Shown here: positions 1 through 64,000 of the stretch, piece after piece
How positions within the stretch are numbered: position 1 is the stretch's first letter
Layout: every line of letters begins with the position of its first letter
NCBI GenBank assembly: GCA_905235065.1
Contig: CAJOJR010000001.1
Span: 33,591-97,590 of the forward strand
Length of the DNA: 64,000 nt
Source: an uncultured Bacilli bacterium
GTDB taxonomy: Bacteria > Bacillota_I > Bacilli_A > RF39 > UBA660
Direction: 5' to 3'
Made by a program: the position numbers and the translations under genes
The notes under the pieces: generated by a model
Databases searched by the model: none
Seen by the model: the letters and a program-made list of their open reading frames with translations, nothing else
What the model was told of the DNA's origin: nothing

Positions 1-263
1 AAATTGTAAATATCTTTTTCATCATGAAAAAATTTATATTTAGCTATATCTTTATATCTAATATTAGGATCCACTCTTTGACATAATAAAACTGTTAATT
101 CATTATTATTATCATATTTATTTCTTTCAAATTCTAATCCAGTTAACATTTCCTTATATGAATTATCATCTTCTTCAAACACATATATTTCATGTCCTCC
201 TAAAGATTCATCTATTAATTTATCTCCCTTCATGAAATATGCCAAAAACATTTTACCACTCAT
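1..263 (-). CDS. Hypothetical protein. It is truncated by the window edge, with the start codon at 261-263 and the gene continuing beyond position 1.
   Basis: The minus-strand reading frame begins MSGKMFLAYFMKGDKLIDESLGGHEIYVFEEDD... and has an AAGAGG-like RBS 8 nt upstream. It is not in the ORF track because it runs off the window. Confidence 0.4.
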   Translation of the reverse strand, partial: MSGKMFLAYFMKGDKLIDESLGGHEIYVFEEDDNSYKEMLTGLEFERNKYDNNNELTVLLCQRVDPNIRYKDIAKYKFFHDEKDIYN

Positions 264-327
264 TTTTATTTTACCTCTTATAGTATTTTAACATTTTATT
301 TTAATTTAGTATATATTATTTTTCAAA

Positions 328-340
328 TATGGTATAATAT
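328..340 (+). promoter_or_regulatory. Extended -10 promoter element (TGgTATAAT) upstream of the SDR gene.
   Basis: The sequence tatGGTATAATat lies about 25 nt upstream of the RBS AAAGGAG and the ATG at 364. Confidence 0.4.
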
Positions 341-363
341 GCGCGTAGAAAAAAGGAGTTGTT

Positions 364-1104
364 ATGAATAAAAAGTGCGTTTTAGTAACCGGTTCTTCTA
401 TCGGACTGGGTAGTGAAATAATTAAAAAATTTGCGTCAAATAATTATAATGTAATTATTACATTTTTAAATCATAAAAATGATGCTTTAAAATTAGAAAG
501 TGAAATAAAAGAAAAATATGGTGTAGAAACTTTATGTGAAAAGTTAGATATATCAAATGAGCAAGATATTATTAATTTAAAAAGCAAAGTAATTAATAAA
601 TTTAAAACAATTGATGTTTTAATTAATAATGCATCTATTTCCAATGACACTATATTTGAAGATAAGACAAAAGAAAACTTTATGAAAATATTAGAAGTTA
701 ATTCAGTTGGCACTTTTCTTATGAGTAAATATTTTGGAGATTTAATGAATGAATATAAAACAGGTAATATCATAAATATATCTTCAACAAATGGAATAGA
801 TACTTATTATGAATACTCACTTGATTATGATGCATCTAAAGCTGGCGTTATCAACTTATCTCATAATCTTGCGAATCACTATGCTCCATATATAAGAGTT
901 AATACAATATGTCCTGGATGGATAAATACTCCAATGAATAAAAATATGGATGACGAATTTAAAAAGAAAGAAGAAGAAAAAATATTATTAAAAAGATTTG
1001 CTGAACCAGAAGAAATTGCAGAATTAGTTTATTTTGTTGCAAGTGATAAAGCAAGTTATATAAATGATTCTGTTATAAGAATAGATGGTGGTAAAGTATG
1101 TTAA
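364..1104 (+). CDS. Short-chain dehydrogenase/reductase (SDR family, FabG-like oxidoreductase).
   Basis: It has an N-terminal TGSSIGLG Rossmann motif and the catalytic YDASK (YxxxK) motif. The length of 246 aa is typical of classical SDRs. Confidence 0.8.
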   Translation: MNKKCVLVTGSSIGLGSEIIKKFASNNYNVIITFLNHKNDALKLESEIKEKYGVETLCEKLDISNEQDIINLKSKVINKFKTIDVLINNASISNDTIFEDKTKENFMKILEVNSVGTFLMSKYFGDLMNEYKTGNIINISSTNGIDTYYEYSLDYDASKAGVINLSHNLANHYAPYIRVNTICPGWINTPMNKNMDDEFKKKEEEKILLKRFAEPEEIAELVYFVASDKASYINDSVIRIDGGKVC

Positions 1105-2333
1105 ATTTAAATAAAAAATATATTGATTTAGTTAATAAAGAAGAAAAAAAATTAAATAATACTTTTAGTAAAATTGATGAATTATCATTTAAAAACAGTA
1201 AAAAAGTGTTAGATGCATTTCATAAATATAATGTTACAGAAAGTGATTTGGGTGGTACTACCGGATATGGATATAATGATTTTGGTAGAGATAAAATTGA
1301 AAGTATATTTGCAGATGTATTAGGTGCTGAGGGTGCACTTGTTAGAACACAAATAATATCTGGAACACACGCAATAACAGTTGCCTTACAAGGGATACTT
1401 AGACCCGGAGATACCCTACTTTCAATAACTGGTATTCCATATGATACACTACATGAAGTTATAGGAATTAAAGAAAATAATAGTTCACTTATAAGCTATG
1501 GAATAAATTATAAATATATTAGTTTATTAGATAATGATTTTGATTATGTTTTATTAAAAAAAGAACTAAAAAATAATATAAAAGTTATACATATACAAAG
1601 ATCTAGAGGATATTCATTAAGAGAATCATTAAGCATTGAAAAGATAGAAAAAGTTATTAAGTTTATCAAAAATATTAATAAAAATATAATAATATTTATA
1701 GATAATTGTTATTGTGAATTTGTAGAAGAAAAAACACCAATAGAAGTTGGGGCTGATTTAATAGCTGGTTCCCTAATAAAAAACTTAGGCGGTGGGATTG
1801 CTCATAATGGTGGATATATTGCTGGTAGAAAAGAATTAATAGAGTTATGTGCTGAAAGATTAAATGTTCCAGGACAAGGTAAAGAAGTTGGACCAAGCGG
1901 TGATGCTAACAAATTATTTTTACAAGGTTTATACTTTGCTCCTTCAGTTGTAGCTTCTGCGATTAAAACAAGCATACTTACAAGTAAAGTATTAGAAGCA
2001 TTAGGGTATGAAGTATCACCAAAATATAACGAAAAAAGATCTGATATTGTAGAACTTATTTATTTTAACAATGAAAAAGAAATGATAAAATATGCAGAAG
2101 GCGTGCAATCATCTGGTGCAATAAACGCCAATATCACTCCTATTCCAAGTGATATGCCAGGTTATGATGATAAAATAATTATGGCTAGCGCATCATTTGT
2201 ACAAGGAAGTTCAATAGAAATATCTGCTGATGGTCCACTTAAAGAGCCTTATGTGATATTTCAACAAGGATCTTTAACATATGACTATGGTAAACTAGCA
2301 CTTATAAATGCTATATCAAAATTAAATGAGTAA
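1098..2333 (+). CDS. PLP-dependent enzyme of the YnbB family (aluminium-resistance protein or Cys/Met-metabolism PLP-enzyme-like).
   Basis: Its 411 aa show the characteristic N-terminal region (TESDLGGTTGYGYNDFGRDKIESIFADVLGAE...RTQIISGTHAI) of the YnbB family. It is translationally coupled to the SDR gene. Confidence 0.6.
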   Translation: MLNLNKKYIDLVNKEEKKLNNTFSKIDELSFKNSKKVLDAFHKYNVTESDLGGTTGYGYNDFGRDKIESIFADVLGAEGALVRTQIISGTHAITVALQGILRPGDTLLSITGIPYDTLHEVIGIKENNSSLISYGINYKYISLLDNDFDYVLLKKELKNNIKVIHIQRSRGYSLRESLSIEKIEKVIKFIKNINKNIIIFIDNCYCEFVEEKTPIEVGADLIAGSLIKNLGGGIAHNGGYIAGRKELIELCAERLNVPGQGKEVGPSGDANKLFLQGLYFAPSVVASAIKTSILTSKVLEALGYEVSPKYNEKRSDIVELIYFNNEKEMIKYAEGVQSSGAINANITPIPSDMPGYDDKIIMASASFVQGSSIEISADGPLKEPYVIFQQGSLTYDYGKLALINAISKLNE

Positions 2334-2339
2334 AATTAT

Positions 2340-4316
2340 TTACTCATTTTTTATGTCAAATTTACTAAAATATAAATCAGTAACTTCTCTTGTTATTTTT
2401 CTATTAACTTTGGACATAAAAGAAGTACTTCTATCACTTACATTCGGAGAAAATACCACTATACTTACTCTTGGATTATCATAAGGCATATATGCTCCAA
2501 AAGAAGCACTTGTAGTCTCTTTATCTATTTTCCCATCGTTATTAGTATCTATAAAACTTTGAGCAGTTCCGGTTTTACCAGCAGCATTATATTTTTTGTT
2601 AATATAACTAGCTCCTGTTCCTCCACTTTCCATAACCATCCTTAATCCTTCTTTAACTCTACTAATATATTTACTATCAACATCAACACTATTTAATAAT
2701 TCGATATCTTTATCTTTTAAAAAATGAAGTGCATATCTTTTACCCGAAGTTGCAAGTGTATTTATGTATTGCATTAATTCCATTGGAGTATATGTTTCAT
2801 ATTGACCAATTGGATAATCAATAAGAGAGCCAGAGTTTGTATCTTTTCCCACCACTCCAATATTTTCATTTGGTATATCTAAACCAGTTTTAACCCCTAA
2901 ACCAAATTGATTATATATATCTCTATACTTTTTAAATCCATTTGGATTTAATGCCAAAGGTCCATTATATTTATATTTTCCTTCTCCTATCTTAATTGCA
3001 ATTAAATATTGATAATAATTTGATGAATACTTTAACGCTTTTAAATCATCTATTCTACCAAGTCTTTTCCAAGAACACTTTTCAGGAGTGTTTTTTATTT
3101 TAATACATGAATCATTTACAGTTGTTCCAATTTTAATAGCACCATATTTATATCCAACTAAGTGTGATGCTCCTTTTACAATAGAGCCAGGTGTTAATGC
3201 ATAATTGGTTAAATCAGTTTGGTAATCGACTTTATTCATATTATTAGCACCCACCACACCTATTCCGGCCGCAGCATATATTTCGCCAGTGTTAGGATTA
3301 GAAATAATAACATAACTTTTATTATAGTACTTAGTATTTTTTTCTTTTTTAGCATTTAATACTTGCTTATAAATAATACTTTCCACATCTTTTTGTAAAT
3401 CAATATCAATTGATAAATATATATCTTCACCATCTTTTAATTCTTTTATTATTTCTTTTTTACCAGTTGCGGTTAATGCATATTCTTCATTTTGACCTTT
3501 TAAAACACTTTCATATTGTTTTTCTAAATAACTAGTTCCAACTACATCATCCATTCGATAGTCTAAAGACAAATATTTATTTAATTCTTCAGATGATATA
3601 TTACCCACATTACCCAAATATTTTCTAAATACATCTCCAAAAGGATATATTCTTTTATACCTAACCCCAATTGAAAAACCATATTTCATATAATCTTTTA
3701 TGTTATCAAGTTCTTCACTTGTAATTCCTTCTTTAATTAATTTAATGTCGTTTCTATATCCCTTATTCATTAATGAATATAAATAAGAAGCTTTCTTTTC
3801 TTTTTCATCTAAAGATTTTAAATCTTCTTTACTAATCAACTTCTTTAAATAGTATTCATATTCTTTAGAAGATAAGGTCCTATCATTAAATTTGTTAATT
3901 ACATTTTGATTAGCTCTTTTAATTAATTTATCATAATTAGTAATATAAAAATAATTTTTAAGTTCTTCATTAGTTACCCTATTATAATCTAATTTTAAAT
4001 AATCTACTAAATTACTGGCTATTTCTATCTCTTTATCATTTGTTATATTTGAATCTTTTGCATAGTTTAAAACATATATCTCTTCATTATCTACTAAAAC
4101 CTTACCATTTCTATCAAGTATTCTTCCCCTTTTGGCATATTTACCCACATAAGTTCTATTTTGTTTAACACTTAATTTTGTTTCATAATACTCATTATTA
4201 TTAATTACTAAATCATATAATTTATAACATATAAAAGAAAATGAAATAAAAGTGAGTATTCCAATTAGTGTTATTTTAATTCTTATTTTATCATTAGGTA
4301 ATATTATTTTACTCAT
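2340..4316 (-). CDS. Class B penicillin-binding protein (transpeptidase).
   Basis: It has an N-terminal TM segment and the SxxK (GSIVK), SxN (SSN) and KTGTA motifs. Length is 658 aa. Confidence 0.85.
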   Translation of the reverse strand: MSKIILPNDKIRIKITLIGILTFISFSFICYKLYDLVINNNEYYETKLSVKQNRTYVGKYAKRGRILDRNGKVLVDNEEIYVLNYAKDSNITNDKEIEIASNLVDYLKLDYNRVTNEELKNYFYITNYDKLIKRANQNVINKFNDRTLSSKEYEYYLKKLISKEDLKSLDEKEKKASYLYSLMNKGYRNDIKLIKEGITSEELDNIKDYMKYGFSIGVRYKRIYPFGDVFRKYLGNVGNISSEELNKYLSLDYRMDDVVGTSYLEKQYESVLKGQNEEYALTATGKKEIIKELKDGEDIYLSIDIDLQKDVESIIYKQVLNAKKEKNTKYYNKSYVIISNPNTGEIYAAAGIGVVGANNMNKVDYQTDLTNYALTPGSIVKGASHLVGYKYGAIKIGTTVNDSCIKIKNTPEKCSWKRLGRIDDLKALKYSSNYYQYLIAIKIGEGKYKYNGPLALNPNGFKKYRDIYNQFGLGVKTGLDIPNENIGVVGKDTNSGSLIDYPIGQYETYTPMELMQYINTLATSGKRYALHFLKDKDIELLNSVDVDSKYISRVKEGLRMVMESGGTGASYINKKYNAAGKTGTAQSFIDTNNDGKIDKETTSASFGAYMPYDNPRVSIVVFSPNVSDRSTSFMSKVNRKITREVTDLYFSKFDIKNE

Positions 4317-4367
4317 ATTATTAGTATAGACAAAATATTAAAACATAAACTTAAATTAGGAGGAATT

Positions 4368-4622
4368 ATGAATAAAAATTTAATAAAAAAGTATGCTTCA
4401 AATATCACTAAAGAAGACATACTAAAATTTGGTGAATCAGAGGGAGTAAATATTAATAACAATGAGTTAGATACAATTTATAATATTATTAAAAATAGAC
4501 AAGATGAAATATTAGATGGAAACTTTTATGAAATTATTAAAAATTATAAAACTAAATTTAATCCAATATTATTTAATAAAATAATTGAAAAATACGAAAA
4601 ATATAAAAAGTTTATAGATTAA
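4368..4622 (+). CDS. Small DUF2624-like protein, similar to B. subtilis YqfT, which neighbours nfo.
   Basis: It is an 84 aa protein with a good RBS (AGGAGG). It sits adjacent to and convergent with endonuclease IV, as yqfT-yqfS do in B. subtilis. Confidence 0.45.
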   Translation: MNKNLIKKYASNITKEDILKFGESEGVNINNNELDTIYNIIKNRQDEILDGNFYEIIKNYKTKFNPILFNKIIEKYEKYKKFID

Positions 4623-5493
4623 CTTTATAATCTATAAACTTTTTGTTTCTAATACTATCAATTTCATATTTATAAGGAGCTACACCATTTACATAAGGAG
4701 TCTCTAATATAAAAGGTATACCCTTTAATCTTTCGTTATATACAGCATTGATTATATTATCAAAGCCAATAGTTCCATATCCTATATTAGCGTGTCTATC
4801 TTTATGAGATCCAATTGGATTCAACGAATCATTTACATGGACACATTTAATTTTGTCTATTCCAATATTCTTATCAAATAAATCCAAAAAGTCATTAAAA
4901 TCACTTATATCATATCCCGCATCATTTATATGACAGGTATCTAAACACACTCCTACATTATCAACATTTATGTTATCCATAATATATTTAATATCTTCAA
5001 TAGTGCATCCAACTTCTGTTCCTTTACCACTCATAAATTCAATTAATAAGTCAAAATCATTAACGTCTTTCATAATAGTATTTAATCCAAAAACAATATT
5101 ATTAAGAGCAACTTGCTTTTCTAAATCAGTTCTACTTCCAGGATGAAAAACCATTTTATGAATACCTAATTCTTTACATCTATTAATTTCATTTTTCATA
5201 AATGATATATAAAAATTATACTTCCTTTCATCTTTATTATTAGCAAGATTAACAATAAAAGGAGCATGAACAATTACATTATTAATATCAATTCCATACT
5301 CTTTCATTGCTTCCCATCCCTTTATAGTAAGTTCATGATTTATTTCTCTTCTTTCAGCACTTTGATTACTTCCGGTATATATCATAAAAGTATTAGAACC
5401 ATAACTAACACTTTCCATTACACTTCCATAAAGTTCACTATCCTTAAGAAAAGAAACATGAGATCCAATAATAATATCATTCATATTTACCAC
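4612..5493 (-). CDS. nfo: Endonuclease IV (apurinic/apyrimidinic endonuclease, Nfo family).
   Basis: Its 293 aa carry conserved Nfo blocks (GSHVS..., HAPFIVNLAN, metal-binding His/Asp/Glu pattern). Confidence 0.85.
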   Translation of the reverse strand: MVNMNDIIIGSHVSFLKDSELYGSVMESVSYGSNTFMIYTGSNQSAERREINHELTIKGWEAMKEYGIDINNVIVHAPFIVNLANNKDERKYNFYISFMKNEINRCKELGIHKMVFHPGSRTDLEKQVALNNIVFGLNTIMKDVNDFDLLIEFMSGKGTEVGCTIEDIKYIMDNINVDNVGVCLDTCHINDAGYDISDFNDFLDLFDKNIGIDKIKCVHVNDSLNPIGSHKDRHANIGYGTIGFDNIINAVYNERLKGIPFILETPYVNGVAPYKYEIDSIRNKKFIDYKVNL

Positions 5494-5520
5494 CTATAAA
5501 CATTATAATTTAAGACCACA

Positions 5521-5550
5521 AAAAAAGCAATTTAGAAAAATTGCTTTTTA
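5521..5550 (-). terminator. Rho-independent terminator downstream of the pilin-like gene.
   Basis: The minus-strand sense shows the hairpin AAGCAATTT-ttctaa-ATTGCTT followed by a T-run. Confidence 0.6.
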
Positions 5551-5556
5551 ATTCAT

Positions 5557-5988
5557 TTAGTCAAATGAGCAAGCACTTACTGCAGTTCTACTATTATCAA
5601 CAGCGGTAATATCAGAAATTGATGAGATTGTATTCTTTGTTATACTGAAGTTTGCATTAGAAATTTTAAATTTAGAAATCTTGCCAGTAGTAGTATCAAA
5701 AATTATTGAATATGTTAAATCATTTGTTCCTTCTAATGTTAAAGTTGCCTCACTTGAACCAGAAACATTACAAAAAGCAGTAATTGCTTCTCCCGGAGTA
5801 ATTTGTTTTGTTAAATATTCTTCTTCCGCAGCTTTATAAACAGTTTGAGCCTGTGTTACAAAAGCATTTCTTCTTGAATCATTAAATAAATTCAATATAG
5901 CTGGTACAGCAAGTACTACTAATATAGCAAGTATTGCGATAACTGCTAATAATTCGATTAATGTAAAACCTTTCTTATTATTTTTCAT
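5557..5988 (-). CDS. Type IV pilin or pseudopilin-like protein (ComGC/PilA-type prepilin with N-terminal methylation motif).
   Basis: The N-terminus MKNNKKGFTLIELLAVIAILAILVVLAVPA has the class III signal peptide cleavage motif (G|FTLIE) followed by a hydrophobic helix. It is monocistronic, with its own terminator. Confidence 0.75.
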   Translation of the reverse strand: MKNNKKGFTLIELLAVIAILAILVVLAVPAILNLFNDSRRNAFVTQAQTVYKAAEEEYLTKQITPGEAITAFCNVSGSSEATLTLEGTNDLTYSIIFDTTTGKISKFKISNANFSITKNTISSISDITAVDNSRTAVSACSFD

Positions 5989-6034
5989 TTAAATATCCTT
6001 CCTTTCTTATTTTTTATTTCATATCTAAATTATA

Positions 6035-6066
6035 AAACAGTTGACAAATATAGTCAACTGTTTTTA
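6035..6066 (-). terminator. Rho-independent terminator downstream of pnp, with hairpin plus U-run on both strands.
   Basis: The palindrome AAACAGTTGAC-aaatata-GTCAACTGTTT is flanked by T/A runs. Confidence 0.6.
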
Positions 6067-6078
6067 TTTTTATTTACA

Positions 6079-8226
6079 TTATTTATCTTCTTTTTTTGGA
6101 AGTGCTTCTTTTCTAGATAAATTAAGTTTACCTCTTTTATCATATCCTGTTGCTTTTACTACTATTTCATCTCCAACTTTAACCATATCACTTGGTTTTT
6201 CTACTCTCTTATGATCAAGTTGAGATACATGTACCATTCCTTCACATCCAGGCCATAGTTCTACAAAGCATCCAAAGTCTTCTACTTTTACTACTTTACC
6301 AGTGTAAATTTCACCAATTTCAACTTCTTTTACTATTTCTTCAATCATTGAAAATGCTTTATCAAGAATTGCTTGATCTGTATGATATGCAACTACTCTT
6401 CCATCATCTTCAATATCGATTTTAACTGCATTTTTATCATTTACAGTATTAACTCCAGATGATTCAAGAATGATTTTAGTAATCATTTCTCCGCCACGAC
6501 CAATAACATCTTTAATTTTATCTGGTTTAATAAACATAATTTTAGTTTTTGGTGCATATGGACTTAATTCTTTTCTTGGCTCACTTAATATTGATTCGAT
6601 TAAATCTAGAATTTGATATCTAGCTTTTTTAGCTTTTGCAAGTGCTTCCTTTAAAACTTCTTTAGTTACACCTTCAATTTTAATATCCATTTGTAAAGCA
6701 GTTATACCTTCTCTTGTTCCAGCAACTTTAAAGTCCATATCTCCCATATGATCCTCAAGTCCTTGAATATCTGTTAGAATTGTATAATCTCCATCACAAG
6801 TTCCGTTTTCTGTTATTAATCCCATTGCGATACCAGCAACTGGTGCTTTAATTGGAACACCTGCAGCCATTAATGATAAACATCCTGCACAAATACTTGC
6901 TTGTGAAGATGAACCATTACTTTCTAATACTTCTGATACAACACGAACTGTATAAGGAAATTCATTTTCATCAGGCATTACTTGTAATAATGCTCTTTCA
7001 GCTAAAGCACCATGCCCAATTTCTCTTCTACCTGGTGCTCCATATCTACCAGTTTCACCCACTGAGAATGCTGGGAAATTATAATGGAACATAAATCTTT
7101 TAGAATCTTCTATTCCAAGACCGTCTAATATTTGATGTTCACCTAAAGCTCCTAAAGTAGTAATTGCTAATGCTTGAGTTTGACCTCTTGTAAAAAGACC
7201 ACTACCATGAGTTCTAGGAAGAATATCAATATCAGCACTTAATGGTCTAATTTCATCCATTTCTCTTCCATCTGGTCTAATATGCTCTTTCGTTATTAAT
7301 CTTCTTACTTCAGATGCTTCTATTTCATCAGCAACTTTTTTAACATCTTTTAAGTCTGCTTCTAATGTTTCAGAATCACTGTGATTTTCTTTGTAATCTT
7401 CAACTGCTTTTGCTTTTACTTCATCAATTCTAGCGTATTTTTCAAGCTTATCTTTAATTTGTATAGCTTTTAGCATATCCTCTTTAATATTATTAGTTAC
7501 TTCATTTCTTAATTCTTCAGATATTTCTTTAAGTTCAACCTCAATTTTTTCTTCTCCAATTTCACTAATAATATCTTCTTGTATAGCGCATAATTCTTTT
7601 ATGTGTTCATGTCCAAACATTAACGCTTCTAACATTTCTTCTTCAGATACTTCTTTTGAACCACTTTCAACCATGTTAATAGCGTCTTTTGTACCAGCAA
7701 CTGTTAAATTAATAGTACTTTTTTCCATTAATTCTGCTCCAGGATTAATTACTAACTCACCTTCTATTTTACCAACTGTTACTCCAGCAACTGGTCCATT
7801 AAATGGAATGTTAGAAATTCCTAATGCAAGAGATGTACCAAATAATGCAGTCATTTCTGGAGAACACTCATTATCAACACTTAAAACTGTATTAACTACT
7901 TGTACTTCATTTCTAAAGTTCTCATCAAACATTGGCCTAATTGGTCTATCTATTAATCTAGCAGTTAATGTTGCTGCATCCGTTGGTCTTCCTTCTCTTT
8001 TAATAAAACCACCAGGAATTTTACCTACCGAATAAAATTTTTCTTGATAAAGAATAGTAAGTGGGAAAAAGTCAGCCGTTGAAACATTACTACTCATTAC
8101 AGCAGTACTTAGTATTACTGTATCATTATATCTAACAAGAACAGCTCCACCTGCTTGTTTAGCAAGTTCACCATGTTCTACTACTATTTTTTTACCTAAA
8201 AATTCATATTCAAAAACTCTTTTCAT
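6079..8226 (-). CDS. pnp: Polyribonucleotide nucleotidyltransferase (PNPase).
   Basis: Its 715 aa carry two RNase PH-like domains plus C-terminal KH and S1 domains. It has the conserved position downstream of rpsO. Confidence 0.95.
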
Positions 8227-8272
8227 AATACACCTTCCTTTTGATAAAAAAAGACACCAAAAATCTTAGTGC

Positions 8273-8542
8273 CTACTTTCTTAAATTTAATTTTTTGATA
8301 AGTTCTTTATATCTCTTAACATCATTGTTCTTAAGATAATTTAATAAACTTTTTCTCTTACCAACTTTCTTTAATAAACCCAATTTTGAATGATAATCAT
8401 GAATATGTACTTTCATATGTTCAGTAAGTTCATTAATTTCGTTAGTTAGTATTGCTACTTGTACTTCAACAGAACCAGTATCATTTTTGTCTTTACCAAA
8501 TTCTTTTACAATACTTTCTTTCTTTGCTTTATCTAAAGCCAT
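8273..8542 (-). CDS. rpsO: 30S ribosomal protein S15.
   Basis: It is 89 aa, starts MALDKAKK and contains ...[16 protein letters not shown]. Confidence 0.95.
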
Positions 8543-8583
8543 AATAAATCCTCCTTTTTCATCAAATCGGTTAATTCTGAGTA

Positions 8584-8605
8584 TAAAGTTTGGAGTAAAA
8601 CTTTA
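8584..8605 (-). promoter_or_regulatory. Stem-loop in the rpsO 5' leader (possible S15 autoregulatory element).
   Basis: There is a perfect 8-bp stem TAAAGTTT/AAACTTTA with a 6-nt loop, about 40 nt upstream of the rpsO start. Confidence 0.25.
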
Positions 8606-8658
8606 AACTAAGAAAAAACTTACTTATTAAATATACAATAATTTATGCATAAAATCAA

Positions 8659-8690
8659 GAAAAATAAGTAAATATATTAAATATTTACTT
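8659..8690 (-). terminator. Rho-independent terminator after the M16 peptidase gene.
   Basis: The hairpin AAGTAAATAT-attaa-ATATTTACTT is followed by a T-run. Confidence 0.5.
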
Positions 8691-9956
8691 TTTTACATTT
8701 ACTTTTAATATTGAATAATTATCAAAATTTATTGAATTAACAACTTTTTTCATATCAACATAATTCATTTCTTTTAATAAATCATATAAATTATTAATAA
8801 TATGATTAACTCTAATTATATGATTAGATATCATATCTTCAACATCTTCTATATTTTCAAAATTTAGTATTAAATTATTTAAAAACATTTTTTTCTTTCT
8901 TAAAAAAGTTGCTTTATTTATAAATGGTTTATTTAAATCTTTTTTTATATTTTTAATCAATTCATCTGGTCTATCAGTTATCATTTTTAAATTCATTAAA
9001 TAATAAGAACCAGCATCTGTTATATCATAACTCATTGAATACATTAATGATTTGTTTTTATAGTTTTCATATATATCAGAAGTGTTACTAAACAAGGATG
9101 AAAATATGAAGTTTAAATAAAATCTTTTAAGTATCTTATTAGATATTTTAATATCATTTTTTTTAATTTTTAATGAATATATTACTCTTGGTATAGAAAT
9201 GCTTTCTTCTATCTCCATATATTTATTTACTATTTCTTTGGATTCTCTTTGCTTAATAATTTTAATATCTTTTTTTGAAGATTTTATATCCTTCATATAA
9301 TCTTTTAAAAACTTAATAGTTTCTTCTAAATTAAAATTACCAGTTATTATAATAAAGGTATTATTTGTTGTATAAAAATCATTATAAACTTTTATTAATT
9401 CTTTTACATTTATTTTATTAATTTGAGTCAAATCACCAACTAATATATCTTTTAGATATGAATTTTTAAATACATTATTAACTATCTGTTTATTTATTCT
9501 AAAATTAGGGTTATCATTATACATTTTAAATTCTTCACTAATGATTCCTTTTTCTGATTTAACGTTTTCTTCTGTTATGTTTATATTATAAAATAAATCT
9601 AATAATAGTTTTAGAGAAGCAATCGGATCTTTTGAACCATACATATTATAATTTGTTATATCAAAAGATGTATATGCATTAGCATATAAACCCAGTTCAT
9701 TTATTTTATTAGATGCTGTTTTCCTACTAGTAAAATTCATCACTTTATGTTCTAAAAAATGTGCGGTACCAGGTATTATCTTATGAGACTTTTTACCATT
9801 TACTGAATATTCTTTAATTTTGCCGCCATATTTAACACTAACTGTCATATAAAAATTTTTGGTTTTATCAGTTGGATATAAATACACTCTTACTCCATTA
9901 GAGAGTTTTTCTTCGTATACATATTCATCTAAATTATTAAATACTATCTTTTTCAT
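8685..9956 (-). CDS. M16 family zinc peptidase (insulinase-like), catalytic subunit, YmfH-like.
   Basis: It has the inverted zinc-binding motif HFLEH and is 423 aa. It is paired with a second M16 gene upstream. Confidence 0.75.
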   Translation of the reverse strand: MKKIVFNNLDEYVYEEKLSNGVRVYLYPTDKTKNFYMTVSVKYGGKIKEYSVNGKKSHKIIPGTAHFLEHKVMNFTSRKTASNKINELGLYANAYTSFDITNYNMYGSKDPIASLKLLLDLFYNINITEENVKSEKGIISEEFKMYNDNPNFRINKQIVNNVFKNSYLKDILVGDLTQINKINVKELIKVYNDFYTTNNTFIIITGNFNLEETIKFLKDYMKDIKSSKKDIKIIKQRESKEIVNKYMEIEESISIPRVIYSLKIKKNDIKISNKILKRFYLNFIFSSLFSNTSDIYENYKNKSLMYSMSYDITDAGSYYLMNLKMITDRPDELIKNIKKDLNKPFINKATFLRKKKMFLNNLILNFENIEDVEDMISNHIIRVNHIINNLYDLLKEMNYVDMKKVVNSINFDNYSILKVNVKK

Positions 9957-11229
9957 TCATATCCCCCTCTAATAAATAAGTCACTTTTTTGTGTATTTTT
10001 TTACTTAATTTAATTATGTCTTCTAAAGAAACATTCATAAATTTTTCTCTTCTAGTTTCAATATCATCAGTATCACAAAATTCCTTCTTATAATAATGTT
10101 CTATCATTGTTATGATACTGTCATAAAAATTATTTAATGAAGTATTTATATGTTCTCTAGCAGTATTAAATAATAATTCAACATCTTTTTTATTTTTCAT
10201 TTTTTTAATTACTTCATCAATTAATTTTACCCCTTTATCATAATTAGACTTATCTATTTCAGTCTCAATTACTAATGAATATGGTTCTCTAGTTATAAAT
10301 GAATCAATTGAATAGCATAATGAATTATTTTCTCTTATTTCAGTAAATAATAATGAATTATTTATACCGCCTAATATTGCATTATAAAAAGTTAAAACAT
10401 ATTTTTTTTCATAATCTGTTAAATCTTCAAATGTATAACCTATAAATAATTGGGATTGACTAAATTTTCTTTTTTCTTTTAATGTTTTTTTATCTACATT
10501 TAAAGTATTTATTTCATAGTTTAATTTAGCATTAAAATTATTTTCATTTTTTGAAAACATTTTATCTAAATACTTTATATATTCATTTTCATTTGTTATA
10601 TTGCCAATTAAAAATATATCTATTTTAAAACTCTTAATTAGTTTTAAATAAAATTTATATACATCTTCATTTTTTATTGTCTCTATTTTTTTTATATCAT
10701 TATATAAATTATAAGAAATAGGAGTTCCTTTATACATTTCATTTTTATATTTAATGAAAGCATATGAATATGGATTATCTTTTATTGACTTTAATCCATT
10801 AATAATATTGTTTTTATTAATTTCATAATAATTATTATCAAAGCAATTGTTACTCACATTTGGATTAAATAAGCATTCATTTAAAAAAAATATACTTTCT
10901 TTAATCATAGAATGTTCAGTATACTTAGGATTCAAAAATTCTAAAGAAAGCATCATACGTTCAATATTTCCATTAACACCAAAAGAAGCCGAAACAGAAG
11001 AACCATAAAGTTCTTCGCCAAGTATTGCCAATGACGATGATGTTTTATATTTTTTTGTTGAACTAATCAAATTTTTCGTCAATAAATTCAAATATGGCAT
11101 GTCATTTTTATTAAATTCATTAGAAAAAATAACGCTTAATGAAACTGTTTTAAATCTATTTGTATTTATAATATGAACATTATATTTTTCTTTTACTATC
11201 TTTTTGTATTCCATATTATACCTCCCCAA
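9937..11229 (-). CDS. M16 family peptidase partner (non-catalytic, YmfF-like).
   Basis: It is 430 aa with an M16-like architecture but lacks the HxxEH motif. It overlaps the downstream M16 gene, forming an operon. Confidence 0.6.
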   Translation of the reverse strand: MGRYNMEYKKIVKEKYNVHIINTNRFKTVSLSVIFSNEFNKNDMPYLNLLTKNLISSTKKYKTSSSLAILGEELYGSSVSASFGVNGNIERMMLSLEFLNPKYTEHSMIKESIFFLNECLFNPNVSNNCFDNNYYEINKNNIINGLKSIKDNPYSYAFIKYKNEMYKGTPISYNLYNDIKKIETIKNEDVYKFYLKLIKSFKIDIFLIGNITNENEYIKYLDKMFSKNENNFNAKLNYEINTLNVDKKTLKEKRKFSQSQLFIGYTFEDLTDYEKKYVLTFYNAILGGINNSLLFTEIRENNSLCYSIDSFITREPYSLVIETEIDKSNYDKGVKLIDEVIKKMKNKKDVELLFNTAREHINTSLNNFYDSIITMIEHYYKKEFCDTDDIETRREKFMNVSLEDIIKLSKKIHKKVTYLLEGDMNEKDSI

Positions 11230-11246
11230 GTTATTATTCCCTATTT

Positions 11247-11957
11247 TTAAATTTTAATGATAGATTCTAAAACTAAATTTATCATTGAATTGAGTCTAAT
11301 TTCTCTTTCTTTGGCTGTCATTTGATTACCAGAATATATTTCATCTGTTACAGTTAATATAGAAGTTGCTCTTTTATGATACTTTTTAGCATTTAAGAAT
11401 AATGCAAAAGATTCCATTTCGACAACAGAACAATTATTTTCTAAAGCAAGATCCATAGTTGTTTTAGGGTTACTATAAAAAGCATCAGTAGTGAATGCTC
11501 TACCTCTTCTTAAATTTAACCCTAATTCTTTAGCAGTTTTATCAATTATTGTATTTAATTCTAAACTGCTATTTATTATATTTATACTCTTACCAAGTAC
11601 CTCTTCGTCATAATTAGTATTGCTATAAGCACTATCAACTAAAAACAAATCATATACTTTTAATGATTCATCATATGAACCAGTCGTTCCAATTCTTATT
11701 ATTGTATCTACATTATAAATATCAAAAAGTTCATGAGAATATATCCCCATTGAAGGAATTCCCATTCCACTAGGAAAAACAGTTATTCTAGTGTTTTTAA
11801 AATAACCAGTATATGCAGTGGCTCCCCTTAACTTATTTATAATTCTTGTTCCTTTTAAGAATTTTTTAGCAATATATTCACATCTTTTAGGGTCACCAGG
11901 CATTATTACTATTTTAGCAATATCTTCTTCTATTGCTTCTATATGTGGTGTTGGCAT
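11247..11957 (-). CDS. deoD: Purine nucleoside phosphorylase, DeoD type (PNP/UDP family 1).
   Basis: It is 236 aa, starts MPTPHIEA and contains ...IMPGDPKR... and ...ATAYTGY. Confidence 0.8.
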   Translation of the reverse strand: MPTPHIEAIEEDIAKIVIMPGDPKRCEYIAKKFLKGTRIINKLRGATAYTGYFKNTRITVFPSGMGIPSMGIYSHELFDIYNVDTIIRIGTTGSYDESLKVYDLFLVDSAYSNTNYDEEVLGKSINIINSSLELNTIIDKTAKELGLNLRRGRAFTTDAFYSNPKTTMDLALENNCSVVEMESFALFLNAKKYHKRATSILTVTDEIYSGNQMTAKEREIRLNSMINLVLESIIKI

Positions 11958-11958
11958 A

Positions 11959-14205
11959 TTAACCTCCTATTTGATTATTATCCCCTTCCAATTTAACCAA
12001 AACTTCTCTTGGCTTACTTCCATTTTGTGGACCAATTATTCCTTTTTCCTCTAATATATCAATAATTCTTGCAGCTCTATTATATCCAAGACGATACTTT
12101 CTTTGAAGTAATGATGCACTCACTTTACCAGTCTTTATTACGAATTCCACTATTTCATTATATAACGGATCTTCTTCATTTGAATCACCTTCATAAGAAG
12201 AGACTGAATTATTAACTGGTGCTGCTTTTGTTAAATCTATCATATTTTCATCATAATTTGGTGTTGAATTTTGTTTTTTAACAGCATCAACAACTCTTTT
12301 AATTTCTTCATCTTTTAACATACTACCTTGTATACGAGTTGGGGCAATTGCACCCATTGGCCAGAATAACATATCACCTTTTCCAAGTAGCTTTTCTGCT
12401 CCTGTTGCATCAAGAATAGTTCTTGAATCTATACTAGAAGAAACTGCAAAAGAAACACGAGTTGGTATATTTGATTTTATTAATCCAGTAATAACATCCG
12501 TTGATGGTCTTTGAGTTGCAACTATTAAATGAATACCAGCTGCTCTTGCAAGTTGAGTAATTCTCATAATAGATTCTTCAACATCTTTAGCAGCTACTAG
12601 CATTAAATCCGCAAGTTCATCAATAATGACTAAAATATAAGGTAATTTCTTTTTAGGTTGATCTGGGTGTTTTTTATTATATTTTTCAACATATTCGTTA
12701 TATGTTTCCAAATTTTTAGTTAAAGATTCATTAAATATATCATACCTATGATCCATTTCGATTACAATCTTTTGTAATGCAACGGATGCTTTTTTAGGAT
12801 CAGTTACAACTGGTATTAATAAATGAGGAATGTTGTCATATACATTTAATTCAACTTTTTTGGGATCCACTAAAACAAGTTTTACTTCATCTGGTTTTGC
12901 TCTTAATAATATTGTAGTAATTATATTATTTATACATACTGATTTACCACTACCTGTAGCACCAGCAATAAGCATATGAGGCGTTTTGTTAATTTCAACG
13001 TACTCACTCTCACCCATGATATTCATTCCAAGAGGAGCAACTAATTTATTATTAGCGTATTTAGCCATCTTTTTATCAAGTAATATTTTTTTCATAACAA
13101 CTGGATGAAGTGTCATATTAGGTATTTCAATTCCAATAGTACTTTTACCAGGTATTGGTGCTTGTATTCTAACTTCTTTAGCCGCAAGAGCTAAAGCTAT
13201 TTCCCTATTTATACTTAATACTTTACTTACTTTTGTACCTGATTTTAATTCAACTTCAAATTGAGTTACAGCGGGCCCTTGATGTACTTCTACTACTTTA
13301 CCAATAATAGAAAAATCTCTTAGTACTCTTTCAATTACTTTTGTATTTGAAGTTATGAATTCGGTAGAATTTATTTTACCAGCACTTGGCCCATCCTCTA
13401 ATAAATCAATTGATGGTAATTTATATGGTTTTTCTTCACTATCATTTATTGGAAGTTTTACTTCTTCTACATGTTCAGGTGCTTCATAAGCAATTGGCTC
13501 TTTAGTCCTTAAATCATCCATGCTAGTTATAACTATTCTTTTATCAATTTCTTCTGGTGTTTCTTCTTTTGCTGTAGTATCTTTTGAAGAAATCTCTTCA
13601 GAAACTTCTTCAGGTGTTTCATCTTTCTTCTTTCCTATATTCTTAAATGGCTTTAATAATAATTTGAATACATCTGCAATATTTAAATCAAATAACATGA
13701 CTACGCCAAAAGAAGCTAAAACAACCACTACTATTTTGGTTCCCTCAAGTGCAAAAAGTTTTACGAATAGAAAACAAAATAATGCACCTATTATTCCACC
13801 ACCAGTAGTATTAATTTCACCAATGTCTGCAGATGCAGTCATAACATTGTCAATAGTTGTTCTAAGTATTTCTACACCTTCTAACTTTGCACTTTCAATA
13901 TATCCCAAATGTGAATACAAAAGTATGGCTATTAAGATTGTATAAAGTCCAATTAGTCTAGCTGATAAATAATTTGGTCTTTTTCTTCTAAGAATTAAAT
14001 ATATTCCCAATATGAATGATAGTGCAAGTAAAACAACATACCAGTTTCCAAACATAAATATTGAAAACTTTTTAAATATATTTCCGACTATTCCAAAATT
14101 ACCAAATCCAACAATGCCAAAAAGAATTAAAAATAATCCTTCTAATTCTTTTTTATATTGAAATCCTTTTTTTGGTTCTTCTTTTCTAACTTTCTTTTTT
14201 GGCAT
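11959..14205 (-). CDS. ftsK: DNA translocase of the FtsK/SpoIIIE family.
   Basis: Its 748 aa have N-terminal TM segments, a proline/acidic linker, a Walker A motif (GATGSGKS) and a C-terminal gamma domain. Confidence 0.9.
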   Translation of the reverse strand: MPKKKVRKEEPKKGFQYKKELEGLFLILFGIVGFGNFGIVGNIFKKFSIFMFGNWYVVLLALSFILGIYLILRRKRPNYLSARLIGLYTILIAILLYSHLGYIESAKLEGVEILRTTIDNVMTASADIGEINTTGGGIIGALFCFLFVKLFALEGTKIVVVVLASFGVVMLFDLNIADVFKLLLKPFKNIGKKKDETPEEVSEEISSKDTTAKEETPEEIDKRIVITSMDDLRTKEPIAYEAPEHVEEVKLPINDSEEKPYKLPSIDLLEDGPSAGKINSTEFITSNTKVIERVLRDFSIIGKVVEVHQGPAVTQFEVELKSGTKVSKVLSINREIALALAAKEVRIQAPIPGKSTIGIEIPNMTLHPVVMKKILLDKKMAKYANNKLVAPLGMNIMGESEYVEINKTPHMLIAGATGSGKSVCINNIITTILLRAKPDEVKLVLVDPKKVELNVYDNIPHLLIPVVTDPKKASVALQKIVIEMDHRYDIFNESLTKNLETYNEYVEKYNKKHPDQPKKKLPYILVIIDELADLMLVAAKDVEESIMRITQLARAAGIHLIVATQRPSTDVITGLIKSNIPTRVSFAVSSSIDSRTILDATGAEKLLGKGDMLFWPMGAIAPTRIQGSMLKDEEIKRVVDAVKKQNSTPNYDENMIDLTKAAPVNNSVSSYEGDSNEEDPLYNEIVEFVIKTGKVSASLLQRKYRLGYNRAARIIDILEEKGIIGPQNGSKPREVLVKLEGDNNQIGG

Positions 14206-14218
14206 AATACCTCACCCT

Positions 14219-15937
14219 CTAATCTTGATAAACACCCAGCAACTTTTTGTGTATTCCTGGTTCAACAATATTTAATGTATTAATTGCAATCTCTAAAGAA
14301 TCTTTATAATTTCCTTTATAAAACTCTCTTTCTGCTTTTACAAGCCCTGCATCGACTTCTTTATTTGAACTTCTATATCTATTTCCATAAACAATTGAAA
14401 GTTCAGCCATAGAAGCAGTTTTATAAGTTTCATTACAAGTGTTATATAACTTTAACGCTAAATCTCTTGCTGTATCGACTCTTGTATTTAATGTTTTAAT
14501 TGAGATTGGTTTTTTATCTAATTCTTTGATTATTTCTTCTACCGCATCTCCGGCCTCTTCAAGCTCTATATAATACTTTTTAGGTATCATTGGTAATTTA
14601 TAATCTCTAATTTTATGTTTAGATGACTTTAATATTTCTCTAAGTTCGATTAATTGTTCTCTGGCTCTTATTTCATCTTCTTTTAAGCTTCCTAAATTGC
14701 GTAAAGTCATTTCTAAATTATCTTCAACTGTTGTTATTTTAATAAGCAGGTTTTCACAACTACCGTTTAATTTAGAATAAGGTATAATTTTTGTTTGAGT
14801 TCTATCAGATAAAATTTTATATTCATCTCTTAAACCGACAAGTTCTTTTCTTATGCCTTCAACAAGTTTCAATTCATCATCTGATAAATCATAAGAACTT
14901 TTAATATCATTAAGCTCTGCATAAAGATTTTTAATAAGCCTAAACATTCTAGAAATCTTTTCATTTATTATAAATATATTTTGCTCATATAATTTTTTAC
15001 TAGTCTTTTCTTTAGAAAAATCTGTATACAAAGATTCCAAATAACTAAGCATAGTTTTAAGTTCAAATATAGAATCCTCTAAATTCAAAACTTTTAATCT
15101 ATCAATAATATCATTTAATTTTTTGTTTATTTCTTCAATGTTATAATCTATATTTAAATATTCTAAATTATAACCATCTTTAGTCATTTTCTTATATACA
15201 TTTCTTGTTTCATTAATCTTTTTTGGTATTACAACTTTACCCATAAATATAATTGTAGGAGATTCTTCAATAACCATTTTAATATTTTGAACTAAATTTG
15301 ATACTCCCTTTACAATTTTACCAATATTTTCATATTCTTTTTTATCCATCGCTGACTCAAAAGCCGCAAGTAATTTATCAATATTCTCAAATTGCAATTC
15401 GATTGAACTTCCAATCTCTTTATAATCATTTTTAGATGCGTTATATTTATTAATTATCTCCCTGTAAATAGTTTTGAGTCTTGTTATAACCTCACGATTT
15501 CTTTGCTCTGATAAAGTAATCTCTCTAATTTCTTCAACTAAATAATCTATTTTGGTTTTTGAATAATAAACCTCTAGCTCATACTTAGGGTACAAAAAAT
15601 CCAATTCTTTAAAATTGTTATTTTCAAGTAAAACCTCTAATTCCAATATTTTATCTGTTAATTTAGGAAGTTCATTATCTCTTATATCATTAAATCTTTT
15701 ATTCCAATCTTTAAATTTTTTGGCCAAATAACTATTATTTATTAATGCTTCAACTTGAGATAATTCACTTAATATTTCAGGAGAAATAATCATATTTTTT
15801 TCAGTTTCTAATCTTTCAATTTCCTTTTTTCTACTTTCCTTCTTTTTATGATGTATCAAAAACAACGTACCAGCTATTGCTGCTACCCCAATTAAAATTA
15901 TCCCACAAAGTATAAATATTAATGTTGTTTTACCCAT
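14219..15937 (-). CDS. ezrA: Septation ring formation regulator EzrA.
   Basis: Its 572 aa have a single N-terminal TM and long coiled-coil body. The C-terminal ...VYGNRYRSS... block corresponds to the EzrA QFGNRFRS patch. Confidence 0.8.
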   Translation of the reverse strand: MGKTTLIFILCGIILIGVAAIAGTLFLIHHKKKESRKKEIERLETEKNMIISPEILSELSQVEALINNSYLAKKFKDWNKRFNDIRDNELPKLTDKILELEVLLENNNFKELDFLYPKYELEVYYSKTKIDYLVEEIREITLSEQRNREVITRLKTIYREIINKYNASKNDYKEIGSSIELQFENIDKLLAAFESAMDKKEYENIGKIVKGVSNLVQNIKMVIEESPTIIFMGKVVIPKKINETRNVYKKMTKDGYNLEYLNIDYNIEEINKKLNDIIDRLKVLNLEDSIFELKTMLSYLESLYTDFSKEKTSKKLYEQNIFIINEKISRMFRLIKNLYAELNDIKSSYDLSDDELKLVEGIRKELVGLRDEYKILSDRTQTKIIPYSKLNGSCENLLIKITTVEDNLEMTLRNLGSLKEDEIRAREQLIELREILKSSKHKIRDYKLPMIPKKYYIELEEAGDAVEEIIKELDKKPISIKTLNTRVDTARDLALKLYNTCNETYKTASMAELSIVYGNRYRSSNKEVDAGLVKAEREFYKGNYKDSLEIAINTLNIVEPGIHKKLLGVYQD

Positions 15938-16017
15938 ACTTATTTCTTATCCTCTATAAAGTATTTTAACACATAACCATAATATTTAAAAGACTTTTTA
16001 AAAGAAAAAAAGAATGA

Positions 16018-16046
16018 TTTATTACTCTTTCATATAAAAAAAGAAG
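16018..16046 (-). terminator. Rho-independent terminator after rpmA.
   Basis: The hairpin AAGTGTTTAT-gaa-TAAACACTT is followed by a T-run. Confidence 0.6.
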
Positions 16047-16049
16047 TGT

Positions 16050-16331
16050 TTATTCATAAACACTTACTTGTTTTTTATCTCTACCTTTTCTTTCGAATTT
16101 AACTATTCCATCAATTTTAGCAAATAATGTATGATCTTTGCCCATTCCAGTATTTACTCCAGGATAAATTTTAGTTCCTCTTTGTCTATAAATAATAGAA
16201 CCAGCAGTAACACGTTCTCCATCACTTACTTTAGCGCCTAATCTACGACCTGCAGAATCTCTTCCGTTTTTAGTAGAACCAACACCTTTTTTAGATGCGA
16301 ATAATTGTATATTTAAATTTAAAAAATTCAT
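16050..16331 (-). CDS. rpmA: 50S ribosomal protein L27 with an N-terminal propeptide.
   Basis: It begins [12 protein letters not shown]|[14 protein letters not shown]... The Firmicutes-type 9-12 aa extension ends in the Prp cleavage motif before SKKG. Confidence 0.95.
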
Positions 16332-16332
16332 A

Positions 16333-16632
16333 TTATTCCTCCACTATTTTTATATTTTTTTTGTAACTTTCTTCAAGTTCTTTTAACATATTAACCATAT
16401 TATTTAATAACTTATTAGTAATATCATCTTTTTTTATGTTTTTAACTTTATTTTCTTTATTATAACTGATTGCATCCTTATCAAACGTAAGAATTGCATT
16501 TATTGTAGTTATATAAATCGAAGAAACCGAAGCACAAACAATATCTTTCCCATAATCATCATATAAAGCATGACCTTTAAATGATATGCTTTCTATAATA
16601 TCATTATTTTTTTTAATGCTTACTAATAACAT
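16333..16632 (-). CDS. prp: Ribosomal-processing cysteine protease Prp (YsxB/DUF464), which cleaves the L27 propeptide.
   Basis: It is a 99 aa protein located between rplU and rpmA and has a conserved His/Cys dyad (KGHA..., ...CASVS...). Confidence 0.85.
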
Positions 16633-16634
16633 AA

Positions 16635-16937
16635 TTACTTCACTTCTATTTTCTTAATAACAAGTTTAGTATATGGTTGTCTATGACCTTGAGTTTTTCT
16701 ATATTTCTTTTTAGGTTTATATTTAAAAACTCTAATTTTTTTGTTTTTACCATGTTTTAAAACTTCTGCAGTAACAGTTGCACCTTTTACATAAGGATTT
16801 CCAACCTTACCATCAACATATAAAACTTCATTAAAAGAAATTTTTTCTTTAGCTGGTACATCTAATTTTTCAACAAAAATTTCATCATTTTCATTTACTA
16901 AATATTGTTTACCACCTGTAACAAATATTGCTTTCAT
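16635..16937 (-). CDS. rplU: 50S ribosomal protein L21.
   Basis: It is 100 aa with the motif VTGGKQYLV.... Confidence 0.95.
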
Positions 16938-17062
16938 TTTTTACCTCCTTCAATCAGACTCGCCTTTAAGGTAACATATGTTTTAAAACCTTTTTAGTGC
17001 GGTTGTAGAGAAAGAATCTCAACAAACAAAATAGATTTTAACATAAAACACACTTTAAGTCA
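16938..17062 (-). promoter_or_regulatory. rplU promoter (-35 TTGACT 17057-17062; -10 TAAAAT 17035-17040) plus a roughly 95-nt structured leader (candidate L21 leader).
   Basis: There is a sigma-A-like promoter with 16-nt spacing. The leader contains the hairpin GTTG-ta-GAGA-aagaa-TCTC-AAC (17002-17023). Firmicutes rplU operons are known to carry a conserved autoregulatory leader. Confidence 0.4.
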
Positions 17063-17063
17063 A

Positions 17064-17754
17064 TCATTTAAAGTATTTATCTAGATATTCTTTTTCAGTA
17101 TAAACCCTATTGTTTTCTATAATTTTATGCTTTCTACTTCTTTTAATTTTTTCAATACTGTTTATTGACTTTCCTTTTTTAAAATTGAAATCCTTTAAAT
17201 ATCTTTCCACCAAAAATTTATTATACTTAATATTTACCATATTTGCTTCTTCCACTATTGATTTTATTAATATACATGCAAGTAATATAAATACTAATCT
17301 TTTTTCGAATGTGGCGAATAAAAATATTGAAACAAACGAAACAATAACCAGGACAATATTTGATTTTTTATATGGAAATATTTTTTCTAATATCAAAAGT
17401 AATAACTTAGATCCATCTAAAGGAATTATTGGTAAAAAATTAAAATATAATAGATTCTTGTGAAATAAATTTAATATATCAAAATTTATAGTAGATATTA
17501 AATTTATTTTATATAATACTAATAATATTAAATAAAGAATTTCCTGAAACAAAGGACCACCAATTAAAATAAATAATTCTTCTAACATAGATGAATTTAA
17601 ATTTATATTTTGTTATTCCTCCAAATGGATAAATAACTATACTTGATTCTTTATAACCTAATAAACACGCTATAAAAAGATGGCCTAATTCATGAAATAA
17701 AATTAAAAATAATAATATAAATATTTGCCTAAAATAACCTGATAAAAAGCACAA
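17064..17754 (-). pseudogene. SpoIVFB-like site-2 (M50) metalloprotease gene, interrupted by a frameshift or present as two overlapping frames.
   Basis: The N-terminal ORF (17509-17754) carries HELGH. The C-terminal ORF (17064-17588), in another frame, carries the second M50 signature ...LPIIPLDGSKLL.... The two ORFs overlap by 80 nt in an A/T homopolymer-rich stretch. The position upstream of rplU matches spoIVFB in Bacillus. Confidence 0.6.
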
Positions 17755-17794
17755 AAGAATAATTATATATGTAATATAACTTATTTGTATTTTA

Positions 17795-18358
17795 TTAAAT
17801 ATAGTTTTTATAATCTAAGAATTCTCCATTCTTTTGAAATACTAAATATAATTTATCTTTAGAAGTTGCTATTGCTGTATTTTTATTAACATAATCATAT
17901 AAGTTAACACTTATATTGTCTACGTTTCCATACCATACATCTATTCCATTACTTTGTTGAACTATAATTGTTTTACCATAATTCTCTTTTTCGCCTATGA
18001 ATACTACTATACCACTATCTATTAAATTGACACTTTCACCATCACTCATCTCAATCATAACACCATCTAAATAATTAGAATACTTTTTATATTTTATACC
18101 TTCATCATTTACTGAAATGTTTACTTCTTTAGGAAATATCTTTGATAAGAATTGATTTACTATTGAAAAATTAAAATTAGTTTCAAATAGTTCTTTTTTA
18201 ATTGCATTTTTAGTATTTGGACTTAGTTTTATAATAGATAATATTGTAAATAAAATAAAAATTGATAAAACTATTTTTAAAGAAATCTTTTTAATAAACT
18301 TACTTCTACTTTGTCCACTTTTGTTTTTCATATATTCTTCTAATGTCATTTTAATCAC
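17795..18358 (-). CDS. SpoIVFA-like membrane protein with a degenerate M23/LytM domain.
   Basis: It is 187 aa with one TM. The C-terminal region resembles an M23 fold with the catalytic His residues replaced (IIVQQSNGIDVWYGNV...). It lies directly upstream of the M50 gene, as in the spoIVFA-spoIVFB operon. Confidence 0.5.
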   Translation of the reverse strand: MIKMTLEEYMKNKSGQSRSKFIKKISLKIVLSIFILFTILSIIKLSPNTKNAIKKELFETNFNFSIVNQFLSKIFPKEVNISVNDEGIKYKKYSNYLDGVMIEMSDGESVNLIDSGIVVFIGEKENYGKTIIVQQSNGIDVWYGNVDNISVNLYDYVNKNTAIATSKDKLYLVFQKNGEFLDYKNYI

Positions 18359-18374
18359 CTAAAAAATAATATGA

Positions 18375-19058
18375 TTATTTTTTATTTTTATTCATATTTT
18401 CAAAAAAACTATAATACTTATCTTTACCAAATATTATATGATCTACTAATTTTATTCCAACCATATTTCCAGTATATATAAGACTATTAGTAATTTCTAC
18501 ATCATTAATGCTAGGTGTTGGATCCCCCGATGGATGATTGTGCATAACAATTACACCGGCAGCACTCAAAAGAATAGCTTCTCTAAATACCTCTCTTGGG
18601 TGTACAACTGAATTATCCAATGTACCTTTAAATATTGTTTTAAATGAAATAATATTTTTCTTTGTATCTAAGTATAAAGCACAAAACTTTTCTTGTAGGG
18701 AATTATCAAATTCACTTCTAAATGTTTCATATACTAAAGATGTTGAATTTATTTGAACATTGTTTTTATTCTTTACATAATACACTCTTCTCCCTAGTTC
18801 AATTGCTGCAAGTAATTGGCAAGATTTAACCACCCCTATTCCTTTTATTTTACTGAGAGTATTTATTTTTAAATCTTTTAAATTTTCAACACTTTTAGCT
18901 TCTTTCAAAATTAAACTAGCCAGTTCTTTAGAATTAATATTTTTAGTCCCACATTTTAATATTATTGAAATTAATTCTTCATTTGATAAATGTCCTACTC
19001 CTAGACTAATTAATCTTTCTCTAGGTTTCTCATATTTAGCCATTTCTAATATTTTCAC
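18375..19058 (-). CDS. radC: RadC-like JAB-domain protein (UPF0758, YsxA/RadC).
   Basis: It has an N-terminal HhH motif and a C-terminal JAMM motif ...HNHPSGDPTPS.... Length is 227 aa. Confidence 0.85.
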   Translation of the reverse strand: MKILEMAKYEKPRERLISLGVGHLSNEELISIILKCGTKNINSKELASLILKEAKSVENLKDLKINTLSKIKGIGVVKSCQLLAAIELGRRVYYVKNKNNVQINSTSLVYETFRSEFDNSLQEKFCALYLDTKKNIISFKTIFKGTLDNSVVHPREVFREAILLSAAGVIVMHNHPSGDPTPSINDVEITNSLIYTGNMVGIKLVDHIIFGKDKYYSFFENMNKNKK

Positions 19059-19539
19059 AATTATATTCTTTATATTTTTTTAATACTTCTTTTTCAATTC
19101 TTTCAACTGTTTTTTTACTTTCTGCTGAAGAAAGCAATGTTTCATAATTATTTAATTCAGATATAAAATTTTTACAACTAACAACTTTTTCCCTTACATA
19201 TATATTATCGCCATTTTTTTTATAAAACTCTTTTATTTTTTCTAAATTTTTTAAATTTTTGGTTAAACCAATATAAATATGATACAAGTTATCATCTTCT
19301 TTAACAACTATATAGTTTTCTAATGCTTTTGTTTTATCAGATATGTTTTTTACGTTTTTGTAAGCCGATACTTGAATAAAATACAAAGTATCAGTTTCTT
19401 TTACACCATTTATATTTTTTTTATAATTTAAATAAAGAATTAGTGAAAAGATAATTCCAAGAATAACTGATATAGTAATAACTTTTTTCATATAATCACC
19501 AAAAATATTATATAAATTAAAAACCACATTATTTGTCAT
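19036..19539 (-). CDS. Membrane-anchored protein with a possible C-terminal SPOR-like domain. The start is probably at the internal Met (MKKVITIS..., about 19489).
   Basis: A TM helix is followed by ...YFIQVSAYKNVKNI...LYHIYIGLTKN..., which resembles the SPOR septal peptidoglycan-binding fold. Confidence 0.3.
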   Translation of the reverse strand: MTNNVVFNLYNIFGDYMKKVITISVILGIIFSLILYLNYKKNINGVKETDTLYFIQVSAYKNVKNISDKTKALENYIVVKEDDNLYHIYIGLTKNLKNLEKIKEFYKKNGDNIYVREKVVSCKNFISELNNYETLLSSAESKKTVERIEKEVLKKYKEYNCENIRNG

Positions 19540-20539
19540 AATGTGGTAGTTCTTTTAATTTAGTTAAAACATTATTGAAATTATCACCTTCAATTAATTT
19601 TATATCATATTTATTTTTATCTTTCTCAGATTTGCATTCTTCATAATTATTTGTTGGACATATAAATATTTGAGAACCATTTTTATCAGCACCTGCAAGT
19701 TTATATTTAATGCCAGAAATTTCTCCAACAGAACCATCTTCATTAATCGTACCAGTGCCAGATATTTTATAGCCTTTCGTTATATCTTCCTTAGTTAACA
19801 TATCATATATTTCAAGTGCTGTCATTAATCCTCCAGAAGGTCCAAGTTCATTTTTCTTAAATTTAAAACTTACTTCAGGATCAGTATTTATTTCAATTTC
19901 ATTTTGAATTGCTATTCCAATTAAAAGCTTACCTTCAATATTCTTTATAATCGCATATCTATTTTGTTCCTTGTTATTTCTGGTTACCTTTAAATTGATT
20001 TTTTGTCCCTCTTTAAGAGAACTCACTACATTAGTTAAATCATCAGTATTAGTAACTTTTATATTATTAATACTAGTTATAACATCACCAATTTTTAAAT
20101 CAGTGTCAGATTCTTTATAAATGTATATTACTTTAATTCCTTTTTTATAAGTGTTTACTTCTAAACCAAGTGCTTTAAATGCCACTATAACTGCATTTTT
20201 ATTTACATCATTTAAATATATTTTATTTCTCTCCTCATTTTCTTTTTCACTTTCACCATCAATTCTAATATCCTTAGTAGGTATTAAATCCCACGAAGGT
20301 ATTATATAAGATGCAAGAACAAATAAAATATTCCCTTTGTATCCTCTAACATAAGTTAAATTAAAACTCCCTTCACTTTTATAAGCATTATCTATTTTAA
20401 TTCTATTATTTAAATTAAGTAGTCCTCCAGGAGTATATATTTGATAATCCAGTTTTATAACAGTCAAACATATCAATATTATATATATAAAAATTAACTT
20501 ATAATTATATCTTAAAAATTTTTTTAACTTTTCTTTCAT
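19529..20539 (-). CDS. YlbL/SepM-like membrane protein with PDZ and Lon-like (S16) protease domains.
   Basis: It has an N-terminal TM, a PDZ-like middle region and the C-terminal S16 serine motif ...LGPSGGLMTALEIYD.... Length is 336 aa. Confidence 0.7.
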   Translation of the reverse strand: MKEKLKKFLRYNYKLIFIYIILICLTVIKLDYQIYTPGGLLNLNNRIKIDNAYKSEGSFNLTYVRGYKGNILFVLASYIIPSWDLIPTKDIRIDGESEKENEERNKIYLNDVNKNAVIVAFKALGLEVNTYKKGIKVIYIYKESDTDLKIGDVITSINNIKVTNTDDLTNVVSSLKEGQKINLKVTRNNKEQNRYAIIKNIEGKLLIGIAIQNEIEINTDPEVSFKFKKNELGPSGGLMTALEIYDMLTKEDITKGYKISGTGTINEDGSVGEISGIKYKLAGADKNGSQIFICPTNNYEECKSEKDKNKYDIKLIEGDNFNNVLTKLKELPHYDK

Positions 20540-20580
20540 ATTTTCCTCTATAAAATATTATAACATATTAGGGTATTTAT

Positions 20581-21486
20581 ATGATTAAAATAAGAAAAAA
20601 TTTAATTACTATATTATTAATTTTAATATTAGAAATATTTATCTTATTAAATCCAGACATTTTAATAAGATACTCAAAAGATGGTTTAAATTTATTTATA
20701 AATAAATTATTTATTTCCTTGTTCCCTTTTTTTGTATTAAATAAAATTTTAATTGATTATAATTTACCGTATTATATCTCTAAATTAAAAACCAATAGCA
20801 CTACTTTATCTATAATAATTCTTTCAATGCTAAGCGGAATGCCCTCTAATGCAGAATATATAAAAGATTATCTTGAAAATGAAATTATATCTTTAGAAGA
20901 AGCAGAAAAATTATTAATAGTAACATACTTTCCTAGTCCAGTTTTTGTAATAACTGTAGTTGGATATTTAGGCTTTAATAGTGTTTTCACTGGATTTATT
21001 TTGTTATTTATCATATATTTAACCAATTTGATATTATGGGCACTTATAAAAAATAATAAAAGACTTAAAAGTAATATTTTATATATTAAAAATAATGTAA
21101 ATTTTATTGTCTCATTTAAGAAAGCTATTAGTTCGTCATTAAATTCATTAATGATTATCCTCGGAAATATAATTATTTTTTCAATTTTAATAGGAATATT
21201 AAATAAGTTTTTAAATACTAATATATACTTTGAGTCAATACTAACAAGCTTATTAGAACTTTCAAACGGAATTAAAAAAATTAGTGTTATTGGCACTAAT
21301 TTCAATATTAAATTTTCTTTATGTTTGTTTGCATTAATATTCTCTGGACTTTCAATTCACTCTCAAGTATCAAGTATATTAAGTAATTATAATATTAATT
21401 TTTTAAAAATATTTTTATATAGATTAGTAACATCTATTTTTATTTCTTGCTTTTCGTATATCGTTTTGTATTTTCTAAATCCTTAA
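20581..21486 (+). CDS. YlbJ-like sporulation integral membrane protein (nucleoside-recognition/Gate domain family).
   Basis: It is polytopic, with ...LFISLFPFFVLNKILIDYNL... and ...SGMPSNAEY... blocks like YlbJ. It neighbours the ylbL homologue. Confidence 0.5.
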   Translation: MIKIRKNLITILLILILEIFILLNPDILIRYSKDGLNLFINKLFISLFPFFVLNKILIDYNLPYYISKLKTNSTTLSIIILSMLSGMPSNAEYIKDYLENEIISLEEAEKLLIVTYFPSPVFVITVVGYLGFNSVFTGFILLFIIYLTNLILWALIKNNKRLKSNILYIKNNVNFIVSFKKAISSSLNSLMIILGNIIIFSILIGILNKFLNTNIYFESILTSLLELSNGIKKISVIGTNFNIKFSLCLFALIFSGLSIHSQVSSILSNYNINFLKIFLYRLVTSIFISCFSYIVLYFLNP

Positions 21487-21799
21487 TATCATTGATACAT
21501 TTGATTCTTAGAAAGCCAAAATAATGTCTAATATTTTTTTCTTTTAGTTTTAAAACATCTTCTAGATTCATATTTCCCCAAGATATTCTTGTTTTATAAA
21601 GAATATCACTAAAAGGTATTAAGGATCTTTCAAAATACTTTTCTTCATAACCATAAGGTAATATTGGTTTAGATAAATCTAAATCTAATAATTCTTCTGT
21701 GTCATTATCTTTGTACAAAGCGTGAACATCTAGTTTATAGTCTCTTTTATCATAATACTCTACTAAACAAAAATATAAGTTATTAAAATTATATTTCAT
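21440..21799 (-). CDS. Hypothetical protein (119 aa).
   Basis: It is an ORF with no family recognisable by eye. It overlaps the 3' end of the ylbJ-like gene on the opposite strand by 47 nt. Confidence 0.35.
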   Translation of the reverse strand: MKYNFNNLYFCLVEYYDKRDYKLDVHALYKDNDTEELLDLDLSKPILPYGYEEKYFERSLIPFSDILYKTRISWGNMNLEDVLKLKEKNIRHYFGFLRIKCINDIKDLENTKRYTKSKK

Positions 21800-22008
21800 T
21801 AATTATACCTACTCATTTGTTTCATTAATTGATTTACTTGTTTTTGAGAAGGATTTCTTCCCATTCCTCTCATTAATGTTTTTATCATTTCTTCATTAAT
21901 TGGTGGATTCTTTTTTAGTTCTTTTTTAAATACAAATCTAGCTACAAAAAATCCAATTGCAAACCCTCCAATTAATCCAAATACTACATATAAAATATCC
22001 CACAACAT
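21799..22008 (-). CDS. yneF: UPF0154 family small membrane protein (YneF-like).
   Basis: It is 69 aa with an N-terminal TM followed by ...[34 protein letters not shown]..., which is diagnostic of YneF/UPF0154. Confidence 0.8.
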
Positions 22009-22057
22009 AATTATCCCTCCATTTCAAAATTATTATAATAGATTAGTCATTAAAAGT

Positions 22058-22492
22058 CTAGGAATATATTTCTTTTTTAGATGTTATATCTTTTAAATAG
22101 AAATAATCTTCATTTTGAAAATCACATATAAACAAATTCTTTAAATTTCTTATTTCACTTAAAAATTTTGGATACAAAATATTTGTTTTTAATAATAAAT
22201 GTGAATAATTTATAGTTAATCTTGTGGTTTCGTTATTATAAAAATCATTTATAACATGATTATTTCTAAAGCAAGTATAACTATAATTATCCATATTTAA
22301 ATTTTTTATATGCAAATTAATATTTTTTTTATCAAAAAAATTACAAGTACGTTCAAATACTTTATATCCTATTTTTTTATCTTTCTTATCTAATAAATAT
22401 ATATTTTTAATGACTTCATAAAGCTTATCTGGATTATTTTTAGTAATCTTATAAATCCCATCTTTTATAGAAAAAATATAATAAAGTCTCAT
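22058..22492 (-). CDS. Hypothetical protein (144 aa).
   Basis: It is an ORF immediately downstream of pbpB in the position where mur and spoVD genes normally follow. No recognisable motif was found. Confidence 0.35.
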   Translation of the reverse strand: MRLYYIFSIKDGIYKITKNNPDKLYEVIKNIYLLDKKDKKIGYKVFERTCNFFDKKNINLHIKNLNMDNYSYTCFRNNHVINDFYNNETTRLTINYSHLLLKTNILYPKFLSEIRNLKNLFICDFQNEDYFYLKDITSKKEIYS

Positions 22493-22543
22493 TTTATCAC
22501 CTTTATTATATTTTAGAATATTTAATATTAAAAATATGTCGTT

Positions 22544-24697
22544 TTATGGATTCTTATTTTCTTTTTCTTCTTTTATTTCTTCTTCTATCTTTTTATATTT
22601 TGGTTCTAGAGTTATCTCAACAATATTTTTAGTATCAATTTTATCGCCAGATTTTATGCTTGTTTCAATTACATAACCATAATTACTAAATTTGGTTTTC
22701 ATATTTAATAGAGAAAAATATATTTCAGCATCTGACCTTGACCAAGATTTCATGTTTGGCATTATATAATTAACCCCATTCGTTAATAAGAATACCTTAT
22801 CATTTTGACTAACTGTTGATTTGTAATCAGGATATTGCTTAATTATTTTCTCACCAGCACCAATTACAATAACTTTAATTCCTTTACTTTCTAAAAACCC
22901 TTTTGATGCATCAACATCTTTATTTATGTAATTAGGCATTTTTATTTGATTGACATCCTCTTTTTTATCAGATTTTTCTATGCCTAAATATGTTCCAGTA
23001 TCTGTTACAAGACCTCTTATTGCTTTTGGAAGTGCAGATGCATTTTGAAGTTTACTTACAGCAGCATAAACAATTACTTGTGGGTCATCCTTAGGAAACA
23101 TTCCAGCAAAACTTCTTACATAATTTGTCCCACCAACTAAATATCCACCATATTTTGAAGCAATTTGAGCAGTACCAGTTTTTCCGATTACGTCAAACCC
23201 AGCCACATCATAACTCTTACCAGTAGACATTGTTGCTCTTCCGTCAACTACTCCACGCATTAATTCTCTAATGTTTTTAACATTTTCTTCAGATGCAACT
23301 TTACCTAACTCTTCTTTTTCACTTTCATAAATAACGTCACCATTTGAATCAACTATTTTAGAAATTATGTATGGCTTTAACATTGTACCATCATTTGCGA
23401 TTACAGTTAGAGCTCTAAGCATTTGTACTGCTGTTACGCTTATACCTTGTCCAAAAGAAGCAGCAGCAATTTCAGTATTATATTTAAAATTAACTACTCC
23501 ATATTGTTCATTCGGAAGTTCAATTCCAGTTTGCTTTCCATAACCTAATGATGTATAAAAATCAAATAATTTTTGTCTTCCCAGTTTTTGAGCAAGTTTA
23601 GTGGCTGCTACATTTGATGACCCCATAAATCCTTCATCAAATGTAATAGTTCCCCATCCATAATTATTCCAATCTTTAATTCTAGCATCATCTATTTGTA
23701 TAGTACCAGATTTATAAGTTTCTTTTCCATTATATACTCCATTTTCCATCGCAGCTAAGAAACTAAATATTTTCATAGTTGATCCTGGTTCATATGTATA
23801 TGATGCAAATGGATCATAATAAGATTTTATATTTTTAGTATTTGGATCAAAATTAGGATATGATGATACTCCTAAAATTTTACCAGTCTTGGCATCCATT
23901 ACACTTATGGTTGCCCATTCTGAACCAGCCTCTTCAATTATGGACATAGCTTGTTCAGCAAATAATTGAACATTTGTGTCAACTGTCAAATAAACGTCAC
24001 TACCTTTGACTGATTCTTCAAGTATTTCAGGAGTATTAGCTATTTTATAACCATACATATCTTGTTGATACTCTCTGTATCCATTTTTACCAGTTAATAT
24101 ATCATTATATTTTAATTCTATTCCCATTTCACCAGTAATTTCATTTGTTGCTTCATCCGTTTTAGCATAACCAATAGTATATGATAAAAAATTTGATTTT
24201 GGATAATATCTTTTAATACTTTTAGAAAAACCAATTCCCGGTAAATTTAAGGCATCAATTTGCTCTTTAACAAGTTCAGTTATTCCTCTTCCGCCTGGTC
24301 CTAATTCCACTTGATAAGCATCATAATTTAAAAGCGATAGTATTCTTTCTTCACTCATATTAATAAGTGGAGACAACATTTTAGCAGTGTATTCTTTGTC
24401 AACAACATGATAAGGATGTGACATATCTTCTGTCCTTGACGGACTTAAATAAGCAATTACTGTATAACTATTAACATCTTGCGCTAACACTTCTCCTGAT
24501 GCATCATATATTGTTCCTCTTGAAGCCAAGATGGTTTCTTTTTTAGTATTTCGATTATTTGCAAAAGTAGTAAGGTTTATACCGTCCACTTTTGGACTTA
24601 ATGCAACATAAAAAAGCTTTAAAACTATTAAAGCAAATAAAAACAAAACAATTATCACAAATGGTAAATTTATTCTAACTGTTCTTGTTTTTTTCAT
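22544..24697 (-). CDS. pbpB: Penicillin-binding protein 2B / FtsI-type division transpeptidase.
   Basis: It is 717 aa with a TM, SxxK (GSTMK), SxN (SSN) and KTGTA motifs and a C-terminal PASTA-like extension. It follows ftsL in the dcw head. Confidence 0.85.
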   Translation of the reverse strand: MKKTRTVRINLPFVIIVLFLFALIVLKLFYVALSPKVDGINLTTFANNRNTKKETILASRGTIYDASGEVLAQDVNSYTVIAYLSPSRTEDMSHPYHVVDKEYTAKMLSPLINMSEERILSLLNYDAYQVELGPGGRGITELVKEQIDALNLPGIGFSKSIKRYYPKSNFLSYTIGYAKTDEATNEITGEMGIELKYNDILTGKNGYREYQQDMYGYKIANTPEILEESVKGSDVYLTVDTNVQLFAEQAMSIIEEAGSEWATISVMDAKTGKILGVSSYPNFDPNTKNIKSYYDPFASYTYEPGSTMKIFSFLAAMENGVYNGKETYKSGTIQIDDARIKDWNNYGWGTITFDEGFMGSSNVAATKLAQKLGRQKLFDFYTSLGYGKQTGIELPNEQYGVVNFKYNTEIAAASFGQGISVTAVQMLRALTVIANDGTMLKPYIISKIVDSNGDVIYESEKEELGKVASEENVKNIRELMRGVVDGRATMSTGKSYDVAGFDVIGKTGTAQIASKYGGYLVGGTNYVRSFAGMFPKDDPQVIVYAAVSKLQNASALPKAIRGLVTDTGTYLGIEKSDKKEDVNQIKMPNYINKDVDASKGFLESKGIKVIVIGAGEKIIKQYPDYKSTVSQNDKVFLLTNGVNYIMPNMKSWSRSDAEIYFSLLNMKTKFSNYGYVIETSIKSGDKIDTKNIVEITLEPKYKKIEEEIKEEKENKNP

Positions 24698-24708
24698 AAT
24701 AAATACTC

Positions 24709-24996
24709 CTACTCTGATATAATTCTAATGTTACTATTATTATACTCTAAACCATAAGATGTTGCAACACTCTCAATTTTATCAAGACTAGATAACTCAT
24801 TTATTTTCATTGATAAACTTTCATTTAATTTTTCTTGTTTAGTTATTTTGCTTTTTACACTTTCTACTTCTATATTAGTTTTAGACAACATTGCAGAAGA
24901 AAAAGCAGGTCCTAATAAGTCACCTATAATTAATAAACCTATTACAAAATATAAAAATTTTTCACCTTTTAATAAGCATATCTTTTTCTTTTGCAT
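24709..24996 (-). CDS. ftsL: Cell division protein FtsL.
   Basis: It is a 95 aa bitopic coiled-coil protein located between rsmH and pbpB. Confidence 0.7.
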   Translation of the reverse strand: MQKKKICLLKGEKFLYFVIGLLIIGDLLGPAFSSAMLSKTNIEVESVKSKITKQEKLNESLSMKINELSSLDKIESVATSYGLEYNNSNIRIISE

Positions 24997-25010
24997 ATAT
25001 TATCCCTTCC

Positions 25011-25922
25011 TTATATTTTTTCTATTATTCGAAGTTTAGCACTTCTACTCCTATTATTAACACTCAATTCTTCTCCAGATGGTATTATTGGCTTTTTAGT
25101 AATTAATTTTGCCTTTGCTTTTAACTCTTCAGGTATATACGGAAGCCCCAAATCATTTGAATCTTTACATAAATTATTAAATACTCTTTTAACAATTTTA
25201 TCTTCTAATGAATGAAATGTTATTATGCACATTCTCCCACCAGGTTTCAATAAGTCAAAAGCATCTTTTATAGAACTTTCCAATATTTTTAATTCATTAT
25301 TAACTTCAATCCTTATTGCCTGAAATATTTTTCTTGCTGGATGTGATTTGTTCCTATAGCTTTCTGGAACACTATTTTTAATAATTTCAGCAAGCTCTAA
25401 AGTTGTATTTACAGGTCTAGCACTTATAATATTTTTGGCAATATTCTTTGAATATCTCTCTTCTCCATATATGAAAAATATATCAATAAGTTTTTCGATT
25501 GGATAATTGTTTACAACATCATAAGCTGTTAACTTAGCATCTTTATCCATTCTCATATCAAGAGGAGCATCATAGTGGTAACTAAAACCTCTTTCGGGTG
25601 TATCAAGCTGTGGACTACTTACTCCAAGATCAAACATTATACCGTCAACACTAACATCAATATAGTTTTTCATATCTTTAAAGTTTGATTTAATGATTTT
25701 AAAATTATTAGAAATCTTTGACAAACGATCAAGACTAAACTTAATTGCATCTTCATCTTGATCAAAGGCGAATAAGAACCCCTTCTCATTCAATAAACCT
25801 AATACCCCACTGGAGTGTCCTCCATAACCTAAAGTCGCATCAATATATTTTCCTTCAGGATTAATATTTAATCCTTCAAGTACCTCATTATACAAAACAC
25901 TTTTATGCATTTTCTTCACCAT
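25011..25922 (-). CDS. rsmH: 16S rRNA (cytosine1402-N4)-methyltransferase RsmH/MraW. The true start is probably at an internal Met (MVKKMHKSVLYNEV...).
   Basis: It carries the conserved HKSVLYNEVLEGL..., ...DATLGYGGHS... and ...FDLGVSSPQLD... blocks. Confidence 0.9.
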   Translation of the reverse strand: MVKKMHKSVLYNEVLEGLNINPEGKYIDATLGYGGHSSGVLGLLNEKGFLFAFDQDEDAIKFSLDRLSKISNNFKIIKSNFKDMKNYIDVSVDGIMFDLGVSSPQLDTPERGFSYHYDAPLDMRMDKDAKLTAYDVVNNYPIEKLIDIFFIYGEERYSKNIAKNIISARPVNTTLELAEIIKNSVPESYRNKSHPARKIFQAIRIEVNNELKILESSIKDAFDLLKPGGRMCIITFHSLEDKIVKRVFNNLCKDSNDLGLPYIPEELKAKAKLITKKPIIPSGEELSVNNRSRSAKLRIIEKI

Positions 25923-26340
25923 CAAATAAATGTTCTGATATCTCTGAGAATTCCTCCTCATTTGTAGTTAAGAAATCATCAAAAGATTCTTTAGCCCAAA
26001 TTTCTAGTCGTTCATTAACGCCAATTATTACACATTCATGATTCAAATTGGCGTAATGAACTAACGGTGAGGTAATACTGATTCGACCTTGTTTATCGAA
26101 TTCACAAACAGTAGCGCCGCTAAGAAAAAATCTCATAAAATTTCTAGCGTCTTTTTTGGTAAAAGGTAAAGATTTTAGTTTATTAATGATATTATTCCAC
26201 TCAGACATAGAATAAATAAATATACATTTATCTAATCCACGGGTGATAATGAATTGTTCACCTAATTCACTTCTAAACTTAGAAGGAATTATTAGTCTAC
26301 CCTTATCATCAATATTATGATGATATTCACCAATAAACAT
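25903..26340 (-). CDS. mraZ: Transcriptional regulator MraZ. The start is probably at MFIGEY, not the longer ORF-track start.
   Basis: It has MFIGEYHHNIDDKGRLIIPSKFR and a second ...DKQGRISI... repeat. The duplicated MraZ fold is characteristic. Confidence 0.9.
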   Translation of the reverse strand: MFIGEYHHNIDDKGRLIIPSKFRSELGEQFIITRGLDKCIFIYSMSEWNNIINKLKSLPFTKKDARNFMRFFLSGATVCEFDKQGRISITSPLVHYANLNHECVIIGVNERLEIWAKESFDDFLTTNEEEFSEISEHLFDGEENA

Positions 26341-26350
26341 TTCAATCCCC

Positions 26351-26380
26351 CACTTTCTACCACTTTCTACCACTGTCTAC
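26351..26380 (-). promoter_or_regulatory. MraZ operator: three direct repeats GTGGT-agaaa-GTGGT-agaaa-GTGGG at 10-bp periodicity immediately upstream of mraZ.
   Basis: The + strand reads cactttctac cactttctac cactgtctac. Read in the gene direction this is GTAGACAGTGGTAGAAAGTGGTAGAAAGTGGG. MraZ is known to bind arrays of GTG(G/T)-containing direct repeats in its own promoter region. Confidence 0.6.
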
Positions 26381-26400
26381 AATTATTTTATAACAACATA

Positions 26401-26448
26401 AAAAAAATGTAAATATTTTTTTTACATTTTTTAAAATATTTACATTTT
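26401..26448 (-). terminator. Rho-independent terminator after rpmF.
   Basis: The hairpin AAAATGTAAA-...-TTTACATTTT is followed by a T-run on the minus strand. Confidence 0.5.
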
Positions 26449-26457
26449 ATTTAAATA

Positions 26458-26691
26458 TTATTTTTTAGATTCTTTTTTATCTTCTACTTTTTCTTCTTTA
26501 CCTAAAACATCTTTTCCTTTGTAGTAACCGCAATTAGTACAAGCTCTATGAGGAGCAATAGGACTATTACAATTAGGACAAGTAGTAATAGTTGGTGCTT
26601 CTTTCTTTAAATGTGTTCTTCTTAATCTTTTTCTAGTCTTACTAATTCTTCTAGCTGGTAATGCACCAAATAATTGAATGTCTAATCTCAT
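26458..26691 (-). CDS. rpmF: 50S ribosomal protein L32 carrying an unusual 9-aa N-terminal extension (MRLDIQLFG) ahead of the canonical ALPARRISKTRKR... start.
   Basis: There is a strong RBS GGAGGA 7 nt before the ATG and no alternative in-frame start. The C-terminal part has the C-x2-C...C-x2-C zinc ribbon of L32. It follows yceD, which is the conserved arrangement. Confidence 0.85.
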   Translation of the reverse strand: MRLDIQLFGALPARRISKTRKRLRRTHLKKEAPTITTCPNCNSPIAPHRACTNCGYYKGKDVLGKEEKVEDKKESKK

Positions 26692-26693
26692 TT

Positions 26694-27236
26694 TTATTCC
26701 TCCATCTCTAATAGTTCTTTTAGATCACTTAACTTGTTACTTTTTAACTCTTCTTCACTAGTTAAGCACCATCCATCCCCTTCTGTTTTAATCTTAGCAT
26801 TATCTTTTACGACTCTACTTGGGATTTCCAAGACAATATTTTCCCACAAAATTGGTAAAATATCAAGTGTATTTGATATAATTTTATAATTTTTTTCAAA
26901 GTCATCACCAAAACCAACTTCTTCATCAATACTAATTTCAAAAGGATAATCTACATCCTCAAGTGATAAAGCACATGGCAAGACCATCGCTCCACTGACA
27001 GTTATATTTAAATTAAATACATCATCACTTAATTCTTTAATATTTCCTTTAACAGAAATTTTACTCAATTCTCTAATATCAGTATCCTTATAATATTCAT
27101 TTGGTATTGAAACAAATTCATTTATATCTATTGAACTATTTCTATTATTAATTAATGGTAATAAATCTATAATCATAACGTCAACTCCTATTAACATTAT
27201 ACTATATTTTAATATATCTTCAAGTATACTAAGCAC
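26694..27236 (-). CDS. yceD: YceD/DUF177 family protein (large-subunit ribosomal accumulation protein, upstream partner of rpmF).
   Basis: It is 180 aa, acidic, with Cys-containing C-terminal motifs. It has the conserved yceD-rpmF pairing. Confidence 0.7.
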   Translation of the reverse strand: MLSILEDILKYSIMLIGVDVMIIDLLPLINNRNSSIDINEFVSIPNEYYKDTDIRELSKISVKGNIKELSDDVFNLNITVSGAMVLPCALSLEDVDYPFEISIDEEVGFGDDFEKNYKIISNTLDILPILWENIVLEIPSRVVKDNAKIKTEGDGWCLTSEEELKSNKLSDLKELLEMEE

Positions 27237-27377
27237 AGTTAGTGATAACTTCAGAAGTGCTATTACTTCCTATGATGTTCAAATTATTCATTCTGAAAAC
27301 ACATAACAATGTAACTAATGCTATTATTATATAGAATGCTATAACTCCTTTATTGATTTTAATTGTTTTTAACATAA
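27229..27377 (-). CDS. Small (47 aa) single-pass membrane protein transcribed divergently from lexA. It is a candidate SOS-regulated factor.
   Basis: There is an ATG at 27375-27377 with RBS AGGAAG 8 nt upstream. The product is MLKTIKINKGVIAFYIIIALVTLLCVFRMNNLNIIGSNSTSEVITNCA, with one hydrophobic helix. A TTGACA/TAAATT promoter with 17-nt spacing contains a 12-bp palindrome in the spacer. Confidence 0.4.
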
Positions 27378-27399
27378 TATCACTTCCTTTTCTAAATAT

Positions 27400-27476
27400 A
27401 ATTTAACACAAACAAATATTTGTGTCAATAAAAATATAAACAATTGTTTGACATCTTTACACTTTAGTGTTAAGAT
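27400..27476. promoter_or_regulatory. Divergent promoter/operator region between the small ORF and lexA. The lexA promoter has -35 TTGACA (27448-27453) and -10 TAAGAT (27471-27476). The minus-strand promoter has -35 at 27423-27428 and -10 at 27400-27405. There are two palindromes, ACAAATATTTGT (27412-27423) and AAACAATTGTTT (27438-27449), the latter an AAC-N4-GTT LexA-box-like site overlapping the lexA -35.
   Basis: Hexamers and spacings were read directly. The Firmicutes LexA (Cheo) box consensus is CGAAC-N4-GTTCG. The second palindrome matches the AAC-N4-GTT core. Confidence 0.45.
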
Positions 27477-27499
27477 ATATTTAGAAGGTTGGTGATGAT

Positions 27500-28117
27500 A
27501 TGGAAAAATTGACAATTAAACAAGAAGAAGTTTTGACAGTTATAAAAAAATATATTGCTAAAAACGGATATGCTCCTACCGTAAGAGAAATATGCACGGA
27601 ATTAAATCTAAGTAGTCCTGCAACTGTATTTGTTCATTTAAAGCATTTAATTAACAAAGGATACTTATCTCAAACAAATTCCAAATTTAGAACTCTTGAA
27701 GTAAAAGTTCCTAATGAATATTTAGAAAAAAGTGATGATGTCGTAAGTATTCCCCTACTTGGCAAAGTTGCAGCAGGTAACCCAATAGAAGCTATTGAAC
27801 ACCCAGATGAATATCTTCCACTTCCAGCTTATATGATTCCAAAGAATAAAGAAGTATTTTCACTTCTTATTCAAGGCGAAAGTATGATTAATGTTGGAAT
27901 ATATAATGGAGATAATGTAATAGTTGAAAGAACTAATACTGCAAAAAATGGAGATTTGGTTGTTGCACTTAATGAAAATAATGAGGCAACATTAAAAACT
28001 TTTTATAAAGAAGATGGATATTTTAGATTACAACCTGAAAATGATACAATGGCCCCTATTATTTTAAAAGAAGTAACAATATTGGGTAAAGCAATTGGTC
28101 TTTATAGAAAATTATAA
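27500..28117 (+). CDS. lexA: LexA repressor (SOS regulon).
   Basis: It is 205 aa with an N-terminal winged HTH (…APTVREICTELNLSSPATVFVHL…). The C-terminal S24 peptidase domain has an Ala-Gly cleavage site (VAAGNP) and Ser/Lys dyad (GESM...K). Confidence 0.95.
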   Translation: MEKLTIKQEEVLTVIKKYIAKNGYAPTVREICTELNLSSPATVFVHLKHLINKGYLSQTNSKFRTLEVKVPNEYLEKSDDVVSIPLLGKVAAGNPIEAIEHPDEYLPLPAYMIPKNKEVFSLLIQGESMINVGIYNGDNVIVERTNTAKNGDLVVALNENNEATLKTFYKEDGYFRLQPENDTMAPIILKEVTILGKAIGLYRKL

Positions 28118-28131
28118 AAGAAGAAGAAAAT

Positions 28132-28161
28132 AAAAAAATGGTTTTAAACCATTTTTTATTT
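28132..28161. terminator. Bidirectional terminator between lexA and the rhomboid gene.
   Basis: The hairpin AAAAAATGGTTT-taa-AACCATTTTTT is flanked by A/T runs on both sides. Confidence 0.55.
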
Positions 28162-29313
28162 TATAAACAACATGTATGTCATAAACCCAATTAGCAAAGT
28201 TAAGACAATTACTATATTGAAATTTGGTTTTTGATCTTTACCATTAACACCAACTATAATTGATGTCATAATACCAGCAATTAGTCCTCCAATATGGGAA
28301 AACACATCTATTCCAGATATAAATATCCCTAAACACAAGTTAATAACCAATACAGGTATTATAGATCCTTTTAAAAAATTTCCTAATATTGCCCTATAAT
28401 TATAACTAAAATATGCAAGTGCTCCAAATAAACCAAATATTGCTCCAGATGCTCCAATACTTATTGTATTAGAAGTCATAAACACATTGGAAAACAAACT
28501 ACCGACTATTCCACTTATAAAATAAATTATTAAATATTTTTTTGGACCATAGTATCTTTCGACTTGATTACCAACAACATATAAAGCGTACATATTAAAA
28601 AATATATGAAATATATCAGCGTGTAAAAACATACTTGTTATAAGTCTATAAAGTCCCAAATATCCTTGTGCTTGAATCAATTTATAATTATTAGCACCAT
28701 AATAAGTAATTAATGTGTTTATTTCTGGTTTATATATTAATGAAAGTGCACAAACTAGATAAACCAAAACATTTATAATTATTAGTGTTTTAGTAACAAA
28801 AAGTTTTTTTTCCTTAAATACCCTATCCATCTTTTGCTCATCTCTAAATGTTTTTTCATTTAATTCATTTGTCAATTTTACAAATTCATTTAAATCCGAT
28901 TTTTTAGTATCTAATTTTTCTTTTATGCCAGGAAATATTTTGTTAATAAATTTATTCCTTTTTAAATCACCTATTTTATTTACTTTTAAAGTAAAAATAT
29001 TTTTATCATCAGTTACTTTTACATCATCATTCGCATCGATTAAAAGATTTAATACATTAGTTCTTAATGATAAAGTTTTTCTTCCAATATTTTTTCTAAT
29101 AACATTTGCTTTATATAAATCATTATCATATTGAATGTTATTATGTATATAATTTATATTTATTCTAATTAATTTTGGATCTTTATCAAAGTTCTCAAGC
29201 CATATCTCGTTTTGAACCCCTTTTAGTATAACTGGCTTATAATTTTCTTCAGTAACAAAGAAATGAAGAATTTTCATAACAATATCATCTTTTTTATTTA
29301 TTACTAGTTCCAT
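28156..29313 (-). CDS. Rhomboid family intramembrane serine protease with an extended N-terminal cytoplasmic domain (YqgP/GlpG-like).
   Basis: The C-terminal 6-TM core carries ...GASGAIFGLFGA... (catalytic Ser) and a His-containing TM6. Length is 385 aa. Confidence 0.8.
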   Translation of the reverse strand: MELVINKKDDIVMKILHFFVTEENYKPVILKGVQNEIWLENFDKDPKLIRININYIHNNIQYDNDLYKANVIRKNIGRKTLSLRTNVLNLLIDANDDVKVTDDKNIFTLKVNKIGDLKRNKFINKIFPGIKEKLDTKKSDLNEFVKLTNELNEKTFRDEQKMDRVFKEKKLFVTKTLIIINVLVYLVCALSLIYKPEINTLITYYGANNYKLIQAQGYLGLYRLITSMFLHADIFHIFFNMYALYVVGNQVERYYGPKKYLIIYFISGIVGSLFSNVFMTSNTISIGASGAIFGLFGALAYFSYNYRAILGNFLKGSIIPVLVINLCLGIFISGIDVFSHIGGLIAGIMTSIIVGVNGKDQKPNFNIVIVLTLLIGFMTYMLFIK

Positions 29314-29377
29314 TTAAATCTCTCTTTCTAAAAATCATTAATAATATTATATTATTTTTCATAGAATTAGTAAAGAG

Positions 29378-29854
29378 GTGGATATTTTGAAAAATAAATT
29401 AAATATAGTTTTAAAATTTTTACTAATTTTACTCCCATGGTTAATAAGTGGCATTATATTTCCATATAACAAAGATTTTTATGAAGCTTTAAATATACCT
29501 TCGTTTGCATTACCAGGAAAAGTTATAGGTATTACTTGGTTAATACTATATATTTTAATATCTATTAGTATTTATATGGTCAGTAAAAACACAAATATAT
29601 TAAAAAATAAAGACTACTTTTATATACTTATAACCAATTATTTAGGTAATCAATTATTCTCATTTGCTTTCTTTTATCTTATGAGTCCTTTTTTAGCATT
29701 TGTAATGGCTGCTATTACATTTATAAGTACAGTATTTTTATTTATTGAAACTAAAAAAATAAATAAAAGGGCATCATATTATTTGATACCCTATATCGCA
29801 TTTTCGGCATATGCATTAATAGTTTCACTCAGTGTTTACGTTATGAATTTTTAA
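29378..29854 (+). CDS. tspO: TspO/MBR family tryptophan-rich sensory protein.
   Basis: It is a 158 aa protein with five TM helices. The C-terminal ...YLIPYIAFSAYALIVSLSVYVMN matches the TspO signature (LL.PY..W..FA..LN). Confidence 0.65.
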   Translation: MDILKNKLNIVLKFLLILLPWLISGIIFPYNKDFYEALNIPSFALPGKVIGITWLILYILISISIYMVSKNTNILKNKDYFYILITNYLGNQLFSFAFFYLMSPFLAFVMAAITFISTVFLFIETKKINKRASYYLIPYIAFSAYALIVSLSVYVMNF

Positions 29855-30740
29855 GAGAATCCATAATATTAATAAATTCTTTTTCTAACGGACACTCAAA
29901 TTCTAAAAATTCTTTTGTAATTGGATGAGTAAATCCTATATAATATGCGTGTAACATTTGACCATAGTTATTTATAGGTTTAATCTTACTATAAACAGGG
30001 TCATTAACAACCGGATGATTTATATAAGCCATATGAACTCTTATTTGATGAGTACGACCAGTTTCAAGAATTAACTCAACTAATGTATAATTTTTAAATC
30101 TTTCTTTAACAGTAAAATTAGTAATAGCTTTTTTACTGTTTTTATCTGTTACAGACATCTTTTTTCTATCTAATTCACTTCTTCCAATCGGAGCGTCAAT
30201 TTTACCATTATTAGCATCAATTATTCCGTGAACTAAAGCCAAATACTTTCTTTTAACTCTTTTATTTTTAAAATCCTCCGCTAGTATTCTATGAACTTCA
30301 TTAGTTTTAGAAATAAGTAATAATCCAGAAGTGTCTTTATCAATTCTATGAACTATACCAGGTCTCATCTCTCCATTTATATCACTTAAACTTTTAGTGT
30401 GATACATTAATGCATTAACTAAAGTTCCATGATAATTTCCTGGCGCTGGATGAACTACCATACCACTTGGCTTATTAACAACCATTAAGTATTCATCTTC
30501 ATAATAAATAGCCAAGTGTATATTCTCTGGATTAATAGATGTGTCTATTTTTAAATCTCCAATAAAAATATCATCATCTTTTTTTAATAAATAGCCAGGT
30601 TTAACTTTTGAATCATTCACTAATATGTTCCCATTTTTAATATGATTCGTAACAAAACTTCTGCTTTCATTAAGATACACAGATAAAACTTGATCTAATC
30701 TATTATTTATCCATTCTTTTTTTGTTTTCATTTTTCTCAC
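29841..30740 (-). CDS. rluD: RluA-family 23S rRNA pseudouridine synthase (RluD-like).
   Basis: It has an S4-like N-terminus and the catalytic motif ...HRIDKDTSGLLLI.... It lies downstream of lspA, as in Bacillus. Confidence 0.85.
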   Translation of the reverse strand: MRKMKTKKEWINNRLDQVLSVYLNESRSFVTNHIKNGNILVNDSKVKPGYLLKKDDDIFIGDLKIDTSINPENIHLAIYYEDEYLMVVNKPSGMVVHPAPGNYHGTLVNALMYHTKSLSDINGEMRPGIVHRIDKDTSGLLLISKTNEVHRILAEDFKNKRVKRKYLALVHGIIDANNGKIDAPIGRSELDRKKMSVTDKNSKKAITNFTVKERFKNYTLVELILETGRTHQIRVHMAYINHPVVNDPVYSKIKPINNYGQMLHAYYIGFTHPITKEFLEFECPLEKEFINIMDSLKNS

Positions 30741-31179
30741 CTACTATACTATAAAAAAGAAATATTACTACACCTATAACTATAAAAGAATCCGCTATAT
30801 TAAATACTGGATCAAATATTTTAAAACTTATAAAGTCTCTTACATATCCAAAAAATATTCTATCAATAAAATTTCCTATTATTCCGCTTATTATTAACAC
30901 TAAAGATATTGAATAATATTTATTATCTTTATTCTTAATAAGTTCATATATTAAATAAGATAACGCTAATATGGTCATAATTATAAAAAATATTGTTTTA
31001 CCTTCTAAAATACCAAAAGCTGCACCATAATTTTTAATATATGTAAAATTTAAAAAATTAGGTATTAATTTTATATCACTATATTCTATTACATATCTTG
31101 ATATCAAGGATTTACTTATTTGATCTACCATAATAAGTAAGGTAACACTTAAAACTATTAATATATTTTTCTTTTTCAT
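30703..31179 (-). CDS. lspA: Lipoprotein signal peptidase II. The start is probably at MKKKNILIV..., because the longer ORF-track start overlaps ylmC.
   Basis: It has the conserved ...NYGAAFGIL... and ...FNIADSFIVIG... blocks and four TM helices. Confidence 0.85.
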   Translation of the reverse strand: MKKKNILIVLSVTLLIMVDQISKSLISRYVIEYSDIKLIPNFLNFTYIKNYGAAFGILEGKTIFFIIMTILALSYLIYELIKNKDNKYYSISLVLIISGIIGNFIDRIFFGYVRDFISFKIFDPVFNIADSFIVIGVVIFLFYSIVGEKNENKKRMDK

Positions 31180-31207
31180 GAATAAATAATACCATAAAAA
31201 AAAGATA

Positions 31208-31438
31208 TTATCTAGGTGTATCAACCAAAATAACATCTTCTCCAATTTTTTTAATTTGATTAAAAGCAATTAACATATCACCTTCACTTGTAAATAAACT
31301 TTTAATACTTTTCTTTTCAACCAATAATTTTTTTAAAACTCCAGTATTAATCTCTATTTCAGCATCTATTATTTTACCCAATTTTTTTCCATCTTTTAAA
31401 AGTATTATATCTTTCTTTTGCATATCTGATAGTCTCAT
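31208..31438 (-). CDS. YlmC/YmxH family small sporulation-associated protein (PRC-barrel-like).
   Basis: It is 76 aa and reads MRLSDMQKKDIILLKDGKKLGKIIDAEIEINTG..., typical of the YlmC family. Confidence 0.65.
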   Translation of the reverse strand: MRLSDMQKKDIILLKDGKKLGKIIDAEIEINTGVLKKLLVEKKSIKSLFTSEGDMLIAFNQIKKIGEDVILVDTPR

Positions 31439-31478
31439 GATACCACCTAATAAAGTATATGCTAAAAAAAATAGTTTA

Positions 31479-32252
31479 TTATGTAGAAAGTCTCCTTACA
31501 TTTTCAATCGCATTTTTTTCAAGTCTAGACACTTGTGCCTGTGATATGCCAATCTCATCAGCTATTTCCATTTGAGTTTTACCAATAACATATCTACTTA
31601 TTAAAATGTCTTTTTCCCTTTGCTTTAATTTATTTAGCGCCTTCCTTAAATTTAATATTTCATCCATATCTGGGTTATCTTTTTTATCTTCCAACTGATC
31701 AAGTAAGTATATTTCATCTTCTCCATCACTATAAATCGGATCAAAAATACTCATTGGTTCTTTTAAAGACATATATGCATTAGACACCTCATATTCTGGA
31801 ATACCTAAATATTTAACAATTTCATCTGTTGAAGGTTCCCTATTATTTTGAATAACAAAATCATCTTTAAATTTTATAATTTTATATGCGGTTTCTTTAA
31901 TACTTCTACTTATTCTAACGGCATTATTATCTCTAATATACCTTTTAATCTCTCCATCTATCATAGGTACAGAATATGTACTAAACTTAACATCATATGA
32001 TAAATCAAAGTTGTCTATGGCCTTTATTAAACCAATACAACCTATTTGAAATAAATCATCTAAATTATCAACCTTACTTTGATATTTTTTTAAAATAGAT
32101 AACACCAATTTTAAATTTCCATACACAAGTAGTTCTTTTACACTTTCATCACCACTTTGATAAGCCTTGAATAGTTTAACCATTTCATCATTTTTAAGAG
32201 TTCTTAAACTACTTGTATCAATACCACATATCTCAACTTTATATTTTGCCAT
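31479..32252 (-). CDS. sigG: Sporulation sigma factor, SigG-like (sigma-70 family, forespore-specific).
   Basis: The N-terminus KVEICGIDTSSLRTLKNDEM.KLF... and ...DDLFQIGCIGLIKAIDNFDLSYDVKFSTYSVPMIDGEIKRYIRDN are near-identical in pattern to Bacillus SigG. Confidence 0.8.
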   Translation of the reverse strand: MAKYKVEICGIDTSSLRTLKNDEMVKLFKAYQSGDESVKELLVYGNLKLVLSILKKYQSKVDNLDDLFQIGCIGLIKAIDNFDLSYDVKFSTYSVPMIDGEIKRYIRDNNAVRISRSIKETAYKIIKFKDDFVIQNNREPSTDEIVKYLGIPEYEVSNAYMSLKEPMSIFDPIYSDGEDEIYLLDQLEDKKDNPDMDEILNLRKALNKLKQREKDILISRYVIGKTQMEIADEIGISQAQVSRLEKNAIENVRRLST

Positions 32253-32328
32253 AACAATCCTTTCATGGATATTATGTATTATTTTTAAATTTATTAAACA
32301 TAAAAAAGCAAATACTTTAAGTATTTGC

Positions 32329-32565
32329 CTAAGCTATATGTTTTAAAATTGTTATTATTATATTTTTATCATCAACTATATCAACATAAGATTTATCTTC
32401 TTCTTTTATCTCTTTTAAAAAAGTCAATTCTTTGTTAAAATCTTCACCATCATTGAATATTTCACTAGTTACATAATAAGTATCACCTTTATATACGACT
32501 TGTCTTATGACTAAATATTCTTTTCCATTAGAAAGTTCAATAACTTGGTTTGTTCTATTCTCCAT
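32329..32565 (-). CDS. DUF1292 (UPF0473/YrzB-like) small protein.
   Basis: It is a 78 aa acidic protein with a ...SNGKEYLVIRQVVYKGDTYYV... pattern. A paralogue lies at 61272-61538. Confidence 0.4.
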   Translation of the reverse strand: MENRTNQVIELSNGKEYLVIRQVVYKGDTYYVTSEIFNDGEDFNKELTFLKEIKEEDKSYVDIVDDKNIIITILKHIA

Positions 32566-32566
32566 A

Positions 32567-33394
32567 TTATCTTCCCTTTCCTCCTTCTAAGTCCATACTA
32601 GCAAGTATTTCTTCAACTGTTTTCATACTACTTAAATTATTTGCAAGATTTTGAGCAACCGCTTCTGGATCACTTTTAATTTCCGGTTCTTCTGATGGCA
32701 ATTCTTCACCAACTTGAGTACTAGCAATTTCATTTGGCATTACTAAATTATGTTGTTCTTCAACTGGTTCTTGAACATTTTCTGAAGCCATTTCACTTTC
32801 TACTGCTTCTTCTTCATCAGCAGAACTAATTGGTTGTTCTTCTTGTACATTCATGCTAATTGGTTCTATTGGTAAACTGGGAGTTTCCTCATACCCATCG
32901 ATAGTTGCCTTCAATTTTTCAGAAGTAAAATATCCTTTAATTTCACTTACATTTGAAGGACCTTGTTTATATGCCTTAATTTCTAATAATTCTTCATTTG
33001 ATTTAGGAACTTCTTCTAATAATGGCGCATTAGATTCTTCGTGGCTTTCTGAAATTTCTTCTGTTTTAACATCTGTCTCTTCTTTTTCATCATTTAGATT
33101 TAATTCATCTATAACAGGTTCATTAATAGGTAATAACTCAGGTGATTCTAATGGAATATCCTCTTTAACTTCTGGTTTTATTTCCTCATTTGCTTCTACT
33201 TTTGTCTCCTCATCAACTGATTCAGTTATTTCTTCTGAAACTGGTACTGGTATAGATTCTAATTCGGGTGACTCCATTTGAGCACTTTTCTCTTCTATTA
33301 ACTCTTTCAGTCTTCTTTCTAACTTGCTTACAGCAGATTGAGTAGCAGATGTCCCCTCTTTTATTTCATTTAATAGTTCTTGTAATTCTTCCAT
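32567..33394 (-). CDS. Highly acidic, Glu/Pro/Ser-rich low-complexity protein (275 aa) of unknown function, inserted between sigE and sigG.
   Basis: Composition was read directly. It has repeated SPEL/EEI/PV motifs and no TM segment. There is a large antisense ORF in the same region, typical of low-complexity bias. Confidence 0.5.
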   Translation of the reverse strand: MEELQELLNEIKEGTSATQSAVSKLERRLKELIEEKSAQMESPELESIPVPVSEEITESVDEETKVEANEEIKPEVKEDIPLESPELLPINEPVIDELNLNDEKEETDVKTEEISESHEESNAPLLEEVPKSNEELLEIKAYKQGPSNVSEIKGYFTSEKLKATIDGYEETPSLPIEPISMNVQEEQPISSADEEEAVESEMASENVQEPVEEQHNLVMPNEIASTQVGEELPSEEPEIKSDPEAVAQNLANNLSSMKTVEEILASMDLEGGKGR

Positions 33395-33461
33395 AATATC
33401 ACTCCCTATTTTTATCTAAATACATTTTATCACGGAAAGTTACAAAAAAAAAGTATATTTT

Positions 33462-34148
33462 CTATACTTTTAATAAATTTGTTAATTTTTTTATTACTTT
33501 TTTTTCAATTCTAGATATATAAGATTGACTAATACCTAGTTTATCTGCCACTTCTTTTTGGGTATATTCTTCACTATTCATAAGTCCATATCTCATAATT
33601 ATTATTTCTTTATCTCTATCATTTAAATTTTCAATCTCATCTAATAATATTTTTTTATCTATTTTATTTTCATATTCTTTTTCTACTAAGTTATCTTCTG
33701 TACCGAGTACATCTTCAAGATGTAATTCATTTCCTTCACTATCAAAATTAATTGAATCTTCAAAACTTACTTCTATTTTTCTTCTTTTATTCTTTCTTAA
33801 AAACATTAATATTTCATTATCAATGCATCTTGATGCATAAGTTGCAAGTTTAATGTTTTTATCAAGTTTATAAGTGTTTACTCCCTTTATTAATCCAATT
33901 GTTCCGATACTTACCAAATCTTCAAGATCATATCCGCTTCCATCATATTTTTTAGATAAAAAGACAACTAACCTTAAATTATGTTCCACAAGTTTATTTC
34001 TTGCTTCTTTATCCCCTTGTTCTCTTAATAAGACTAGTCTTTCTTCCTCTTCTTTAGAAAGTGGTGGTGGTAAAATATCTGTACTCCCCACATAATAAAT
34101 ATCATTACTTCTTTTTAACAATTTTTTTATTATTTCTATTATTTTCAT
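33462..34148 (-). CDS. sigE: Pro-sigma-E (sporulation sigma factor SigE with N-terminal pro-sequence).
   Basis: It has ...YYVGSTDILPPPLSKEEEERL... and ...NLRLVVFLSKKY...DLVSIGTIGLIKGVNTY...KLATYASRCIDNEILMFLR, matching SigE. It lies downstream of spoIIGA. Confidence 0.85.
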   Translation of the reverse strand: MKIIEIIKKLLKRSNDIYYVGSTDILPPPLSKEEEERLVLLREQGDKEARNKLVEHNLRLVVFLSKKYDGSGYDLEDLVSIGTIGLIKGVNTYKLDKNIKLATYASRCIDNEILMFLRKNKRRKIEVSFEDSINFDSEGNELHLEDVLGTEDNLVEKEYENKIDKKILLDEIENLNDRDKEIIIMRYGLMNSEEYTQKEVADKLGISQSYISRIEKKVIKKLTNLLKV

Positions 34149-34914
34149 AATTATCCTCCAATATATCTTTATTTATTAGTGAATTTACCCCCTCAATATT
34201 TATTTTCGTAGGAGAAATACCTATTAAAGCCTTTTGTATATTTCCTATTCCATTAACAAAAACATTATCTGCCTTAAAACACTTCATCAAAAAAGAATCA
34301 TTTACTGTATTGCATGGGATTAATAAATATTTTAAATTTTTCTCATTTAGTAATCCTTTATCAATTATAATAATTGGTATTTTAGTATATGGATTTAAAA
34401 TATTCATACCAGTGTCATTATAAGCAGTTATATTAATAACTTGTCCTTTAATATATATGTCAATTTTATATTTTAATGAATAAAATTTTTTTATTTTCAA
34501 TAAATATTTTGTATATATATAAATTATTAATGGGGCAAATATGATTAATAAAACTATATTATTAAATAAAGAATTAATTATATTATTTTTTAATTTCAAA
34601 TTTATTAAATATATAAATCCACCTAGTAATAAACTATTCAAAAAGAAATAAACTAGATTATTTAAAAAATATTTTATGTTTTTATATCCGAAAGCTATTA
34701 GAATCATAATAATAGCTAATAAAAATTTTAAAAAAAACAAAAGCAAGTTGTTTAATTTAACAAATAAAACTATTATACTCAGACTCCCAAATAAAGCTGA
34801 TAATATAAGTTTTCTTAATTTAGTGTTCCTTCTTAATAATATGGATACTGAATATAAAATTAAAAAATCACAAAAGAAATTTATTAAAATTAATATGTCA
34901 ATATAAACTTTCAC
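34105..34914 (-). CDS. spoIIGA: Sigma-E processing peptidase SpoIIGA (membrane aspartic protease).
   Basis: It starts MKVYIDILILINFFCDFLILYSVSILLRRN..., which mirrors the SpoIIGA N-terminus (MKIYLDVIWLLNF...). It is polytopic and lies upstream of sigE. Confidence 0.75.
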   Translation of the reverse strand: MKVYIDILILINFFCDFLILYSVSILLRRNTKLRKLILSALFGSLSIIVLFVKLNNLLLFFLKFLLAIIMILIAFGYKNIKYFLNNLVYFFLNSLLLGGFIYLINLKLKNNIINSLFNNIVLLIIFAPLIIYIYTKYLLKIKKFYSLKYKIDIYIKGQVINITAYNDTGMNILNPYTKIPIIIIDKGLLNEKNLKYLLIPCNTVNDSFLMKCFKADNVFVNGIGNIQKALIGISPTKINIEGVNSLINKDILEDNYENNRNNKKIVKKK

Positions 34915-34924
34915 ATTATCACCT

Positions 34925-34955
34925 TTATTACATTATAAAAAAAGCAACAAATAAT
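34925..34955 (-). terminator. Rho-independent terminator after the 272-aa hypothetical gene, upstream of spoIIGA.
   Basis: The hairpin AGCGACAAAT-attat-TTGTTGCT is followed by a T-run on the minus strand. Confidence 0.45.
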
Positions 34956-34967
34956 ATTTGTCGCTTT

Positions 34968-35786
34968 TTAGAATAAAGGTTCCATTCCTTCATGATCATC
35001 TCTTTTACGAGATTTTGTTTTTGGCTTATTTTTATTTGAATCATCATCATGTTTACCTTTTATTTCGATATCTTCTTCTTTACTAAGTTTTTCTTCTACT
35101 GGCTTTTCAACTATATTTTTAACTATTGAACCAAGTTCTCTTACATATCTTTGATTAATCTCACCATCTTTTGTGCACCAAGCTTTTACAAAATCGGATA
35201 CAGCATCTTTAATACTACTTGTTTCATAAGTCATATGCATTATATATCTTCCATATGCATTTTGAATTTTTTCTAAATGCAATGCAATTTTTTTACGATA
35301 TTCTGTTTGATTAAGTTTAGGATTAGTCCAAATATTAGATAAAAAATTTTTATCCAATATTTTATCCAGCATTAATTTCCTTAATGATTCATAAACAGTA
35401 TACTGTTTATCTTTTTTATAAAATATAGGCAATGTTTTTGCTTGACCACCATACATATAACCAACATATACTTTACCTGTACCATCACCCACATCTGTTT
35501 TAAATCTTTCTTTTAATTCTTTTTGATCTTCCACCTGTTCTGTTAAAAATTTATCAATTTTATCTAAATCATAAGATTTAGTTATTTTTTTATATATAGT
35601 ATATTTAATGACTCTAGCTCTCGGATCACCATTTAAAACAGTAAAATTCCCATATACATATTGATTCTTAGTATTCTTATTGTTTTTAGCATAATTAATT
35701 AAAAAGTTTTCATATTCTTCATCGGTACGAAAGACTCTTGTTTCGGTATCATCAGTCATCATTAGAAAATATCTATTACCGTTCAT
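34968..35786 (-). CDS. Hypothetical protein (272 aa) with a Lys-rich C-terminal tail.
   Basis: It is a long ORF with its own terminator. No motif was recognised. Confidence 0.4.
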   Translation of the reverse strand: MNGNRYFLMMTDDTETRVFRTDEEYENFLINYAKNNKNTKNQYVYGNFTVLNGDPRARVIKYTIYKKITKSYDLDKIDKFLTEQVEDQKELKERFKTDVGDGTGKVYVGYMYGGQAKTLPIFYKKDKQYTVYESLRKLMLDKILDKNFLSNIWTNPKLNQTEYRKKIALHLEKIQNAYGRYIMHMTYETSSIKDAVSDFVKAWCTKDGEINQRYVRELGSIVKNIVEKPVEEKLSKEEDIEIKGKHDDDSNKNKPKTKSRKRDDHEGMEPLF

Positions 35787-35863
35787 AAATACACCTCTTT
35801 TTTCAACTATATTTTATCACATAAACATCAAAAATAAAATAAAAAAGGCATCTAAATACCTTT

Positions 35864-36916
35864 TTATTTTAATATCCATGCATTACATACATATCTTTCG
35901 CCAGTATAAGAATATCCTCCGGGATCATTAACTAATTTATTGTTAACAACTAGCATTGAAGATCCTCCCCCATCTAAATTAGCAGCATTATATGCACCAT
36001 ATTGATATAAGAAATCTGCAAGTTGGACCATTGAAAGTCCTGGTGAACCTTTACCTCTTCCATCTCCAACTGCAAATAAAACTATCCCATCTTTTCTTTG
36101 AGCAATAGCAGTTCTAGGAGCATACCCCCAACCACCATCACCTTTCATTTCGGCTTTTTCACCATTCATTATTAAGAAAGGTCCAAATGTCATTGCATCT
36201 CTCATTCCATTTTTTATTGCAGTTTCTGCATCATCGTAAGTAAGTACTAAGACATTATCTTCATTAAACCCTATTAGTTGATTGGTCCCCGGAGAACCAG
36301 AAATTATCTTACCGCTTGAAATAACAGCTCCGTATGGTGTTAAAGCACCAGTTGTTCTATTTCTATTATATCCAGATGCATTAACAGCAGCAATTGCCTC
36401 ATTGTCTCTTGCAATAGCTGTCATTACTTGACCACCTCTCGAAATCTTTTTGGAAAGTACCATTGATATTCTTGAAGGATCATATACTACTAACATATGA
36501 ATAGTATTTCTTTTATATTCAACAGTAAATACTTTGTATAAATCATTTCCTTCATCTCTTTTTAAAACTTGCTCCTCATATTCATTAGCATAGACACCAG
36601 TATCAACATTAGTGTTATTGAATTTAATTGCACTCGTATCTGTTGTATCATCAAATTTCTTAACAACATTAGCTTTCATAGTTTCACTTATAATATAATC
36701 ATTATAAAATATATATGCTAAGTATTGGTGTGTCCTAGTTGTCATTGCAGTAGTAATTAGTAGATTTCTAAAATATGATATTGGTCCATACGTTATAAAA
36801 AAACCTAAAAACACTAATATATCTAAAATAACAACAGTTATCATTAATTTATCTTTTTTCTTTTTTTCCATAAAACTACTCCACCACATATGGTTCTTCT
36901 TTTGAACCCTTACCAC
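35864..36916 (-). CDS. Phosphodiester glycosidase family protein (NAGPA/DUF2233-like) with an N-terminal membrane anchor. The start is probably at the internal MEKKKKDKLMITVV....
   Basis: The C-terminal ...AANLDGGGSSMLVVNNKLVNDPGG... is characteristic of the phosphodiester glycosidase domain. It has one TM. Confidence 0.55.
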   Translation of the reverse strand: MVRVQKKNHMWWSSFMEKKKKDKLMITVVILDILVFLGFFITYGPISYFRNLLITTAMTTRTHQYLAYIFYNDYIISETMKANVVKKFDDTTDTSAIKFNNTNVDTGVYANEYEEQVLKRDEGNDLYKVFTVEYKRNTIHMLVVYDPSRISMVLSKKISRGGQVMTAIARDNEAIAAVNASGYNRNRTTGALTPYGAVISSGKIISGSPGTNQLIGFNEDNVLVLTYDDAETAIKNGMRDAMTFGPFLIMNGEKAEMKGDGGWGYAPRTAIAQRKDGIVLFAVGDGRGKGSPGLSMVQLADFLYQYGAYNAANLDGGGSSMLVVNNKLVNDPGGYSYTGERYVCNAWILK

Positions 36917-38168
36917 TTTTTATAGCCATATTTGAATCCAAATATAATACTGGTCTTATATTTTTATTTTTATTTACTGAATCAGAATATACAGTTTTAT
37001 CTGAAGCTACTGTATACACAACGCTATTTTTAGAATCAGAAGGAGTCAAAGTATATACATTTTCATATTCAAGAAGCCCTAAATCATCAATGTTAAGAAG
37101 TCCAACATTTGCTTCAATACTAGTTTGATAAATAGAATTATAATCATAATCATTATCAGAAGTATATACTCCTACAAACCATTTTCCTTTAACAATCTTT
37201 TCTTTTAATTCGTCTGCAAAACTTTTATAATAATCTCCATTTAAGTATTTATATATATATGAATTTTCGAAAGTATTATATTTTTTATCAAATATATTTT
37301 TATTTTCTAAAATTCCATCTAATACCACCTTGGTTCCTATTTCGTTTTGATCTATTATTTTCCAAACACTATCATTAAAACTTATATATTCATTTATTCC
37401 CTTTTGATTTAAATAATTAGTTCCCGGATTTCCAACTGCATATGGATTTTCAACACTTCCATCTCCATAGCTATATTCCACTTCACTTGATAAAGTGATT
37501 ACCGGTAATATTTCATAATGGTGTGTGACTTTTGTCTTTTTAACTCCGCCAGTATTTGAAACATAATATTGAGATTCTTCGCTCATATTGCTTAGCCAAA
37601 ATTCTCTTTCACTTTTTATAAATCCATCTAGTCCACCAGTAATTTGATAATCGCTTATTGAAGGAATACCTATTAAATATTCTTCTTTCTCATTACATGT
37701 AATATTTTCCATATCTGATACATCATCTAAACATACACTAGTTTTTGATAAATAAATATCTGGGTCTTCAAGATTTCTATATATAATGTTTTCTTCATCA
37801 TTTAAATATTTACTTATAAATGATTCTTTAAATACTGATGAATTCGAAAGAATAGGACCACTATTTAAAGCTATTAATCTAATTTTTCCATCTGACTCTA
37901 TTTTTTCTATTCTCCATAAATTGCCAGAATATTTAACATAGTTTTTATCGTTTTTATAGTTATAAACATATCCATCTTCTAATTGAGATAAATCATTATT
38001 TACATATGAATTTGTTAATACCGTTTTATAAAGTGGCGTATGTTCAACTTCATTCCAATTAGAATTTTTATGATATATGTTATAGTAATGATAAAATCTA
38101 TATCCATAAAATGCTATACAAGCTAATATAAATAATATACTACATATTTTAAAAATCTTTTTTCCCAT
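36876..38168 (-). CDS. Secreted or membrane-anchored hypothetical protein (430 aa) with internally repeated modules.
   Basis: It has an N-terminal TM/signal anchor. Two similar segments (…GNLWRIEKIESDGKIRLIALNSG… and …NDSVWKIIDQNEIGTKVVLDG…) suggest a tandem domain repeat. Confidence 0.4.
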   Translation of the reverse strand: MGKKIFKICSILFILACIAFYGYRFYHYYNIYHKNSNWNEVEHTPLYKTVLTNSYVNNDLSQLEDGYVYNYKNDKNYVKYSGNLWRIEKIESDGKIRLIALNSGPILSNSSVFKESFISKYLNDEENIIYRNLEDPDIYLSKTSVCLDDVSDMENITCNEKEEYLIGIPSISDYQITGGLDGFIKSEREFWLSNMSEESQYYVSNTGGVKKTKVTHHYEILPVITLSSEVEYSYGDGSVENPYAVGNPGTNYLNQKGINEYISFNDSVWKIIDQNEIGTKVVLDGILENKNIFDKKYNTFENSYIYKYLNGDYYKSFADELKEKIVKGKWFVGVYTSDNDYDYNSIYQTSIEANVGLLNIDDLGLLEYENVYTLTPSDSKNSVVYTVASDKTVYSDSVNKNKNIRPVLYLDSNMAIKSGKGSKEEPYVVE

Positions 38169-38270
38169 ACTACAAACCTCTACTCTAAAAAGTATAACAT
38201 TTTAACTAGGTATTAACAAGTTATTTTTTACAAAGTGATTGACAAAATATTTTTAATACCATTATAATAT

Positions 38271-39530
38271 ATGAGTATGAATAAATTAAAAGATAAGAAA
38301 AATTTTTTTTATTTTGCATTAATGATTTTACCAATCATTGATGTTTTAACATCTATAAATGCAAGATTTAATACGTTTCACTTTTCACCGGGAATAATTG
38401 TACGAGGAATTATTTTTCTTATTTCTGTTTTATATATTTTGTTTTCTAAAAATATAAATAAAGAAATGAGAAAAAAGGCTATTATATATTTTGTTATTTT
38501 TTTAATATATTTTTCTATATTTATGTTAGTGAGACTAAATGATTCAATTGACAAGAGCCACTTGATATCTGAAATAAAATTCTTTTTTAAATTTTGGTAC
38601 TTCCCTATTACATTAATATTTTTAAATAATTTAGATTTAGATAAAGAAAAATTAAATAAAGCCCTAAAAGTAAGTACACTATTATATGCGATAGGTATAT
38701 TTTTACCTCTTGTTACAAACACCTATTTTGAATCATATAGTTATTCACCATACAAAGGTGTTGTTGGGTGGTTCTATTCTGCAAATGAACTAGGAAGTTT
38801 ATTATCAATGAATTTAATATTACTTTATTTGAATCTTGATAAAAAGAACATTTTAATAATGTTATTAAATATATTTACATTAGTAATAATAGGAACTAAA
38901 GTTTCATTATTCTCAGTAATTATTATAACTGTATCAATGTTTTTAATCTTTCATCTAACCACTAAAAAGAAATCTAATAAAACTAAAAAACCAAAAAAGG
39001 TAAAATATTCACTCATAATACTAATTATTTCTGTCTTTTTAATATTATTTAGTTCAACCGCAAGAGATGTGTTAGAAAGACTTAATGTAAATAAAAATAA
39101 TATTATAGAAACAAAATTAACTGGATTTGGAGCTGTTCTTGATAAACTATTAAGTGGTAGATATACATTTTTATTAGATACATTAGATCAATATAAAACC
39201 GAAAGTATTGCTGTTAAAACATTTGGCTTAGGTTTTACTTATAACAATCATTTAACAAGCATAGAAATGGATACATTTGACATAATGCTTAGATATGGAA
39301 TACTTGGATTTATAATATATTTTGCTCCACTTATATATTACTTATATGTTTATATTAAAGATAACAAAAAAACAAAACCAATACCTTTCTTAATATGTTC
39401 TATTGGTATTATCCTAGCATTATTAATTGCCACAAGCTGTGGACATATGGTATCAGCACCAACCGCAAGTATATATGTTGCATTATGTGTTGCATTAATG
39501 AGTACTAAATATACAAAAGAAGAAGATTAA
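38271..39530 (+). CDS. O-antigen ligase / Wzy_C-family polytopic membrane protein.
   Basis: It is a 419 aa protein with about 10-12 TM segments, including a large periplasmic-loop-type segment. It is divergent from the upstream genes and convergent with the LCP gene. Confidence 0.45.
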   Translation: MSMNKLKDKKNFFYFALMILPIIDVLTSINARFNTFHFSPGIIVRGIIFLISVLYILFSKNINKEMRKKAIIYFVIFLIYFSIFMLVRLNDSIDKSHLISEIKFFFKFWYFPITLIFLNNLDLDKEKLNKALKVSTLLYAIGIFLPLVTNTYFESYSYSPYKGVVGWFYSANELGSLLSMNLILLYLNLDKKNILIMLLNIFTLVIIGTKVSLFSVIIITVSMFLIFHLTTKKKSNKTKKPKKVKYSLIILIISVFLILFSSTARDVLERLNVNKNNIIETKLTGFGAVLDKLLSGRYTFLLDTLDQYKTESIAVKTFGLGFTYNNHLTSIEMDTFDIMLRYGILGFIIYFAPLIYYLYVYIKDNKKTKPIPFLICSIGIILALLIATSCGHMVSAPTASIYVALCVALMSTKYTKEED

Positions 39531-39531
39531 A

Positions 39532-41004
39532 TTAATCTTCTTCTTTTTCTTCCAATACTTCTTTTATTTTTGCTTTTGCTTCTTCAACTGTTTTTTGATC
39601 TGGAAACATTACAGATAATGATGAATTTGGATACGAATATGTTGGTTCATTACTGCCTGTTCCATTTAGATTAGATGTAATAAATTCCCATCCTCTCATA
39701 TCACTTAATTGAAATTGAACCACAGATGTTATATTATCAGTTGATAAATTTGATTCAAATGTTCCTTCTAAAGCTTTTAAAATTCTATCATAATTTTGAA
39801 TTAAATTTTTAGAAGAAGTTAACTTATCAACAACCAATTGTATTACTTGTTGTTGATTTTCTCCTCTATGTCTATCCCCTGTTTTATACGCATGTCTTTC
39901 TCTAGCAAATGCTAAAGCACATTTACCGTCAACCTTGTTAGCTCCAGGTCTAAATACACAACTTTTATCTGTCCAACATTTAAAACTATAATCAACGTCA
40001 CTATTAATTGTTATACCGCCTATCGCATCAACTAATTTAACTACCGAATTAAAATTTACTCTTGCATAGTAATCTGCTTTATAACCTAATATATCTTCAA
40101 CTGTGGCTTTTGAAAGTTCAAGACCTCCTAATACACCAGCATGTGTAAGTTTATCTCTAAGTCCACTTTTACCATGTAAATGAACATAATAATCTCTAGG
40201 AATATTTACTAACAATATTTTTCTAGTATCAGGATTAACTACAATAAACATATTAACATCACTAAGACTTCTAGAAGGCATTGAATCAGTTCTAGTATCA
40301 ATACCACTTAAATACACTATAAATGGTTGTTTCATTATGTTTGATTCACTAGTAACATTTTCAAGTATTTTTTCAAATTCAATTTCATCTATCTTTTTTA
40401 AGTTGTCTTTATATTTTTCATCATTTTCAATCAATGCATCATAACTTCCAGCATTTATTAATATTATTTTTTCATTATCTTCAAGTAACCCATCAAATAA
40501 GTTATGATAGTCTTCAACTTCTTCCAGAGTTACTTTTAATCTTTTAGTAACTATTTCTTTTAATTTATCAATTTCAGTTATGTCTTCATAATAATATACA
40601 GTTTTATTTTTTATATCTGATTTATTATTATAAACAGAGTTTTTATTGACTACAACATAATAAATATCTTTTGTAGATTTAACATGAATACCATTATTTA
40701 GAAAATCATATGTTTGATATAATTCATAAGTCACATATGACTCCCCAGCAATAAATATAATCGCTAGTATATTTATTATTAAAAGAATACTTTTTTTGAT
40801 TCTTTTATTGATACAAATAATAAAATATATAAACCACAATAATCCTAAAGTTATACTTATTGCATAGAAATATTTACTAGGAAGTACATTTAATTTATAT
40901 ATCATATATAAAAACGCAACTAAAACTAGTAATGCTATAAAACATAGCATTTTACTAAATACTCTTACTTTCTTTTTACTTTTTTCTTTACTCATTTTGG
41001 TCAC
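39532..41004 (-). CDS. LytR-CpsA-Psr (LCP) family glycopolymer-to-peptidoglycan transferase.
   Basis: It has an N-terminal TM, an accessory domain and the LCP core ...IVVNPDTRKILLVNIPRDYYV...LTHAGVLGG.... Length is 490 aa. Confidence 0.75.
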   Translation of the reverse strand: MTKMSKEKSKKKVRVFSKMLCFIALLVLVAFLYMIYKLNVLPSKYFYAISITLGLLWFIYFIICINKRIKKSILLIINILAIIFIAGESYVTYELYQTYDFLNNGIHVKSTKDIYYVVVNKNSVYNNKSDIKNKTVYYYEDITEIDKLKEIVTKRLKVTLEEVEDYHNLFDGLLEDNEKIILINAGSYDALIENDEKYKDNLKKIDEIEFEKILENVTSESNIMKQPFIVYLSGIDTRTDSMPSRSLSDVNMFIVVNPDTRKILLVNIPRDYYVHLHGKSGLRDKLTHAGVLGGLELSKATVEDILGYKADYYARVNFNSVVKLVDAIGGITINSDVDYSFKCWTDKSCVFRPGANKVDGKCALAFARERHAYKTGDRHRGENQQQVIQLVVDKLTSSKNLIQNYDRILKALEGTFESNLSTDNITSVVQFQLSDMRGWEFITSNLNGTGSNEPTYSYPNSSLSVMFPDQKTVEEAKAKIKEVLEEKEED

Positions 41005-41006
41005 CT

Positions 41007-42014
41007 CTATTCAATAGTTACATTCTTTTTTGTAATGTGAACTTCAATATAAGTTCTACCATCACTTACACTAATTTCACTTCCATCTAAGTATGTATAT
41101 TTTGTTTTACTCTTTCTAGATTCTTTACTCCATTTAATTGGAACAGCATATCCATTTGTTATGTAGTATCCATCTCCGGAACCAACCGTTTTTAAATCCC
41201 AATATTTTCCGTCAGGCATTACACTATAATTAATTTTTTGTACAATTACGTTTTTAGTTGTAAATTCTTCTCCACTTGCATGATCTTTAGTTACTTTATT
41301 ATTTACAATTCTAGTATACATTTTACTTTCTTCATTATAGTCAAATACTGTTGTAATATTACCATATGGTAAAGTTATCTTTTTAGCTTCTTTTGCATTT
41401 TCCATATTACTTAAATCAGTATCTTTTGCATTATAATTTAAAAGTATTGTTTTATCACTCTCAAGATTATAACTCTTTTTATTCTTAACATAATCATATA
41501 CTTTATTAGTGTTTAAATATACAGTATGTTCAGTAGCAAGATGCTCTTTATTATCTCTCCACATAGATCCTTCACTTACTATACCTTGGACATAATCAAT
41601 AATATTCTTTTTCATTTCATCTTTTGCATAATGACTCCATCCATAAGATACAAATATTGCATCACTTTCATATGAAAAATCTATAAAATTATGTCTTGCA
41701 CTTCTAATTGTTCCTACATTTATATCTTTTACATCTTTATATAATGCAAGTAATCTTGAAGTAAAACCTTCAGTAGGAATCTCATATATTAAATAAGCTT
41801 TATTAAGACCTTCCTGCACTTTTACTGCAACCGGTGTGTTATTAACCGAGATTGCAAGCGGTCTTGTTTTAGAATTAACATCAATTATATCAACAACATC
41901 TTTTGGTTCTTCTTTCTTAGGAGTTAATTTTTCTTCTGATTTACCACATCCAGTCAATATAATTATAAATACAATTGATAATAAAAATATTTTAACTATT
42001 ATGCTCTTTTTCAT
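41007..42014 (-). CDS. DUF3048 (YerB-like) lipoprotein.
   Basis: It has the lipobox LTGC and is 335 aa, with the two-lobed DUF3048 pattern often found beside LCP genes. Confidence 0.5.
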   Translation of the reverse strand: MKKSIIVKIFLLSIVFIIILTGCGKSEEKLTPKKEEPKDVVDIIDVNSKTRPLAISVNNTPVAVKVQEGLNKAYLIYEIPTEGFTSRLLALYKDVKDINVGTIRSARHNFIDFSYESDAIFVSYGWSHYAKDEMKKNIIDYVQGIVSEGSMWRDNKEHLATEHTVYLNTNKVYDYVKNKKSYNLESDKTILLNYNAKDTDLSNMENAKEAKKITLPYGNITTVFDYNEESKMYTRIVNNKVTKDHASGEEFTTKNVIVQKINYSVMPDGKYWDLKTVGSGDGYYITNGYAVPIKWSKESRKSKTKYTYLDGSEISVSDGRTYIEVHITKKNVTIE

Positions 42015-42549
42015 TTTTTATACCTCTTTTATAACCTAATTTATAAATAAAATAATATGTTCCATAAAATATTATACCACATATACCACCTATACTATCT
42101 ATTAAAACATCCTTTAACTGTCCAGTTCTGCCAACCACAAATATTTGATGATATTCATCTAAACTAGCAAGTGCAATTATCAATAATACTGTTATTATAA
42201 ATGATAACACAAATCTTTTATTTTTAAATATTATATTCGCCATTAAAATAATCAAAAATGATAATACGAAGTATACAAAAGCATGCATAACTTTTCTAAG
42301 GGGTGTATTTAATAAAGCACTCGCTTTTTCTAATTTAACTTCATTAGGATGACTATTAGTTATTCCATATTTATTTGTTATATCTAAGGCATCTTCTATA
42401 AAAACAGTAATAATGTTAGAACTTTTTCCATTGGAGTTTTTATTATTCATTGAACTTAATTTGTATATTCCAAATATCCATAAAATTATTATTAATGATA
42501 AAACTACTATTAAAATTATTCTTTTTTTCATATTTCCTCTATAGTTCAA
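41992..42549 (-). CDS. VanZ family membrane protein.
   Basis: It is polytopic, with the VanZ signature ...SLDEYHQIFVVGRTG.... Confidence 0.65.
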   Translation of the reverse strand: MNYRGNMKKRIILIVVLSLIIILWIFGIYKLSSMNNKNSNGKSSNIITVFIEDALDITNKYGITNSHPNEVKLEKASALLNTPLRKVMHAFVYFVLSFLIILMANIIFKNKRFVLSFIITVLLIIALASLDEYHQIFVVGRTGQLKDVLIDSIGGICGIIFYGTYYFIYKLGYKRGIKNEKEHNS

Positions 42550-42771
42550 TCTCTAAAGTTTTCTTTATAACATCATTCCATATTTTAGAAAATGTATTAA
42601 ATGGCATATTATATATTTATGAACATTTATTCCTTCAATATTTTCAGTATATACATTACCTCCAACACGATCTCTTTTATCAATCACTAATACTTTTTTA
42701 TCCATATTTTTAAGTCTGTTTGCAACTGTTGAACCAAATAAGCCAGATCCTACTATTAAATAATCATACAT
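42550..42771 (-). pseudogene. glf: Remnant of the UDP-galactopyranose mutase (glf) gene: the N-terminal FAD-binding part only, with a frameshift and premature stop.
   Basis: MYDYLIVGSGLFGSTVANRLKNMDKKVLVIDKRDRVGGNVYTENIEGINVHKY matches the Glf N-terminus. The next Glf block (FNTFSKIWNDVIKK, like FHTNNKEVWDYV) continues in a different frame and then stops. A full Glf is about 370 aa. Confidence 0.7.
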
Positions 42772-42783
42772 ATTTTAAACCTC

Positions 42784-44307
42784 CTATAATTTTTTAAATA
42801 TTTTCTTTCTTATTATATCTTTATAAAATATATAATTCTTATCTTTCCTATATACTATAATGAATATAGCAATTGATAGAGTTATTACACTCATAAACTT
42901 CAATATTAACCACAACCAATTATTACACGGAATAAAGTTATTAATAAAAATAATAACTGACGCTATTAAAATGCCGATAATTGTATACTTAAAATACATA
43001 GCAAAGTAATCTTTTAAATTTATAGTTAGTGATTTCTTTGTAATAACATAAGGTTCCCACCAAAAATTAGTTAGCAAGCATGAAATAATAGTCCCTAAAA
43101 CTACTCCTGCTATTCCTAAATATTTAGCCAAAAGTATTGATGTAAATATATTAATAACAGCTTCTATAACTGGAGAATATTTATCTTTATCATAGTTTCC
43201 TGTTGCTTCTCTAAAAGACATACAAGTTCTTCTCATACCAAATAAATAATAGTTAATAGCAATCGTATAAACAGAGATTGTATTTAACAAATATTTTTTT
43301 CCAAGCCATAAACTAATAAAAGGGTTAAATAAGCATATTAAACAAATAGAACTTATTATATGAATCATATAATCAGCAAAGAATGTTTTTTTAAAAATAT
43401 CTGTCATTTTATTTTTGTTTCCATCTACTTGCAAATTTCCTATACTAGCAATAACGGAACTAAATATTTGTGTAACAATATTTTTTAATGCGGTCAAAAT
43501 TAATATATAATTAGAGTATAATCCAACTTGAATTAATCCTAGCACTTTTGAAATAACGATGTTATCAGTTGAATTTAATACTACTCCCCCAAACTTATGA
43601 TAAAACATGGCTTTTACATTAAGGATGATTTCTTTATAATCTTTTTTATTGATTTTCTCCACATTCTTATCCTTTAAAAATGGATACATCTTATCTGCTT
43701 TCCTATTTAATAATATGTTTTCTGCGAGAGTCATCATTATTTGAACTGCTAAAAATAATATATAATTTTTAGTTAATAACAATATTACTATTTGAACAAC
43801 ATTAAGCATAAAAAAGAATGAGTATCTATAAACTGTAGCAATATATCTTTGTTGATCACCTATAATCAATAATCTTTTATGAGAGAATAAGTATGATGCT
43901 GAAGTATTTAATACAAACAATAAATATATTAAGTCTAAATTTGGAATGTTTGGTACTTCATTCATTAATAATTTGTAAAAGGGTAATGCTATTAAACCCA
44001 GTATTGTAATTATTATAGCTATAGATATATATACTTTTTTGTAAAACTGGATTAAGCTTTTTATTTTTTCATTATCATTTTCTGAAATTGGCTTATATAA
44101 TTGATAAGACATTGCCGTAACAAAACCAAGTTCAGTTAAACTTAATATTGTTAATATATTAGTAAATAAGCCACTTAAACCTAAGTATTCAGAAGATAAT
44201 GTTTTAACAAAAACAAGTCTAGAAACTAAGCTAATTAGTATTCCTAAACCTTGTCCAGCCATAGCAAATATTAAATTTCTTATTGAATTATCTGTTCTTG
44301 ATTTCAT
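42784..44307 (-). CDS. Wzx-type polysaccharide flippase (MOP superfamily oligosaccharide flippase).
   Basis: It is 507 aa with about 12-14 TM. The N-terminus ...RNLIFAMAGQGLGILISLVSRLVFVKTLSSEYLGLSGLFTNILTILSLTELG is typical of Wzx/PST proteins. Confidence 0.7.
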   Translation of the reverse strand: MKSRTDNSIRNLIFAMAGQGLGILISLVSRLVFVKTLSSEYLGLSGLFTNILTILSLTELGFVTAMSYQLYKPISENDNEKIKSLIQFYKKVYISIAIIITILGLIALPFYKLLMNEVPNIPNLDLIYLLFVLNTSASYLFSHKRLLIIGDQQRYIATVYRYSFFFMLNVVQIVILLLTKNYILFLAVQIMMTLAENILLNRKADKMYPFLKDKNVEKINKKDYKEIILNVKAMFYHKFGGVVLNSTDNIVISKVLGLIQVGLYSNYILILTALKNIVTQIFSSVIASIGNLQVDGNKNKMTDIFKKTFFADYMIHIISSICLICLFNPFISLWLGKKYLLNTISVYTIAINYYLFGMRRTCMSFREATGNYDKDKYSPVIEAVINIFTSILLAKYLGIAGVVLGTIISCLLTNFWWEPYVITKKSLTINLKDYFAMYFKYTIIGILIASVIIFINNFIPCNNWLWLILKFMSVITLSIAIFIIVYRKDKNYIFYKDIIRKKIFKKL

Positions 44308-45676
44308 TTTTGGTTACCTCAAATTTTTTTATTCTAGTGAATAAGCTTTTTATTTCTTTTGTGTCATGTTCTAAAAAATATAGTAAACAATAAAGCACAA
44401 CAAATTTAAATATAGTATTTATATGAACAAATGTGCTAAATAAATATTCATCTCTAACTTGGTCTATTACCATATATAAATACATCACATAAAATATTAT
44501 TGATAAATTTGTCTTCTTTTTGTTCATAATAATATATAGCAAAGAAAATATAAAACCATTTATAAACTGCAATATCACTACGCCAAGATATCCAAAATCA
44601 TGATAATACCTTTTGGATGAGGTATATATATTACTTTGCATTTTTACATTATTTTTAGTGTAGAAAGATGTCCACTTAGTAGTAATTGGTTGAATATAAT
44701 TAGATAAATGAAGTTTATAAGCAACATTCTGAATCCCTCTAAATGTTTCTTCACCAAAAAGCTTTGGCTTTTCCTCTAGAGAATCTAAGTATTTTTGCAA
44801 AGACGGTATTGGTGCTCCAAAATAAAATGTTGTATATTCTATTATATTAGCTTTTGTATTTCTTCCAAGCAATGGCAAAACCAAATAAAACATAGCAGCC
44901 CCGGATACTAAAAATATAATTAAATATTTCCAATATATTTTTAAAATATTTTTGTATGTGTTTTTCTTATGCGCATGTAAAACACACAAAATTGAAAAGA
45001 ATAAAACATATACTATAACCTGCATCCTACTACCTATTAATAAACTCATTAATATACATATTAATATATTAGAAAAATAAACAATACTATTTTTAGTTTT
45101 AAACAATTCTTTCTTATACATGGAACAGCTTAGTAAGTATATATTCACATAACAAATAACCTCGGACACTTTTTGTAATTGAGCTACAATAAAATTAATA
45201 TGAATACCAGATTTAATATACTCAGTTGAAAACAAAATAGAAGTAGATCTATAAGTTTTAATCATGTTAAAAATACCACCATTATAGCCAACTATTGATG
45301 CTATTCTATGTACCTCAAAAAGTACCAAAATGAAAACCAAAAAGACAAATACTAATTGTATTAAAGATTTCCATAATGGTATATTCTTAATTTCATTTTT
45401 AAAACTTTTTATTTTATAATTTTTATCAAGATATTTTCTACAAACAAATTCACCCATATTAAAAAATAATATAGACACAACAACAATTATGGTAGCTTTT
45501 AACGTTAAAACTTTTACATCATTCCAAAAAAGTAATCCTAAAAAAGCACAAATTAAAGATAATAATATAGAAATATTATATAAAAAAGATGGGGATAAGT
45601 AGTCGTCGTTATATAATTTCAGGTTCAAATAAATCATACCTACTATAAAACATATTAATAATATATATGTATACAT
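44288..45676 (-). CDS. Polytopic membrane protein, putative Wzy-like polysaccharide polymerase.
   Basis: It is 462 aa with about 11 TM plus a large loop. It sits between the flippase gene and the modification genes. No sequence motif was assignable by eye. Confidence 0.35.
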   Translation of the reverse strand: MYTYILLICFIVGMIYLNLKLYNDDYLSPSFLYNISILLSLICAFLGLLFWNDVKVLTLKATIIVVVSILFFNMGEFVCRKYLDKNYKIKSFKNEIKNIPLWKSLIQLVFVFLVFILVLFEVHRIASIVGYNGGIFNMIKTYRSTSILFSTEYIKSGIHINFIVAQLQKVSEVICYVNIYLLSCSMYKKELFKTKNSIVYFSNILICILMSLLIGSRMQVIVYVLFFSILCVLHAHKKNTYKNILKIYWKYLIIFLVSGAAMFYLVLPLLGRNTKANIIEYTTFYFGAPIPSLQKYLDSLEEKPKLFGEETFRGIQNVAYKLHLSNYIQPITTKWTSFYTKNNVKMQSNIYTSSKRYYHDFGYLGVVILQFINGFIFSLLYIIMNKKKTNLSIIFYVMYLYMVIDQVRDEYLFSTFVHINTIFKFVVLYCLLYFLEHDTKEIKSLFTRIKKFEVTKNEIKNR

Positions 45677-45680
45677 TTTA

Positions 45681-47573
45681 TCACTTCCCTATTTTATGAG
45701 AATATGCTTTCTTGTAAATGGAAAAATAAGGCAGTTTTATTTTTAATAATCTTTTCATAAAACCTATCTTCCATCCGGATTCACCAAAATCTTTTTTTAA
45801 CGATTTTAAATGAAAAATATAATATAGAATGCTTTTGGGTGATGCCATTTTTCTATTAAACATATTATCATTAATTATATTACCAAATATAGTGACAAAT
45901 TTGCAAGATGGATTAATAAAACAATTTGTAAATATATTTATGTATTCATAACTATTATCACGGCTAATATAATCAATGTATTTTGAAATATCTCTAATAA
46001 AATCAACTGCGGATCTCTGAATTAATTCTATTGTTGAATCATTTGCGTTAGGTTTCCCTAATACATAATATGGATCCTTATCATTATATTTGATAGTTGT
46101 TCCGTGATGCGAAGAAAACATTTTTTCAAACAAGTCTCTAAATGAGTAGACTCTAAATTGAATGTCATCAATATAATCTTTATTTTTATAGAATAAATAT
46201 CCAATAGAAGTATTATTATTAATTTCTTTATATTTAGAAGAACTATCTATTCCAAAATATAACCCTCCAACTAATTTTTGGGGATATAAGTCATATAGAA
46301 TTGATTGAGTAGTTCCCTTCCAACCCATATCAATCAAATAAAAACTTTTAACATTCAAAGAATCAAAATAATTATTTAAATTGTTATATTCTTTTTTTCC
46401 TAAAAAAGAGATTTTTTCTTTTAAACAATTTTCATATAATTCTATAAATTCTTTGTTTTCTACATAAAAATCTTTATTATACTTTTTTTCAATATCAAAT
46501 GACCTGATATTCTTGATATGTTTTATCACTTCTTCATCTAGTAAATTCAAATTATCAACTAATTCACAAATATTAAGTCTATTATTTGTTATTGAATCTT
46601 TAAAACAAGCATAAGTGTTGTTTTTATATAAATATGGTAATCTTAAACTTCTTCTAGAAACGTAAAAATATTCTGACACATCAATAGTTTTTGGAAATAA
46701 AATATTGTGTATTTCATGTAACATTTTCATATCTCTAGCACAAAATAATAATTTTGAATTTCTATCATGCAATTGACTGTTGATCCAAAGGGAAAAATAT
46801 AAGCAAACGGGACCTAATACTTCATATCCAAATCTATAATAGTAATTACTATTATTTTTATTATTACAAATAGAATATATTAGATTATTATTTAAACTAT
46901 TTAAATCAATATTATTTTTGTTTAAAAACTTGTTCTTATTCGTTGGTTTAATAAGTAAAGTTTTTATTCCAATCAATTTCGGATACAAAAAATCTCCTTT
47001 TTCAGCATCTCCAATATGAAAAACATCCTTTGGATTAAATTTATTTAAAGAAACAAGTTTTTTAAACAATTTACCAGTACTTTTTTTGACTCTATACTCA
47101 CTAGAAACATATATTTCATCGATAAAATATCCACAATTAGATAATAATCTTTTTAATGTTTTAGCATCATAATACATATCAGAAACACAAATAATTCTTT
47201 TTTTGTTTTCAATAGCAAAATCATATATGCATTTCATTTCTTCATTAGCAACACAAAAAATTTCTTCCGCTTGGAGTTCTAATTTTTTTAATAAAACTTT
47301 ATCATACTTGTTATCAAAGCATTCATATATTTCATCAAAAGTAGCTTCTTCTACTTTGTACTTCGCTTTAGCAAGTCTAGAAGCTTCTATTCTCTTTGTT
47401 GTAAAATCAATAATTTTATTTTTAGATATTTCATTATATTTTTTTTCTACATAGGAAAAAATATCTGTAGAAGTTAAACAATTTCTACAAATTAATGTAT
47501 CAAAAATATCAAAAGATATAACATCTCTTTTTAAAATATTTTTTTTGATTCTATTAGAAATACTTTTAATCAT
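45681..47573 (-). CDS. Large (630 aa) protein with an N-terminal HAD-superfamily phosphatase domain and an uncharacterised C-terminal domain of about 400 aa.
   Basis: HAD motif I (FDIFDTLI), motif II (ICVSD), motif III Lys and motif IV (HIGDAEKGD) are present in the first roughly 210 aa. The remainder has no recognisable motif. Confidence 0.5.
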   Translation of the reverse strand: MIKSISNRIKKNILKRDVISFDIFDTLICRNCLTSTDIFSYVEKKYNEISKNKIIDFTTKRIEASRLAKAKYKVEEATFDEIYECFDNKYDKVLLKKLELQAEEIFCVANEEMKCIYDFAIENKKRIICVSDMYYDAKTLKRLLSNCGYFIDEIYVSSEYRVKKSTGKLFKKLVSLNKFNPKDVFHIGDAEKGDFLYPKLIGIKTLLIKPTNKNKFLNKNNIDLNSLNNNLIYSICNNKNNSNYYYRFGYEVLGPVCLYFSLWINSQLHDRNSKLLFCARDMKMLHEIHNILFPKTIDVSEYFYVSRRSLRLPYLYKNNTYACFKDSITNNRLNICELVDNLNLLDEEVIKHIKNIRSFDIEKKYNKDFYVENKEFIELYENCLKEKISFLGKKEYNNLNNYFDSLNVKSFYLIDMGWKGTTQSILYDLYPQKLVGGLYFGIDSSSKYKEINNNTSIGYLFYKNKDYIDDIQFRVYSFRDLFEKMFSSHHGTTIKYNDKDPYYVLGKPNANDSTIELIQRSAVDFIRDISKYIDYISRDNSYEYINIFTNCFINPSCKFVTIFGNIINDNMFNRKMASPKSILYYIFHLKSLKKDFGESGWKIGFMKRLLKIKLPYFSIYKKAYSHKIGK

Positions 47574-47603
47574 CTTACTCCCTCCTAGTGAACATTACAT
47601 TTT

Positions 47604-48401
47604 CTATTTTGAATAATGTTCATTAGTGTTTTTAGGTGTCATATACTCTCCATACATATGAGTTAAATATTCATCATACATTTCAGGACCGGTCAACTTA
47701 ATGTTTTCAAATTTATATTCTGTTGGAGTTCCAAAATATTCTTTTGGTACTATCTCTCTTGTTCTATAGGCCCCCATTATTGTTCCTATATATTTACTTT
47801 TTTCAATCTTTTGTCTCTTTAGCAAATCATCAATGTGTTTAAGTCTTTTTTGAGGATTAATAATTTTTTTGGTAGGCAATATTTTTCCTAAAAATATTAA
47901 TATTTTCTCATATTTTTTTCTTTTTCTTACAGGATCTATTGTATCAATATAATACCAGCTAACAAGCATTCTATTAAATAAAATTCTAAAGTAATATATC
48001 TTTCTTAAAATTATATTATTTGGTGTACCATCAATTGGAAATATATCTATAAATAAATGTGATTTTTCCCCAAGGTGTTCATATCTTTTTTCAACAATTT
48101 CAGTGTTTAGGTCTTCTATTCTTGGCAAATAATACCTATATTTTTTATTGTTATAAAGTGTTGTTAACTTAAACTCTTTTGGAAGTTCTTTATTTGCCAC
48201 TTGTAAGAATTTTTCATAGTCATCCCTCATCATAGCTATATCAACATCATCATCCCAAGGAATAAAGCCTTTGTGTCTTATTGCTCCTAAAAAAGTTCCG
48301 CCAATTATATAATATTTTAAATTATACTTTTGACATATTTTTAAAAATTCTTTTACTAATCTCAAATCAATCTTATGTATTTCCTCTAGGGAATATTTCA
48401 T
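47604..48401 (-). CDS. LicD-family phosphotransferase (CDP-alcohol/phosphocholine-type transferase with nucleotidyltransferase fold).
   Basis: It has ...LKYYIIGGTFLGAIRHKGFIPWDDDVDIAMMRDDY... with the LicD DxD motif. Length is 265 aa. Confidence 0.75.
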   Translation of the reverse strand: MKYSLEEIHKIDLRLVKEFLKICQKYNLKYYIIGGTFLGAIRHKGFIPWDDDVDIAMMRDDYEKFLQVANKELPKEFKLTTLYNNKKYRYYLPRIEDLNTEIVEKRYEHLGEKSHLFIDIFPIDGTPNNIILRKIYYFRILFNRMLVSWYYIDTIDPVRKRKKYEKILIFLGKILPTKKIINPQKRLKHIDDLLKRQKIEKSKYIGTIMGAYRTREIVPKEYFGTPTEYKFENIKLTGPEMYDEYLTHMYGEYMTPKNTNEHYSK

Positions 48402-49015
48402 TTATACTTCACCTCTTTCCAGTTATAGTATTTCTCCAAATATTTCTTATTCTCCTTAGAATCATTAGACCATGGTCCTTTTATAATTGTATTCTTATAT
48501 AAATAGTAATCGGGGACAAATATATCTTTTGCTTTTTCAAAATAATTTAAAACTGCCACTTTAATTTCAGAATTATTAAAATATTTTTCAATTTCCAATT
48601 TGGCTGATAAAACACTATGTCCCGTATCAATTGAATCATCAACTAATAATATCTTCCTACATTTTTTATATTTTTTCCAAATATTTTCATCAAAAGAAAT
48701 ATTTCTATTAGAATTTGAAGAATGAACACTTGAATTCATTTCTTTTTTTCTTAAATATATTTTTAATTTATTAGGAATTAAATTCAAAAGTGGCCTTAAT
48801 ATTTTTTTTAATTTTCCACCACTTCTACTCGCAGTTACTTCAAGTAATGGACAAGTATTAAAATCGGAAAAATCCTTCCCTATCAAATATGATCCCTTAG
48901 CTATAAAAATAACTAAATCATATTTATATTCTTTATTTAATTTACTATATAATTTTTTATCTGTTTCTTTTAAGTCTTTTATTAATAATTCTTGATAATT
49001 CATTCCATTTACCAC
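48398..49015 (-). CDS. Phosphoribosyltransferase (type I PRTase)-like protein.
   Basis: It has the PRPP-binding motif ...KILLVDDSIDTGHSV... and is 205 aa. It is embedded in the glycopolymer operon, overlapping its neighbours. Confidence 0.55.
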   Translation of the reverse strand: MVNGMNYQELLIKDLKETDKKLYSKLNKEYKYDLVIFIAKGSYLIGKDFSDFNTCPLLEVTASRSGGKLKKILRPLLNLIPNKLKIYLRKKEMNSSVHSSNSNRNISFDENIWKKYKKCRKILLVDDSIDTGHSVLSAKLEIEKYFNNSEIKVAVLNYFEKAKDIFVPDYYLYKNTIIKGPWSNDSKENKKYLEKYYNWKEVKYK

Positions 49016-49712
49016 CTTTAATTAGTTTTAATAGTCTAACAACTCTTGTGTTAAAATGAGCAAACTTAATACTTTTTTTCATTTTAAAATTTGATTTATT
49101 AATCATCTCTTTGATATTGTTTTTAGTTACAACTTCAGAAGTAATGCAGTAGTTTCTACCAATTTCATAAAATGTATGGGCATCACTACCAACTACTTTT
49201 ATTAAGTTATATTTATTAGCTATTTGATTTTGCTTAACACTAAATTCTTTTTTTATATTTCTACCATTGTGACACTCAATTAAATCTACATTTTTGTATA
49301 TCCTGTTTAATGCTTCAGGATTAATTACTGTTTTGTATCTTTTTTCATCATATGGATGAGGAATATAAACCACTCCATTTTGACTTTTTATTTGACTCAC
49401 CGTTTCTTCTGCTGATAAATTTGGAAATATTTTATTTTTTAAAAATAGTCCAATTATTTCACCATCTTTTGTAAAAATTTCCTCTCCAACTATTATGTTT
49501 ATGTTATGTTTTTCAAAAAAGTTTTTAAACTTTAGTGCACCTTCGATTTCATTGTGATCTGTAATAGCTATGCAATTAATCTTTTTAAATTTACACATTA
49601 AAAAAAGGAGATATTTTCCAAGAAAACTATCTGCTGAAAACTTGGTATGAACATGAAATTCAATTTTGTACTTTTTCTTAATATCTCTCTTCATAATGCT
49701 ACTTTGCTCCAT
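48957..49712 (-). CDS. PHP-domain metal-dependent phosphoesterase (TrpH/YciV-like).
   Basis: It has the PHP signatures ...EFHVHTKFSADS..., ...AITDHNE..., ...IPHPYD... and ...GSDAHT.... Confidence 0.6.
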   Translation of the reverse strand: MEQSSIMKRDIKKKYKIEFHVHTKFSADSFLGKYLLFLMCKFKKINCIAITDHNEIEGALKFKNFFEKHNINIIVGEEIFTKDGEIIGLFLKNKIFPNLSAEETVSQIKSQNGVVYIPHPYDEKRYKTVINPEALNRIYKNVDLIECHNGRNIKKEFSVKQNQIANKYNLIKVVGSDAHTFYEIGRNYCITSEVVTKNNIKEMINKSNFKMKKSIKFAHFNTRVVRLLKLIKGGKWNELSRIINKRLKRNR

Positions 49713-50388
49713 GTCTCGTAAATATTACTTTCATAGTTTTAAAAATACATAATAAATCTAATTTAAAACCCATGTTTTTTACATAGTAATATTCCAATTC
49801 TAACCTTTTTTTATAGGTAGTTGCACTTCTTCCATTAACAGCCCACCACCCAGTAATTCCTGGTTTAACACTTTCATAAATTTTATGATTGCCTTTATGT
49901 TCATCAAGTTCACCAGGTATTAATGGCCTTGGGCCGATTAAAGAAAGACTGCCAAATAATACATTTATAAATTGAGGCATTTCATCAATTGAACATTTTC
50001 TTAAAATTTTTCCAATTTTAGTTATTCTAGGATCATCATCTAACTTTTGAAATTTTTCCCATTCTTCTCTATATTTCTTTTGCTTTAAAAGTTTTTTTAA
50101 TTCTTCATCAGCATTCCAGCACATACTTCTAAATTTATACATCTTAAAGACTTTACCATTTTTACCAACTCTTTTGTGAGAATAAAAAATAGAATGAAAG
50201 TCACCACTAAAAATATAGAATAATTTAACTATTAAAGATACTGGCACCAAAAAAACAATTCCTATAATAGAAAAAACAATATCAAAAATTCTTTTAATAA
50301 AAAAATAAAAAGCTTTTCTTAATTTTGATAAAGTATTACTTATTACCATAGAAGTTGTTAAACTAACATCATTATTCATACTTAACAC
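49699..50388 (-). CDS. Initiating sugar-phosphate transferase (bacterial sugar transferase family; small WbaP/CpsE-type undecaprenyl-phosphate hexose-1-phosphate transferase).
   Basis: It has one TM plus the conserved C-terminal catalytic domain ...KMYKFRSM...DEMPQFINVLFGSLSLIGPRP.... Length is 229 aa. Confidence 0.75.
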   Translation of the reverse strand: MLSMNNDVSLTTSMVISNTLSKLRKAFYFFIKRIFDIVFSIIGIVFLVPVSLIVKLFYIFSGDFHSIFYSHKRVGKNGKVFKMYKFRSMCWNADEELKKLLKQKKYREEWEKFQKLDDDPRITKIGKILRKCSIDEMPQFINVLFGSLSLIGPRPLIPGELDEHKGNHKIYESVKPGITGWWAVNGRSATTYKKRLELEYYYVKNMGFKLDLLCIFKTMKVIFTRHGAK

Positions 50389-50532
50389 ACCTTTTCTAAC
50401 ACATTTTATAATTTAAATCTTTAAATTTTCATAACTATTATATCATATAATAAAAGCTAAAAACAACAAAACAAAAATGAATTTTACATTTAACACAATA
50501 TTTTAAAATTGATACAACAAAAAAAGAAAATC
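50389..50532 (-). promoter_or_regulatory. Intergenic region upstream of the sugar-transferase gene with a TATAAT -10 element and RBS AAAAGG.
   Basis: The gene-direction sequence ...tatgaTATAATagttatg... lies about 70 nt upstream of the ATG. Confidence 0.3.
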
Positions 50533-50979
50533 TTATTTTTCTTTTTCATTAGGCTCAGGAATCTGATCTATCCCTGATATTGGATTTTGTAATTTCAAAT
50601 CCTCTTTTATTTTTGTTGTTGAAATACCTTCAGTTCTATCTAAATAAACTACTTCACAGTAATCTTTTAAATACTCAAATTTATCACTTCCGGCCCAATC
50701 TCCACCCATAACAACTACATCAACTTGGTATTTTTTCACATCATCAATTTTTTGTTCCCAGCTTTCTTCAGGTATTACCAAATCAACATATCTAACTGCT
50801 TCAAGCATTTTCTTTCTTGTTTCATAATTATGATAAGTTTGCTTTCCTTTTAAATTATTAAATTCTTCCGTTGAGAGAGCAACGATAAGATAATCTCCTA
50901 ACGCTTTTGCTCTTTGCAATAATCTTATATGACCATAATGCAATAAATCAAACGTTCCATAAGTTAGTATTCTTTTCAC
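50533..50979 (-). CDS. tagD: Glycerol-3-phosphate cytidylyltransferase (CDP-glycerol synthase), apparently with a GTG start.
   Basis: It is 148 aa with the cytidylyltransferase HxGH motif (...YGTFDLLHYGHIRLL...) and RTEGISTT. Confidence 0.85.
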   Translation of the reverse strand: MKRILTYGTFDLLHYGHIRLLQRAKALGDYLIVALSTEEFNNLKGKQTYHNYETRKKMLEAVRYVDLVIPEESWEQKIDDVKKYQVDVVVMGGDWAGSDKFEYLKDYCEVVYLDRTEGISTTKIKEDLKLQNPISGIDQIPEPNEKEK

Positions 50980-50989
50980 ACAATCACCT

Positions 50990-51045
50990 ACTTCTAATTG
51001 ATCTTATAATAGTATAACAAAAATATATATTATAAACAAGCAAAA
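50990..51045 (-). promoter_or_regulatory. Candidate tagD promoter (-35 TTGCTT, extended -10 TGTTATACT).
   Basis: These were read in the gene direction: TTGCTTgtttataatatatattttTGTTATACT, about 35 nt upstream of the RBS. Confidence 0.3.
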
Positions 51046-51095
51046 TGATAAAATAAGCACTGATTTAAATAATAATATTAATTTTTACATATCAA

Positions 51096-51122
51096 AAAAA
51101 TAATCTTTTGTAGATTATTTTG
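51096..51122 (-). terminator. Hairpin plus T-run downstream of tRNA-Arg (terminator).
   Basis: The hairpin AAAATAATCT-acaaa-AGATTATTTT is followed by TTTTT on the minus strand. Confidence 0.4.
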
Positions 51123-51271
51123 ATTCTTTTTTAATTATTAAAACCATTAAAGATATTGAAATTATTATCAATTGAAGTAAATGCTCTTTTAATTCAAATC
51201 CGGTTTGAGGTGGATCTATCATATTTAATATTATTTTTAGATAATATTTTATTTAATAATTACATAATAAA

Positions 51272-51348
51272 TGGCGTCCCCGACTGGAATCGAACCAGCG
51301 ACCTACAGCTTAGGAGGCTGTCGCTCTATCCTGCTGAGCTACGAGGAC
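51272..51348 (-). tRNA. tRNA-Arg (anticodon CCU) with encoded CCA.
   Basis: The gene-direction sequence GTCCTCGTAGCTCAGCAGGATAGAGCGACAGCCTCCTAAGCTGTAGGTCGCTGGTTCGATTCCAGTCGGGGACGCCA folds as a cloverleaf. It has a 7-bp acceptor stem, D-arm GCTC/GAGC, anticodon loop CTCCTAA and T-arm GCTGG/CCAGT with TTCGATT loop. Confidence 0.9.
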
Positions 51349-51388
51349 ACAACTTAATTATAACAAATAAAAAGGACTAGTTGTAGTC

Positions 51389-51949
51389 CTAAATAAACTT
51401 AAATACATTATTAACTAATTCTAATGTAAACACTATTGCTAAAGCACCAGTATATTTAACTTGATATCTTCCAAATTCATAAACACTAACAACCTTATCA
51501 GCAAGATTCACAATATGTGATTCTTTATATTGAGGCATTTTATGTGTTACAGGAAACATGTGTGATAGTATAATATCTTTTTCTGTATCATTTATTTCAA
51601 AATATTTAGAGGCATTTTCATAAGCCTTTTCTGGATGAACTTTGAATCTTTTTGCATTTAAATTATCTAATTCATCATTCAAAAAGAAATCATGCATTAA
51701 AGCTCCTCTTGTTGTTGAAATATAATCCAACTTTAAAAACTTGGAAATACCATAACTCATTTTAGCAACTCTATTAATGTGTTCTATTCTTGATGTGCCA
51801 TGGTGATTTTCCTTAGATAATTTTTTGTATTTATTATTTTTTATAAATTCTTTATATATTTTTTTATATTCCATATTACTCACTTCTTGCCATAACAAAA
51901 GCTTAATAATTATATCATGATTTTTATCAAAAGTAAAGTTTATATCCAT
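51389..51949 (-). CDS. HD-domain metal-dependent phosphohydrolase.
   Basis: It has ...HHGTSRIEHINRV... (H...HD-type metal ligands) and ...LMHDFFL.... Length is 186 aa, possibly shorter if it starts at MEYKK.... Confidence 0.6.
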   Translation of the reverse strand: MDINFTFDKNHDIIIKLLLWQEVSNMEYKKIYKEFIKNNKYKKLSKENHHGTSRIEHINRVAKMSYGISKFLKLDYISTTRGALMHDFFLNDELDNLNAKRFKVHPEKAYENASKYFEINDTEKDIILSHMFPVTHKMPQYKESHIVNLADKVVSVYEFGRYQVKYTGALAIVFTLELVNNVFKFI

Positions 51950-52305
51950 CTAGGTATATATAGATTACGTGTATAGAATTCACAATATTTATCATATGCT
52001 TCAACTATTTTTTTTGATATAAATTCAAATACATTATTAGTTCCAACTTTAATTCTTAAACTGGCCATTAAGTTGGCTATTTCTTTTTTAAACTCACTAT
52101 CTTCAAAATATTTATTAACTGATTTAGTTAATCTTTTTAATAATTCTATTTGTTCGTTATTATTTACATCTATACTAAAAGTATATTCCTGAAATATTTG
52201 AATTATTTTAGTTGAAACTGTATCGTTTTCCATAATTTCTTGTTCCATAATTCTATAATAATCAGGGCAATGCTTTAATATTTCTAAATTTTTAGTTACT
52301 GCCAT
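51940..52305 (-). CDS. Hypothetical protein (121 aa).
   Basis: The ORF overlaps the start of the HD gene (operon-like). No motif was recognised. Confidence 0.35.
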   Translation of the reverse strand: MAVTKNLEILKHCPDYYRIMEQEIMENDTVSTKIIQIFQEYTFSIDVNNNEQIELLKRLTKSVNKYFEDSEFKKEIANLMASLRIKVGTNNVFEFISKKIVEAYDKYCEFYTRNLYIPRWI

Positions 52306-52318
52306 AAATCCCCCACTA

Positions 52319-53371
52319 CTATAATAATCTTAATATATCATTTAATGTTACAAATATAGTTAGTAGTATTAATAATCCAAAGCCAACATAGTTTAGTATT
52401 AATTCTAATTTAGGGAATTTTTTACCTGCAATTTTTTCAATTATAACTAGTAATACTCTTCCACCATCGAATACTGGAATTGGAAGTAAATTCACTATTC
52501 CTACATTAACACTTAAATATGCAATTAAATATATTATACTCTCAAGTCCTGTTGATTTTACTTGATCAATTACAGTAAATATTCCAACTGGTCCACTTAA
52601 ATTTTTAACAGACACACTTCCAGTAAATAAATTTATAAGTACTAAAGTAATTGATTTACACATTTCAGCAAAACCAGTAAATCCATATTTTAATGCATTT
52701 ATAAATCCGCGAGTTTTTGGTGCAGACCCAATACCTATTCCATAAGAATTAACTTCTTTTCCTTCTTCGTCTGTCACTTTATTTGGAACTATTGTTAATT
52801 TTGTATCGCTATTATCTCTTTCCACTACAAAATCATAACTATCTAATGCTTTTTTAACAGATATTTCAAGTAGTACATCATCCCATGTTGCCATCTTGGC
52901 ACCGTTAATTTCTTTTATTATGTCTCCTTCTTTAAGACCAGCTGATTCTGCAGCACCGCCTTCAACAATTTGACCCACCACTGGTGTGTTGTTTGGGACT
53001 CCATATATAAGTCCATTTATAAACAACATAACTATACATAAGATGAAATTCATTATTATTCCCATTAATAAAACTAATAGTCTAATAAAAAAGTTTTTAT
53101 TCTCTAGTATTTGATCTTTTCTTAACTTTTGACCTTTTACTTCTTCATTGGCCATTGCCACATATCCACCAATTGGAAACAATCTAATTGAATATGTAGT
53201 TCCACCTTTATCTTTCTTACTTTTCCAAATCACAGGTCCCATTCCAAGAGCAAATTCTTCAACATATACTCCTGCTTTTTTAGCAGAAATAAAATGTCCA
53301 AATTCATGTATAGATATTATAAGGCCTAAAATAAATATTAATATTAATAATGTTATTATAAAATTCATCAT
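52319..53371 (-). CDS. rseP: RseP/RasP regulated-intramembrane-proteolysis zinc metalloprotease (M50, with PDZ domain).
   Basis: It has HEFGHF (HExxH) in TM1, a central PDZ domain and the C-terminal ...LLPIPVFDGG... motif. It is 350 aa and adjacent to cdsA. Confidence 0.85.
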   Translation of the reverse strand: MMNFIITLLILIFILGLIISIHEFGHFISAKKAGVYVEEFALGMGPVIWKSKKDKGGTTYSIRLFPIGGYVAMANEEVKGQKLRKDQILENKNFFIRLLVLLMGIIMNFILCIVMLFINGLIYGVPNNTPVVGQIVEGGAAESAGLKEGDIIKEINGAKMATWDDVLLEISVKKALDSYDFVVERDNSDTKLTIVPNKVTDEEGKEVNSYGIGIGSAPKTRGFINALKYGFTGFAEMCKSITLVLINLFTGSVSVKNLSGPVGIFTVIDQVKSTGLESIIYLIAYLSVNVGIVNLLPIPVFDGGRVLLVIIEKIAGKKFPKLELILNYVGFGLLILLTIFVTLNDILRLL

Positions 53372-53377
53372 ATCCTC

Positions 53378-54181
53378 CTACCCAATATAATTAATAATTA
53401 TGTATAGTGCTAATAGAACAAATAAGAAGCTATCCATTCTATCCAATACTCCACCATGACCTGGCATTATCTTACCATAATCTTTTATTTTAAAATTTCT
53501 TTTAATTGCACTAAATACTAAATCGCCTATAGTTGATATAATTGATAATATCGAAATTAACAAAATAAGTAAAAATATATTTCCATCATAATTAAATATT
53601 GTTATATAAGTTGGTACACATATTATTAAGCAAAATACCAATCCACCAATAAATCCTTCAACAGTTTTATTTGGTGATATTTCAGGACAAAATTTGTGTT
53701 TTCCAATTAAAGAACCTGTTACAAGTGCAAATGTATCAGATGTTATCGTAATAAGCAATATCATAATTAAGTAATATATATTAAATTCTCTAATCGTCAT
53801 AAGAAGTCCAAAACTTATTGATAAAAATATATTAATAAGGAATAAATATGAAACATCTTTTATACTATACTTATTTTCATCTTTATAAATGATTAATCCA
53901 ATTAATAAAGCTACCATTAAAAGTAAAAAATATTTTACTGATAATATAACTTCAAAATCATTATTCATAGTATTATTTAATAAATAAAATACTAAAAAAC
54001 ACAATGTTAAAAATTTCATAAATAACGGAATCTTTTTTTCGTTTTCTTTAGCTTTTATTAATTCATACAATCCAATTACTCCAAGTATTAATACTCCAGC
54101 TTTGTATAAATTTCCACCAATCAGAATAATTGGTGTTATTAATATGCTTGCAATAATCGCACTTATTACCCTTTGCTTCAT
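53378..54181 (-). CDS. cdsA: Phosphatidate cytidylyltransferase (CDP-diglyceride synthase).
   Basis: It is polytopic, with the C-terminal signature ...KRNFKIKDYGKIMPGHGGVLDRMDS.... Confidence 0.85.
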   Translation of the reverse strand: MKQRVISAIIASILITPIILIGGNLYKAGVLILGVIGLYELIKAKENEKKIPLFMKFLTLCFLVFYLLNNTMNNDFEVILSVKYFLLLMVALLIGLIIYKDENKYSIKDVSYLFLINIFLSISFGLLMTIREFNIYYLIMILLITITSDTFALVTGSLIGKHKFCPEISPNKTVEGFIGGLVFCLIICVPTYITIFNYDGNIFLLILLISILSIISTIGDLVFSAIKRNFKIKDYGKIMPGHGGVLDRMDSFLFVLLALYIIINYIG

Positions 54182-54235
54182 ATAATCACTACCCTCATAT
54201 AAAATTATATCATAATATTTAAATATTTAATACTT

Positions 54236-54661
54236 TTATTTTAAAACATCAATATTATTTATAACTAATTGATATTCATTTAATCTTTTTTCCACTTTAC
54301 AGAATAAATCTACAACTTGCATTTTTCTTAATTTATCATATATTTTTTTATAATATGATGGAAATATTACTCCACTAATATTACCATATTCATCCGATAA
54401 TTTTAAAAAAGCCATAGATTCACCATTTTTGGTTTTTATTTCTTTTATACTTTCAATTAACATTATTACGTGAATGTTTTTATCAAAATATAAATTCATA
54501 TTTTTAGTATTAACAATATTATTTCTTTTATATCTTGTTACTGGGTGATTAGTAAAATAAAATCCTAATAATTCTTTTTCACTTTCTAGTAAATAATTAT
54601 CATCATATTCATCATATTTAATTATTTCCGGAAGCATTGAATAGTTTTCTCCAACCTGCAT
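54236..54661 (-). CDS. dnaE: DnaE C-terminal OB-fold segment (141 aa), in a different frame from the upstream 820-aa ORF. This indicates a frameshift within an A-run at about 54662-54666.
   Basis: ...EKELLGFYFTNHPV... matches the DnaE C-terminal OB domain. It is separated from the preceding ORF by TAG plus 5 nt (ttaaa) and a +1 frame change. Confidence 0.6.
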   Translation of the reverse strand: MQVGENYSMLPEIIKYDEYDDNYLLESEKELLGFYFTNHPVTRYKRNNIVNTKNMNLYFDKNIHVIMLIESIKEIKTKNGESMAFLKLSDEYGNISGVIFPSYYKKIYDKLRKMQVVDLFCKVEKRLNEYQLVINNIDVLK

Positions 54662-54666
54662 TTTAA

Positions 54667-57129
54667 CTAATTTATTACCACTTCAAGATTTTCTATTAAT
54701 GTTTTTCTATTAGTTTTAAAGCTATCAAAAGCACCAGATAAAACTAAAGACTCTATTACTTTTTTATTTATTATTTTAGAATAGCATCTTGATACAAAGT
54801 CTATAAAATCTTTAAACTCTCCCTTTTTTCTTTCTGATAATATTTCATTTACTACATTTAAACTTATTCCTTTTATAACATTTAAAGGAAGTGTTATTAG
54901 ACCCTTAAATCTATAATATTTATTAGTACTTAAATTTATATCAAGACTTCTAAACTTCAAACCCAATAGTTTAGATTCATCTATGTACTCTTTTGTTTTT
55001 TGTTCTCTGCCTATTTCTTTATTTAACAAATTTATCATAAATATATGAGGATAATTTGCTTTTAAATAACCCATTTGATAAGCAACAAAAGCATAAGCCA
55101 CCGAATGAGACTTATTAAATCCATAATTAGCAAATTTCATTATCATATCGTAAACATTATTTATTATTGATTCATTATATCCCAAAGATTTGCTTCTTTT
55201 TATAAAGTTATCTTTTTCTTTTAAAAGAATGCTCTCATCTTTACTCTTAATTGCTGATCTTATAATATCTGCTTCTGAATATGAATACCCTCCCATAACT
55301 TTAAGAATTTCTAAAAGCTGTTCCTGATAAACCATAATACCTAAAGTTTCACTTAATATTGGTTCAACTTCTTTTGCAGGATAAGTAATTTTTTCACCAC
55401 CACTTTTCCTTTTTAAAAATGTTGGTATCATTTTTATAGGGCCCGGTCTAAACATAGCAATGGAAACAACTAGATCACTAAATGAATTAACATTCATTTT
55501 CTTAATTAAATTTCTCATACCAGCACTTTCATATTGAAATATTCCAGTAGTATCTCCTTTTTTGAATAAATCAAGTGTTTTTTTATCATCAAGAGGAATG
55601 TTATTAAGATTTATATTATTACCTGTTTCAATACTTATTTCTTCAAGTATTTCTTCAATAATAGATAAATTTCTTATACTAAGAAGATCTATTTTTAAAA
55701 TACCCAAATCTTCAATATAATGTTTATCATAACCAACTATAATGTTATCTCCACTTTTGAATAATGGGACTTTATTAGTAAGAACCTCACTATCTATAAC
55801 AACTCCAGCCGCATGAATGCTAGGATGCTTTTTCAATCCTTCTAAATGTTTAGATATTTCTAATAGCTTAATGTACTCTTTATTAAACTTAATTAAATCT
55901 TTATATTTATTCTTATTCTCTAATGACTCTAGTGATTCATTATCATTGAGTAAACTTATTAATCCATCTAATTTACTAGTACTAATACATAATACCTTAC
56001 CTATATCTCTTAACACTTGTTTAGGCAGTAGTGTTGAAAAAGTTATTATATTACCAACTTTATAGATACCATATTTCTCTTTAACATAATTAATAACCTT
56101 ATCTCTTTTAGTGTCACTTATATCAATATCAATATCCGGCATTGAAACTCTTGCTGGATTCAAAAATCTTTCAAATAACAAATTATATTTTAATGGATCT
56201 ATATCAATAATACCCAAACTGTAACTCACTAAACTACTTACCGCACTTCCTCTTCCGGGTCCAACATAAATGTTATTTTTTTTAGCATATAAAACAATGT
56301 CGTAAACTATTAAAAAATAGTCTACAAATCCAGTACTTTCTATTATAGAAAGTTCATAATCAAGTCTTTCTTTATATTTAGAATTTATCTTATTATTTAA
56401 TCTTTTATTTAATCCTTTATAACATAATTCTTTCAAAAAAAGTAAAGAATTATCTGTATATTTTGGTAAATTAAATTCAAATTTGGGAAGTTCAATATTT
56501 ATTAAATTACTAAACTTTATATTAGTATCTCTATCAAACTCATTAATATTTAAATTTATATAATTATTATCAAATTTATAATTAACATTATCATTAATAG
56601 TTTTAGAATCTTTTAACATATATAGATAGTTTAAATATTTATAATCAGATTCATTAAAACACAATACTTCATTCATATATAAAACATTATTAGTTATATC
56701 TTTTATTTCATTAAATTCTAATTCATTTTTATATCTAACATACACTAGGTCATAAATGTTTTTAAAATATTCATAATCTTCTTTAATACACACACATATT
56801 AAATTAAATTTATAATTTTTTAAAACATCTATATTTAACTCATTTACATTTTTTTCACTAACTATTTTGCATAGATTTTGATAACCTTTAAAGTTTTTAG
56901 CATATAATATAATTTTCTTATTATCTATGTTAATATCTATACCAACGATTGGTTTTATATTATTTTTTTTACATGACTCATAAAATTCCATAAATGAAAA
57001 TAGATTTGAATCAGTAACTCCAAGAGTGCTTATATTATTAATTTTGGCATAAGAAATTAAGTCTTTTACTTTTATAAGACTTGTTAAAAGTTCATAATCG
57101 GTTTTAATATTTAATAAAATATTACTCAT
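54667..57129 (-). CDS. dnaE: DNA polymerase III alpha subunit DnaE, N-terminal 820 aa, with a degenerate PHP domain.
   Basis: The Pol IIIα palm and fingers blocks are present (...GIMVYQEQLLEIL..., ...FANYGFNKSHSVAYAFVAYQMGYLKANYP...). The N-terminal PHP region has lost the usual His residues (NILLNIKTDYELL instead of the HLHVHS type). The ORF stops 5 nt before the next ORF. Confidence 0.8.
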   Translation of the reverse strand: MSNILLNIKTDYELLTSLIKVKDLISYAKINNISTLGVTDSNLFSFMEFYESCKKNNIKPIVGIDINIDNKKIILYAKNFKGYQNLCKIVSEKNVNELNIDVLKNYKFNLICVCIKEDYEYFKNIYDLVYVRYKNELEFNEIKDITNNVLYMNEVLCFNESDYKYLNYLYMLKDSKTINDNVNYKFDNNYINLNINEFDRDTNIKFSNLINIELPKFEFNLPKYTDNSLLFLKELCYKGLNKRLNNKINSKYKERLDYELSIIESTGFVDYFLIVYDIVLYAKKNNIYVGPGRGSAVSSLVSYSLGIIDIDPLKYNLLFERFLNPARVSMPDIDIDISDTKRDKVINYVKEKYGIYKVGNIITFSTLLPKQVLRDIGKVLCISTSKLDGLISLLNDNESLESLENKNKYKDLIKFNKEYIKLLEISKHLEGLKKHPSIHAAGVVIDSEVLTNKVPLFKSGDNIIVGYDKHYIEDLGILKIDLLSIRNLSIIEEILEEISIETGNNINLNNIPLDDKKTLDLFKKGDTTGIFQYESAGMRNLIKKMNVNSFSDLVVSIAMFRPGPIKMIPTFLKRKSGGEKITYPAKEVEPILSETLGIMVYQEQLLEILKVMGGYSYSEADIIRSAIKSKDESILLKEKDNFIKRSKSLGYNESIINNVYDMIMKFANYGFNKSHSVAYAFVAYQMGYLKANYPHIFMINLLNKEIGREQKTKEYIDESKLLGLKFRSLDINLSTNKYYRFKGLITLPLNVIKGISLNVVNEILSERKKGEFKDFIDFVSRCYSKIINKKVIESLVLSGAFDSFKTNRKTLIENLEVVIN

Positions 57130-57149
57130 AATTACACTCTTTCTTGAAT

Positions 57150-57224
57150 TTTATTATAACATTTATTTGACTTATTAGTAAATATATGTTAAATTATTAA
57201 AGAGTTTTGAAGGAGGAAACAAAA
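57150..57224 (+). promoter_or_regulatory. rpmB promoter region (-35 TTGACT) and strong RBS AGGAGG.
   Basis: The sequence ...tatTTGACTtattagtaaatatatgttaaat...gAAGGAGGaaacaaaaATG was read directly. Confidence 0.35.
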
Positions 57225-57398
57225 ATGGCAAAAAATGTATCAAAGAAAAATAATATGAGTGGAAATAACAGACCTTTTTCATTAAAAGCTACTAGAATGG
57301 TTCAAAAAGTTAATTTACAAACAGTTAAAGTTGATGGAAAAAAAGTTAGACTTTCAGCATCTGAAATAAGAAATATGAAAAAATCAAAAGCTGCTTAA
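57225..57398 (+). CDS. rpmB: 50S ribosomal protein L28. The start is at MAKNVSKK, not the upstream Met of the ORF track.
   Basis: It has ...MSGNNRPFSLKATRMVQKVNLQTVKVDGKKVRLSASEIRN..., which fits L28 (...GNNRSHA.N.TKR.....LQ.V....DG....V.VSA...R). The RBS is AGGAGG 8 nt upstream of the second ATG. Confidence 0.75.
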   Translation: MAKNVSKKNNMSGNNRPFSLKATRMVQKVNLQTVKVDGKKVRLSASEIRNMKKSKAA

Positions 57399-57410
57399 TA
57401 TAATTGATTT

Positions 57411-57446
57411 AAAAAATACATTTTCTTTTGAAAATGTATTTTTTTA
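57411..57446. terminator. Bidirectional terminator between rpmB and the dCMP deaminase gene.
   Basis: The hairpin AAAATACATTTTC-tttt-GAAAATGTATTTT is flanked by T-runs. Confidence 0.6.
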
Positions 57447-57449
57447 TTA

Positions 57450-57962
57450 TTAGTATTTTTTTCTTAAAGTTAATGTAACTTCTTTTTCTGGAACATATTC
57501 TCGATATTTAACACCGCACATTTCAAATATCCTTTTAGCTGCGATATTTGAATCTGTTCCGTTATATTTATCAGATAAATATACAACTTCTTTTATACCT
57601 GCTTGTGCAATTAATTTAGCACACTCATTACAAGGAAAAAGTGTTACATATATTCTAGAGCCTTTAAGACTCATACCTTGACCCACACAATGAGTTATGG
57701 CATTTGCCTCACTATGAACTACATAAGGATATTTTGTATCGTGATATTCCCCACTTCTATCCCATGGAAAATGTTCATCTTCCCATCCAACAGGAGTACC
57801 ATTATAGCCTTCTGATAATTTAATATTATCTTCATTAACTATACAACAACCCACTTGTGTATTAGGATCTTTACTTCTCATAGAAGCAAGTTCAGCTGAT
57901 GCCATAAAATATTCATCCCAACTTAAGTATTCTTTTCTCCCATTAAAGTAAGTCTTTCTCAT
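57450..57962 (-). CDS. dCMP deaminase (ComEB-like cytidine/deoxycytidylate deaminase).
   Basis: It has the zinc-binding motifs HSEANAI and PCNECAKLI and is 170 aa. Confidence 0.8.
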   Translation of the reverse strand: MRKTYFNGRKEYLSWDEYFMASAELASMRSKDPNTQVGCCIVNEDNIKLSEGYNGTPVGWEDEHFPWDRSGEYHDTKYPYVVHSEANAITHCVGQGMSLKGSRIYVTLFPCNECAKLIAQAGIKEVVYLSDKYNGTDSNIAAKRIFEMCGVKYREYVPEKEVTLTLRKKY

Positions 57963-58384
57963 TAATAGTTTTCTTTCCTTTCCAAATCCCTCTTTTTTAT
58001 TGTTTCTCTTTTATCATAAAGCTTTTTACCTTTACAAATACCTAACAATATTTTTGCTTTACCTCTAACAAAATAAACTTTAAGAGGTATTAAAGTACAG
58101 CCATTTAAATCAACTTGTTTAGATATTTTTTTTATTTCACTTTTGTGAAGTAAAAGCTTTCTTTCTCTTGTTTCTTCATGATTAAATATATTACCATCTT
58201 TATATTTAGAAATAAACATATTTATTAAATATATTTCACCGTTTTTAACCCTTGCATAAGAATCATTTATATTTGCAGAACCACTTCTTATACTTTTGAC
58301 TTCTGTTCCGACTAAAGAAATACCGCATTCTATTTCTTCAATAATGAAATAATTAAATCTTGCTTGTCTATTAACTATTTCCAT
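57962..58384 (-). CDS. smpB: SsrA-binding protein SmpB. The start is probably at MEIVNRQARFNY....
   Basis: It has conserved ...NRQARFNYFI...GISLVGTEVKSIR... and the C-terminal ...ERKLLLHK.EI.K tail. It follows rnr, as in Bacillus. Confidence 0.9.
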   Translation of the reverse strand: MEIVNRQARFNYFIIEEIECGISLVGTEVKSIRSGSANINDSYARVKNGEIYLINMFISKYKDGNIFNHEETRERKLLLHKSEIKKISKQVDLNGCTLIPLKVYFVRGKAKILLGICKGKKLYDKRETIKKRDLERKENY

Positions 58385-60485
58385 CTTTATCACCTTCATA
58401 AATTGTAAAATCAACTTGCCTTTTTTCTTTTGAAGCTCCGATACATTTAACCATTACTGTGTCACCTGCTCTATAGCATATTTTACCTTTTTTATTTAAA
58501 TAAGCATTTAATTCTTCATTATATATATAAAATTTTGATAATGTATCAAGTGATACTAAACCACTAATTAAATTATCTGTTACTACAAAGAAACCTTTAG
58601 ATAAGCATCCATCAATTGTTGCTTTATATACTTCTCCAATGTGTCCTTCCATGTATTCAGCGATTTTCATATCATTTACTTCTCTTTCACAATCTTCAGC
58701 AGTTCTTTCAGTCTTGGATATATGCTCACAAATAAATGGTAATCTATTATTCCAGTTATCTATAAAATCTTTATTATAATTATTATTAACTAAATACTCA
58801 TTTAAGAAATAATGTACCATTAAATCACTAAATCTTCTTATTGGAGAAGTAAAATGACTATAATTATCAAGTGCTAACCCAAAGTGTCCAATATTATATG
58901 GAGAATACTCTGCCTTTTGCATACATCTAAGTAATTTATTATTTAAATATTTATATTCTTTTTTATCTTCAAGTTGTTTCATAATATTTTGAAGCTCAAT
59001 TGGTTTAATATTTTCAAAATTACTTTTACCTGTTAACTTATAACCAAGAAGCGAAACATATGAAACAAAACTCCTCAATTTTTCTGCTTCAGGCAATCCA
59101 TGAACACGGTATACAAATGGAAGTGCCATATTATATATATGAGTTCCAACTGTAGTATTAGCAGCTATCATGAAGTTTTCTATTAACTTCTGACCAATTC
59201 CTGTTTCATATTTACAAACTTCTAATACTTCACCATTCTCATCTACTTTAAGCTTTATTTCATCTGATATGAAATCAAGTTTACCTTTCCTTTGACTAGA
59301 AGATTCTAATATTTCATATAAATCTTTCATTAATAATAAATCGTTCTTAAAGCCTTCATAACTTTCAGGAATATCTCCATCAAATAATTTATTCACATTA
59401 TCATATGTCATTTTCTTTTTACTTCTAATAATAGACTTAAATATATCATATGATACAATTTCACCTTCATTATTTATTTCCATCATACAAGAAAATGCAA
59501 ATCTATCAGATAATTCATTTAATGAACATATTCCATTAGATAATTCAACGGGTAACATTGGTATTACTCTATCAGCAAGATATACCGAATTTCCTCTATT
59601 AAAAGCAGTGCTTTTTAACTCTGAGCCTTCTTTTACATAATATGATACATCCGCTATATGAACACCAAGCTTATAATTACCATTATCTAATTTTTCGATA
59701 CTCACTGCATCATCTATATCTTTTGTATCAGCGCCATCTATAGTAAAAATTACTTTATCTCTTAAATCCACTCTATTTTTTATATCATTTTCATCTATAG
59801 AATTAGGGATGCTTTTTACTTCTTCTAATACCTTATCATTAAATTCAGTCTCTATATTAAATTCACTACATATTTTTAAAGTATCAATATCTGGACTATT
59901 TTTATGACCTATAATATTTACTATTTTAACTAAGAAATCTTTTTTGGATAATTCTTTAACTATTTCAACCTTAACAATCATTCCTTCAACTAAACTCAAA
60001 TTATTATCTTCTATTTCTAAACTATAATTATTATATTTTTCATCTAAAAGTTTTAAATTGATTTTACCATTTAAAAGATTAACTTCCGCTAAAGAAGAAC
60101 CTAAACTTCTTTTTAATATTCTTATTACTTTGCCTTCTCTTTTTAATCCTCTAGATTTAATGAGTTCTACTACCACATAATCTCCGTCATTTGAATTATT
60201 TAAATATTTATATGGAATATATACATCCTCATTATCTTGAAGAAGGAAACCAGAACCAGATGCATTTATCTCAATATAGCCTTTTAATAAATGACTGTTT
60301 TCAAATAATAAATAATTATCATTCTTATTTTGATAAACTATTCCTTCTTTACATAATTCATTTAAATCATTTAATAATAATTTTAAATCTTCGACTCTAT
60401 AATTATTGTTTATTATATTCATTATTTCAGAAGCACTAATGCTTTTTCTTGAATTAGTTAATATTTGTATAATCCTATCTTTCAT
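58371..60485 (-). CDS. rnr: Ribonuclease R.
   Basis: It is 704 aa with an N-terminal HTH/cold-shock region, a central RNB catalytic domain (...IDGADTKDIDDAVS...) and a C-terminal S1 domain. Confidence 0.9.
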   Translation of the reverse strand: MKDRIIQILTNSRKSISASEIMNIINNNYRVEDLKLLLNDLNELCKEGIVYQNKNDNYLLFENSHLLKGYIEINASGSGFLLQDNEDVYIPYKYLNNSNDGDYVVVELIKSRGLKREGKVIRILKRSLGSSLAEVNLLNGKINLKLLDEKYNNYSLEIEDNNLSLVEGMIVKVEIVKELSKKDFLVKIVNIIGHKNSPDIDTLKICSEFNIETEFNDKVLEEVKSIPNSIDENDIKNRVDLRDKVIFTIDGADTKDIDDAVSIEKLDNGNYKLGVHIADVSYYVKEGSELKSTAFNRGNSVYLADRVIPMLPVELSNGICSLNELSDRFAFSCMMEINNEGEIVSYDIFKSIIRSKKKMTYDNVNKLFDGDIPESYEGFKNDLLLMKDLYEILESSSQRKGKLDFISDEIKLKVDENGEVLEVCKYETGIGQKLIENFMIAANTTVGTHIYNMALPFVYRVHGLPEAEKLRSFVSYVSLLGYKLTGKSNFENIKPIELQNIMKQLEDKKEYKYLNNKLLRCMQKAEYSPYNIGHFGLALDNYSHFTSPIRRFSDLMVHYFLNEYLVNNNYNKDFIDNWNNRLPFICEHISKTERTAEDCEREVNDMKIAEYMEGHIGEVYKATIDGCLSKGFFVVTDNLISGLVSLDTLSKFYIYNEELNAYLNKKGKICYRAGDTVMVKCIGASKEKRQVDFTIYEGDKDGNS

Positions 60486-60550
60486 ATTAAACCTCTAAAA
60501 ATATTATAACATAAAAAAAGATATTATAATTAATATCTTTTACTTAATAC

Positions 60551-61264
60551 TTATTTTGTATGAAGAGGTGTTTCTCCCAAGTCTTGTTGATAGTTTAATG
60601 CTTGAATATTGCTGTTCAAACGTTTTAATTCCTCTAAAATTTGCTTCATAATCTCTGATAAATCTTCATTTTTAAGCTGAGTTTTTTCAACTCTTGGCTT
60701 TTTGTTATACTCTCTTATGACTTTATCTTCTTCTTTAGCCCTTCTTCTAGCATTTATTTCATCTTTAATTGGACTTATTAATCTATTCTCAATACCAACT
60801 TTAATCTTATGGAATTTATCAGAAGCGAGTTTTTTTATTGCTATAGTGCTTAATGCAAATATACCCAAACCTTTTTTATTAACTTTTATCTTTTTTTGCT
60901 TTAATTTTTCTATTTTTTCTTTAGCATAACTCATAGCAGCACTTACATTATCAAATTCTTTTTGATTGCAATTTTCTTTATCAGAAATAATGTTTCTGAG
61001 TTCCCCTCTAGCTTCTTTTCTGTAATCTTCCCAATCATTAATTTTTTCTTCTACTTTTTCTTCTTTTTCTTCTATTTTTTTATTAACTTCATCTTTACCA
61101 GCATAAATTTCCAAGTTTGTTTTCATTTTACGCCATTTATTGCTAATCTTTTCGATAAATAATCTTGGCACTAAAAAAGGTTTGCCACCATTCTTTTTAG
61201 GCATTCTATCAACTAAATTTCCTAATCCTAAATATTCTTCTACAATTTCTGGTTTTGTTTCCAT
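60551..61264 (-). CDS. Hypothetical Lys/Glu-rich coiled-coil protein. The start is probably at METKPEIV....
   Basis: The ORF is 244 aa, with predicted long charged helices and no catalytic motif. Confidence 0.35.
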   Translation of the reverse strand: METKPEIVEEYLGLGNLVDRMPKKNGGKPFLVPRLFIEKISNKWRKMKTNLEIYAGKDEVNKKIEEKEEKVEEKINDWEDYRKEARGELRNIISDKENCNQKEFDNVSAAMSYAKEKIEKLKQKKIKVNKKGLGIFALSTIAIKKLASDKFHKIKVGIENRLISPIKDEINARRRAKEEDKVIREYNKKPRVEKTQLKNEDLSEIMKQILEELKRLNSNIQALNYQQDLGETPLHTK

Positions 61265-61271
61265 AATAATA

Positions 61272-61538
61272 TTACTCCTCAGCATTAATTGTTTGTATTA
61301 TTAAATCTTTTATCTCATTTACAACTTCAGGATCTTCAATACCCTTTAATTCAATGTTTTCACCATCTTCAACAACCTCTGAAGTATATGTTAAAACATT
61401 TCCATTTTCATCAAGTTGATTTTCAGTATAAATAAGGTAATCTTTTCCATTAGATTTAAGTTTAAAATAACTTAAAACTTCCACCTCTTTTTCAACCCCA
61501 TTTTCATCTATTATTTTTAATGTTTCTTTTCCTTCCAT
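61272..61538 (-). CDS. DUF1292 (UPF0473/YrzB-like) protein.
   Basis: It is an 88 aa acidic protein with ...DENGVEKEVEVLSYFKLKSNGKDYLIYTE...DPEV..., typical of DUF1292. Confidence 0.55.
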   Translation of the reverse strand: MEGKETLKIIDENGVEKEVEVLSYFKLKSNGKDYLIYTENQLDENGNVLTYTSEVVEDGENIELKGIEDPEVVNEIKDLIIQTINAEE

Positions 61539-61613
61539 ATTTATCCTTCCTTCTAACTATAAAAATATCATTTATAGAACTTTTTGTCAATAAAAAAGTG
61601 TGTTTAACCACAC

Positions 61614-61838
61614 CTATATACTTAATAATAAAGAAATAACTATAAATAGAATTCCAAGTGTATAAGTAAATCTACTTATAAATTTTTCTCCTCCTCTTTC
61701 TTTTCTATTAGCCATTAATAAATTATTACCACCTGTTATAATTTGACTAGCATCACTAGCTTTATTACTTTGTAATAATACTATTGATATTAACAATAAA
61801 GAAACTACTATAAGTAATATTTCTAAAACCTTTTCCAT
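61614..61838 (-). CDS. secG: Preprotein translocase subunit SecG.
   Basis: It is a 74 aa protein with two TM helices and a Gly-rich loop (...ITGGNNLLMANRKERGGE...). Confidence 0.75.
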   Translation of the reverse strand: MEKVLEILLIVVSLLLISIVLLQSNKASDASQIITGGNNLLMANRKERGGEKFISRFTYTLGILFIVISLLLSI

Positions 61839-61889
61839 ACCTCACTCCTTGTTATATATTTTAACAAACTATTGAATTAAATTCAATAT

Positions 61890-62156
61890 CTATTTTAATT
61901 CTACAATTGTCATTCCATCATTAAAGTTATCTGTATGATAACTTTTTACATATTTATTTAATTTGAGTTCACTATATACTGCTTCCTTTACAATTCCCAT
62001 TCCTTTACCATGGATTATAACTACTTTTTTATCTTTTGTTTTAATAGCATCATCTATAAATATTTTAGTCATTACTTTACTCGTTTCATATGTTTCACCA
62101 TGTAAATCAAGAATTGGACAACCATATAAAAACGGATCATTCACTTTACTATTCAT
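61890..62156 (-). CDS. Smr (small MutS-related) domain protein.
   Basis: It has ...ILDLHGETYE... and ...IIHGKGMG..., the Smr nuclease-domain hallmarks. Length is 88 aa. Confidence 0.6.
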   Translation of the reverse strand: MNSKVNDPFLYGCPILDLHGETYETSKVMTKIFIDDAIKTKDKKVVIIHGKGMGIVKEAVYSELKLNKYVKSYHTDNFNDGMTIVELK

Positions 62157-62164
62157 AAAAACAC

Positions 62165-63226
62165 CTACAATTTTAATCTTTTAATATTCTCATTTTTTTC
62201 TTCTTCAATATAACCCGGAGTTAAATAATTTATTAATATTGATTGTAATTCTTCAAGAGTTATTGTTGCGGGTATTTTAGCAGCAGCAGAGTACATATTA
62301 CCTCCACCATTAGGAAACATTGACATAACATTACCCACATTAATTAATCCATTACTTCTTGCGCTGATATAATAATCATTATCGTTTATCTTTCCAATTG
62401 CAAAAGAAGCACTAGTATTAAACTTTAACATATAATCTGCGGCTTTAGCAAGATCTCCTCTAGTATATGTTACATCTAAATTACTATTTTGACATGCAAT
62501 AGCTAAAGTAAAATCATACATTTTAGTTTCTTGAACAAGCTTTTGTATTGCCCTATCTTTTGCAAAGTCCTCAGCAAATAATTCTTTAACATATGATTTA
62601 TCTGCACCAGATCTTATTAACCTAGAAGCTGCATCATGAGTCTTGTCAGTAGCATTTTTATCATATCCTTTTGTGTCCAATTCGATTCCTGCAAGAAGAT
62701 AACTTGCATAATACTTTGGATTATATTTCACTCTAAATTGATTTATTAATACTTCAACAATTTCACAAGTACTTGATACCTTAATATCAATGAATTTATA
62801 CGCATTTTTGATTGTTTTTTCATCTTGAGAATGATGATCTATTACTATTACATCATCAAAATCTTTAGAGTTAACACTTATCATATATTCTTTATTAGTA
62901 TCAAGAACTATTAATAAATTATCTTTACCTTTAACCTTTTCTATTTCTTCAAGTCTTATAACATTGAAACGGTTCTTCATATCTCCCACAATAGTAGAAG
63001 TACTTTTATCCATATCTCTAAATTCTTCATTTACTACTATATATGGCCTTTTTTTCATTTTCTCACATATAAAAGCCATACCAATAGATGCTCCTAAAGC
63101 ATCAAAATCAGGACTATCATGTGATATTATAAAAACAGTATCGTTTGAGTTTAAAAGTCTAGTTAAAGTATCTTTTAAATTCATATAATTGCTTTCCATA
63201 TCCTTTTGTATTAACTCACCTTTCAT
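62165..63226 (-). CDS. DHH/DHHA1 family phosphoesterase (NrnA-like bifunctional oligoribonuclease/pAp phosphatase).
   Basis: It has the DHH motifs (...ISHDSPDFDALGA..., ...VVIDHHS...) and a C-terminal DHHA1 Gly-rich motif (...NGGGNMYSAA...). Length is 353 aa. Confidence 0.7.
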   Translation of the reverse strand: MKGELIQKDMESNYMNLKDTLTRLLNSNDTVFIISHDSPDFDALGASIGMAFICEKMKKRPYIVVNEEFRDMDKSTSTIVGDMKNRFNVIRLEEIEKVKGKDNLLIVLDTNKEYMISVNSKDFDDVIVIDHHSQDEKTIKNAYKFIDIKVSSTCEIVEVLINQFRVKYNPKYYASYLLAGIELDTKGYDKNATDKTHDAASRLIRSGADKSYVKELFAEDFAKDRAIQKLVQETKMYDFTLAIACQNSNLDVTYTRGDLAKAADYMLKFNTSASFAIGKINDNDYYISARSNGLINVGNVMSMFPNGGGNMYSAAAKIPATITLEELQSILINYLTPGYIEEEKNENIKRLKL

Positions 63227-63320
63227 TCAATATTAAAATTGAATAAAACTATCATACCATATTCTTTTTTTTAGTCAACTTGACAAATATTAAAAAATTT
63301 GCCTTTAAAAAAGAAGAGGT
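63227..63320 (-). promoter_or_regulatory. rbfA terminator (hairpin GAAGAG-taaacc-TCTTC plus T-run, about 63291-63313). Next to it is a promoter for the DHH gene (-35 TTGACT, extended -10 TGgTATGAT) with a small palindromic hairpin (CATTCAAT-attaaa-ATTGAATG, 63227-63248) in the 5' UTR.
   Basis: All elements were read directly from the sequence on the minus strand. Confidence 0.4.
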
Positions 63321-63662
63321 TTACTCTTCTTCATTTATTTCTTGTATAATTGATTCAATTTTCTTTGCATATTCTATAGATTCATCATATATAAATCTAA
63401 GTTCTGGAGTATGTCTCAAATTCATTCTTGAAGCTAATTCTTTTCTAAAATATCCGATCGCATTGTTTAAATCTTTTTCGATTTTATCTCTATTTTTATC
63501 ATCTAATGCAGTAAAGTATATTTTGGCAAAACTTAAATCGTTTGTGACTTTTACATGAGTAATAGTCACAGTTTTAAAATCTTGATCTTTTGCTTCTCTT
63601 AAAAGTAAATCAGATATTTCCTTTTGCATATCAGAAGCTACTCTAACACCTTTTAAATTCAT
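63321..63662 (-). CDS. rbfA: Ribosome-binding factor A.
   Basis: It is 113 aa with ...RVASDMQKEISDLL... and ...VTITHVKVTNDLSFAKIYFT... (KH-like RbfA fold). It is downstream of infB. Confidence 0.85.
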   Translation of the reverse strand: MNLKGVRVASDMQKEISDLLLREAKDQDFKTVTITHVKVTNDLSFAKIYFTALDDKNRDKIEKDLNNAIGYFRKELASRMNLRHTPELRFIYDESIEYAKKIESIIQEINEEE

Positions 63663-64000
63663 TATTTTTTCACTTCTTTCATTTCATATGCTTGAATAAC
63701 ATCATTCTCTTTTATGTCATTAAAGTTTTCAATTGTAATACCACAATCGAATCCGTTTTTAACTTCTTTAACTTCATTCTTTTCTCTTTGAAGTGATTTT
63801 ATTTTACTATCAAAAATTATTACTCCATCTCTTATTATTCTAGCTTTCGAATTTGATTTAATAATTCCACTCGTTACATGCGAACCAGCTATTGTTCCAA
63901 CTTTAGAGAACTTAAATAATTGTCTTACTTCTGCTTCACCAAGAGTTACTTCTTCATATTCTGGATCTAGCATACCTTTCATTGCTGCCTCGATTTCTTC
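63662..64000 (-). CDS. infB: Translation initiation factor IF-2, C-terminal end. The gene continues beyond the window.
   Basis: It has ...[80 protein letters not shown]..., typical of the IF-2 C2 beta-barrel domain. Confidence 0.85.

Follow-up and report, generated by a model that had tools for sequence, protein, structure and literature searches.

A putative Prp-type propeptide on ribosomal protein bL32 in a branch of mostly uncultured gut and rumen Bacilli

The rpmF gene and the rplU-prp-rpmA operon

The window (the whole 64 kb stretch of DNA that was analysed) has a GC content of about 25% and carries an rpmF gene roughly 10 kb from an rplU-prp-rpmA operon which, together with its L21 leader, is of the canonical Firmicute type. 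The features that bear on the N-terminus of the rpmF product are given below with the evidence for each; in sequences an arrow marks an established or predicted scissile bond.

26458..26691, minus strand: rpmF, pre-bL32 of the zinc-ribbon type (CPNC...CTNC), 77 aa plus stop (ORF, Pfam, alignments of solved bL32)
26668..26691, minus strand: putative Prp-type propeptide MRLDIQLF (P8-P1), rpmF codons 1-8 (74 distinct extended L32 N-termini)
26461..26667, minus strand: predicted mature bL32, starting GALPARRISKTRKR... (short relatives; profile and PDB alignments beginning at Ala10)
26699..26703, minus strand: Shine-Dalgarno sequence GGAGG of rpmF, within the 3' end of yceD (7 nt ahead of the start codon at 26691)
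26694..27236, minus strand: yceD (DUF177), co-oriented with and directly upstream of rpmF (Pfam PF02620)
16050..16331, minus strand: rpmA, pre-bL27; the propeptide is codons 1-11 (16299-16331) with a known-type site at F11↓A12 (PF01016 profile from residue 12)
16333..16632, minus strand: prp, cysteine protease Prp, 99 aa, His21/Cys33 dyad (Pfam PF04327, E 2.3e-23)
16635..16937, minus strand: rplU (bL21), which opens the rplU-prp-rpmA operon (Pfam PF00829)
16946..17014, minus strand: L21 leader RNA, preceding the operon (Rfam RF00559; 52.2 bits, gathering score 36)

The full product of rpmF, translated from the minus-strand ORF 26458..26691, is MRLDIQLFGALPARRISKTRKRLRRTHLKKEAPTITTCPNCNSPIAPHRACTNCGYYKGKDVLGKEEKVEDKKESKK (77 aa). 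Its N-terminus is MRLDIQLFGALPARRISKTRKRLRR, the start reading MRLDIQLF↓GALPARR, and the peptide sequences derived from pre-L32 are MRLDIQLFGALPARR and MRLDIQLFGALPARRISK. The protein is a member of the bL32 family, as it matches the whole domain of PF01783 (Ribosomal_L32p; E 1.8e-22, 79.7 bits, cut-off 21.3), reads ALPARR from residue 10 and is encoded immediately downstream of yceD; residues 10-64 align to profile positions 1-55 of 56, and the sole departure from canonical bL32 is the presence of 8-9 additional N-terminal residues. Translation of rpmF cannot start earlier because the TAA stop of yceD (26694-26696) stands in frame 3 nt ahead of the rpmF ATG, and it cannot start later because no ATG, GTG or TTG is present between codon 1 and Pro12. 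An earlier note on this DNA had described a protein starting MRLDIQLFG with a strong ribosome-binding site and no alternative start; the GGAGG 7 nt upstream and the flanking codons agree with that description. The true start of yceD itself is probably downstream of the GTG listed for it.

Directly after the rpmF stop, an A/T-rich hairpin (AAAATGTAAATATTTT ... AAAATATTTACATTTT) followed by a T-run (26401-26448, minus strand) is probably an intrinsic terminator dividing rpmF from the mraZ promoter. Three 10-bp direct repeats immediately upstream of mraZ (GTAGACAGTG, GTAGAAAGTG, GTAGAAAGTG; 26351-26380, minus strand) resemble MraZ operator boxes, with AAAGTGG at 10-nt spacing; the true start of mraZ is probably the ATG at 26340 (MFIGEYHH...) rather than the mechanically listed GTG at 26373.

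The Prp of the window belongs to its family by the PF04327 profile, by the His/Cys dyad with the conserved Ser, and by the position of its gene between rplU and rpmA; when aligned to S. aureus Prp (4PEO/7KLD) it keeps the catalytic residues GH(21)...DIVC(33)A..S. The L27 leader reads ...LNIQLF and is followed by ASKK. An L27 propeptide and a Prp gene at 16333-16632 in the same genome, as the earlier note had it, are thus found again, and Prp is intact both by Pfam and by alignment. The leaders lie outside the family domain in both ribosomal proteins, since the Pfam profiles start at Ala12 in L27 and at Ala10 in L32. When all six frames of the 64 kb were translated and searched for the strict motif L[DN][IL]Q[LF]F[AGS], exactly two matches were obtained, the N-termini of L27 and L32; composition alone would give about 0.001 matches per 20,000 residues, and the recurrence is far beyond chance. 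The close resemblance first pointed out between the L32 extension and the L27 propeptide therefore holds, both fitting the strict motif with no other match in the window.

Conservation of the bL32 leader and its likeness to L27 leaders

The earlier note proposed a survey of related L32 N-termini and would have taken absence from close relatives as the sign of a strain-specific artefact; this is clearly not the case, as the extension is widely conserved. It is present in 80 of the 120 nearest L32 clusters of a 5.8-billion-protein collection, and 74 distinct extended N-termini were obtained from the nearest clusters plus the sequences of fetched loci. Their consensus is M-[KR]-L-[DN]-[IL]-[QT]-L-F followed by GALP or AVP, and the leader pattern can be written (M)(K/R)LDIQLFGALPAR. 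Across the 74 forms, P8 is Met (96%), P7 Lys/Arg (85%), P6 Leu (95%), P5 Asp/Asn (96%), P4 Ile/Leu (100%), P2 Leu (88%) and P1 Phe (100%); P3 is Gln in 64% and Thr in 27%, with a few Glu, Cys and Val, and P1' is Gly in 69% and Ala in 31%.

An exhaustive HMMER search over 1.84 billion 50%-identity representatives found the leader on seven of the best 150, the divergent cores P0366 (...MMKLDIQLF↓AVPFRK), P0367 (MKLNIQLF↓AVPARRTSKTSKRTRNSH) and P0378 (MKLDIQMF↓AVPFRK) included, while most representatives are canonical; P0364 reads MKLDLQLF↓AVPARR. The leader is kept in L32 lineages with cores 54-62% identical. In their DNA, 21 genes for extended L32s of diverse lineages all have a GGAGG-type Shine-Dalgarno sequence 5-9 nt before the leader ATG, a start codon at the canonical position was found in none of them, and within the leader they differ by synonymous codons. 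On this gene-level evidence the extension is real and translated. A dependence of the leader on the adjacent yceD is ruled out, as L32 is also extended at three loci without an upstream yceD (L004, L009, L192).

Database gene calls for L32 were found to start 15-22 residues too far upstream in P0034, P0041, P0044, P0049, P0053, P0055, P0061 and P0064. These overlong calls translate the 3' end of yceD and the ribosome-binding site (for example MRKYISNAK...REGGIK-MKLDIQLF, and also MRKYISNAK...REGGIKMKLDIQLF); their true start is the leader Met. L32 genes in MAGs of these Bacilli are often mis-annotated.

Relatives of the window are MAGs of uncultured gut and rumen bacteria that carry the labels Bacilli, Erysipelotrichaceae, Tenericutes or Mycoplasmatota; further relatives include Clostridium sp. 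CAG:433, CAG:1000 and Candidatus Onthousia (Bacilli incertae sedis). It is probably because its host organisms are uncultured that the feature has so far been overlooked. Genes for a SpoIVFB-like M50 peptidase, an M23 peptidase (SpoIVFA-like) and a YlbJ-like protein flank the ribosomal operon (17064-18358, minus strand; 20581-21486, plus strand), and a PBP2B gene lies at 22544-24697; together these point to a walled, possibly sporulating organism and not a mollicute, although its relatives are often labelled Tenericutes.

The L32 leaders were compared with 189 distinct L27 N-termini from the same broad clade. In the L27 set P6 is Leu (89%), P5 Asn/Asp (97%), P4 Ile/Leu (99%), P3 Gln (98%), P2 Leu/Phe (94%), P1 Phe (99%) and P1' Ala (100%). 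The two leader motifs agree with each other position by position, and both agree with the published Prp motif, MLxx(D/N)LQ(F/L)F'A(S/H)KK, in which a small P1' residue is needed (PMC9405229). The window sequence M-R-L-D-I-Q-L-F↓G-A fits (K/R)L(D/N)(I/L)Q(F/L)F plus a small residue; its P1' is Gly, compared with Ala in known substrates, and no L27 leader is as short as that of L32, which has only two residues ahead of the hexamer.

The main departure from this agreement is at P3, which is Gln in 185 of the 189 L27s and Thr in none, compared with Thr in 27% of the distinct extended L32s; the window L32 has Gln at this position (Q6). The Thr-P3 L32s form a whole sublineage, marked by GALPFRR...TAKRQRR. 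When Thr at P3 of L27 was sought with a synthetic Thr-type L27 N-terminus as bait, the search returned short fragments only, none of them with Thr. Gln at P3 is reported to be required by S. aureus Prp, the one Prp for which the requirement is known, as pre-L27 with Gln changed to Ala or Glu is uncut (PMC9261936); Prps are also said to act with high specificity on their own L27 (PMC9261936, PMC9405229). In the Thr-P3 lineage Prp may tolerate Thr, L32 may be processed more slowly, or another enzyme may act.

A rare Cys at P3 occurs in both families (L27: P0146, P0159, L101; L32: P0027, P0050, L105). The Cys-P3 L27s (MNRMILNICLF↓ASKK; L011-L020, L101) are paired with a Prp whose mobile loop is GHANYREDNDIVC, the YGKDIVC of other loops being changed to EDNDIVC; the change alters the counterpart of S. 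aureus Gly29, a residue that forms a hydrogen bond with the P3 Gln (PMC9261936). This looks like co-variation of enzyme and substrate at a residue that contacts P3 in the S. aureus structure. Variation at P2 was also observed. L27 leaders with Arg at P2, ...IQRF↓AH or ...LQRF↓AH (L130, L131, L133, L134, L157, L165, L168), occur in gut Bacilli such as Clostridium sp. CAG:433 and are an undescribed natural variant of the L27 site, the published Prp motif having Phe or Leu at this position. The L32 of L180 (JAVXDN010000021.1) has Gln at P2, MKMIIDLQQF↓AVPFRR, and an L27 fragment (P0353) reads ...LNLQQF↓ASKK; no link was found between the two.

Because co-evolution is reported for Prp and its L27 leader (PMC9405229), pairs of L27 and L32 from the same genome were sought. 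Pairs were linked through concatenated L32+Prp queries to a locus finder, which uses the least degenerate 8-mer in each sixth of the query, and through accession and contig identities. Six pairs were linked, five of them close relatives in the family of the window: the window itself, JAEEGL011246511.1, CAMVPB010000004.1, CAYNFP010000001.1 and CAZLNV010000005.1, the same-genome link being a deduced one for the last two. In these five the L27 reads ...LNIQLF↓AS and the L32 M(R/K)LDIQLF↓GA. The sixth pair, from a distant MAG, has identical hexamers in its L32 (MBQ3142515.1, MKVELNLQLF↓GPLP) and its L27 (MBQ3142581.1, MNRVILNLQLF↓ASKK); it was linked by proximity of accession numbers, an approach that worked for one MAG only. 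The partners agree at P6, P4, P3, P2 and P1 in all six pairs (P4 is Ile in five and Leu in one); with five of the six being close relatives, this agreement is consistent with a shared protease but is thin evidence for it. [quoted passage not shown]

Synteny of the L27 and L32 loci holds in the family of the window only and is lost in more distant genomes, and the concatenated L32+Prp query of genome contigs gave a single new same-assembly pair (CAMVPB01) among the matches listed. No same-genome case of a Cys-P3 L32 with a Cys-P3 L27 was found, the sequences coming from different assemblies or samples that have the ENA series alone in common. Likewise, no pair of a Thr-P3 L32 with the L27 and Prp of its own genome was found, the NCBI records of the Thr type being deposited metagenomes; P0022 (CAYFQM01) and P0085 (CANRKW01) come from assemblies outside those whose L27 was sampled.

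Predicted cleavage of pre-bL32

The Prp site in L27 is experimentally established as F↓A (PMC12324487, PMC9405229), and in S. pneumoniae the F12A substitution abolishes both binding and cleavage (PMC12324487); the inhibitor peptide Ac-KLNLQFF is sufficient for binding (PMC9261936). Measured against the established site, the earlier note set its cuts (LFA↓S in L27, LFG↓A in L32) one residue too far, and the scissile bond of L32 is most likely F8↓G9, not G9↓A10. The site is placed there because the Phe is invariant and is followed by Gly or Ala, and because the Ala class, ...QLF↓AVP(A/F)RR, yields AVPxRR, which is the ordinary L32 N-terminus after Met removal. Two leaderless relatives (P0082, P0092) start MGALPARRISKTRKRIRRTHLKK, the MGALPARR form, with the initiator Met at the position of Phe8; GALPARR is therefore considered to be a natural mature N-terminus. 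Other short relatives start MAVPFRR, so that in both classes the predicted cleavage exposes the canonical N-terminus (F↓AVPxRR and F↓GALPxRR, compared with MAVPFRR and MGALPARR). The 33 distinct bL32 sequences of solved ribosome structures all align from residue 10 or 11 of the window L32 onward, and a search for additional N-terminal residues among them found none.

It is proposed that bL32 is made as a precursor, the first eight residues of which, M-R-L-D-I-Q-L-F, would be a minimal Prp recognition sequence. Prp, which removes the bL27 leader, would also cut pre-bL32 between Phe8 and Gly9, and the product GALPARR... would be the equivalent of the ordinary bL32 N-terminus after methionine removal. 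Only in clipped bL32 would the N-terminal tail pass into the 23S rRNA core beside uL22, bL17 and bL20; one protease would in this way license the incorporation of two large-subunit proteins in this clade. That Prp cleaves L32 at F8↓G9 is given a probability of about 0.65. The idea that L32 is a second Prp substrate, put forward in the earlier note, is partly supported by the conserved leader, the motif match, the invariant P1 Phe, the canonical junction, the intact Prp and the six pairs; the cleavage position given there is most likely wrong, and the Thr at P3 in about a quarter of the forms weighs against the idea. Full-text literature searches found no paper tying L32 or rpmF to Prp.

Structural data place the N-terminal segment of bL32 deep in the subunit, packed against bL20 (PMC4881015), and the entry of bL32 with uL22 gates the folding of H61/domain IV and the binding of uL2 (PMC11723945). 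Because this segment lies so deep, because bL32/uL22 entry gates folding, and because no solved bL32 has an N-terminal extension, we infer that an unprocessed leader would block assembly.

The variation at P3 leaves some room for a different reading, in which the leader is cut by another protease, or is bound by Prp acting as a chaperone or checkpoint without cutting, and the likeness to L27 reflects a shared assembly or chaperone signal. Thr, Glu and Val at P3 conflict with the Gln requirement of S. aureus Prp (PMC9261936); S. pneumoniae has a second protease able to process L27 (PMC12324487; 10.64898/2026.08.10.744006), and a chaperone role has already been proposed for Prp (PMC9405229, section 3.3.2). 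This reading is nevertheless considered unlikely, as the P1 Phe never varies, only small residues stand at P1' and the junction coincides exactly with the canonical N-terminus, which are hallmarks of catalytic specificity beyond mere binding; binding without cutting is further opposed by wild-type S. pneumoniae Prp, which cuts its L27 substrate rapidly and then leaves (PMC12324487).

Lineage-specific extensions of ribosomal proteins are common, and the leader could be one of these, retained in the mature ribosome as an addition to bL32 with a likeness to L27 that is convergent or inherited without function. However, the hydrophobic L-D-I-Q-L-F is unlike typical basic rRNA-binding extensions, and it matches the protease site at seven consecutive positions while abutting the canonical N-terminus without a linker. 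The Met of the leaderless P0082 and P0092 stands exactly at the junction, none of the 33 solved bL32 sequences has extra N-terminal residues, and the mitochondrial homologue assembles only after its N-terminal region is removed (PMC5438985); retention is quite improbable. An artefact, whether a mis-called start or a recent neutral DNA copy of the rpmA 5' end, is barely credible and is effectively refuted by the sequence data: many database calls for these L32s do start too far upstream, which makes automated annotation unreliable for these genes, but a mis-called rpmF start is rejected on the yceD stop 3 nt upstream, the absence of in-frame start codons from codon 1 to Pro12 and the optimal Shine-Dalgarno spacing in 21 genes, a recent copy is rejected on the differing leader codons of L27 and L32 (ATA/ATT, TTC/TTT), and the leader is conserved across L32 cores only 54-62% identical.

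Cleavage of pre-bL32 by Prp would have a wider form, which is held at slightly better than even odds: in a sizeable branch of mostly uncultured gut and rumen Bacilli, Prp would have more than a single substrate and would be a dedicated pro-ribosomal-protein convertase. It would license two or more proteins of the large subunit, among them bL27 (at the peptidyl transferase centre) and bL32 (at the uL22/domain IV junction), and proteolytic activation would be a general 50S checkpoint. The leader would have been grafted at the mature bL32 N-terminus, possibly more than once, and the Thr-P3 lineage would have a Prp of relaxed or altered specificity.

Relation to known systems

The closest known system is that of bL27 and Prp, described for S. 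aureus, B. subtilis and S. pneumoniae and present in Firmicutes and some other phyla. In B. subtilis, whose L27 leader reads LDLQFF, prp goes by the name ysxB. Both leaders are short, are carried by a small 50S protein and share the core [KR]-L-[DN]-[IL]-Q-[LF]-F followed by a small residue, with a cut that would expose the canonical N-terminus. Unlike bL27, bL32 has an N-terminus that stops short of the peptidyl transferase centre; from P1' onward L32 has Gly or Ala and then A-L-P or V-P, whereas L27 has A-(S/H)-K-K, and L32, as a putative substrate, has a minimal leader of 8 residues, Thr at P3 in a quarter of the forms and a gene unlinked to prp. The purpose of the removable leader on Firmicute bL27 is, to our knowledge, unexplained; this leader is essential in S. 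aureus and dispensable in S. pneumoniae. A second ribosomal protein with an independently acquired leader, at a different site of the 50S subunit, argues for a general leader role; the leader might slow, chaperone or quality-control protein tails on their way into the rRNA core, and its role would not be tied to the peptidyl transferase centre. Close relatives that differ in having extended or short L32 provide a natural comparative experiment.

Prp also acts outside the ribosome. It cuts the scaffold and capsid proteins gp46 and gp47 of phage 80alpha, and FlhB of B. subtilis and GtfB/GtfC of S. mutans have been proposed as substrates (PMC9405229, PMC12324487). Like L32, these are non-L27 proteins with a sequence resembling the L27 leader, cut or suggested to be cut, so the motif is portable; they are phage, flagellar and secreted-enzyme proteins, none of them ribosomal, and only the phage ones are established. 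In L32, by comparison, the motif is carried by a second core ribosomal protein and is conserved in many lineages.

A further parallel exists in the same ribosomal protein family, as the m-AAA protease removes the N-terminal region of MrpL32, the mitochondrial bL32, before it enters the large subunit (PMC5438985). Both cases would place ribosome assembly under protease control, and the L32 leader in this sense parallels the protease-gated maturation of mitochondrial bL32. The mitochondrial system differs in that it is organellar, the presequence has 71 residues and the protease is ATP-dependent, processive and unrelated to Prp; the MrpL32 site is set by structure and not by sequence, because the m-AAA protease stops at the folded zinc domain. 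The natural variants of the L32 and L27 leaders (Thr, Cys and Glu at P3; Gly at P1') would map the subsite tolerance of Prp, and this bears on its use as an antibiotic target.

Follow-up and report, generated by a model that had tools for sequence, protein, structure and literature searches.

A Conserved Small Membrane Protein Gene Divergent From lexA in Uncultured Gut Bacillota, a Candidate SOS-Induced Division Inhibitor in the yneA Position

Introduction

Small membrane inhibitors of cell division are encoded beside lexA in Bacillus, Listeria, Staphylococcus, Mycobacterium, and Corynebacterium, and have been described as a class of small single-pass membrane proteins that are induced in the SOS response and stop septation late (PMC6851548). 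YneA, SosA, ChiZ, and DivS represent the functional class used for comparison in this study. The transmembrane helix of YneA directs the protein to TM7 of FtsW, and YneA blocks the synthesis of the septal wall, with its LysM domain being required for inhibition; structure predictions suggest that FtsW is the target of other such inhibitors as well (PMC13396833). YneA is cleared by the membrane proteases YlbL and CtpA (PMC6051672).

Here, we describe a small gene that is located divergently from lexA in a 64-kb stretch of DNA (further called the window, i.e., the whole stretch that was analyzed). The gene is probably an unannotated member of the lexA-adjacent class of damage-induced division blockers; it does not belong to the YneA sequence family.

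Results

The Small Gene Divergent From lexA Is a Real Gene

The features of the locus are listed in Table 1. The lexA product scores 207 bits against TIGR00498 (cut-off 111), and the catalytic motifs of LexA can be read from its translation, specifically the Ala-Gly cleavage site (VAAG), the GESM serine, and the TLK lysine. The start codons of the small gene and lexA are located 124 nt apart on opposite strands. A sequence-only reading of this locus had described a small single-pass membrane ORF of 47 aa, divergent from lexA and preceded by an RBS and a TTGACA-17-TAAATT promoter. The ORF was borne out as a conserved gene under selection, and both the RBS, read from the sequence, and the promoter, returned by the promoter scan, are located where they had been described; the length had to be corrected, since the ORF list gives 48 codons plus a stop codon and thus 48 aa. 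The RBS is strong clade-wide, with GGAG/GGAGG-type sites at the equivalent place in the relatives.

Table 1. Coordinates of the features at the lexA locus and of nearby genes in the window.
Feature	Position	Strand	Description
lexA, 205-aa repressor	27500..28117	+	Pfam LexA_DNA_bind and Peptidase_S24; TIGR00498 equivalog
Small membrane protein CDS	27229..27375	-	48 codons and stop; product MLKTIKINKGVIAFYIIIALVTLLCVFRMNNLNIIGSNSTSEVITNCA
Ribosome-binding site AAGGAAG	27383..27389	-	7 nt 5' of ATG
-35 TTGACA, small gene promoter	27423..27428	-	Promoter scan
TG-extended -10 (TGT TAAATT), small gene promoter	27400..27408	-	TAAATT at 27405-27400
lexA promoter: TTGACA, 17-nt spacer, TAAGAT, TG before -10	27448..27476	+	Promoter scan
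Predicted LexA box A, CAAACAAATATTTG	27409..27422		Fills the -35/-10 spacer of the small gene promoter
Predicted LexA box B, TAAACAATTGTTTG	27437..27450		Overlaps the lexA -35
Promoter-like site of yceD	27223-27196		
FtsL	24709-24996		
PASTA-bearing class B PBP	22544-24697		
YlbL-type PDZ and Lon_C protease	19529-20539		

The small ORF is a real gene under purifying selection. A protein search returned 13 homologues with 72–100% identity, and all their frames are intact. A close homologue is carried by the assembly GCA_016648615.1. Nine out of 13 are 47–49 aa long, while the other four are 81–82-aa calls in which the gene caller extended the frame up through the operator region. The dN/dS ratio was 0.07 and 0.24 against two orthologues (from loci L083 and L001, respectively), with synonymous change saturating in these comparisons (pS 0.44–0.54). 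The strongest constraint is found over codons 1–34 (pN 0.025 versus pS 0.585), a stretch that runs from the N-terminus through the transmembrane helix into the juxtamembrane segment.

The Small ORF Is Linked to lexA in Relatives

We used the LexA of the window to fetch 80 loci from uncultured gut Bacillota, in which LexA shares 61–97% identity with the query. Among the names on their records are “Bacilli bacterium,” “Acholeplasma sp. CAG:878,” “Mycoplasma sp. CAG:472,” and “Clostridium sp. CAG:609.” A divergent -35 was detected 5' of lexA in 66 of these loci, and in 65 of the 66 it is directly followed by an ORF that has a good RBS and encodes 30 aa or more. About 60 of those ORFs encode a single-transmembrane protein of 33–56 aa, starting 110–172 nt from lexA. 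Five loci have a 60–68-aa helix-turn-helix-like ORF first and the transmembrane ORF second.

The gene beyond the small ORF is a transketolase-like gene (tkt) in about 19 loci, polA in 12, yceD in five, and another gene in about 20. Because this far-side gene varies, the small ORF is paired with lexA and not with its far neighbor. We also looked up six family members in reverse by their own sequence, including the three weakest profile matches, and all six are located 124–140 nt from a divergent lexA. Conservation of the small ORF beside lexA in relatives, the check that had been proposed for this locus, is thus seen in about 60 out of 80 loci and in six out of six look-ups.

The Small Protein Has a Single Predicted Transmembrane Helix

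The small protein is predicted to be a single transmembrane helix with an extracytoplasmic C-terminus. It comprises a basic N-terminus (residues 1–10), a transmembrane helix (about residues 11–29), and a polar tail of about 15–20 residues that has Cys-Ala at its end. A juxtamembrane R-x3-L-N motif runs from R28 to L32-N33. AlphaFold2 models one continuous helix over residues 9–47, with a pLDDT of 92–94 in the hydrophobic part.

An alignment of 57 distinct family sequences shows a common plan: a basic N-terminus in which Y-x-G is frequent, about 19 hydrophobic residues in a row, a juxtamembrane Arg with Leu/Met four residues on and then Asn/Glu/Asp, and a tail of about 20 residues that is polar or acidic. 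Conservation in this alignment peaks in the membrane-proximal external segment. The net charge is +1.7 for the N-terminal flank and -1.0 for the tail, and the charge bias (positive-inside) fits an N-in/C-out orientation in 48 of the 57 members. A reading as secreted peptide or lipoprotein was rejected: the Cys in TLLC is not conserved, the L at position -1 is atypical of a lipobox, and no A-x-A site is conserved across the family alignment. The hydrophobic stretch is more likely a signal anchor.

An exhaustive profile search of 1.84 billion representatives gave a family of 116 clusters (counted at 50% identity) at E ≤ 0.001, all of 38–84 aa, with the lexA-linked members being 33–56 aa long. 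“Hypothetical protein” is the sole name that the family members carry at their source, and our literature search for a description of this small-protein family returned nothing. No Pfam family matched the small protein of the window at E ≤ 0.1. Among the 57 family members, Pfam and NCBIfam gave no family match but only scattered sub-threshold matches (among them DUF6814, SecE, and one YneA at E = 0.013), which we dismissed as transmembrane-helix composition.

Promoters and LexA Boxes Are Conserved in Register

The promoter of the small gene has a 17-nt spacer and a TG upstream of its -10, and 10 out of 12 consensus positions are matched, as they also are in the lexA promoter. Promoter-like matches as such are only slightly enriched in the window (20 versus 14.5). 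Both boxes conform to the definition of Firmicute-type LexA boxes (CGAAC-N4-GTTCG, a 14-bp inverted repeat with the cores AAC and GTT 4 nt apart), and have one mismatch each to CRAACNNNNGTTYG. Positions 2 and 13 are often A and T in this AT-rich clade, and we therefore used CRAAC-N4-GTTYG as working consensus. Box B reads TAAAC-AATT-GTTTG with both cores intact, while box A reads CAAAC-AAAT-ATTTG with one core intact and a G-to-A change in the other, and differs from the clade consensus at one position. Every base of both boxes is found at the same position among the relatives.

One half-site of box A is weakened, with ATTTG in place of GTTCG.

On the strand of the small gene, the clade consensus is TTGACA followed by CGAACAAATGTTCG and TGATAAAAT (68 distinct sequences, anchored on the divergent -35), where TGATAAAAT is the -10 consensus of the clade at the same distance as in the window. 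Box A keeps the register of CGAACnnnnGTTCG, a sequence that directly adjoins TGTCAA in the 68 distinct hexamer-anchored sequences and in B. subtilis yneA, and TGTCAA is invariant in all eight sequences that were aligned, B. subtilis included. The intergenic block with the strongest conservation is AAAC-N4-GTTTGACA at the lexA promoter (77 distinct sequences). Both predicted boxes occupy classic repressing positions, with box B being a putative autoregulatory operator of lexA, and the predicted SOS control of the small gene is well supported computationally.

The sequence-only reading had based its operators on two palindromes. The first of these, a 12-bp palindrome in the spacer of the small gene promoter, is indeed present (ACAAATATTTGT, positions 27412–27423), but as an operator it lies 2 nt out of register with box A. 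We rejected it in this role: it scores -6.3 bits in its own 14-nt frame, is not conserved in the nearest relative (L001), and belongs to a kind of palindrome that occurs at chance frequency. The other one, an AAC-N4-GTT palindrome over the lexA -35 (AAACAATTGTTT, positions 27438–27449), holds and forms the core of box B. Both had been described as AT-rich variants instead of canonical boxes, which does not stand, because the boxes are of the ordinary Firmicute type, in which the symmetric positions 2 and 13 have changed from G to A and from C to T.

The Locus Shares Its Regulatory Layout, but Not Its Protein, With Bacillus subtilis

A literature search for the gene order around lexA in B. subtilis gave no result, and the order was therefore read from the genome, in which the locus was located via LexA. 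It encodes lexA and, divergently, a 103-aa LysM protein (YneA), a resolvase, a DUF896 protein, and a transketolase, in this order; the divergent position of yneA, which the sequence-only reading had stated for Bacillus, is seen in this genome. The intergenic DNA can be aligned with that of the window. In B. subtilis, CGAACAAACGTTTC directly adjoins TGTCAA and CGAACCTATGTTTG lies across the lexA -35; the two boxes are spaced 29 nt apart, versus 28 nt in the window. In many relatives, tkt follows beyond the small gene, as in B. subtilis. Given the alignable intergenic layout, the regulatory cassette is common with Bacillus, as is the neighboring tkt in many relatives, and the small ORF sits in the yneA slot.

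The small protein resembles YneA in its N-terminal single transmembrane helix and its external C-terminus (both predicted here). Unlike YneA (103 aa, PF01476 LysM), it is only 48 aa long and has no domain match. Neither LysM nor a SosA-named family is found among the families matched by any of the 57 members at E ≤ 1, an alignment of the family against B. subtilis YneA with hhalign gave a probability of 0.3%, and the NCBIfam YneA model (PRK14125) matches only one of the 57 members (E = 0.013). Identity as a YneA homologue was rejected based on the missing LysM domain and the hhalign result.

Candidate Partners Are Encoded Nearby

Two candidate partners of the small protein, FtsL and a PASTA-bearing class B PBP, are encoded at a distance of 2.2–4.7 kb. 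A YlbL-type protein with PDZ and Lon_C domains, encoded at about 7 kb, is a candidate clearing protease. Neither FtsW nor an S41 (CtpA-type) protease was found among the roughly 40 ORFs of the window that were scanned. The stop codon of the small ORF is only about 50 nt away from the next same-strand gene. No terminator is predicted between the small ORF and yceD-rpmF, and the arrangement could therefore partly just drive the downstream genes. A promoter-like site precedes yceD itself (Table 1).

Discussion

Proposed Function and Mechanism

We consider it rather likely that the small gene encodes a LexA-repressed, SOS-induced division inhibitor analogous to YneA and SosA. Its control is predicted from the operator layout, and we infer the division-blocking function of the protein. 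The sequence-only reading, i.e., a small membrane gene divergent from lexA with LexA operators and in the position of yneA/sosA, survives the computational tests that were run, keeping in mind that adjacency to lexA is a better predictor of SOS control than of a specific function.

In undamaged cells, a LexA dimer on box A, between the -35 and the -10, would block RNA polymerase at the small gene, while a second dimer on box B would cover the lexA -35 and autoregulate lexA. Upon DNA damage, RecA-stimulated self-cleavage of LexA would free both promoters. The small protein would then insert in the membrane with its N-terminus inside and its C-terminus outside, and may bind the septal peptidoglycan synthase complex (FtsW, class B PBP, and FtsL) via its transmembrane helix and the conserved juxtamembrane R-x3-L-[N/E] motif and thereby delay septation, resembling YneA, SosA, SidA, and DidA. 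During recovery, it would be turned over by an extracytoplasmic membrane protease. The LysM-dependent step that is proposed for YneA cannot be the inhibitory one here, since the protein has only about 20 residues outside and lacks a wall-binding domain.

It seems quite possible, if somewhat short of probable, that a minimal, so far unrecognized SOS checkpoint family of 33–56 aa took the place of the LysM-bearing YneA in this operator-controlled slot across a large clade of uncultured gut Bacillota, and that its members block septal wall synthesis with only a transmembrane helix and the R-x3-L-[N/E] motif, independently of wall binding. If true, this would represent a wall-binding-independent mechanism of inhibition in Gram-positive cells.

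Alternative Explanations

A gene without any LexA control has to be weighed, where the boxes are chance matches in AT-rich DNA and the product is a constitutive small membrane protein that merely lies beside lexA. Simple counts agree with it. The window (25% G+C) contains 55 perfect 12-nt palindromes versus 52.5 in simulated sequence and 16 AAC-N4-GTT sites versus 15.5 simulated, and the two sites that match CRAAC-N4-GTTYG with at most one mismatch equal the chance expectation of 2.0. These exactly two sites are, however, box A and box B. They share one 124-nt spacer, with registers that are conserved in about 70 relatives and B. subtilis, and box A falls exactly between the -35 and the -10. 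Furthermore, a symmetric matrix derived from the LexA boxes of the relatives, with the five nearest relatives left out, ranks box A first (14.6 bits) and box B second (14.1 bits) in the 64-kb window, followed by a site of 11.4 bits; simulated windows have 0.23 sites with at least 14.6 bits. The significance of the boxes comes from this comparison with relatives; palindromes alone occur at chance frequency. The conserved register excludes chance operators, and we regard an uncontrolled gene as highly improbable.

Under LexA control, the product could still be a membrane-active type I toxin of the TisB/DinQ kind, which would depolarize the membrane and promote dormancy or persistence with no divisome target. 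Like these LexA-regulated toxins of E. coli (DinQ is reportedly an SOS-regulated single-transmembrane peptide), the window encodes a small hydrophobic single-helix peptide behind a LexA box. TisB and DinQ, however, depend on antisense RNAs and on structured, processed mRNAs, and no sign of either is seen in the sequence of the locus: the leader is short (roughly 18 nt) with a strong, exposed RBS, the predicted mRNA fold does not differ from that of shuffled sequence (z = 0.03), the region has no Rfam match, and a dedicated convergent antisense gene would not fit into the roughly 50 nt before the next same-strand gene. The yneA-equivalent slot, the polar tail, and the conserved motif on the external juxtamembrane side suit a divisome-directed protein better, and we regard a toxin as improbable. 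Another SOS-regulated role is unlikely too, though less so, either as a tether or modulator for repair or replication proteins or as an upstream cistron that makes polA, tkt, or yceD-rpmF damage-inducible. It would fit the 12 relatives in which polA follows the small ORF (24–38 nt away in the loci examined) and the lack of a predicted terminator after the small ORF in the window. The small ORF and its motif nevertheless persist next to a downstream gene that keeps changing, purifying selection acts on the peptide sequence itself, and yceD has its own promoter-like site. An SOS-induced division inhibitor remains our preferred reading.

Significance and Comparison With Known Systems

This analysis gives a name and a testable function to about 116 clusters that are present in databases as hypothetical proteins only or have been missed. 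It widens the range of the lexA-adjacent checkpoint slot by a large clade of uncultured, AT-rich gut Bacillota, and the whole divergent promoter/operator cassette is conserved from B. subtilis to the clade studied here, with the protein behind it being replaced or diverged beyond recognition. The FtsW/PBP septal synthase may here be inhibited by a very small natural peptide that lacks a wall-binding domain, and such a peptide would be useful for comparing the mechanisms of these inhibitors.

In Caulobacter crescentus, SidA is a very small bitopic inner-membrane protein that inhibits division after DNA damage at a late, peptidoglycan-synthesizing step, and DidA is said to be likewise a very small bitopic inner-membrane inhibitor that acts at such a late step after DNA damage. 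Both are found in a different phylum than the window protein and are not known to be encoded beside lexA, and DidA is reportedly SOS-independent.

SosA of Staphylococcus aureus has 77 aa, about 47 of which form its external part, versus 48 aa with a tail of about 20 residues for the window protein (a comparison of lengths only). Both are small, encoded divergently from lexA, and LexA-controlled (as predicted from sequence for the window gene), and both have no LysM domain and no clear homology to other inhibitors (PMC6851548). In both, a single transmembrane helix is located close to the N-terminus, the C-terminus is external (here predicted), and conservation is concentrated in the membrane-proximal external part (PMC6851548).

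LexA and its operators

Within the recognition helix of LexA, the two residues that vary (about 44-45) track the operator sequence when the relatives' loci fetched via the window's LexA (L001-L080) are compared. In the 25 loci with an 'FV' LexA, the window among them, box position 2 is A in 16/19 A-sites (the box in the promoter of the small membrane protein gene) and 25/25 B-sites (the box over the lexA -35), while 'HA' and 'QV' LexAs are accompanied by G at this position in 12/13 A-sites and 13/13 B-sites. The pattern could be due to co-evolution of repressor and operator, or to shared ancestry alone. The mraZ/rsmH junction, within the division and cell-wall cluster, holds the third-best match to the LexA matrix in the 64-kb window (CAAATAAATGTTCT, 11.4 bits), which probably arose by chance.

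Genes beside the small ORF

The polA gene, encoding Pol I, follows the small ORF in L086, L088, and 12 of the loci L001-L080, with a gap of 24-38 nt in the loci examined. This gene order suggests that both genes form a LexA-controlled operon in many relatives, an organization that would in turn suggest a damage-inducible Pol I. In five loci, an extra ORF of 60-68 aa with a weak match to HTH_17 (E = 0.005) separates the transmembrane ORF from the LexA-boxed promoter. Such an arrangement recalls the multi-gene yneA operon. No terminator was predicted between the stop codon of the small ORF and yceD-rpmF (window 27180-27228), and yceD has a promoter-like site of its own; SOS-induced transcription could continue into yceD and on into the gene for L32.

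Features in the window and in related loci
Feature	Location	Strand	Annotation or source
PDZ_2 + Lon_C protein, 336 aa	window 19529-20539	-	domain matches
Third LexA-matrix match	window 25923-25936
Promoter-like site of yceD	window 27223-27196		promoter scan
C-terminal codons of small ORF	window 27229-27237
Variable LexA helix residues	window 27629-27634
SpoIIGA gene and two sigma-70-family genes	window 31479-34914	-	spoIIGA-sigE-sigG-like cluster
Three consecutive large ORFs (507, 462, and 630 aa)	window 42784-47573	-
60-68-aa ORF	L011 3654-3860; L017/L020/L024 3677-3859; L079 2869-3075		weak HTH_17 match
polA	L086 2501-5168; L088 2501-5159

Source organism and further genes

Judging by the spoIIGA-sigE-sigG-like cluster, the source organism looks like a spore-forming member of the Bacillota. 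The records of several relatives carry names such as Tenericutes, Mycoplasma, Acholeplasma, and even Muribaculaceae, and these labels look unreliable. The three large ORFs, which gave no Pfam match at E <= 1e-6, adjoin cell-envelope genes (LicD, LytR_cpsA_psr, and an O-antigen-ligase-like protein).

The small protein and a candidate recovery protease

Gene callers assigned about 80-90 aa to the homologues P0004, P0005, P0008, P0012, P0041, and P0055 by choosing a start upstream, with promoter and operator DNA being read as pseudo-residues (e.g., '...SNKC...LTRT...' from CGAACAnnTGTTCG and TTGACA). In the window's sub-clade (homologues P0001-P0013; loci L001-L005 and L007), the last residue is always Ala, preceded by Cys, Tyr, or Phe (NCA, HCA, HFA, ICA, YCA, VYA, QYA), in an otherwise variable tail. 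We infer that a C-terminal processing protease may recognize this end as a tag.

The PDZ_2 + Lon_C protein is a candidate for the protease that would clear the small protein during recovery. It lacks an ATPase domain and, among NCBIfam models, matches the SepM S16 family best (173 bits, under the cut-off of 200). YneA, the SOS division inhibitor of B. subtilis, is cleared by two proteases (PMC6051672), one of which, YlbL, has the same PDZ_2 + Lon_C plan without ATPase.

Follow-up and report, generated by a model that had tools for sequence, protein, structure and literature searches.

Enzymes in which a HAD phosphoribose phosphatase (PRP) is joined to a glycan phosphoribosyltransferase (gPRT) take ribose-5-P from PRPP and attach it to a glycan, after which the 5-phosphate is removed (PMC11231755, PMC11294581, PMC10299916, PMC12096443). 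This family includes the Thermobacillus composti enzyme (PDB 7SHG), K. pneumoniae O4/O7 ORF5/ORF7, Salmonella STM0726, Hib Bcs3 (CrpP-CriT) and C. jejuni Cj1432, which carry the motif SFDxFDT in the N-terminal HAD domain and DxGWxGxxQ in the C-terminal gPRT domain. PRPP is also the ribose donor in the three-component pentofuranose systems and in mycobacterial DPPRS/Rv3807c, which consist of a UbiA-type PRTase, a phosphatase and a GT-C enzyme. The phosphatases that remove the ribose 5-phosphate there are separate or fused and differ in fold (PMC11127046). The UbiA enzymes are integral membrane proteins that load polyprenyl-P and need a flippase in addition to GT-C. In Wzy-dependent teichoic-acid-like polymers, such as pneumococcal teichoic acid and the decorations of E. 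faecalis EPA (PMC7188991), a PGT-primed Und-P repeat, a LicD-family transferase with a CDP-activated donor, Wzx/Wzy and LCP ligation are combined with several GT-A/GT-B enzymes.

The window examined here (the whole 64-kb stretch of DNA analyzed) comes from an uncultured gut Firmicute. Its minus strand carries, from 39532 to 50979, a single 11.5-kb operon of 11 genes, in the order tagD, small PGT, PHP, PRTase-like, licD, the gene for a 630-aa protein, wzy, wzx, vanZ, DUF3048 and LCP. All the gene calls of an earlier note on this DNA were reproduced, and its view of the block as a cell-wall glycopolymer operon was borne out by domain matches and by the layout of the genes, which overlap or abut. 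The overlaps measure 47 to 59 nt for PHP/PRTase, 4 nt for PRTase/LicD, 20 nt for Wzy/Wzx and 23 nt for VanZ/DUF3048. A terminator-like hairpin with a 15-pair stem marks the operon end (39515..39547, minus strand). Upstream, a terminator-like hairpin of an HD-domain gene (51373..51390, minus strand) is followed by a 390-bp promoter region ahead of tagD. An O-antigen-ligase-like polytopic protein is encoded at 38271-39530, and its gene abuts the operon.

Several products could be assigned directly from profile matches. TagD (50533..50979) is a glycerol-3-phosphate cytidylyltransferase making CDP-glycerol (TIGR01518 equivalog, 7.4e-55, 184 bits against a cut-off of 165; PF01467, 2.6e-26). The initiating PGT (49699..50388; PF02397 Bac_transf, 2.5e-60) is a small monotopic polyprenyl-phosphate sugar-1-phosphate transferase that matched WbaP/EPS sugar transferases in their catalytic C-terminal part (7e-76) and has one hydrophobic segment (residues 36-54). 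The LicD-family phosphotransferase (47604..48401) matched PF04991 over its full length (2e-51). Because tagD lies in the same operon, LicD would use CDP-glycerol and act as a CDP-glycerol:glycan glycerophosphotransferase, in keeping with the earlier proposal that TagD and LicD together add glycerol-phosphate. The 462-aa membrane protein is a Wzy-type repeat-unit polymerase (44288..45676; TIGR04370, 9.2e-34, 117 bits against a cut-off of 40; a weak O-ag_pol_Wzy match) with about 10 TM-like segments. The Wzx-like (MOP) flippase (42784..44307) has about 12 TM-like segments and orthologues in related loci; its matches were PF01943 at 8.3e-6, just under the Pfam cut-off, and NF041503 at 4.5e-9. The last gene (39532..41004) encodes an LCP (CpsA-like) glycopolymer-peptidoglycan ligase with three N-terminal TM-like segments (PF03816, 8.6e-37; NF051849 CpsA, 3.5e-89, under the equivalog cut-off). 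According to TM-segment prediction, all five assembly enzymes are soluble, with no such segment in TagD, the PRTase or the 630-aa protein.

We then looked for glycosyltransferases in 61 ORFs, comprising the block, its 35.8-39.5 kb flank and the other sizeable ORFs of the window. No GT-A or GT-B domain, GT2 and GT4 included, and no TagF (Glyphos_transf) domain was found among them, which confirmed the observation that no GT2 or GT4 enzyme is encoded in the block or this flank. Two proteins that had been set aside as possible conventional glycosyltransferases were the 462-aa Wzy and a 430-aa protein; the latter is a DUF6273 protein, extracellular and anchored by its N terminus, that gave no GT-like match in Pfam, NCBIfam or PDB sequences. 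TagF/TarL polymerases were likewise absent from the syntenic locus L006, and none is needed for the polymer proposed below.

The idea of a locus without any glycosyltransferase stood only as far as GT-A and GT-B are concerned. The 630-aa protein (45681..47573), for which Pfam alone gives only HAD, belongs by homology, over its full length, to the dual-domain PRP-gPRT ribofuranosyltransferases, with a PRP domain at about residues 15-215 and a gPRT domain at about 235-620. It matched 7SHG at 2.4e-19 (phmmer), and its family profile (A2) matched 7SHG at 6.8e-65 (profile 8-591, chain 24-628) and Hib Bcs3 at 3e-48. SFDxFDT, with the nucleophile D22, and DxGWxGxxQ are invariant in the family. Its C-terminal 400 aa, judged from these matches, are therefore a glycosyltransferase in the very domain where the earlier note had allowed for one, though the fold is not a conventional GT-A or GT-B. 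The described enzymes differ from this one in context: here the gene sits in a Gram-positive Wzx/Wzy/LCP operon without a Leloir glycosyltransferase.

The PHP and PRTase-like proteins appear to form a second, unrelated system. The PHP-family metal-dependent phosphoesterase (48957..49712; PF02811, 2.4e-9; PF13263) has an intact active site: the metal ligands H20, H22, D28, H53, E78, H119, D177, H179 and H219 are kept in at least 44 of 45 relatives and invariant in A3. Its model (AF2 pLDDT 92.1) is nearest to ribose-phosphate phosphatases, the closest structures being TM0559 (7e-13), RNase AM, BAD_1165 and Cv1693. The type-I PRTase-fold protein (48398..49015; PF00156, 1.5e-6) probably starts at 49003, giving 201 aa. 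Foldseek placed its model (AF2 pLDDT 89.3) closest to 6-oxopurine/XGPRT enzymes (about 1e-9). It shares with these (4TRB, 1VDM, 1A95) the fold, the KG PPi loop, the PRPP loop VDDxxDTG and an Asp where HGPRT has its catalytic base; within its own family, the KG loop and VDDSxDxG are invariant. However, identity to the purine PRTases is only 15-22%, and the family has features of its own: a helical 43-aa insert at the site of the flexible catalytic loop, rich in Lys/Arg (11 K/R against 1 D/E), a C-terminal motif GPWSxDS that is conserved, an exclusive polysaccharide-locus context and fusions to glycan enzymes. A point against the role proposed below is that, to our knowledge, the type-I PRTases known so far all use nitrogen nucleophiles, and an O-nucleophile has been demonstrated for this fold nowhere outside the divergent gPRT/CriT core.

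A genome scan provided 58 species-level loci with this PRTase; the counts that follow are not independent, because family motifs served as seeds and the loci are related by phylogeny. A phosphatase adjoins the PRTase in 55 of the 58, a PHP protein in 45 and a PRP-type HAD in 10, so that the partner has been swapped for a non-homologous one. PHP is directly upstream in those 45 loci, and the two genes overlap in 42. The pair comes straight after the PGT in the window and in 36 of the 58 loci, and licD directly follows the PRTase in 13. The PRTase is also found fused to PHP (P0275, P0279), to a PRP-type HAD (P0309), to GT2 (five loci, plus P0242 and P0310), to LicD (P0320) and to a membrane CDP-alcohol phosphotransferase (P0298). 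No lone phosphatase but a complete PRP-gPRT adjoins the PRTase in L046, L052 and L059, and L054 has a gPRT-only protein at this place. Wzx/Wzy are present in the Pfam-annotated loci L002, L004, L005, L031 and L037, where no GT-C or GtrA-type partner was found. Based on this comparative genomics, we infer that PHP and the PRTase are a two-step PRPP-dependent ribofuranosyltransferase acting on a lipid-linked glycan, with PHP proposed as the ribose-5-phosphate phosphatase. The chemistry would parallel that of the PRP-gPRT enzymes (PRPP as donor, ribose-5-P transfer, then 5-dephosphorylation), but there is no sequence homology: the PRTase, which gave no match to 7SHG or Bcs3, is a compact canonical type-I enzyme of about 200 aa, and the fold of the phosphatase is PHP, not HAD. 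The literature searched, apart from the survey of Kelly et al. (2022), contained no description of such a pair as a ribofuranosyltransferase; the "outliers" of that survey may include the family.

Taken together, the block probably, though far from certainly, serves as one operon to make a teichoic-acid-like wall polymer that depends on Wzx/Wzy and is anchored by LCP; two PRPP-dependent ribofuranosyltransferases and LicD would build on a PGT primer. By homology, the PGT would prime undecaprenyl-phosphate with a sugar-1-phosphate. The PRTase would transfer ribose-5-P from PRPP to the Und-PP-linked sugar and PHP would strip the 5-phosphate; this pair is suggested to add the second residue because of its position straight after the PGT. 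LicD would contribute glycerol-phosphate, CDP-glycerol from TagD being the assumed donor, and the 630-aa protein would place ribose-5-P from PRPP on a hydroxyl group of the lipid-linked unit under construction, its HAD domain removing the 5-phosphate. Wzx would flip the unit, Wzy polymerize it and LCP attach the product to peptidoglycan. The predicted repeat contains one hexose (the PGT sugar is assumed), two ribofuranoses and one glycerol-phosphate; a colinear reading of the gene order gives Ribf-Gro-P-Ribf-Hex-PP-Und, in which step order and linkages are speculative. All elongation steps would draw on non-Leloir donors, and whereas the pneumococcal and EPA pathways employ several GT-A/GT-B enzymes, the sugar-adding enzymes after the primer would here be only PRPP dependent. 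A wall polymer would thus be built from PRPP-derived ribose without an ordinary glycosyltransferase.

The interpretation offered in the earlier note was partly supported. It had envisaged a sugar-1-P primer with phosphodiester decoration only, by glycerol-P and a retained pentose-phosphate, and with phosphoesterases in trimming or housekeeping roles. The lack of GT-A and GT-B domains and the presence of TagD and LicD fit that model, as does the Stealth hexose-1-P transferase that L007, a related locus, has in addition. It is nonetheless largely refuted by the family profile match of the 630-aa protein, which has its phosphatase nucleophile intact and is homologous, over its full length, to ribofuranosyltransferases of characterized structure and biochemistry, and we regard this model as very improbable. 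Nor do HAD and PHP look like loose accessory enzymes: the 55 loci and the fusions point to dedicated partners of two phosphoribosyl transferases. Therefore, a pentose is expected, as had been suggested, but in the form of neutral ribofuranose rather than pentose-phosphate, and the polymer would not be especially phosphodiester rich, with one phosphodiester (Gro-P) predicted per roughly four-residue repeat and glycosidic joining by Wzy. Even less credible is an ordinary purine-salvage or PyrR-like PRTase beside a CpsB-like tyrosine phosphatase regulating capsule synthesis, their position in the operon being incidental. PHP-family CpsB phosphatases are classic capsule-locus genes and the top structural matches of the PRTase are indeed 6-oxopurine enzymes, but its low identity to them, the insert in place of the catalytic loop, the strict linkage to polysaccharide loci and the fusions to GT2, LicD and PRP speak against this. 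Moreover, CpsB/YwqE structures matched PHP at only about 1e-3, the C. baratii locus L002 has a separate CpsB already and the window operon contains no Wzz/CpsD kinase.

Two other roles for the PRTase and PHP deserve more weight. The pair might make a lipid donor, acting as a soluble analogue of UbiA-type PPPRS/DPPRS: ribose-5-P would go from PRPP to undecaprenyl-phosphate and be dephosphorylated to Und-P-Ribf. After flipping, this lipid would serve a GT-C-like enzyme outside the cell, such as the ligase-like protein of 38271-39530. Such three-component logic with phosphatases of varied fold is already known (PMC11127046); the strongly basic insert would suit a polyprenyl-phosphate or membrane surface, the PRTase is closely linked to the PGT, likewise an Und-P user, a polytopic ligase-like gene abuts the operon and P0298 joins the PRTase to a membrane enzyme. 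We consider this unlikely, since the five Pfam-annotated loci have no GT-C/GtrA-like partner, the PRTase has no TM segment and is fused to GT2 and LicD domains, which are soluble and act on cytoplasmic lipid-linked glycans. All polyprenyl-P PRTases that we know of are integral UbiA proteins. Slightly more doubtful is a soluble precursor: the pair would ribosylate some small molecule or form an unusual riboside, which LicD or GT2 enzymes would then activate or attach. The same applies to the idea that the PRTase is a PRPP-binding subunit which assists or regulates enzymes of the gPRT type. In favor of a precursor, the usual nucleophiles of type-I PRTases are small and soluble, and relatives of PHP have nucleotides as substrates. 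Against it, enzymes that could use one (gPRT, LicD or a cytidylyltransferase) are missing from most loci, L002, L004 and L031 among them, and the GT2 fusions suggest consecutive action on one acceptor. The pairing in L046, L052, L054 and L059 could mean an accessory of gPRT enzymes, but the invariant catalytic residues argue against a purely regulatory PRTase.

The two remaining genes of the operon encode accessory proteins. The VanZ-family membrane protein (41992..42549; PF04892, 3e-15; NF037970, 2e-23) recurs in related loci, and the gene for the DUF3048 lipoprotein (41007..42014; PF11258 and PF17479; LTGC lipobox) recurs adjoining PGT/PHP in L006, L014, L019 and L026.

The minus-strand block at 39532-50979 consists of genes that abut or overlap, with a terminator-like hairpin on each side. 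The ORF listing and the Pfam and NCBIfam scans matched exactly the gene map drawn in an earlier note on this DNA. All genes lie on the minus strand and encode TagD (50533-50979; above the cut-off of the equivalog model TIGR01518), a small Bac_transf PGT (49699-50388), a PHP phosphoesterase (48957-49712), a PRTase-like protein (48398-49015), LicD (47604-48401), a 630-aa protein (45681-47573) in which Pfam saw a HAD domain alone, Wzy (44288-45676; TIGR04370, 117 bits versus a cut-off of 40), a Wzx-like MOP protein (42784-44307), VanZ, a DUF3048 lipoprotein (41007-42014) and a CpsA-like LCP ligase (39532-41004). The Wzx assignment was weak: the matches were under the curated cut-offs, and topology and context were used. 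With a PGT, this weakly assigned Wzx, Wzy and an LCP ligase, the operon has the components of a Wzx/Wzy-dependent glycopolymer pathway. When 61 ORFs spanning the 64-kb window were scanned with Pfam, no hidden GT2, GT4, other GT-A/B or TagF-type domain came to light, and searches of NCBIfam and of PDB sequences gave no GT-like match for the 430-aa DUF6273 protein, the NAGPA protein or the ligase-like protein encoded nearby. A TagF/TarL-type, ABC-transporter-dependent wall teichoic acid pathway was rejected for the 64-kb window, where the Glyphos_transf polymerase and the TagGH transporter were absent from all scanned ORFs. The remaining part of the window carries housekeeping genes (spoIIGA, sigE, sigG, ftsK, ezrA, PBPs, rseP and cdsA) of a spore-forming Firmicute with 25% GC; at this base composition a promoter scan was uninformative, giving fewer matches than scans of shuffled sequences.

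The 630-aa protein was compared with the PDB, initially as a single sequence. It matched 7SHG, the solved ribofuranosyltransferase of Thermobacillus composti ('Ribofuranosyl transferase'), at 2.4e-19 and far past the HAD region. A profile built from 24 homologues (30-55% identical) matched 7SHG almost end to end at 6.8e-65 (profile positions 8-591, chain positions 24-628), and Bcs3 (CrpP-CriT), the polymerase of Haemophilus influenzae type b (Hib), at 3e-48, from CrpP, the phosphatase, into the first part of CriT. The homology to 7SHG thus spans both domains, an N-terminal PRP (a HAD phosphatase) and a C-terminal gPRT. In the phosphatase loop-I motif SFDxFDT, which includes the Asp nucleophile, S20, F21, D22, F24, D25 and T26 were invariant among the 24 homologues, and the motif aligned with FDIFDT in 7SHG and Bcs3; the role of the loop-I Asp in PRP phosphatases has been described (PMC11127046, PMC11294581). 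The DxGWxGxxQ motif of the transferase domain was likewise invariant in the same set. The family is large, and its members are annotated in databases only as 'HAD family hydrolase' or as hypothetical. Homology places the 630-aa protein, as a new member, in an already known ribofuranosyltransferase family. In such enzymes, PRPP is the donor from which the gPRT moves ribose-5-phosphate onto a hydroxyl of the glycan, and the fused PRP then strips the 5-phosphate (PMC11231755, PMC11294581, PMC10299916, PMC12096443); PRP-gPRT enzymes have been noted before in S. pneumoniae, in capsule loci of the Wzx/Wzy type (PMC11194591). With the protein placed in the 7SHG family and the published mechanism applied to it, the earlier statement that the block lacks a GT-A/GT-B enzyme holds, whereas the stronger claim of no glycosyltransferase at all does not. 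Nor would a pentose-phosphate be retained, which had been raised as a possibility; from the same mechanism, the pentose should end as a neutral β-ribofuranose. The observation made in the earlier note was confirmed, and its interpretation was supported in part.

The PHP protein and the PRTase-like protein form a pair for which current annotation gives no account. The PRTase-like protein, 205 aa as called and probably 201 aa in its true length, belongs to a tight family with members of about 200 aa; in an exhaustive profile search, E<=1e-30 was reached by 71 cluster representatives and <=1e-10 by 503. Type-I PRTases have a Rossmann-like core and a PRPP loop made of four hydrophobic and two acidic residues and xxDTG. 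The protein has such a loop (ILLVDDSIDTG, with D126, D127, S128, D130 and G132 invariant in the family), scored above the cut-off of PF00156, and was predicted by AF2 to adopt the type-I PRTase fold (pLDDT 89.3). The KG pyrophosphate loop was kept, and a GPWSxDS motif was invariant in the family. At the usual site of the flexible catalytic loop, we found a helical insert of 43 residues, in which 11 Lys/Arg stand against 1 Asp/Glu. According to Foldseek, the structures nearest to the model were 6-oxopurine/XGPRT enzymes (15-22% identity, E ~1e-9), and the best 50 matches were all nucleotide PRTases or PyrR. A cryptic homologue of gPRT or CriT was ruled out, because the family profile detected neither 7SHG nor Bcs3 in the PDB, with purine PRTases as the sole matches. 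The neighboring gene product, a 251-aa PHP protein, displayed the ligand pattern HxH...D...H...E...H...DxH...H with all metal ligands conserved. The structures nearest to its AF2 model (pLDDT 92.1) were TM0559, RNase AM, BAD_1165 and the 3',5'-nucleotide bisphosphate phosphatase Cv1693.

We then examined the genomic context of this pair. Scanning a single genome for each species, with motifs of the PRTase family as seeds, yielded 60 loci (58 non-redundant), whose counts are not independent because of the seeding and the common ancestry of the loci; the window proteins served as phmmer queries against their ORFs. The carriers were gut Bacilli MAGs, Lachnospiraceae, Clostridium, Bacillus, Rossellomorea, Salinibacillus, Veillonella, Megasphaera, Anaeroglobus and Synergistaceae. 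In the closest locus (L006, an unclassified MAG), the PRTase was 79% identical and the 11-gene arrangement was the same as in the window; the next closest came from MAGs labelled Bacilli or 'Tenericutes'. A PHP gene was found immediately upstream of the PRTase gene in 45/58 loci, and the two genes overlapped in 42. Ten of the 58 loci had no PHP and had instead a neighbor homologous to the 630-aa protein, which in five of them was a stand-alone HAD of 234-259 aa matching the PRP domain only. No phosphatase neighbor was present in 3/58 loci: one with a truncated PRTase gene, one at a contig end, and locus L053. A PGT gene lay within 4.5 kb upstream in 36/58 loci, and licD immediately downstream in 13/58. 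Fusions covered all the informative combinations: the PRTase was joined to PHP (P0275 and P0279, 37-43% identical to the window PHP), to a PRP-type HAD carrying FDVFDTL (P0309, 30% identical to the window PRP domain), to GT2 (five loci, and in addition P0242 and P0310) and to LicD (P0320). In other respects, these were polysaccharide loci of the ordinary Wzx/Wzy kind, carrying genes for GT2, GT4, EpsG and pyruvyl-transferase.

A phosphatase partner, either PHP or PRP, thus accompanied the PRTase in 55/58 loci. Together with the fusions to glycan enzymes, this is best explained if PHP and the PRTase constitute a second, non-homologous form of the two-step ribofuranosyl transfer. The PRP domain, the alternative partner, is itself a marker of ribofuranosyltransferases. 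According to the Hib structure paper, the catalytic core of CriT resembles nucleotide PRTases, which makes ribosylation chemistry plausible for a type-I PRTase fold. In three-component systems, phosphatases of different structural families perform the analogous step (PMC11127046). We lean, with modest confidence, toward a third, hitherto unrecognized class of PRPP-dependent ribofuranosyltransferases, composed of PHP or a PRP-type HAD and a compact type-I PRTase, which would be widespread in polysaccharide loci of Firmicutes (Bacilli, Clostridia and Negativicutes) and in Synergistaceae, acting in most cases at the step that follows priming by the PGT. The wall polymer of the window operon would then be built without a Leloir glycosyltransferase, through two independent PRPP-dependent ribosylations and a LicD glycerophosphorylation.

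Other explanations were weighed against this one. PHP and the PRTase could load Und-P, giving an Und-P-Ribf donor for an extracytoplasmic GT-C enzyme, possibly the product of the ligase-like gene at 38271-39530; however, no GT-C or GtrA-type partner was found in the PRTase loci examined, and the fusions to soluble GT2 or LicD also speak against this. Another possibility is that the pair produces a riboside precursor in soluble form or that it helps enzymes of the gPRT type, with which the presence of a gPRT-containing protein beside the PRTase in four loci is consistent. A phosphodiester-only polymer made with no GT is disfavored by the profile matches of the 630-aa family to 7SHG and Bcs3. 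We also disfavor the combination of a salvage PRTase with a CpsB-type PHP. As a purine-salvage HGXPRT/XGPRT, the PRTase-like protein reached only 17.6 bits with the HGPRTase model TIGR01203 (cut-off, 150), and this role was also ruled out by the locus context and the fusions. As a CpsB/YwqE capsule tyrosine phosphatase, the PHP protein did not match PF19567 and found 3QY6 only at rank 39 (E=1.2e-3), a poor structural match, and one locus (L002) encodes a separate CpsB.

If PHP and the PRTase do catalyze ribofuranosyl transfer, the basic insert and the proximity of the PGT suggest an Und-PP-linked primer sugar as the acceptor. TagD would provide CDP-glycerol, and the PGT would form Und-PP-hexose (the sugar being assumed). 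The PRTase and PHP would add Ribf onto the lipid-linked unit, LicD would add Gro-P from an assumed donor, and the PRP-gPRT would add a second Ribf, possibly onto glycerol; CriT adds onto ribitol. The unit would be flipped by Wzx, polymerized by Wzy and attached to peptidoglycan by the LCP ligase. This sequence of steps is suggested by the gene order, and both the order and the linkages are guesses. On this model, hexose, Ribf (as β-Ribf) and Gro-P would occur in a ratio of about 1:2:1. TM segments were absent from all five assembly enzymes. Judged from its sequence, the operon would be a rare wall-polymer pathway free of Leloir GTs. With only five soluble enzymes, and with NDP-sugars not needed once priming is done, it would also be a clean and minimal system for testing.

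To our knowledge, no biosynthetic route to ribofuranose in bacterial glycans was known until 2022. Two routes alone are described in the literature searched, gPRT with PRP and UbiA-PPPRS with a phosphatase and a GT-C, both worked out mostly in Gram-negatives. The same literature yielded no description of a PHP/type-I-PRTase ribosylation route and no glycan structure of the carrier organisms (Veillonella), and measured against it, the module appears to be an undescribed variant of PRPP-dependent ribofuranosylation. The PRP-marker survey of Kelly et al. 2022 reportedly contained 'outliers', only one group of which is said to have been explained since, so the PHP/PRTase family may already have been noticed in that survey. 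If the third route is true, Ribf becomes predictable in hundreds of uncharacterized loci for capsules, EPS and wall polymers in gut Firmicutes, Veillonella and clostridia, where the present annotation reads no more than "phosphoribosyltransferase" and "PHP domain protein." The route would also offer a compact two-protein tool for glyco-engineering with the cheap metabolic donor PRPP, and would mean at least three separate origins of one two-step logic in which the phosphatase can be exchanged.

Several variants were observed among the related loci and proteins. In a branch of Lachnospiraceae, the PRTase gene adjoins that of a gPRT-only protein (438 aa, no HAD) in L054 (3753-5790) and that of a full-length PRP-gPRT, rather than a lone phosphatase, in L046, L052 and L059; here, gPRT and the type-I PRTase may share one phosphatase or cooperate. 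A locus of a Bacilli MAG (L007, 8029-16094) has the order PGT-TagD-PHP-PRTase-LicD-Stealth-unknown membrane protein-Wzx-ATP-grasp. With a Stealth hexose-1-P transferase in place of gPRT, it is a second locus without GT-A/GT-B, and a really phosphodiester-rich one. In a Veillonella parvula MAG (L037, 3994-19221), the PHP-PRTase-LicD trio lies inside a Wzx/Wzy/Wza locus. The same locus contains TarI/TarJ-like CDP-ribitol genes and genes for a TagF-like glycerophosphotransferase, for an aminotransferase and for a fusion of a cytidylyltransferase with a GFO/IDH/MocA oxidoreductase. In P0298, a membrane CDP-alcohol phosphatidyltransferase is fused, N-terminally, to a PRTase-like domain, and in P0382 a PRTase fragment is joined to a class-I methyltransferase.

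Around the operon, the DUF3048 lipoprotein recurs right beside PGT/PHP genes in five loci (L006, L014, L019, L026 and L045), suggesting that it has a conserved accessory function outside the cell in polymers of this class. Just beyond the operon, at 35864-38168 on the minus strand, are genes for two extracellular proteins with N-terminal anchors, one being a NAGPA 'phosphodiester glycosidase' (PF09992, 8e-41) and the other the DUF6273 protein; these may trim sugar-1-phosphate diesters of the polymer; NAGPA homologues also occur near the PRTase genes of L021 (1719-2843) and L045 (4528-5610). The O-antigen-ligase-like ORF at 38271-39530 (PF13425, about 10 TM-like segments) converges on the LCP gene of the operon. 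A perfect sigma-70 consensus, TTGACA-18-TATAAT (12/12; 38239-38271, plus strand), ends 2 nt ahead of its ATG, which suggests either a leaderless transcript or a true start codon further in. Elsewhere in the window, the ORF for a DnaE-type DNA polymerase III alpha subunit (54667-57129, minus strand) encodes 820 aa, short for its family.

Follow-up and report, generated by a model that had tools for sequence, protein, structure and literature searches.

The window analysed here, a 64,000-nucleotide stretch of DNA from an uncultured Bacilli bacterium, contains a minus-strand operon in which TagD is followed by PGT, PHP, PRT, LicD, a 630-aa protein, Wzy and Wzx (Table 1). The preliminary description had placed the phosphoribosyltransferase-like gene (PRT) and its phosphoesterase partner (PHP) inside a glycopolymer operon, and the gene content confirms a locus of the Wzx/Wzy type. 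The same window encodes a protein of the LCP family, whose enzymes attach wall polymers to peptidoglycan. The PGT and PHP genes are separated by 4 nt. In this DNA, of 25% GC, a promoter scan returned 82 sites against 84 expected.

Table 1. Genes of the glycopolymer locus, with positions in the 64,000-nucleotide window.
Feature	Position	Strand	Remarks
TagD, glycerol-3-phosphate cytidylyltransferase, first operon gene, CDP-glycerol supply	50533..50979	(-)	TIGR01518 184 bits, cutoff 165
Small polyprenyl-phosphate phosphoglycosyl transferase (PGT; Bac_transf, WbaP-like catalytic domain), primes repeat unit	49699..50388	(-)	
PHP-family metal-dependent phosphoesterase, candidate ribose-5-phosphate phosphatase on PRT product	48957..49694	(-)	245 aa
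Type I PRT-fold protein, candidate glycan phosphoribosyltransferase	48398..49003	(-)	201 aa, PRPP motif VDDSIDTG, basic helical insert
LicD-family phosphotransferase	47604..48401	(-)	start overlaps PRT stop codon (ATGA)
Canonical dual-domain ribofuranosyltransferase, 630 aa	45681..47573	(-)	N-terminal PRP (HAD, FDIFDTLI) + C-terminal gPRT
Wzy-type repeat-unit polymerase	44288..45676	(-)	TIGR04370 117 bits, cutoff 40
Wzx-type flippase, sub-cutoff matches only	42784..44307	(-)	PF01943 25.9 bits (cutoff 28.2); NF041503 35.9 (cutoff 300)
LytR-CpsA-Psr (LCP) family protein	39532..41004	(-)	

The PRT reading frame extends to a GTG at 49015, from which the protein has the 205 residues given originally. 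The ATG at 49003, which is preceded by an AGGTGG-like site, instead yields 201 residues, the length of a database protein (P0001) that is 100% identical to the window PRT. The PHP frame extends to an ATG at 49712, and the 3' end of the PHP gene overlaps the PRT gene, as had been noted, by 47 nt counted from the PRT ATG (59 nt from its GTG).

The assignment of the PRT to the type I fold was borne out. The protein matches Pfam PF00156 at 28.0 bits, above the gathering cutoff of 26.3, and has the five-stranded α/β core of type I PRTs. The motif on which the assignment had been based, LLVDDSIDTGHS, spans residues 118-129 in the 201-aa numbering, and the PRPP loop, a vicinal acidic pair followed by x-x-D-T/S-G-x-T/S, reads VDDSIDTGHS. 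Residue conservation was counted in 117 divergent representatives of the family: Asp122 and Asp123 are present in all 117, while Asp126, Gly128 and a threonine or serine at position 127 each occur in 116. Judged from these residues, the PRPP-binding machinery of the window PRT is intact.

A second hallmark of the family is an insert of ~55 residues (about 58-112), found only in this family, which is basic, with a net charge of +10, and contains the strongest amphipathic helix of the window PRT. It occupies what we take to be the position of the flexible catalytic loop in salvage PRTs. Arg60, Lys66, Pro77, Arg85 and Glu88 within the insert are each kept in 104-116 of the 117 representatives, and the insert is also the region of lowest confidence in the predicted PRT structure (pLDDT 66-78).

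The family comprises 503 clusters at E ≤ 1e-10, and its sequences indicate that it is separate from the salvage PRTs. The closest structures to the window PRT are those of XGPRT-type 6-oxopurine PRTs (7kl6, 1vdm, 4z1o and E. coli XGPRT), with which it shares a C-terminal PDYY...PW segment, yet identity to these enzymes is only 12-27%, and they differ from it in lacking both the basic insert and an aliphatic residue at one telling position. Ile173 of the window PRT aligns with the conserved tryptophan of 1vdm and XGPRT, which is presumably the purine-stacking residue of the hood, and this position is aliphatic in 103 of the 117 representatives. The window PRT does not group with purine or pyrimidine PRTs: it scores 17.6 bits against the HGPRT equivalog TIGR01203 (cutoff 150) and 17.0 bits against the PyrE equivalog TIGR00336 (cutoff 106.8). 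The earlier statement that the protein has no obvious salvage role is thus upheld by equivalog scores far below their cutoffs, by the aliphatic residue at the hood position and by a glycan-assembly context with a phosphatase partner, and on these grounds identity as a salvage PRT was rejected.

The PHP protein matches PF02811 and PF13263, and its predicted structure (pLDDT 93.6) has the PHP barrel fold with conserved metal-binding histidine, aspartate and glutamate residues. Since PHP-family tyrosine phosphatases are common in the capsule loci of Gram-positive bacteria, identity with a capsule-regulating phosphatase of the CpsB/Wzh type was considered; it was rejected, as the protein does not closely resemble CpsB/YwqE in structure or in sequence. 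None of the operon genes that were scanned was identified as coding for a kinase of the CpsC/CpsD type. That the operon should hold an ordinary salvage PRT and a nucleotidase by chance, or a tyrosine phosphatase of the CpsB/Wzh type, is therefore extremely unlikely, despite the relationship of the PRT to 6-oxopurine enzymes and the frequency of PHP proteins in capsule loci. Such an arrangement would also be at odds with the synteny with glycan genes, which is kept across Bacilli, Clostridia, Negativicutes and Synergistaceae. Carriers that can be cultured include Veillonella parvula, Rossellomorea sp. AcN35-11, Salinibacillus xinjiangensis J4, Bacillus sp. JJ1122 and Clostridium baratii.

The neighbourhoods of 63 genome loci related to the window PRT reveal a close association with phosphatases. 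In 58 of the 63 loci the PRT directly adjoins a phosphatase, which is a PHP protein in 46, a PRP-type HAD protein in nine and another HAD protein (PF12710, in distant loci) in three. Where PHP lies upstream, as it does in 44 loci, the two reading frames overlap in all but three (41/44), and the pairing of PHP with PRT is far beyond chance. The one PRP-type HAD protein tested found its best PDB matches in Bcs3 (CrpP domain, E 1.6e-7) and 7SHG (PRP domain, E 3.8e-6). The partners also occur as fusions, namely PHP-PRT (P0274 and P0277) and PRP-type HAD-PRT (P0308), the latter mirroring the architecture of the known PRP-gPRT enzymes; in the tree, the PHP-fused proteins adjoin the HAD-associated clade. 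Further fusions join the PRT to LicD (P0320), to a GT2 domain or to a CDP-alcohol phosphatidyltransferase, the last in the order CDP-alcohol phosphatidyltransferase-PRT.

The glycan context of the pair is similarly consistent. A PGT lies within three genes of the PRT in 34 of the 63 loci, typically with only PHP between them, and the HAD-PRT fusion, too, is immediately preceded by a PGT. On the downstream side, the PRT adjoins LicD, GT2 or GT4 proteins, LicD being the commonest (13/51). Some PHP-PRT-GT2 modules have no PGT nearby, one standing beside a GT-C-like gene and another beside flagellin, and in these the acceptor may differ. The pair was found in glycan loci, or was at least attached to glycosyltransferases; on this count, as on that of grouping with purine or pyrimidine PRTs, the refutation tests set by the preliminary description spoke for its proposal.

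Two genes downstream of the PRT, the operon encodes a HAD protein whose identity the first reading had missed. This 630-aa protein is itself a canonical PRP-gPRT: its residues 123-518 align with 162-564 of 7SHG, the T. composti structure, at E 2.4e-19. The locus therefore already holds a known route to ribofuranose, with two consequences. Ribose can be accounted for here without a second ribofuranosyltransferase, and the presence of ribose in the wall polymer cannot discriminate for or against a role of PRT and PHP in this organism. A full PRP-gPRT co-occurs with the PRT in the window, L001, L045 and L058; in L045 and L058, full-length PRP-gPRT-like proteins follow the PRT, and it is possible that the PRT has a different, cooperative role alongside them.

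This co-occurrence, together with the precedent of the Salmonella T1 ribofuranosyltransferase, which has a non-catalytic GT-A partner (PMC11294581), could suggest that the PRT is no transferase at all, and instead senses PRPP or nucleotides, or provides a scaffold, as a subunit that would regulate or aid either the priming transferase or the canonical PRP-gPRT. We regard such a role as very improbable. Across the 117 representatives, the catalytic acidic triad and the loop that binds phosphate show virtually no variation, the pair stands without a PRP-gPRT in the majority of loci, and an obligatory phosphatase partner of three kinds is hard to square with a sensor.

The preliminary description had likened the window PRT to the PRTase domain of the known dual-domain glycan enzymes, and this kinship was not found. 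The known gPRT is not a type I PRT (PMC11127046, PMC10299916), and Kelly 2022 is said to have described it as a new fold. Neither 7SHG nor Bcs3 (CriT) appears among the sequence and fold matches of the window PRT, and comparison of the PRT family with the gPRT homolog of the window by hhalign indicated no relation (probability 0.15%). The split D/E ribose-binding pair and the helical bundles of CriT are likewise lacking in the window PRT. Homology of the type I PRT family to gPRT or CriT was thus not detected by sequence, fold or hhalign.

What the window PRT does have in common with these systems is the company of a putative phosphoribose phosphatase and a chemistry that would be the same. 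The PRP-gPRT enzymes (7SHG; Klebsiella O4/O7; Salmonella T1 STM0726) use PRPP, transfer ribofuranose-5-phosphate and remove the 5-phosphate, and they too reside in polysaccharide loci with a PRP-type HAD phosphatase, which is the partner or fusion domain of some window-PRT relatives. They differ in that the window transferase has the type I PRT fold, its phosphatase is a PHP protein, and the two genes are separate and overlapping. An arrangement in two proteins presumably also applies to BtrL/BtrP in the O-ribosylation of neamine for butirosin, where PRPP-dependent O-phosphoribosyl transfer precedes the action of a dedicated phosphatase, although that pair, as we understand it, belongs to a secondary-metabolite pathway.

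In Bcs3 of H. influenzae type b, CriT performs PRPP-dependent O-ribofuranosyl transfer, which is followed by the HAD phosphatase CrpP, and these modules work side by side with an alditol-phosphate transferase that uses a CDP-alditol (Cifuente et al. 2023, PMC10299916). LicD and TagD may play a comparable part in the window. The catalytic core of CriT is said to resemble PRTases, yet CriT has no vicinal aspartate pair, its D680 and E818 lying on different loops within a 1,200-aa machine of helical bundles (PMC10299916), whereas the window PRT retains the classical DD-x-x-D-T-G loop. The mycobacterial DPPRS/Rv3807c and Citrobacter ORF15 systems also take ribose from PRPP and then employ 5-phosphatases from differing structural families (PMC11127046). 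Enzymes of unrelated folds are thus known to carry out two-step chemistry of this kind (PMC11127046, PMC10299916, PMC11294581).

The pairing, the interchange of phosphatases and the fusions give strong contextual support to the part of the preliminary description that proposed a split or alternative version of ribofuranose chemistry, in which the two activities would lie on separate adjacent proteins with PHP in place of HAD. With moderate confidence, we favour the reading that PRT and PHP together constitute a two-enzyme ribofuranosyltransferase, in which the PRT would use PRPP to place ribofuranose-5-phosphate on a lipid-linked glycan and PHP would then dephosphorylate it. The PRT would bind PRPP-Mg through its intact type I site and attach ribofuranose-5-phosphate to a hydroxyl group on the lipid-linked repeat unit as this grows, with release of pyrophosphate. 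The likeliest acceptor would be the undecaprenyl-diphosphate-sugar produced by the adjacent priming transferase, and the basic amphipathic insert may keep the enzyme on the surface of the membrane while also binding this anionic, lipid-linked acceptor. PHP would then strip the 5-phosphate so that the next transferase can act; in this operon, that would be LicD with CDP-glycerol made by TagD, followed by the canonical PRP-gPRT.

The same two activities could conceivably make a lipid-linked donor. The PRT would then pass ribose-5-phosphate from PRPP to undecaprenyl phosphate and PHP would dephosphorylate the product, giving undecaprenyl-phosphate-ribofuranose, which would be consumed on the outer side of the membrane in the manner of the three-component and mycobacterial DPPRS pathways. 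The known pathway does join PRPP to a lipid phosphate before a phosphatase of one of various families acts (PMC11127046), and the insert would suit a membrane surface. In addition, a GT-C-like protein (DUF6020/PMT_2) comes after the PHP-PRT-GT2 module of L016, and a MatE gene lies directly upstream in L009. However, the PRT lacks transmembrane segments, in contrast to the known synthases, which are integral membrane proteins of the UbiA type, accept a lipid phosphate and feed GT-C enzymes outside the membrane (PMC11127046). GT-C and MATE neighbours occur in only two of the 63 loci, no additional GT-C enzyme or MATE flippase is obvious in the window, and the prevailing context is a PGT directly upstream in Wzx/Wzy loci. 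A donor-forming role is thus unlikely.

It is similarly improbable that the pair makes a soluble precursor, with the PRT using PRPP to ribosylate an alditol, an amine, an unusual base or a similar small molecule, the phosphatase trimming the product, and other enzymes activating it or attaching it to the polymer. While small soluble acceptors are normal for type I PRTs, and pairing with a phosphatase would also suit a nucleoside-like product, the loci show no conserved activating enzyme (a kinase or nucleotidyltransferase) in the company of the pair. Moreover, the fusions to GT2, LicD and the membrane CDP-alcohol phosphatidyltransferase, together with the tight adjacency to PGT, point to a lipid-linked glycan.

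Returning to the two-enzyme ribofuranosyltransferase, we know of no characterised type I PRT that forms a bond other than N-glycosidic, and O-glycosyl transfer would for this reason be new to the fold. As a broader and tentative proposal, the PRT family may be the first of the type I PRT fold to make O-glycosidic bonds, and a third structural class among the cytoplasmic glycan ribofuranosyltransferases that depend on PRPP. Its members would act with a PHP or an interchangeable HAD phosphoribose phosphatase and would typically add the second residue, on an undecaprenyl-diphosphate-sugar primer. No earlier description of a PRT and PHP pair in glycan loci was found in the literature, though Kelly 2022 may mention it.

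The incorporation of ribofuranose into bacterial glycans was explained only in 2022-2024, by three routes: gPRT-PRP, CriT-CrpP, and lipid-linked donors used by GT-C enzymes. The reading favoured here would bring new enzyme families, PRT and PHP, to the two steps, and would widen the chemistry of the type I PRT fold, which is among the best studied, from N-glycosyl to O-glycosyl transfer. A simple two-gene marker would also result, from which ribofuranose could be predicted in uncharacterised capsules and wall polymers of gut commensals such as Veillonella, Lachnospiraceae and uncultured Bacilli. Because the family is found in hundreds of clusters, mainly from gut and rumen Firmicutes and Negativicutes, ribofuranose would then be a common and overlooked part of commensal surface glycans. 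Compact soluble enzymes of this kind might, furthermore, allow chemoenzymatic glycan synthesis from cheap PRPP. The exchange of PHP, PRP-type HAD and other HAD phosphatases beside the PRT can be regarded as a natural experiment, in which the two-step logic is conserved and the protein families are not.

The best-supported reading of the overlapping PRT and PHP genes is a two-enzyme ribofuranosyltransferase. In this scheme PRT, a type I phosphoribosyltransferase-like protein, would move ribofuranose-5-phosphate from PRPP, the probable donor, onto a hydroxyl of a lipid-linked acceptor to give an O-linked product, and PHP, a phosphoesterase, would then take off the 5-phosphate. GC content is about 25% across the window, and nearly all genes lie on the minus strand. 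The operon genes are closely spaced: 4 nt separate the priming phosphoglycosyl transferase (PGT) gene from PHP, PRT and LicD overlap in an ATGA, and no terminator-like site falls inside 42000-51000. The preliminary description had noted PRT, with its motif LLVDDSIDTGHS, overlapping PHP in a glycopolymer operon, and this layout is confirmed, with a 47-nt overlap (48957-49003). PRT likely starts at the ATG at 49003, which an AGGTGG-like site precedes, giving 201 aa, the same as its identical database protein P0001.

Genes and other features of the glycopolymer region and its surroundings
Feature	Position	Strand	Note
Terminator-like hairpin	51373-51390		
tRNA-Arg(CCT)	51348-51272	-	
TagD	50979-50533	-	
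PGT (small Bac_transf priming transferase)	50388-49699	-	
PHP phosphoesterase	49694-48957	-	
PRT-like protein	49003-48398	-	
LicD	48401-47604	-	
630-aa HAD-containing protein	47573-45681	-	
Wzy	45676-44288	-	
Wzx	44307-42784	-	sub-cutoff matches only
O-antigen-ligase-like membrane protein	38271-39530	+	
DUF6273-containing protein	36876-38168	-	
NAGPA-type phosphodiester glycosidase	35864-36916	-	
SpoIIGA and sigma-70-family sigma factor	33462-34914	-	

Curated salvage models score PRT at only 17-18 bits, against cutoffs of 107-150. Where 1vdm and XGPRT have a conserved hood Trp, presumably the purine-stacking residue, the window protein has Ile173, a position with an aliphatic residue in 103 of the 117 family representatives. 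Furthermore, a helical insert (58-112, about 55 residues) occupies what we take to be the place of the flexible catalytic loop in salvage enzymes. Together, these three features rule out a 6-oxopurine salvage enzyme. No PRT-phosphatase pair was found among nucleotide-metabolism genes in the related loci either. The preliminary description saw no obvious salvage role, and a salvage or CpsB-type function is effectively excluded. The insert contains near-invariant residues (R60, K66, P77, R85, E88) and the strongest amphipathic helix of the protein, and carries a net charge of +10 against a family mean of +9.4; it may serve in membrane and acceptor binding. PRT might alternatively be a non-catalytic sensor or scaffold; its PRPP loop is essentially invariant among the representatives (D122 and D123 in 117/117, D126 and G128 in 116/117). 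With 1,096 clusters at E<=1e-3 and 503 at E<=1e-10 in an exhaustive profile search, PRT is a sizeable family in its own right.

Scanning a single genome for each species yielded 64 loci, 63 of them with a PRT ORF used for neighbour counts, from Bacilli, Lachnospiraceae and other Clostridia, Veillonella, Megasphaera, Anaeroglobus, Bacillaceae, Synergistaceae and a few others. PHP lies directly upstream of PRT in 44 of the 63 and directly downstream in two. In 41 of the 44 upstream cases, longest-ORF calls have the 3' end of PHP running 41-92 nt into the start of PRT in another reading frame, an arrangement that suggests translational coupling and might account for the conserved tail at the PHP C-terminus. 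Eight of the 63 loci instead have, directly downstream, a HAD protein that matches the 630-aa protein of the window, and one has such a protein directly upstream; the other 8/63 include one gene fragment and two loci truncated at a contig edge. In three very distant loci (Bacteroides, Rhodospirillaceae), a PF12710 HAD hydrolase directly follows PRT. The one stand-alone HAD partner compared with the PDB best matched exactly the phosphoribose phosphatase (PRP) domains of both characterised systems: CrpP of Bcs3, the H. influenzae type b capsule polymerase (E 1.6e-7), and the PRP of 7SHG, the T. composti dual-domain ribofuranosyltransferase (E 3.8e-6). In a neighbour-joining tree, the PHP-associated clade, which includes the window protein, stands apart from the HAD-associated clade, and PHP-fused proteins are sister to the latter; swaps of phosphatase type have therefore taken place without loss of the pairing with PRT.

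The representative search and related loci also yielded fusions. PRT is joined to PHP in P0274 (443 aa) and P0277 (397 aa), and to a PRP-type HAD in P0308 (420 aa), whose N-terminus (FDVFDTLVFRK...TTDMYLP...FVSSEYGLSKRSGHLF...HIGD) matches the aligned Bcs3 motifs. P0308 has the same architecture as the known PRP-gPRT enzymes, except that a type I PRT replaces their transferase domain (gPRT); its gene comes straight after a 236-aa Bac_transf gene, within a polysaccharide locus from an NCBI genome. Other fusions join PRT to GT2 (P0242, P0309; loci L006, L010, L011, L017, L018), LicD (P0320) or a membrane CDP-alcohol phosphatidyltransferase (P0298). In the partial sequence P0381, the PRT domain adjoins a class I methyltransferase domain.

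The glycan context recurs: PGT lies within three genes of PRT in 34/63 loci, typically at 660-860 bp with PHP alone between them. Since PGT is adjacent, an undecaprenyl-diphosphate-sugar is the favoured acceptor, although the pair might instead make a polyprenyl-phosphate-ribose donor or a soluble ribosylated precursor. Directly downstream of PRT are LicD (13 loci), GT2 (11), GT4 (6), HAD and others. A PHP-PRT-GT2 (~240 aa) sub-module sometimes occurs without PGT: in L016 (7337-10950) a GT-C-like DUF6020/PMT_2 protein comes after it, and in L009 (5950-11271) it lies between MatE and flagellin genes; these cases may reflect a different acceptor or pathway, such as extracytoplasmic or flagellin glycosylation. 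Where the flanking genes are housekeeping ones (L006, L047, L048), there is either a fused GT2 or a GT2-like neighbour.

The preliminary description overlooked a canonical dual-domain PRP(HAD)-gPRT ribofuranosyltransferase in the same operon, the 630-aa protein. It is a homolog of 7SHG (E 2.4e-19; residues 123-518 aligned to 162-564) with an N-terminal phosphatase motif, FDIFDTLI, and known ribofuranose machinery is thus already present; the locus holds two candidate ribose-installing systems. An hhalign comparison of this protein with the type I PRT family revealed no kinship (probability 0.15%). The earlier proposal is partly supported: its core, a split PRPP-ribofuranose system, is strengthened by the comparative evidence, and it is corrected in its account of the known enzymes and in having overlooked this canonical one.

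Two-step PRPP chemistry is established for the gPRT-PRP, CriT-CrpP and PPPRS systems (PMC11127046, PMC10299916, PMC11294581, PMC11194591, PMC13171606). Targeted literature searches, with Kelly et al. 2022 outside their coverage, found no canonical type I PRT or PHP phosphatase in a ribofuranose-installing role. The PRP marker yields unexplored "sequence-based outliers" (PMC11127046), given which the HAD-paired branch has possibly been partly recognised before. PRT/PHP would follow a known two-step logic with new protein families; this reading is of real interest to glycobiology but depends wholly on future biochemistry.

No conventional glycosyltransferase of the GT-A or GT-B kind is encoded in the TagD-to-Wzx operon (42784-50979, minus strand); its only transferases are PGT, PRT (with PHP), LicD and the PRP-gPRT, which suggests a short repeat unit rich in ribose and glycerol-phosphate. 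If gene order mirrors assembly order, a primer sugar (PGT) would be followed by ribofuranose (PRT/PHP), glycerol phosphate (LicD and TagD) and ribofuranose (PRP-gPRT). This speculative, teichoic-acid-like repeat would resemble the ribose-alditol-phosphate polymers of Hib and E. coli K18 (PMC10299916).

Immediately ahead of TagD, where the operon begins, lies the tRNA-Arg(CCT) gene, itself preceded by the terminator-like hairpin. VanZ-like, DUF3048, LCP and NAGPA genes lie 3' of Wzx on the minus strand. The NAGPA-type, DUF6273 and O-antigen-ligase-like proteins, encoded downstream of LCP, may have a part in processing or attaching this same phosphodiester-containing polymer; among the annotated genes of at least 100 aa in that part of the window, only that of the last lies on the plus strand. 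The sigma-70-family gene adjoining SpoIIGA is, from its position, probably sigE, and the two suggest a low-GC spore-forming Firmicute. The nearest related locus (80% identity) comes from an uncultured metagenome-assembled genome.
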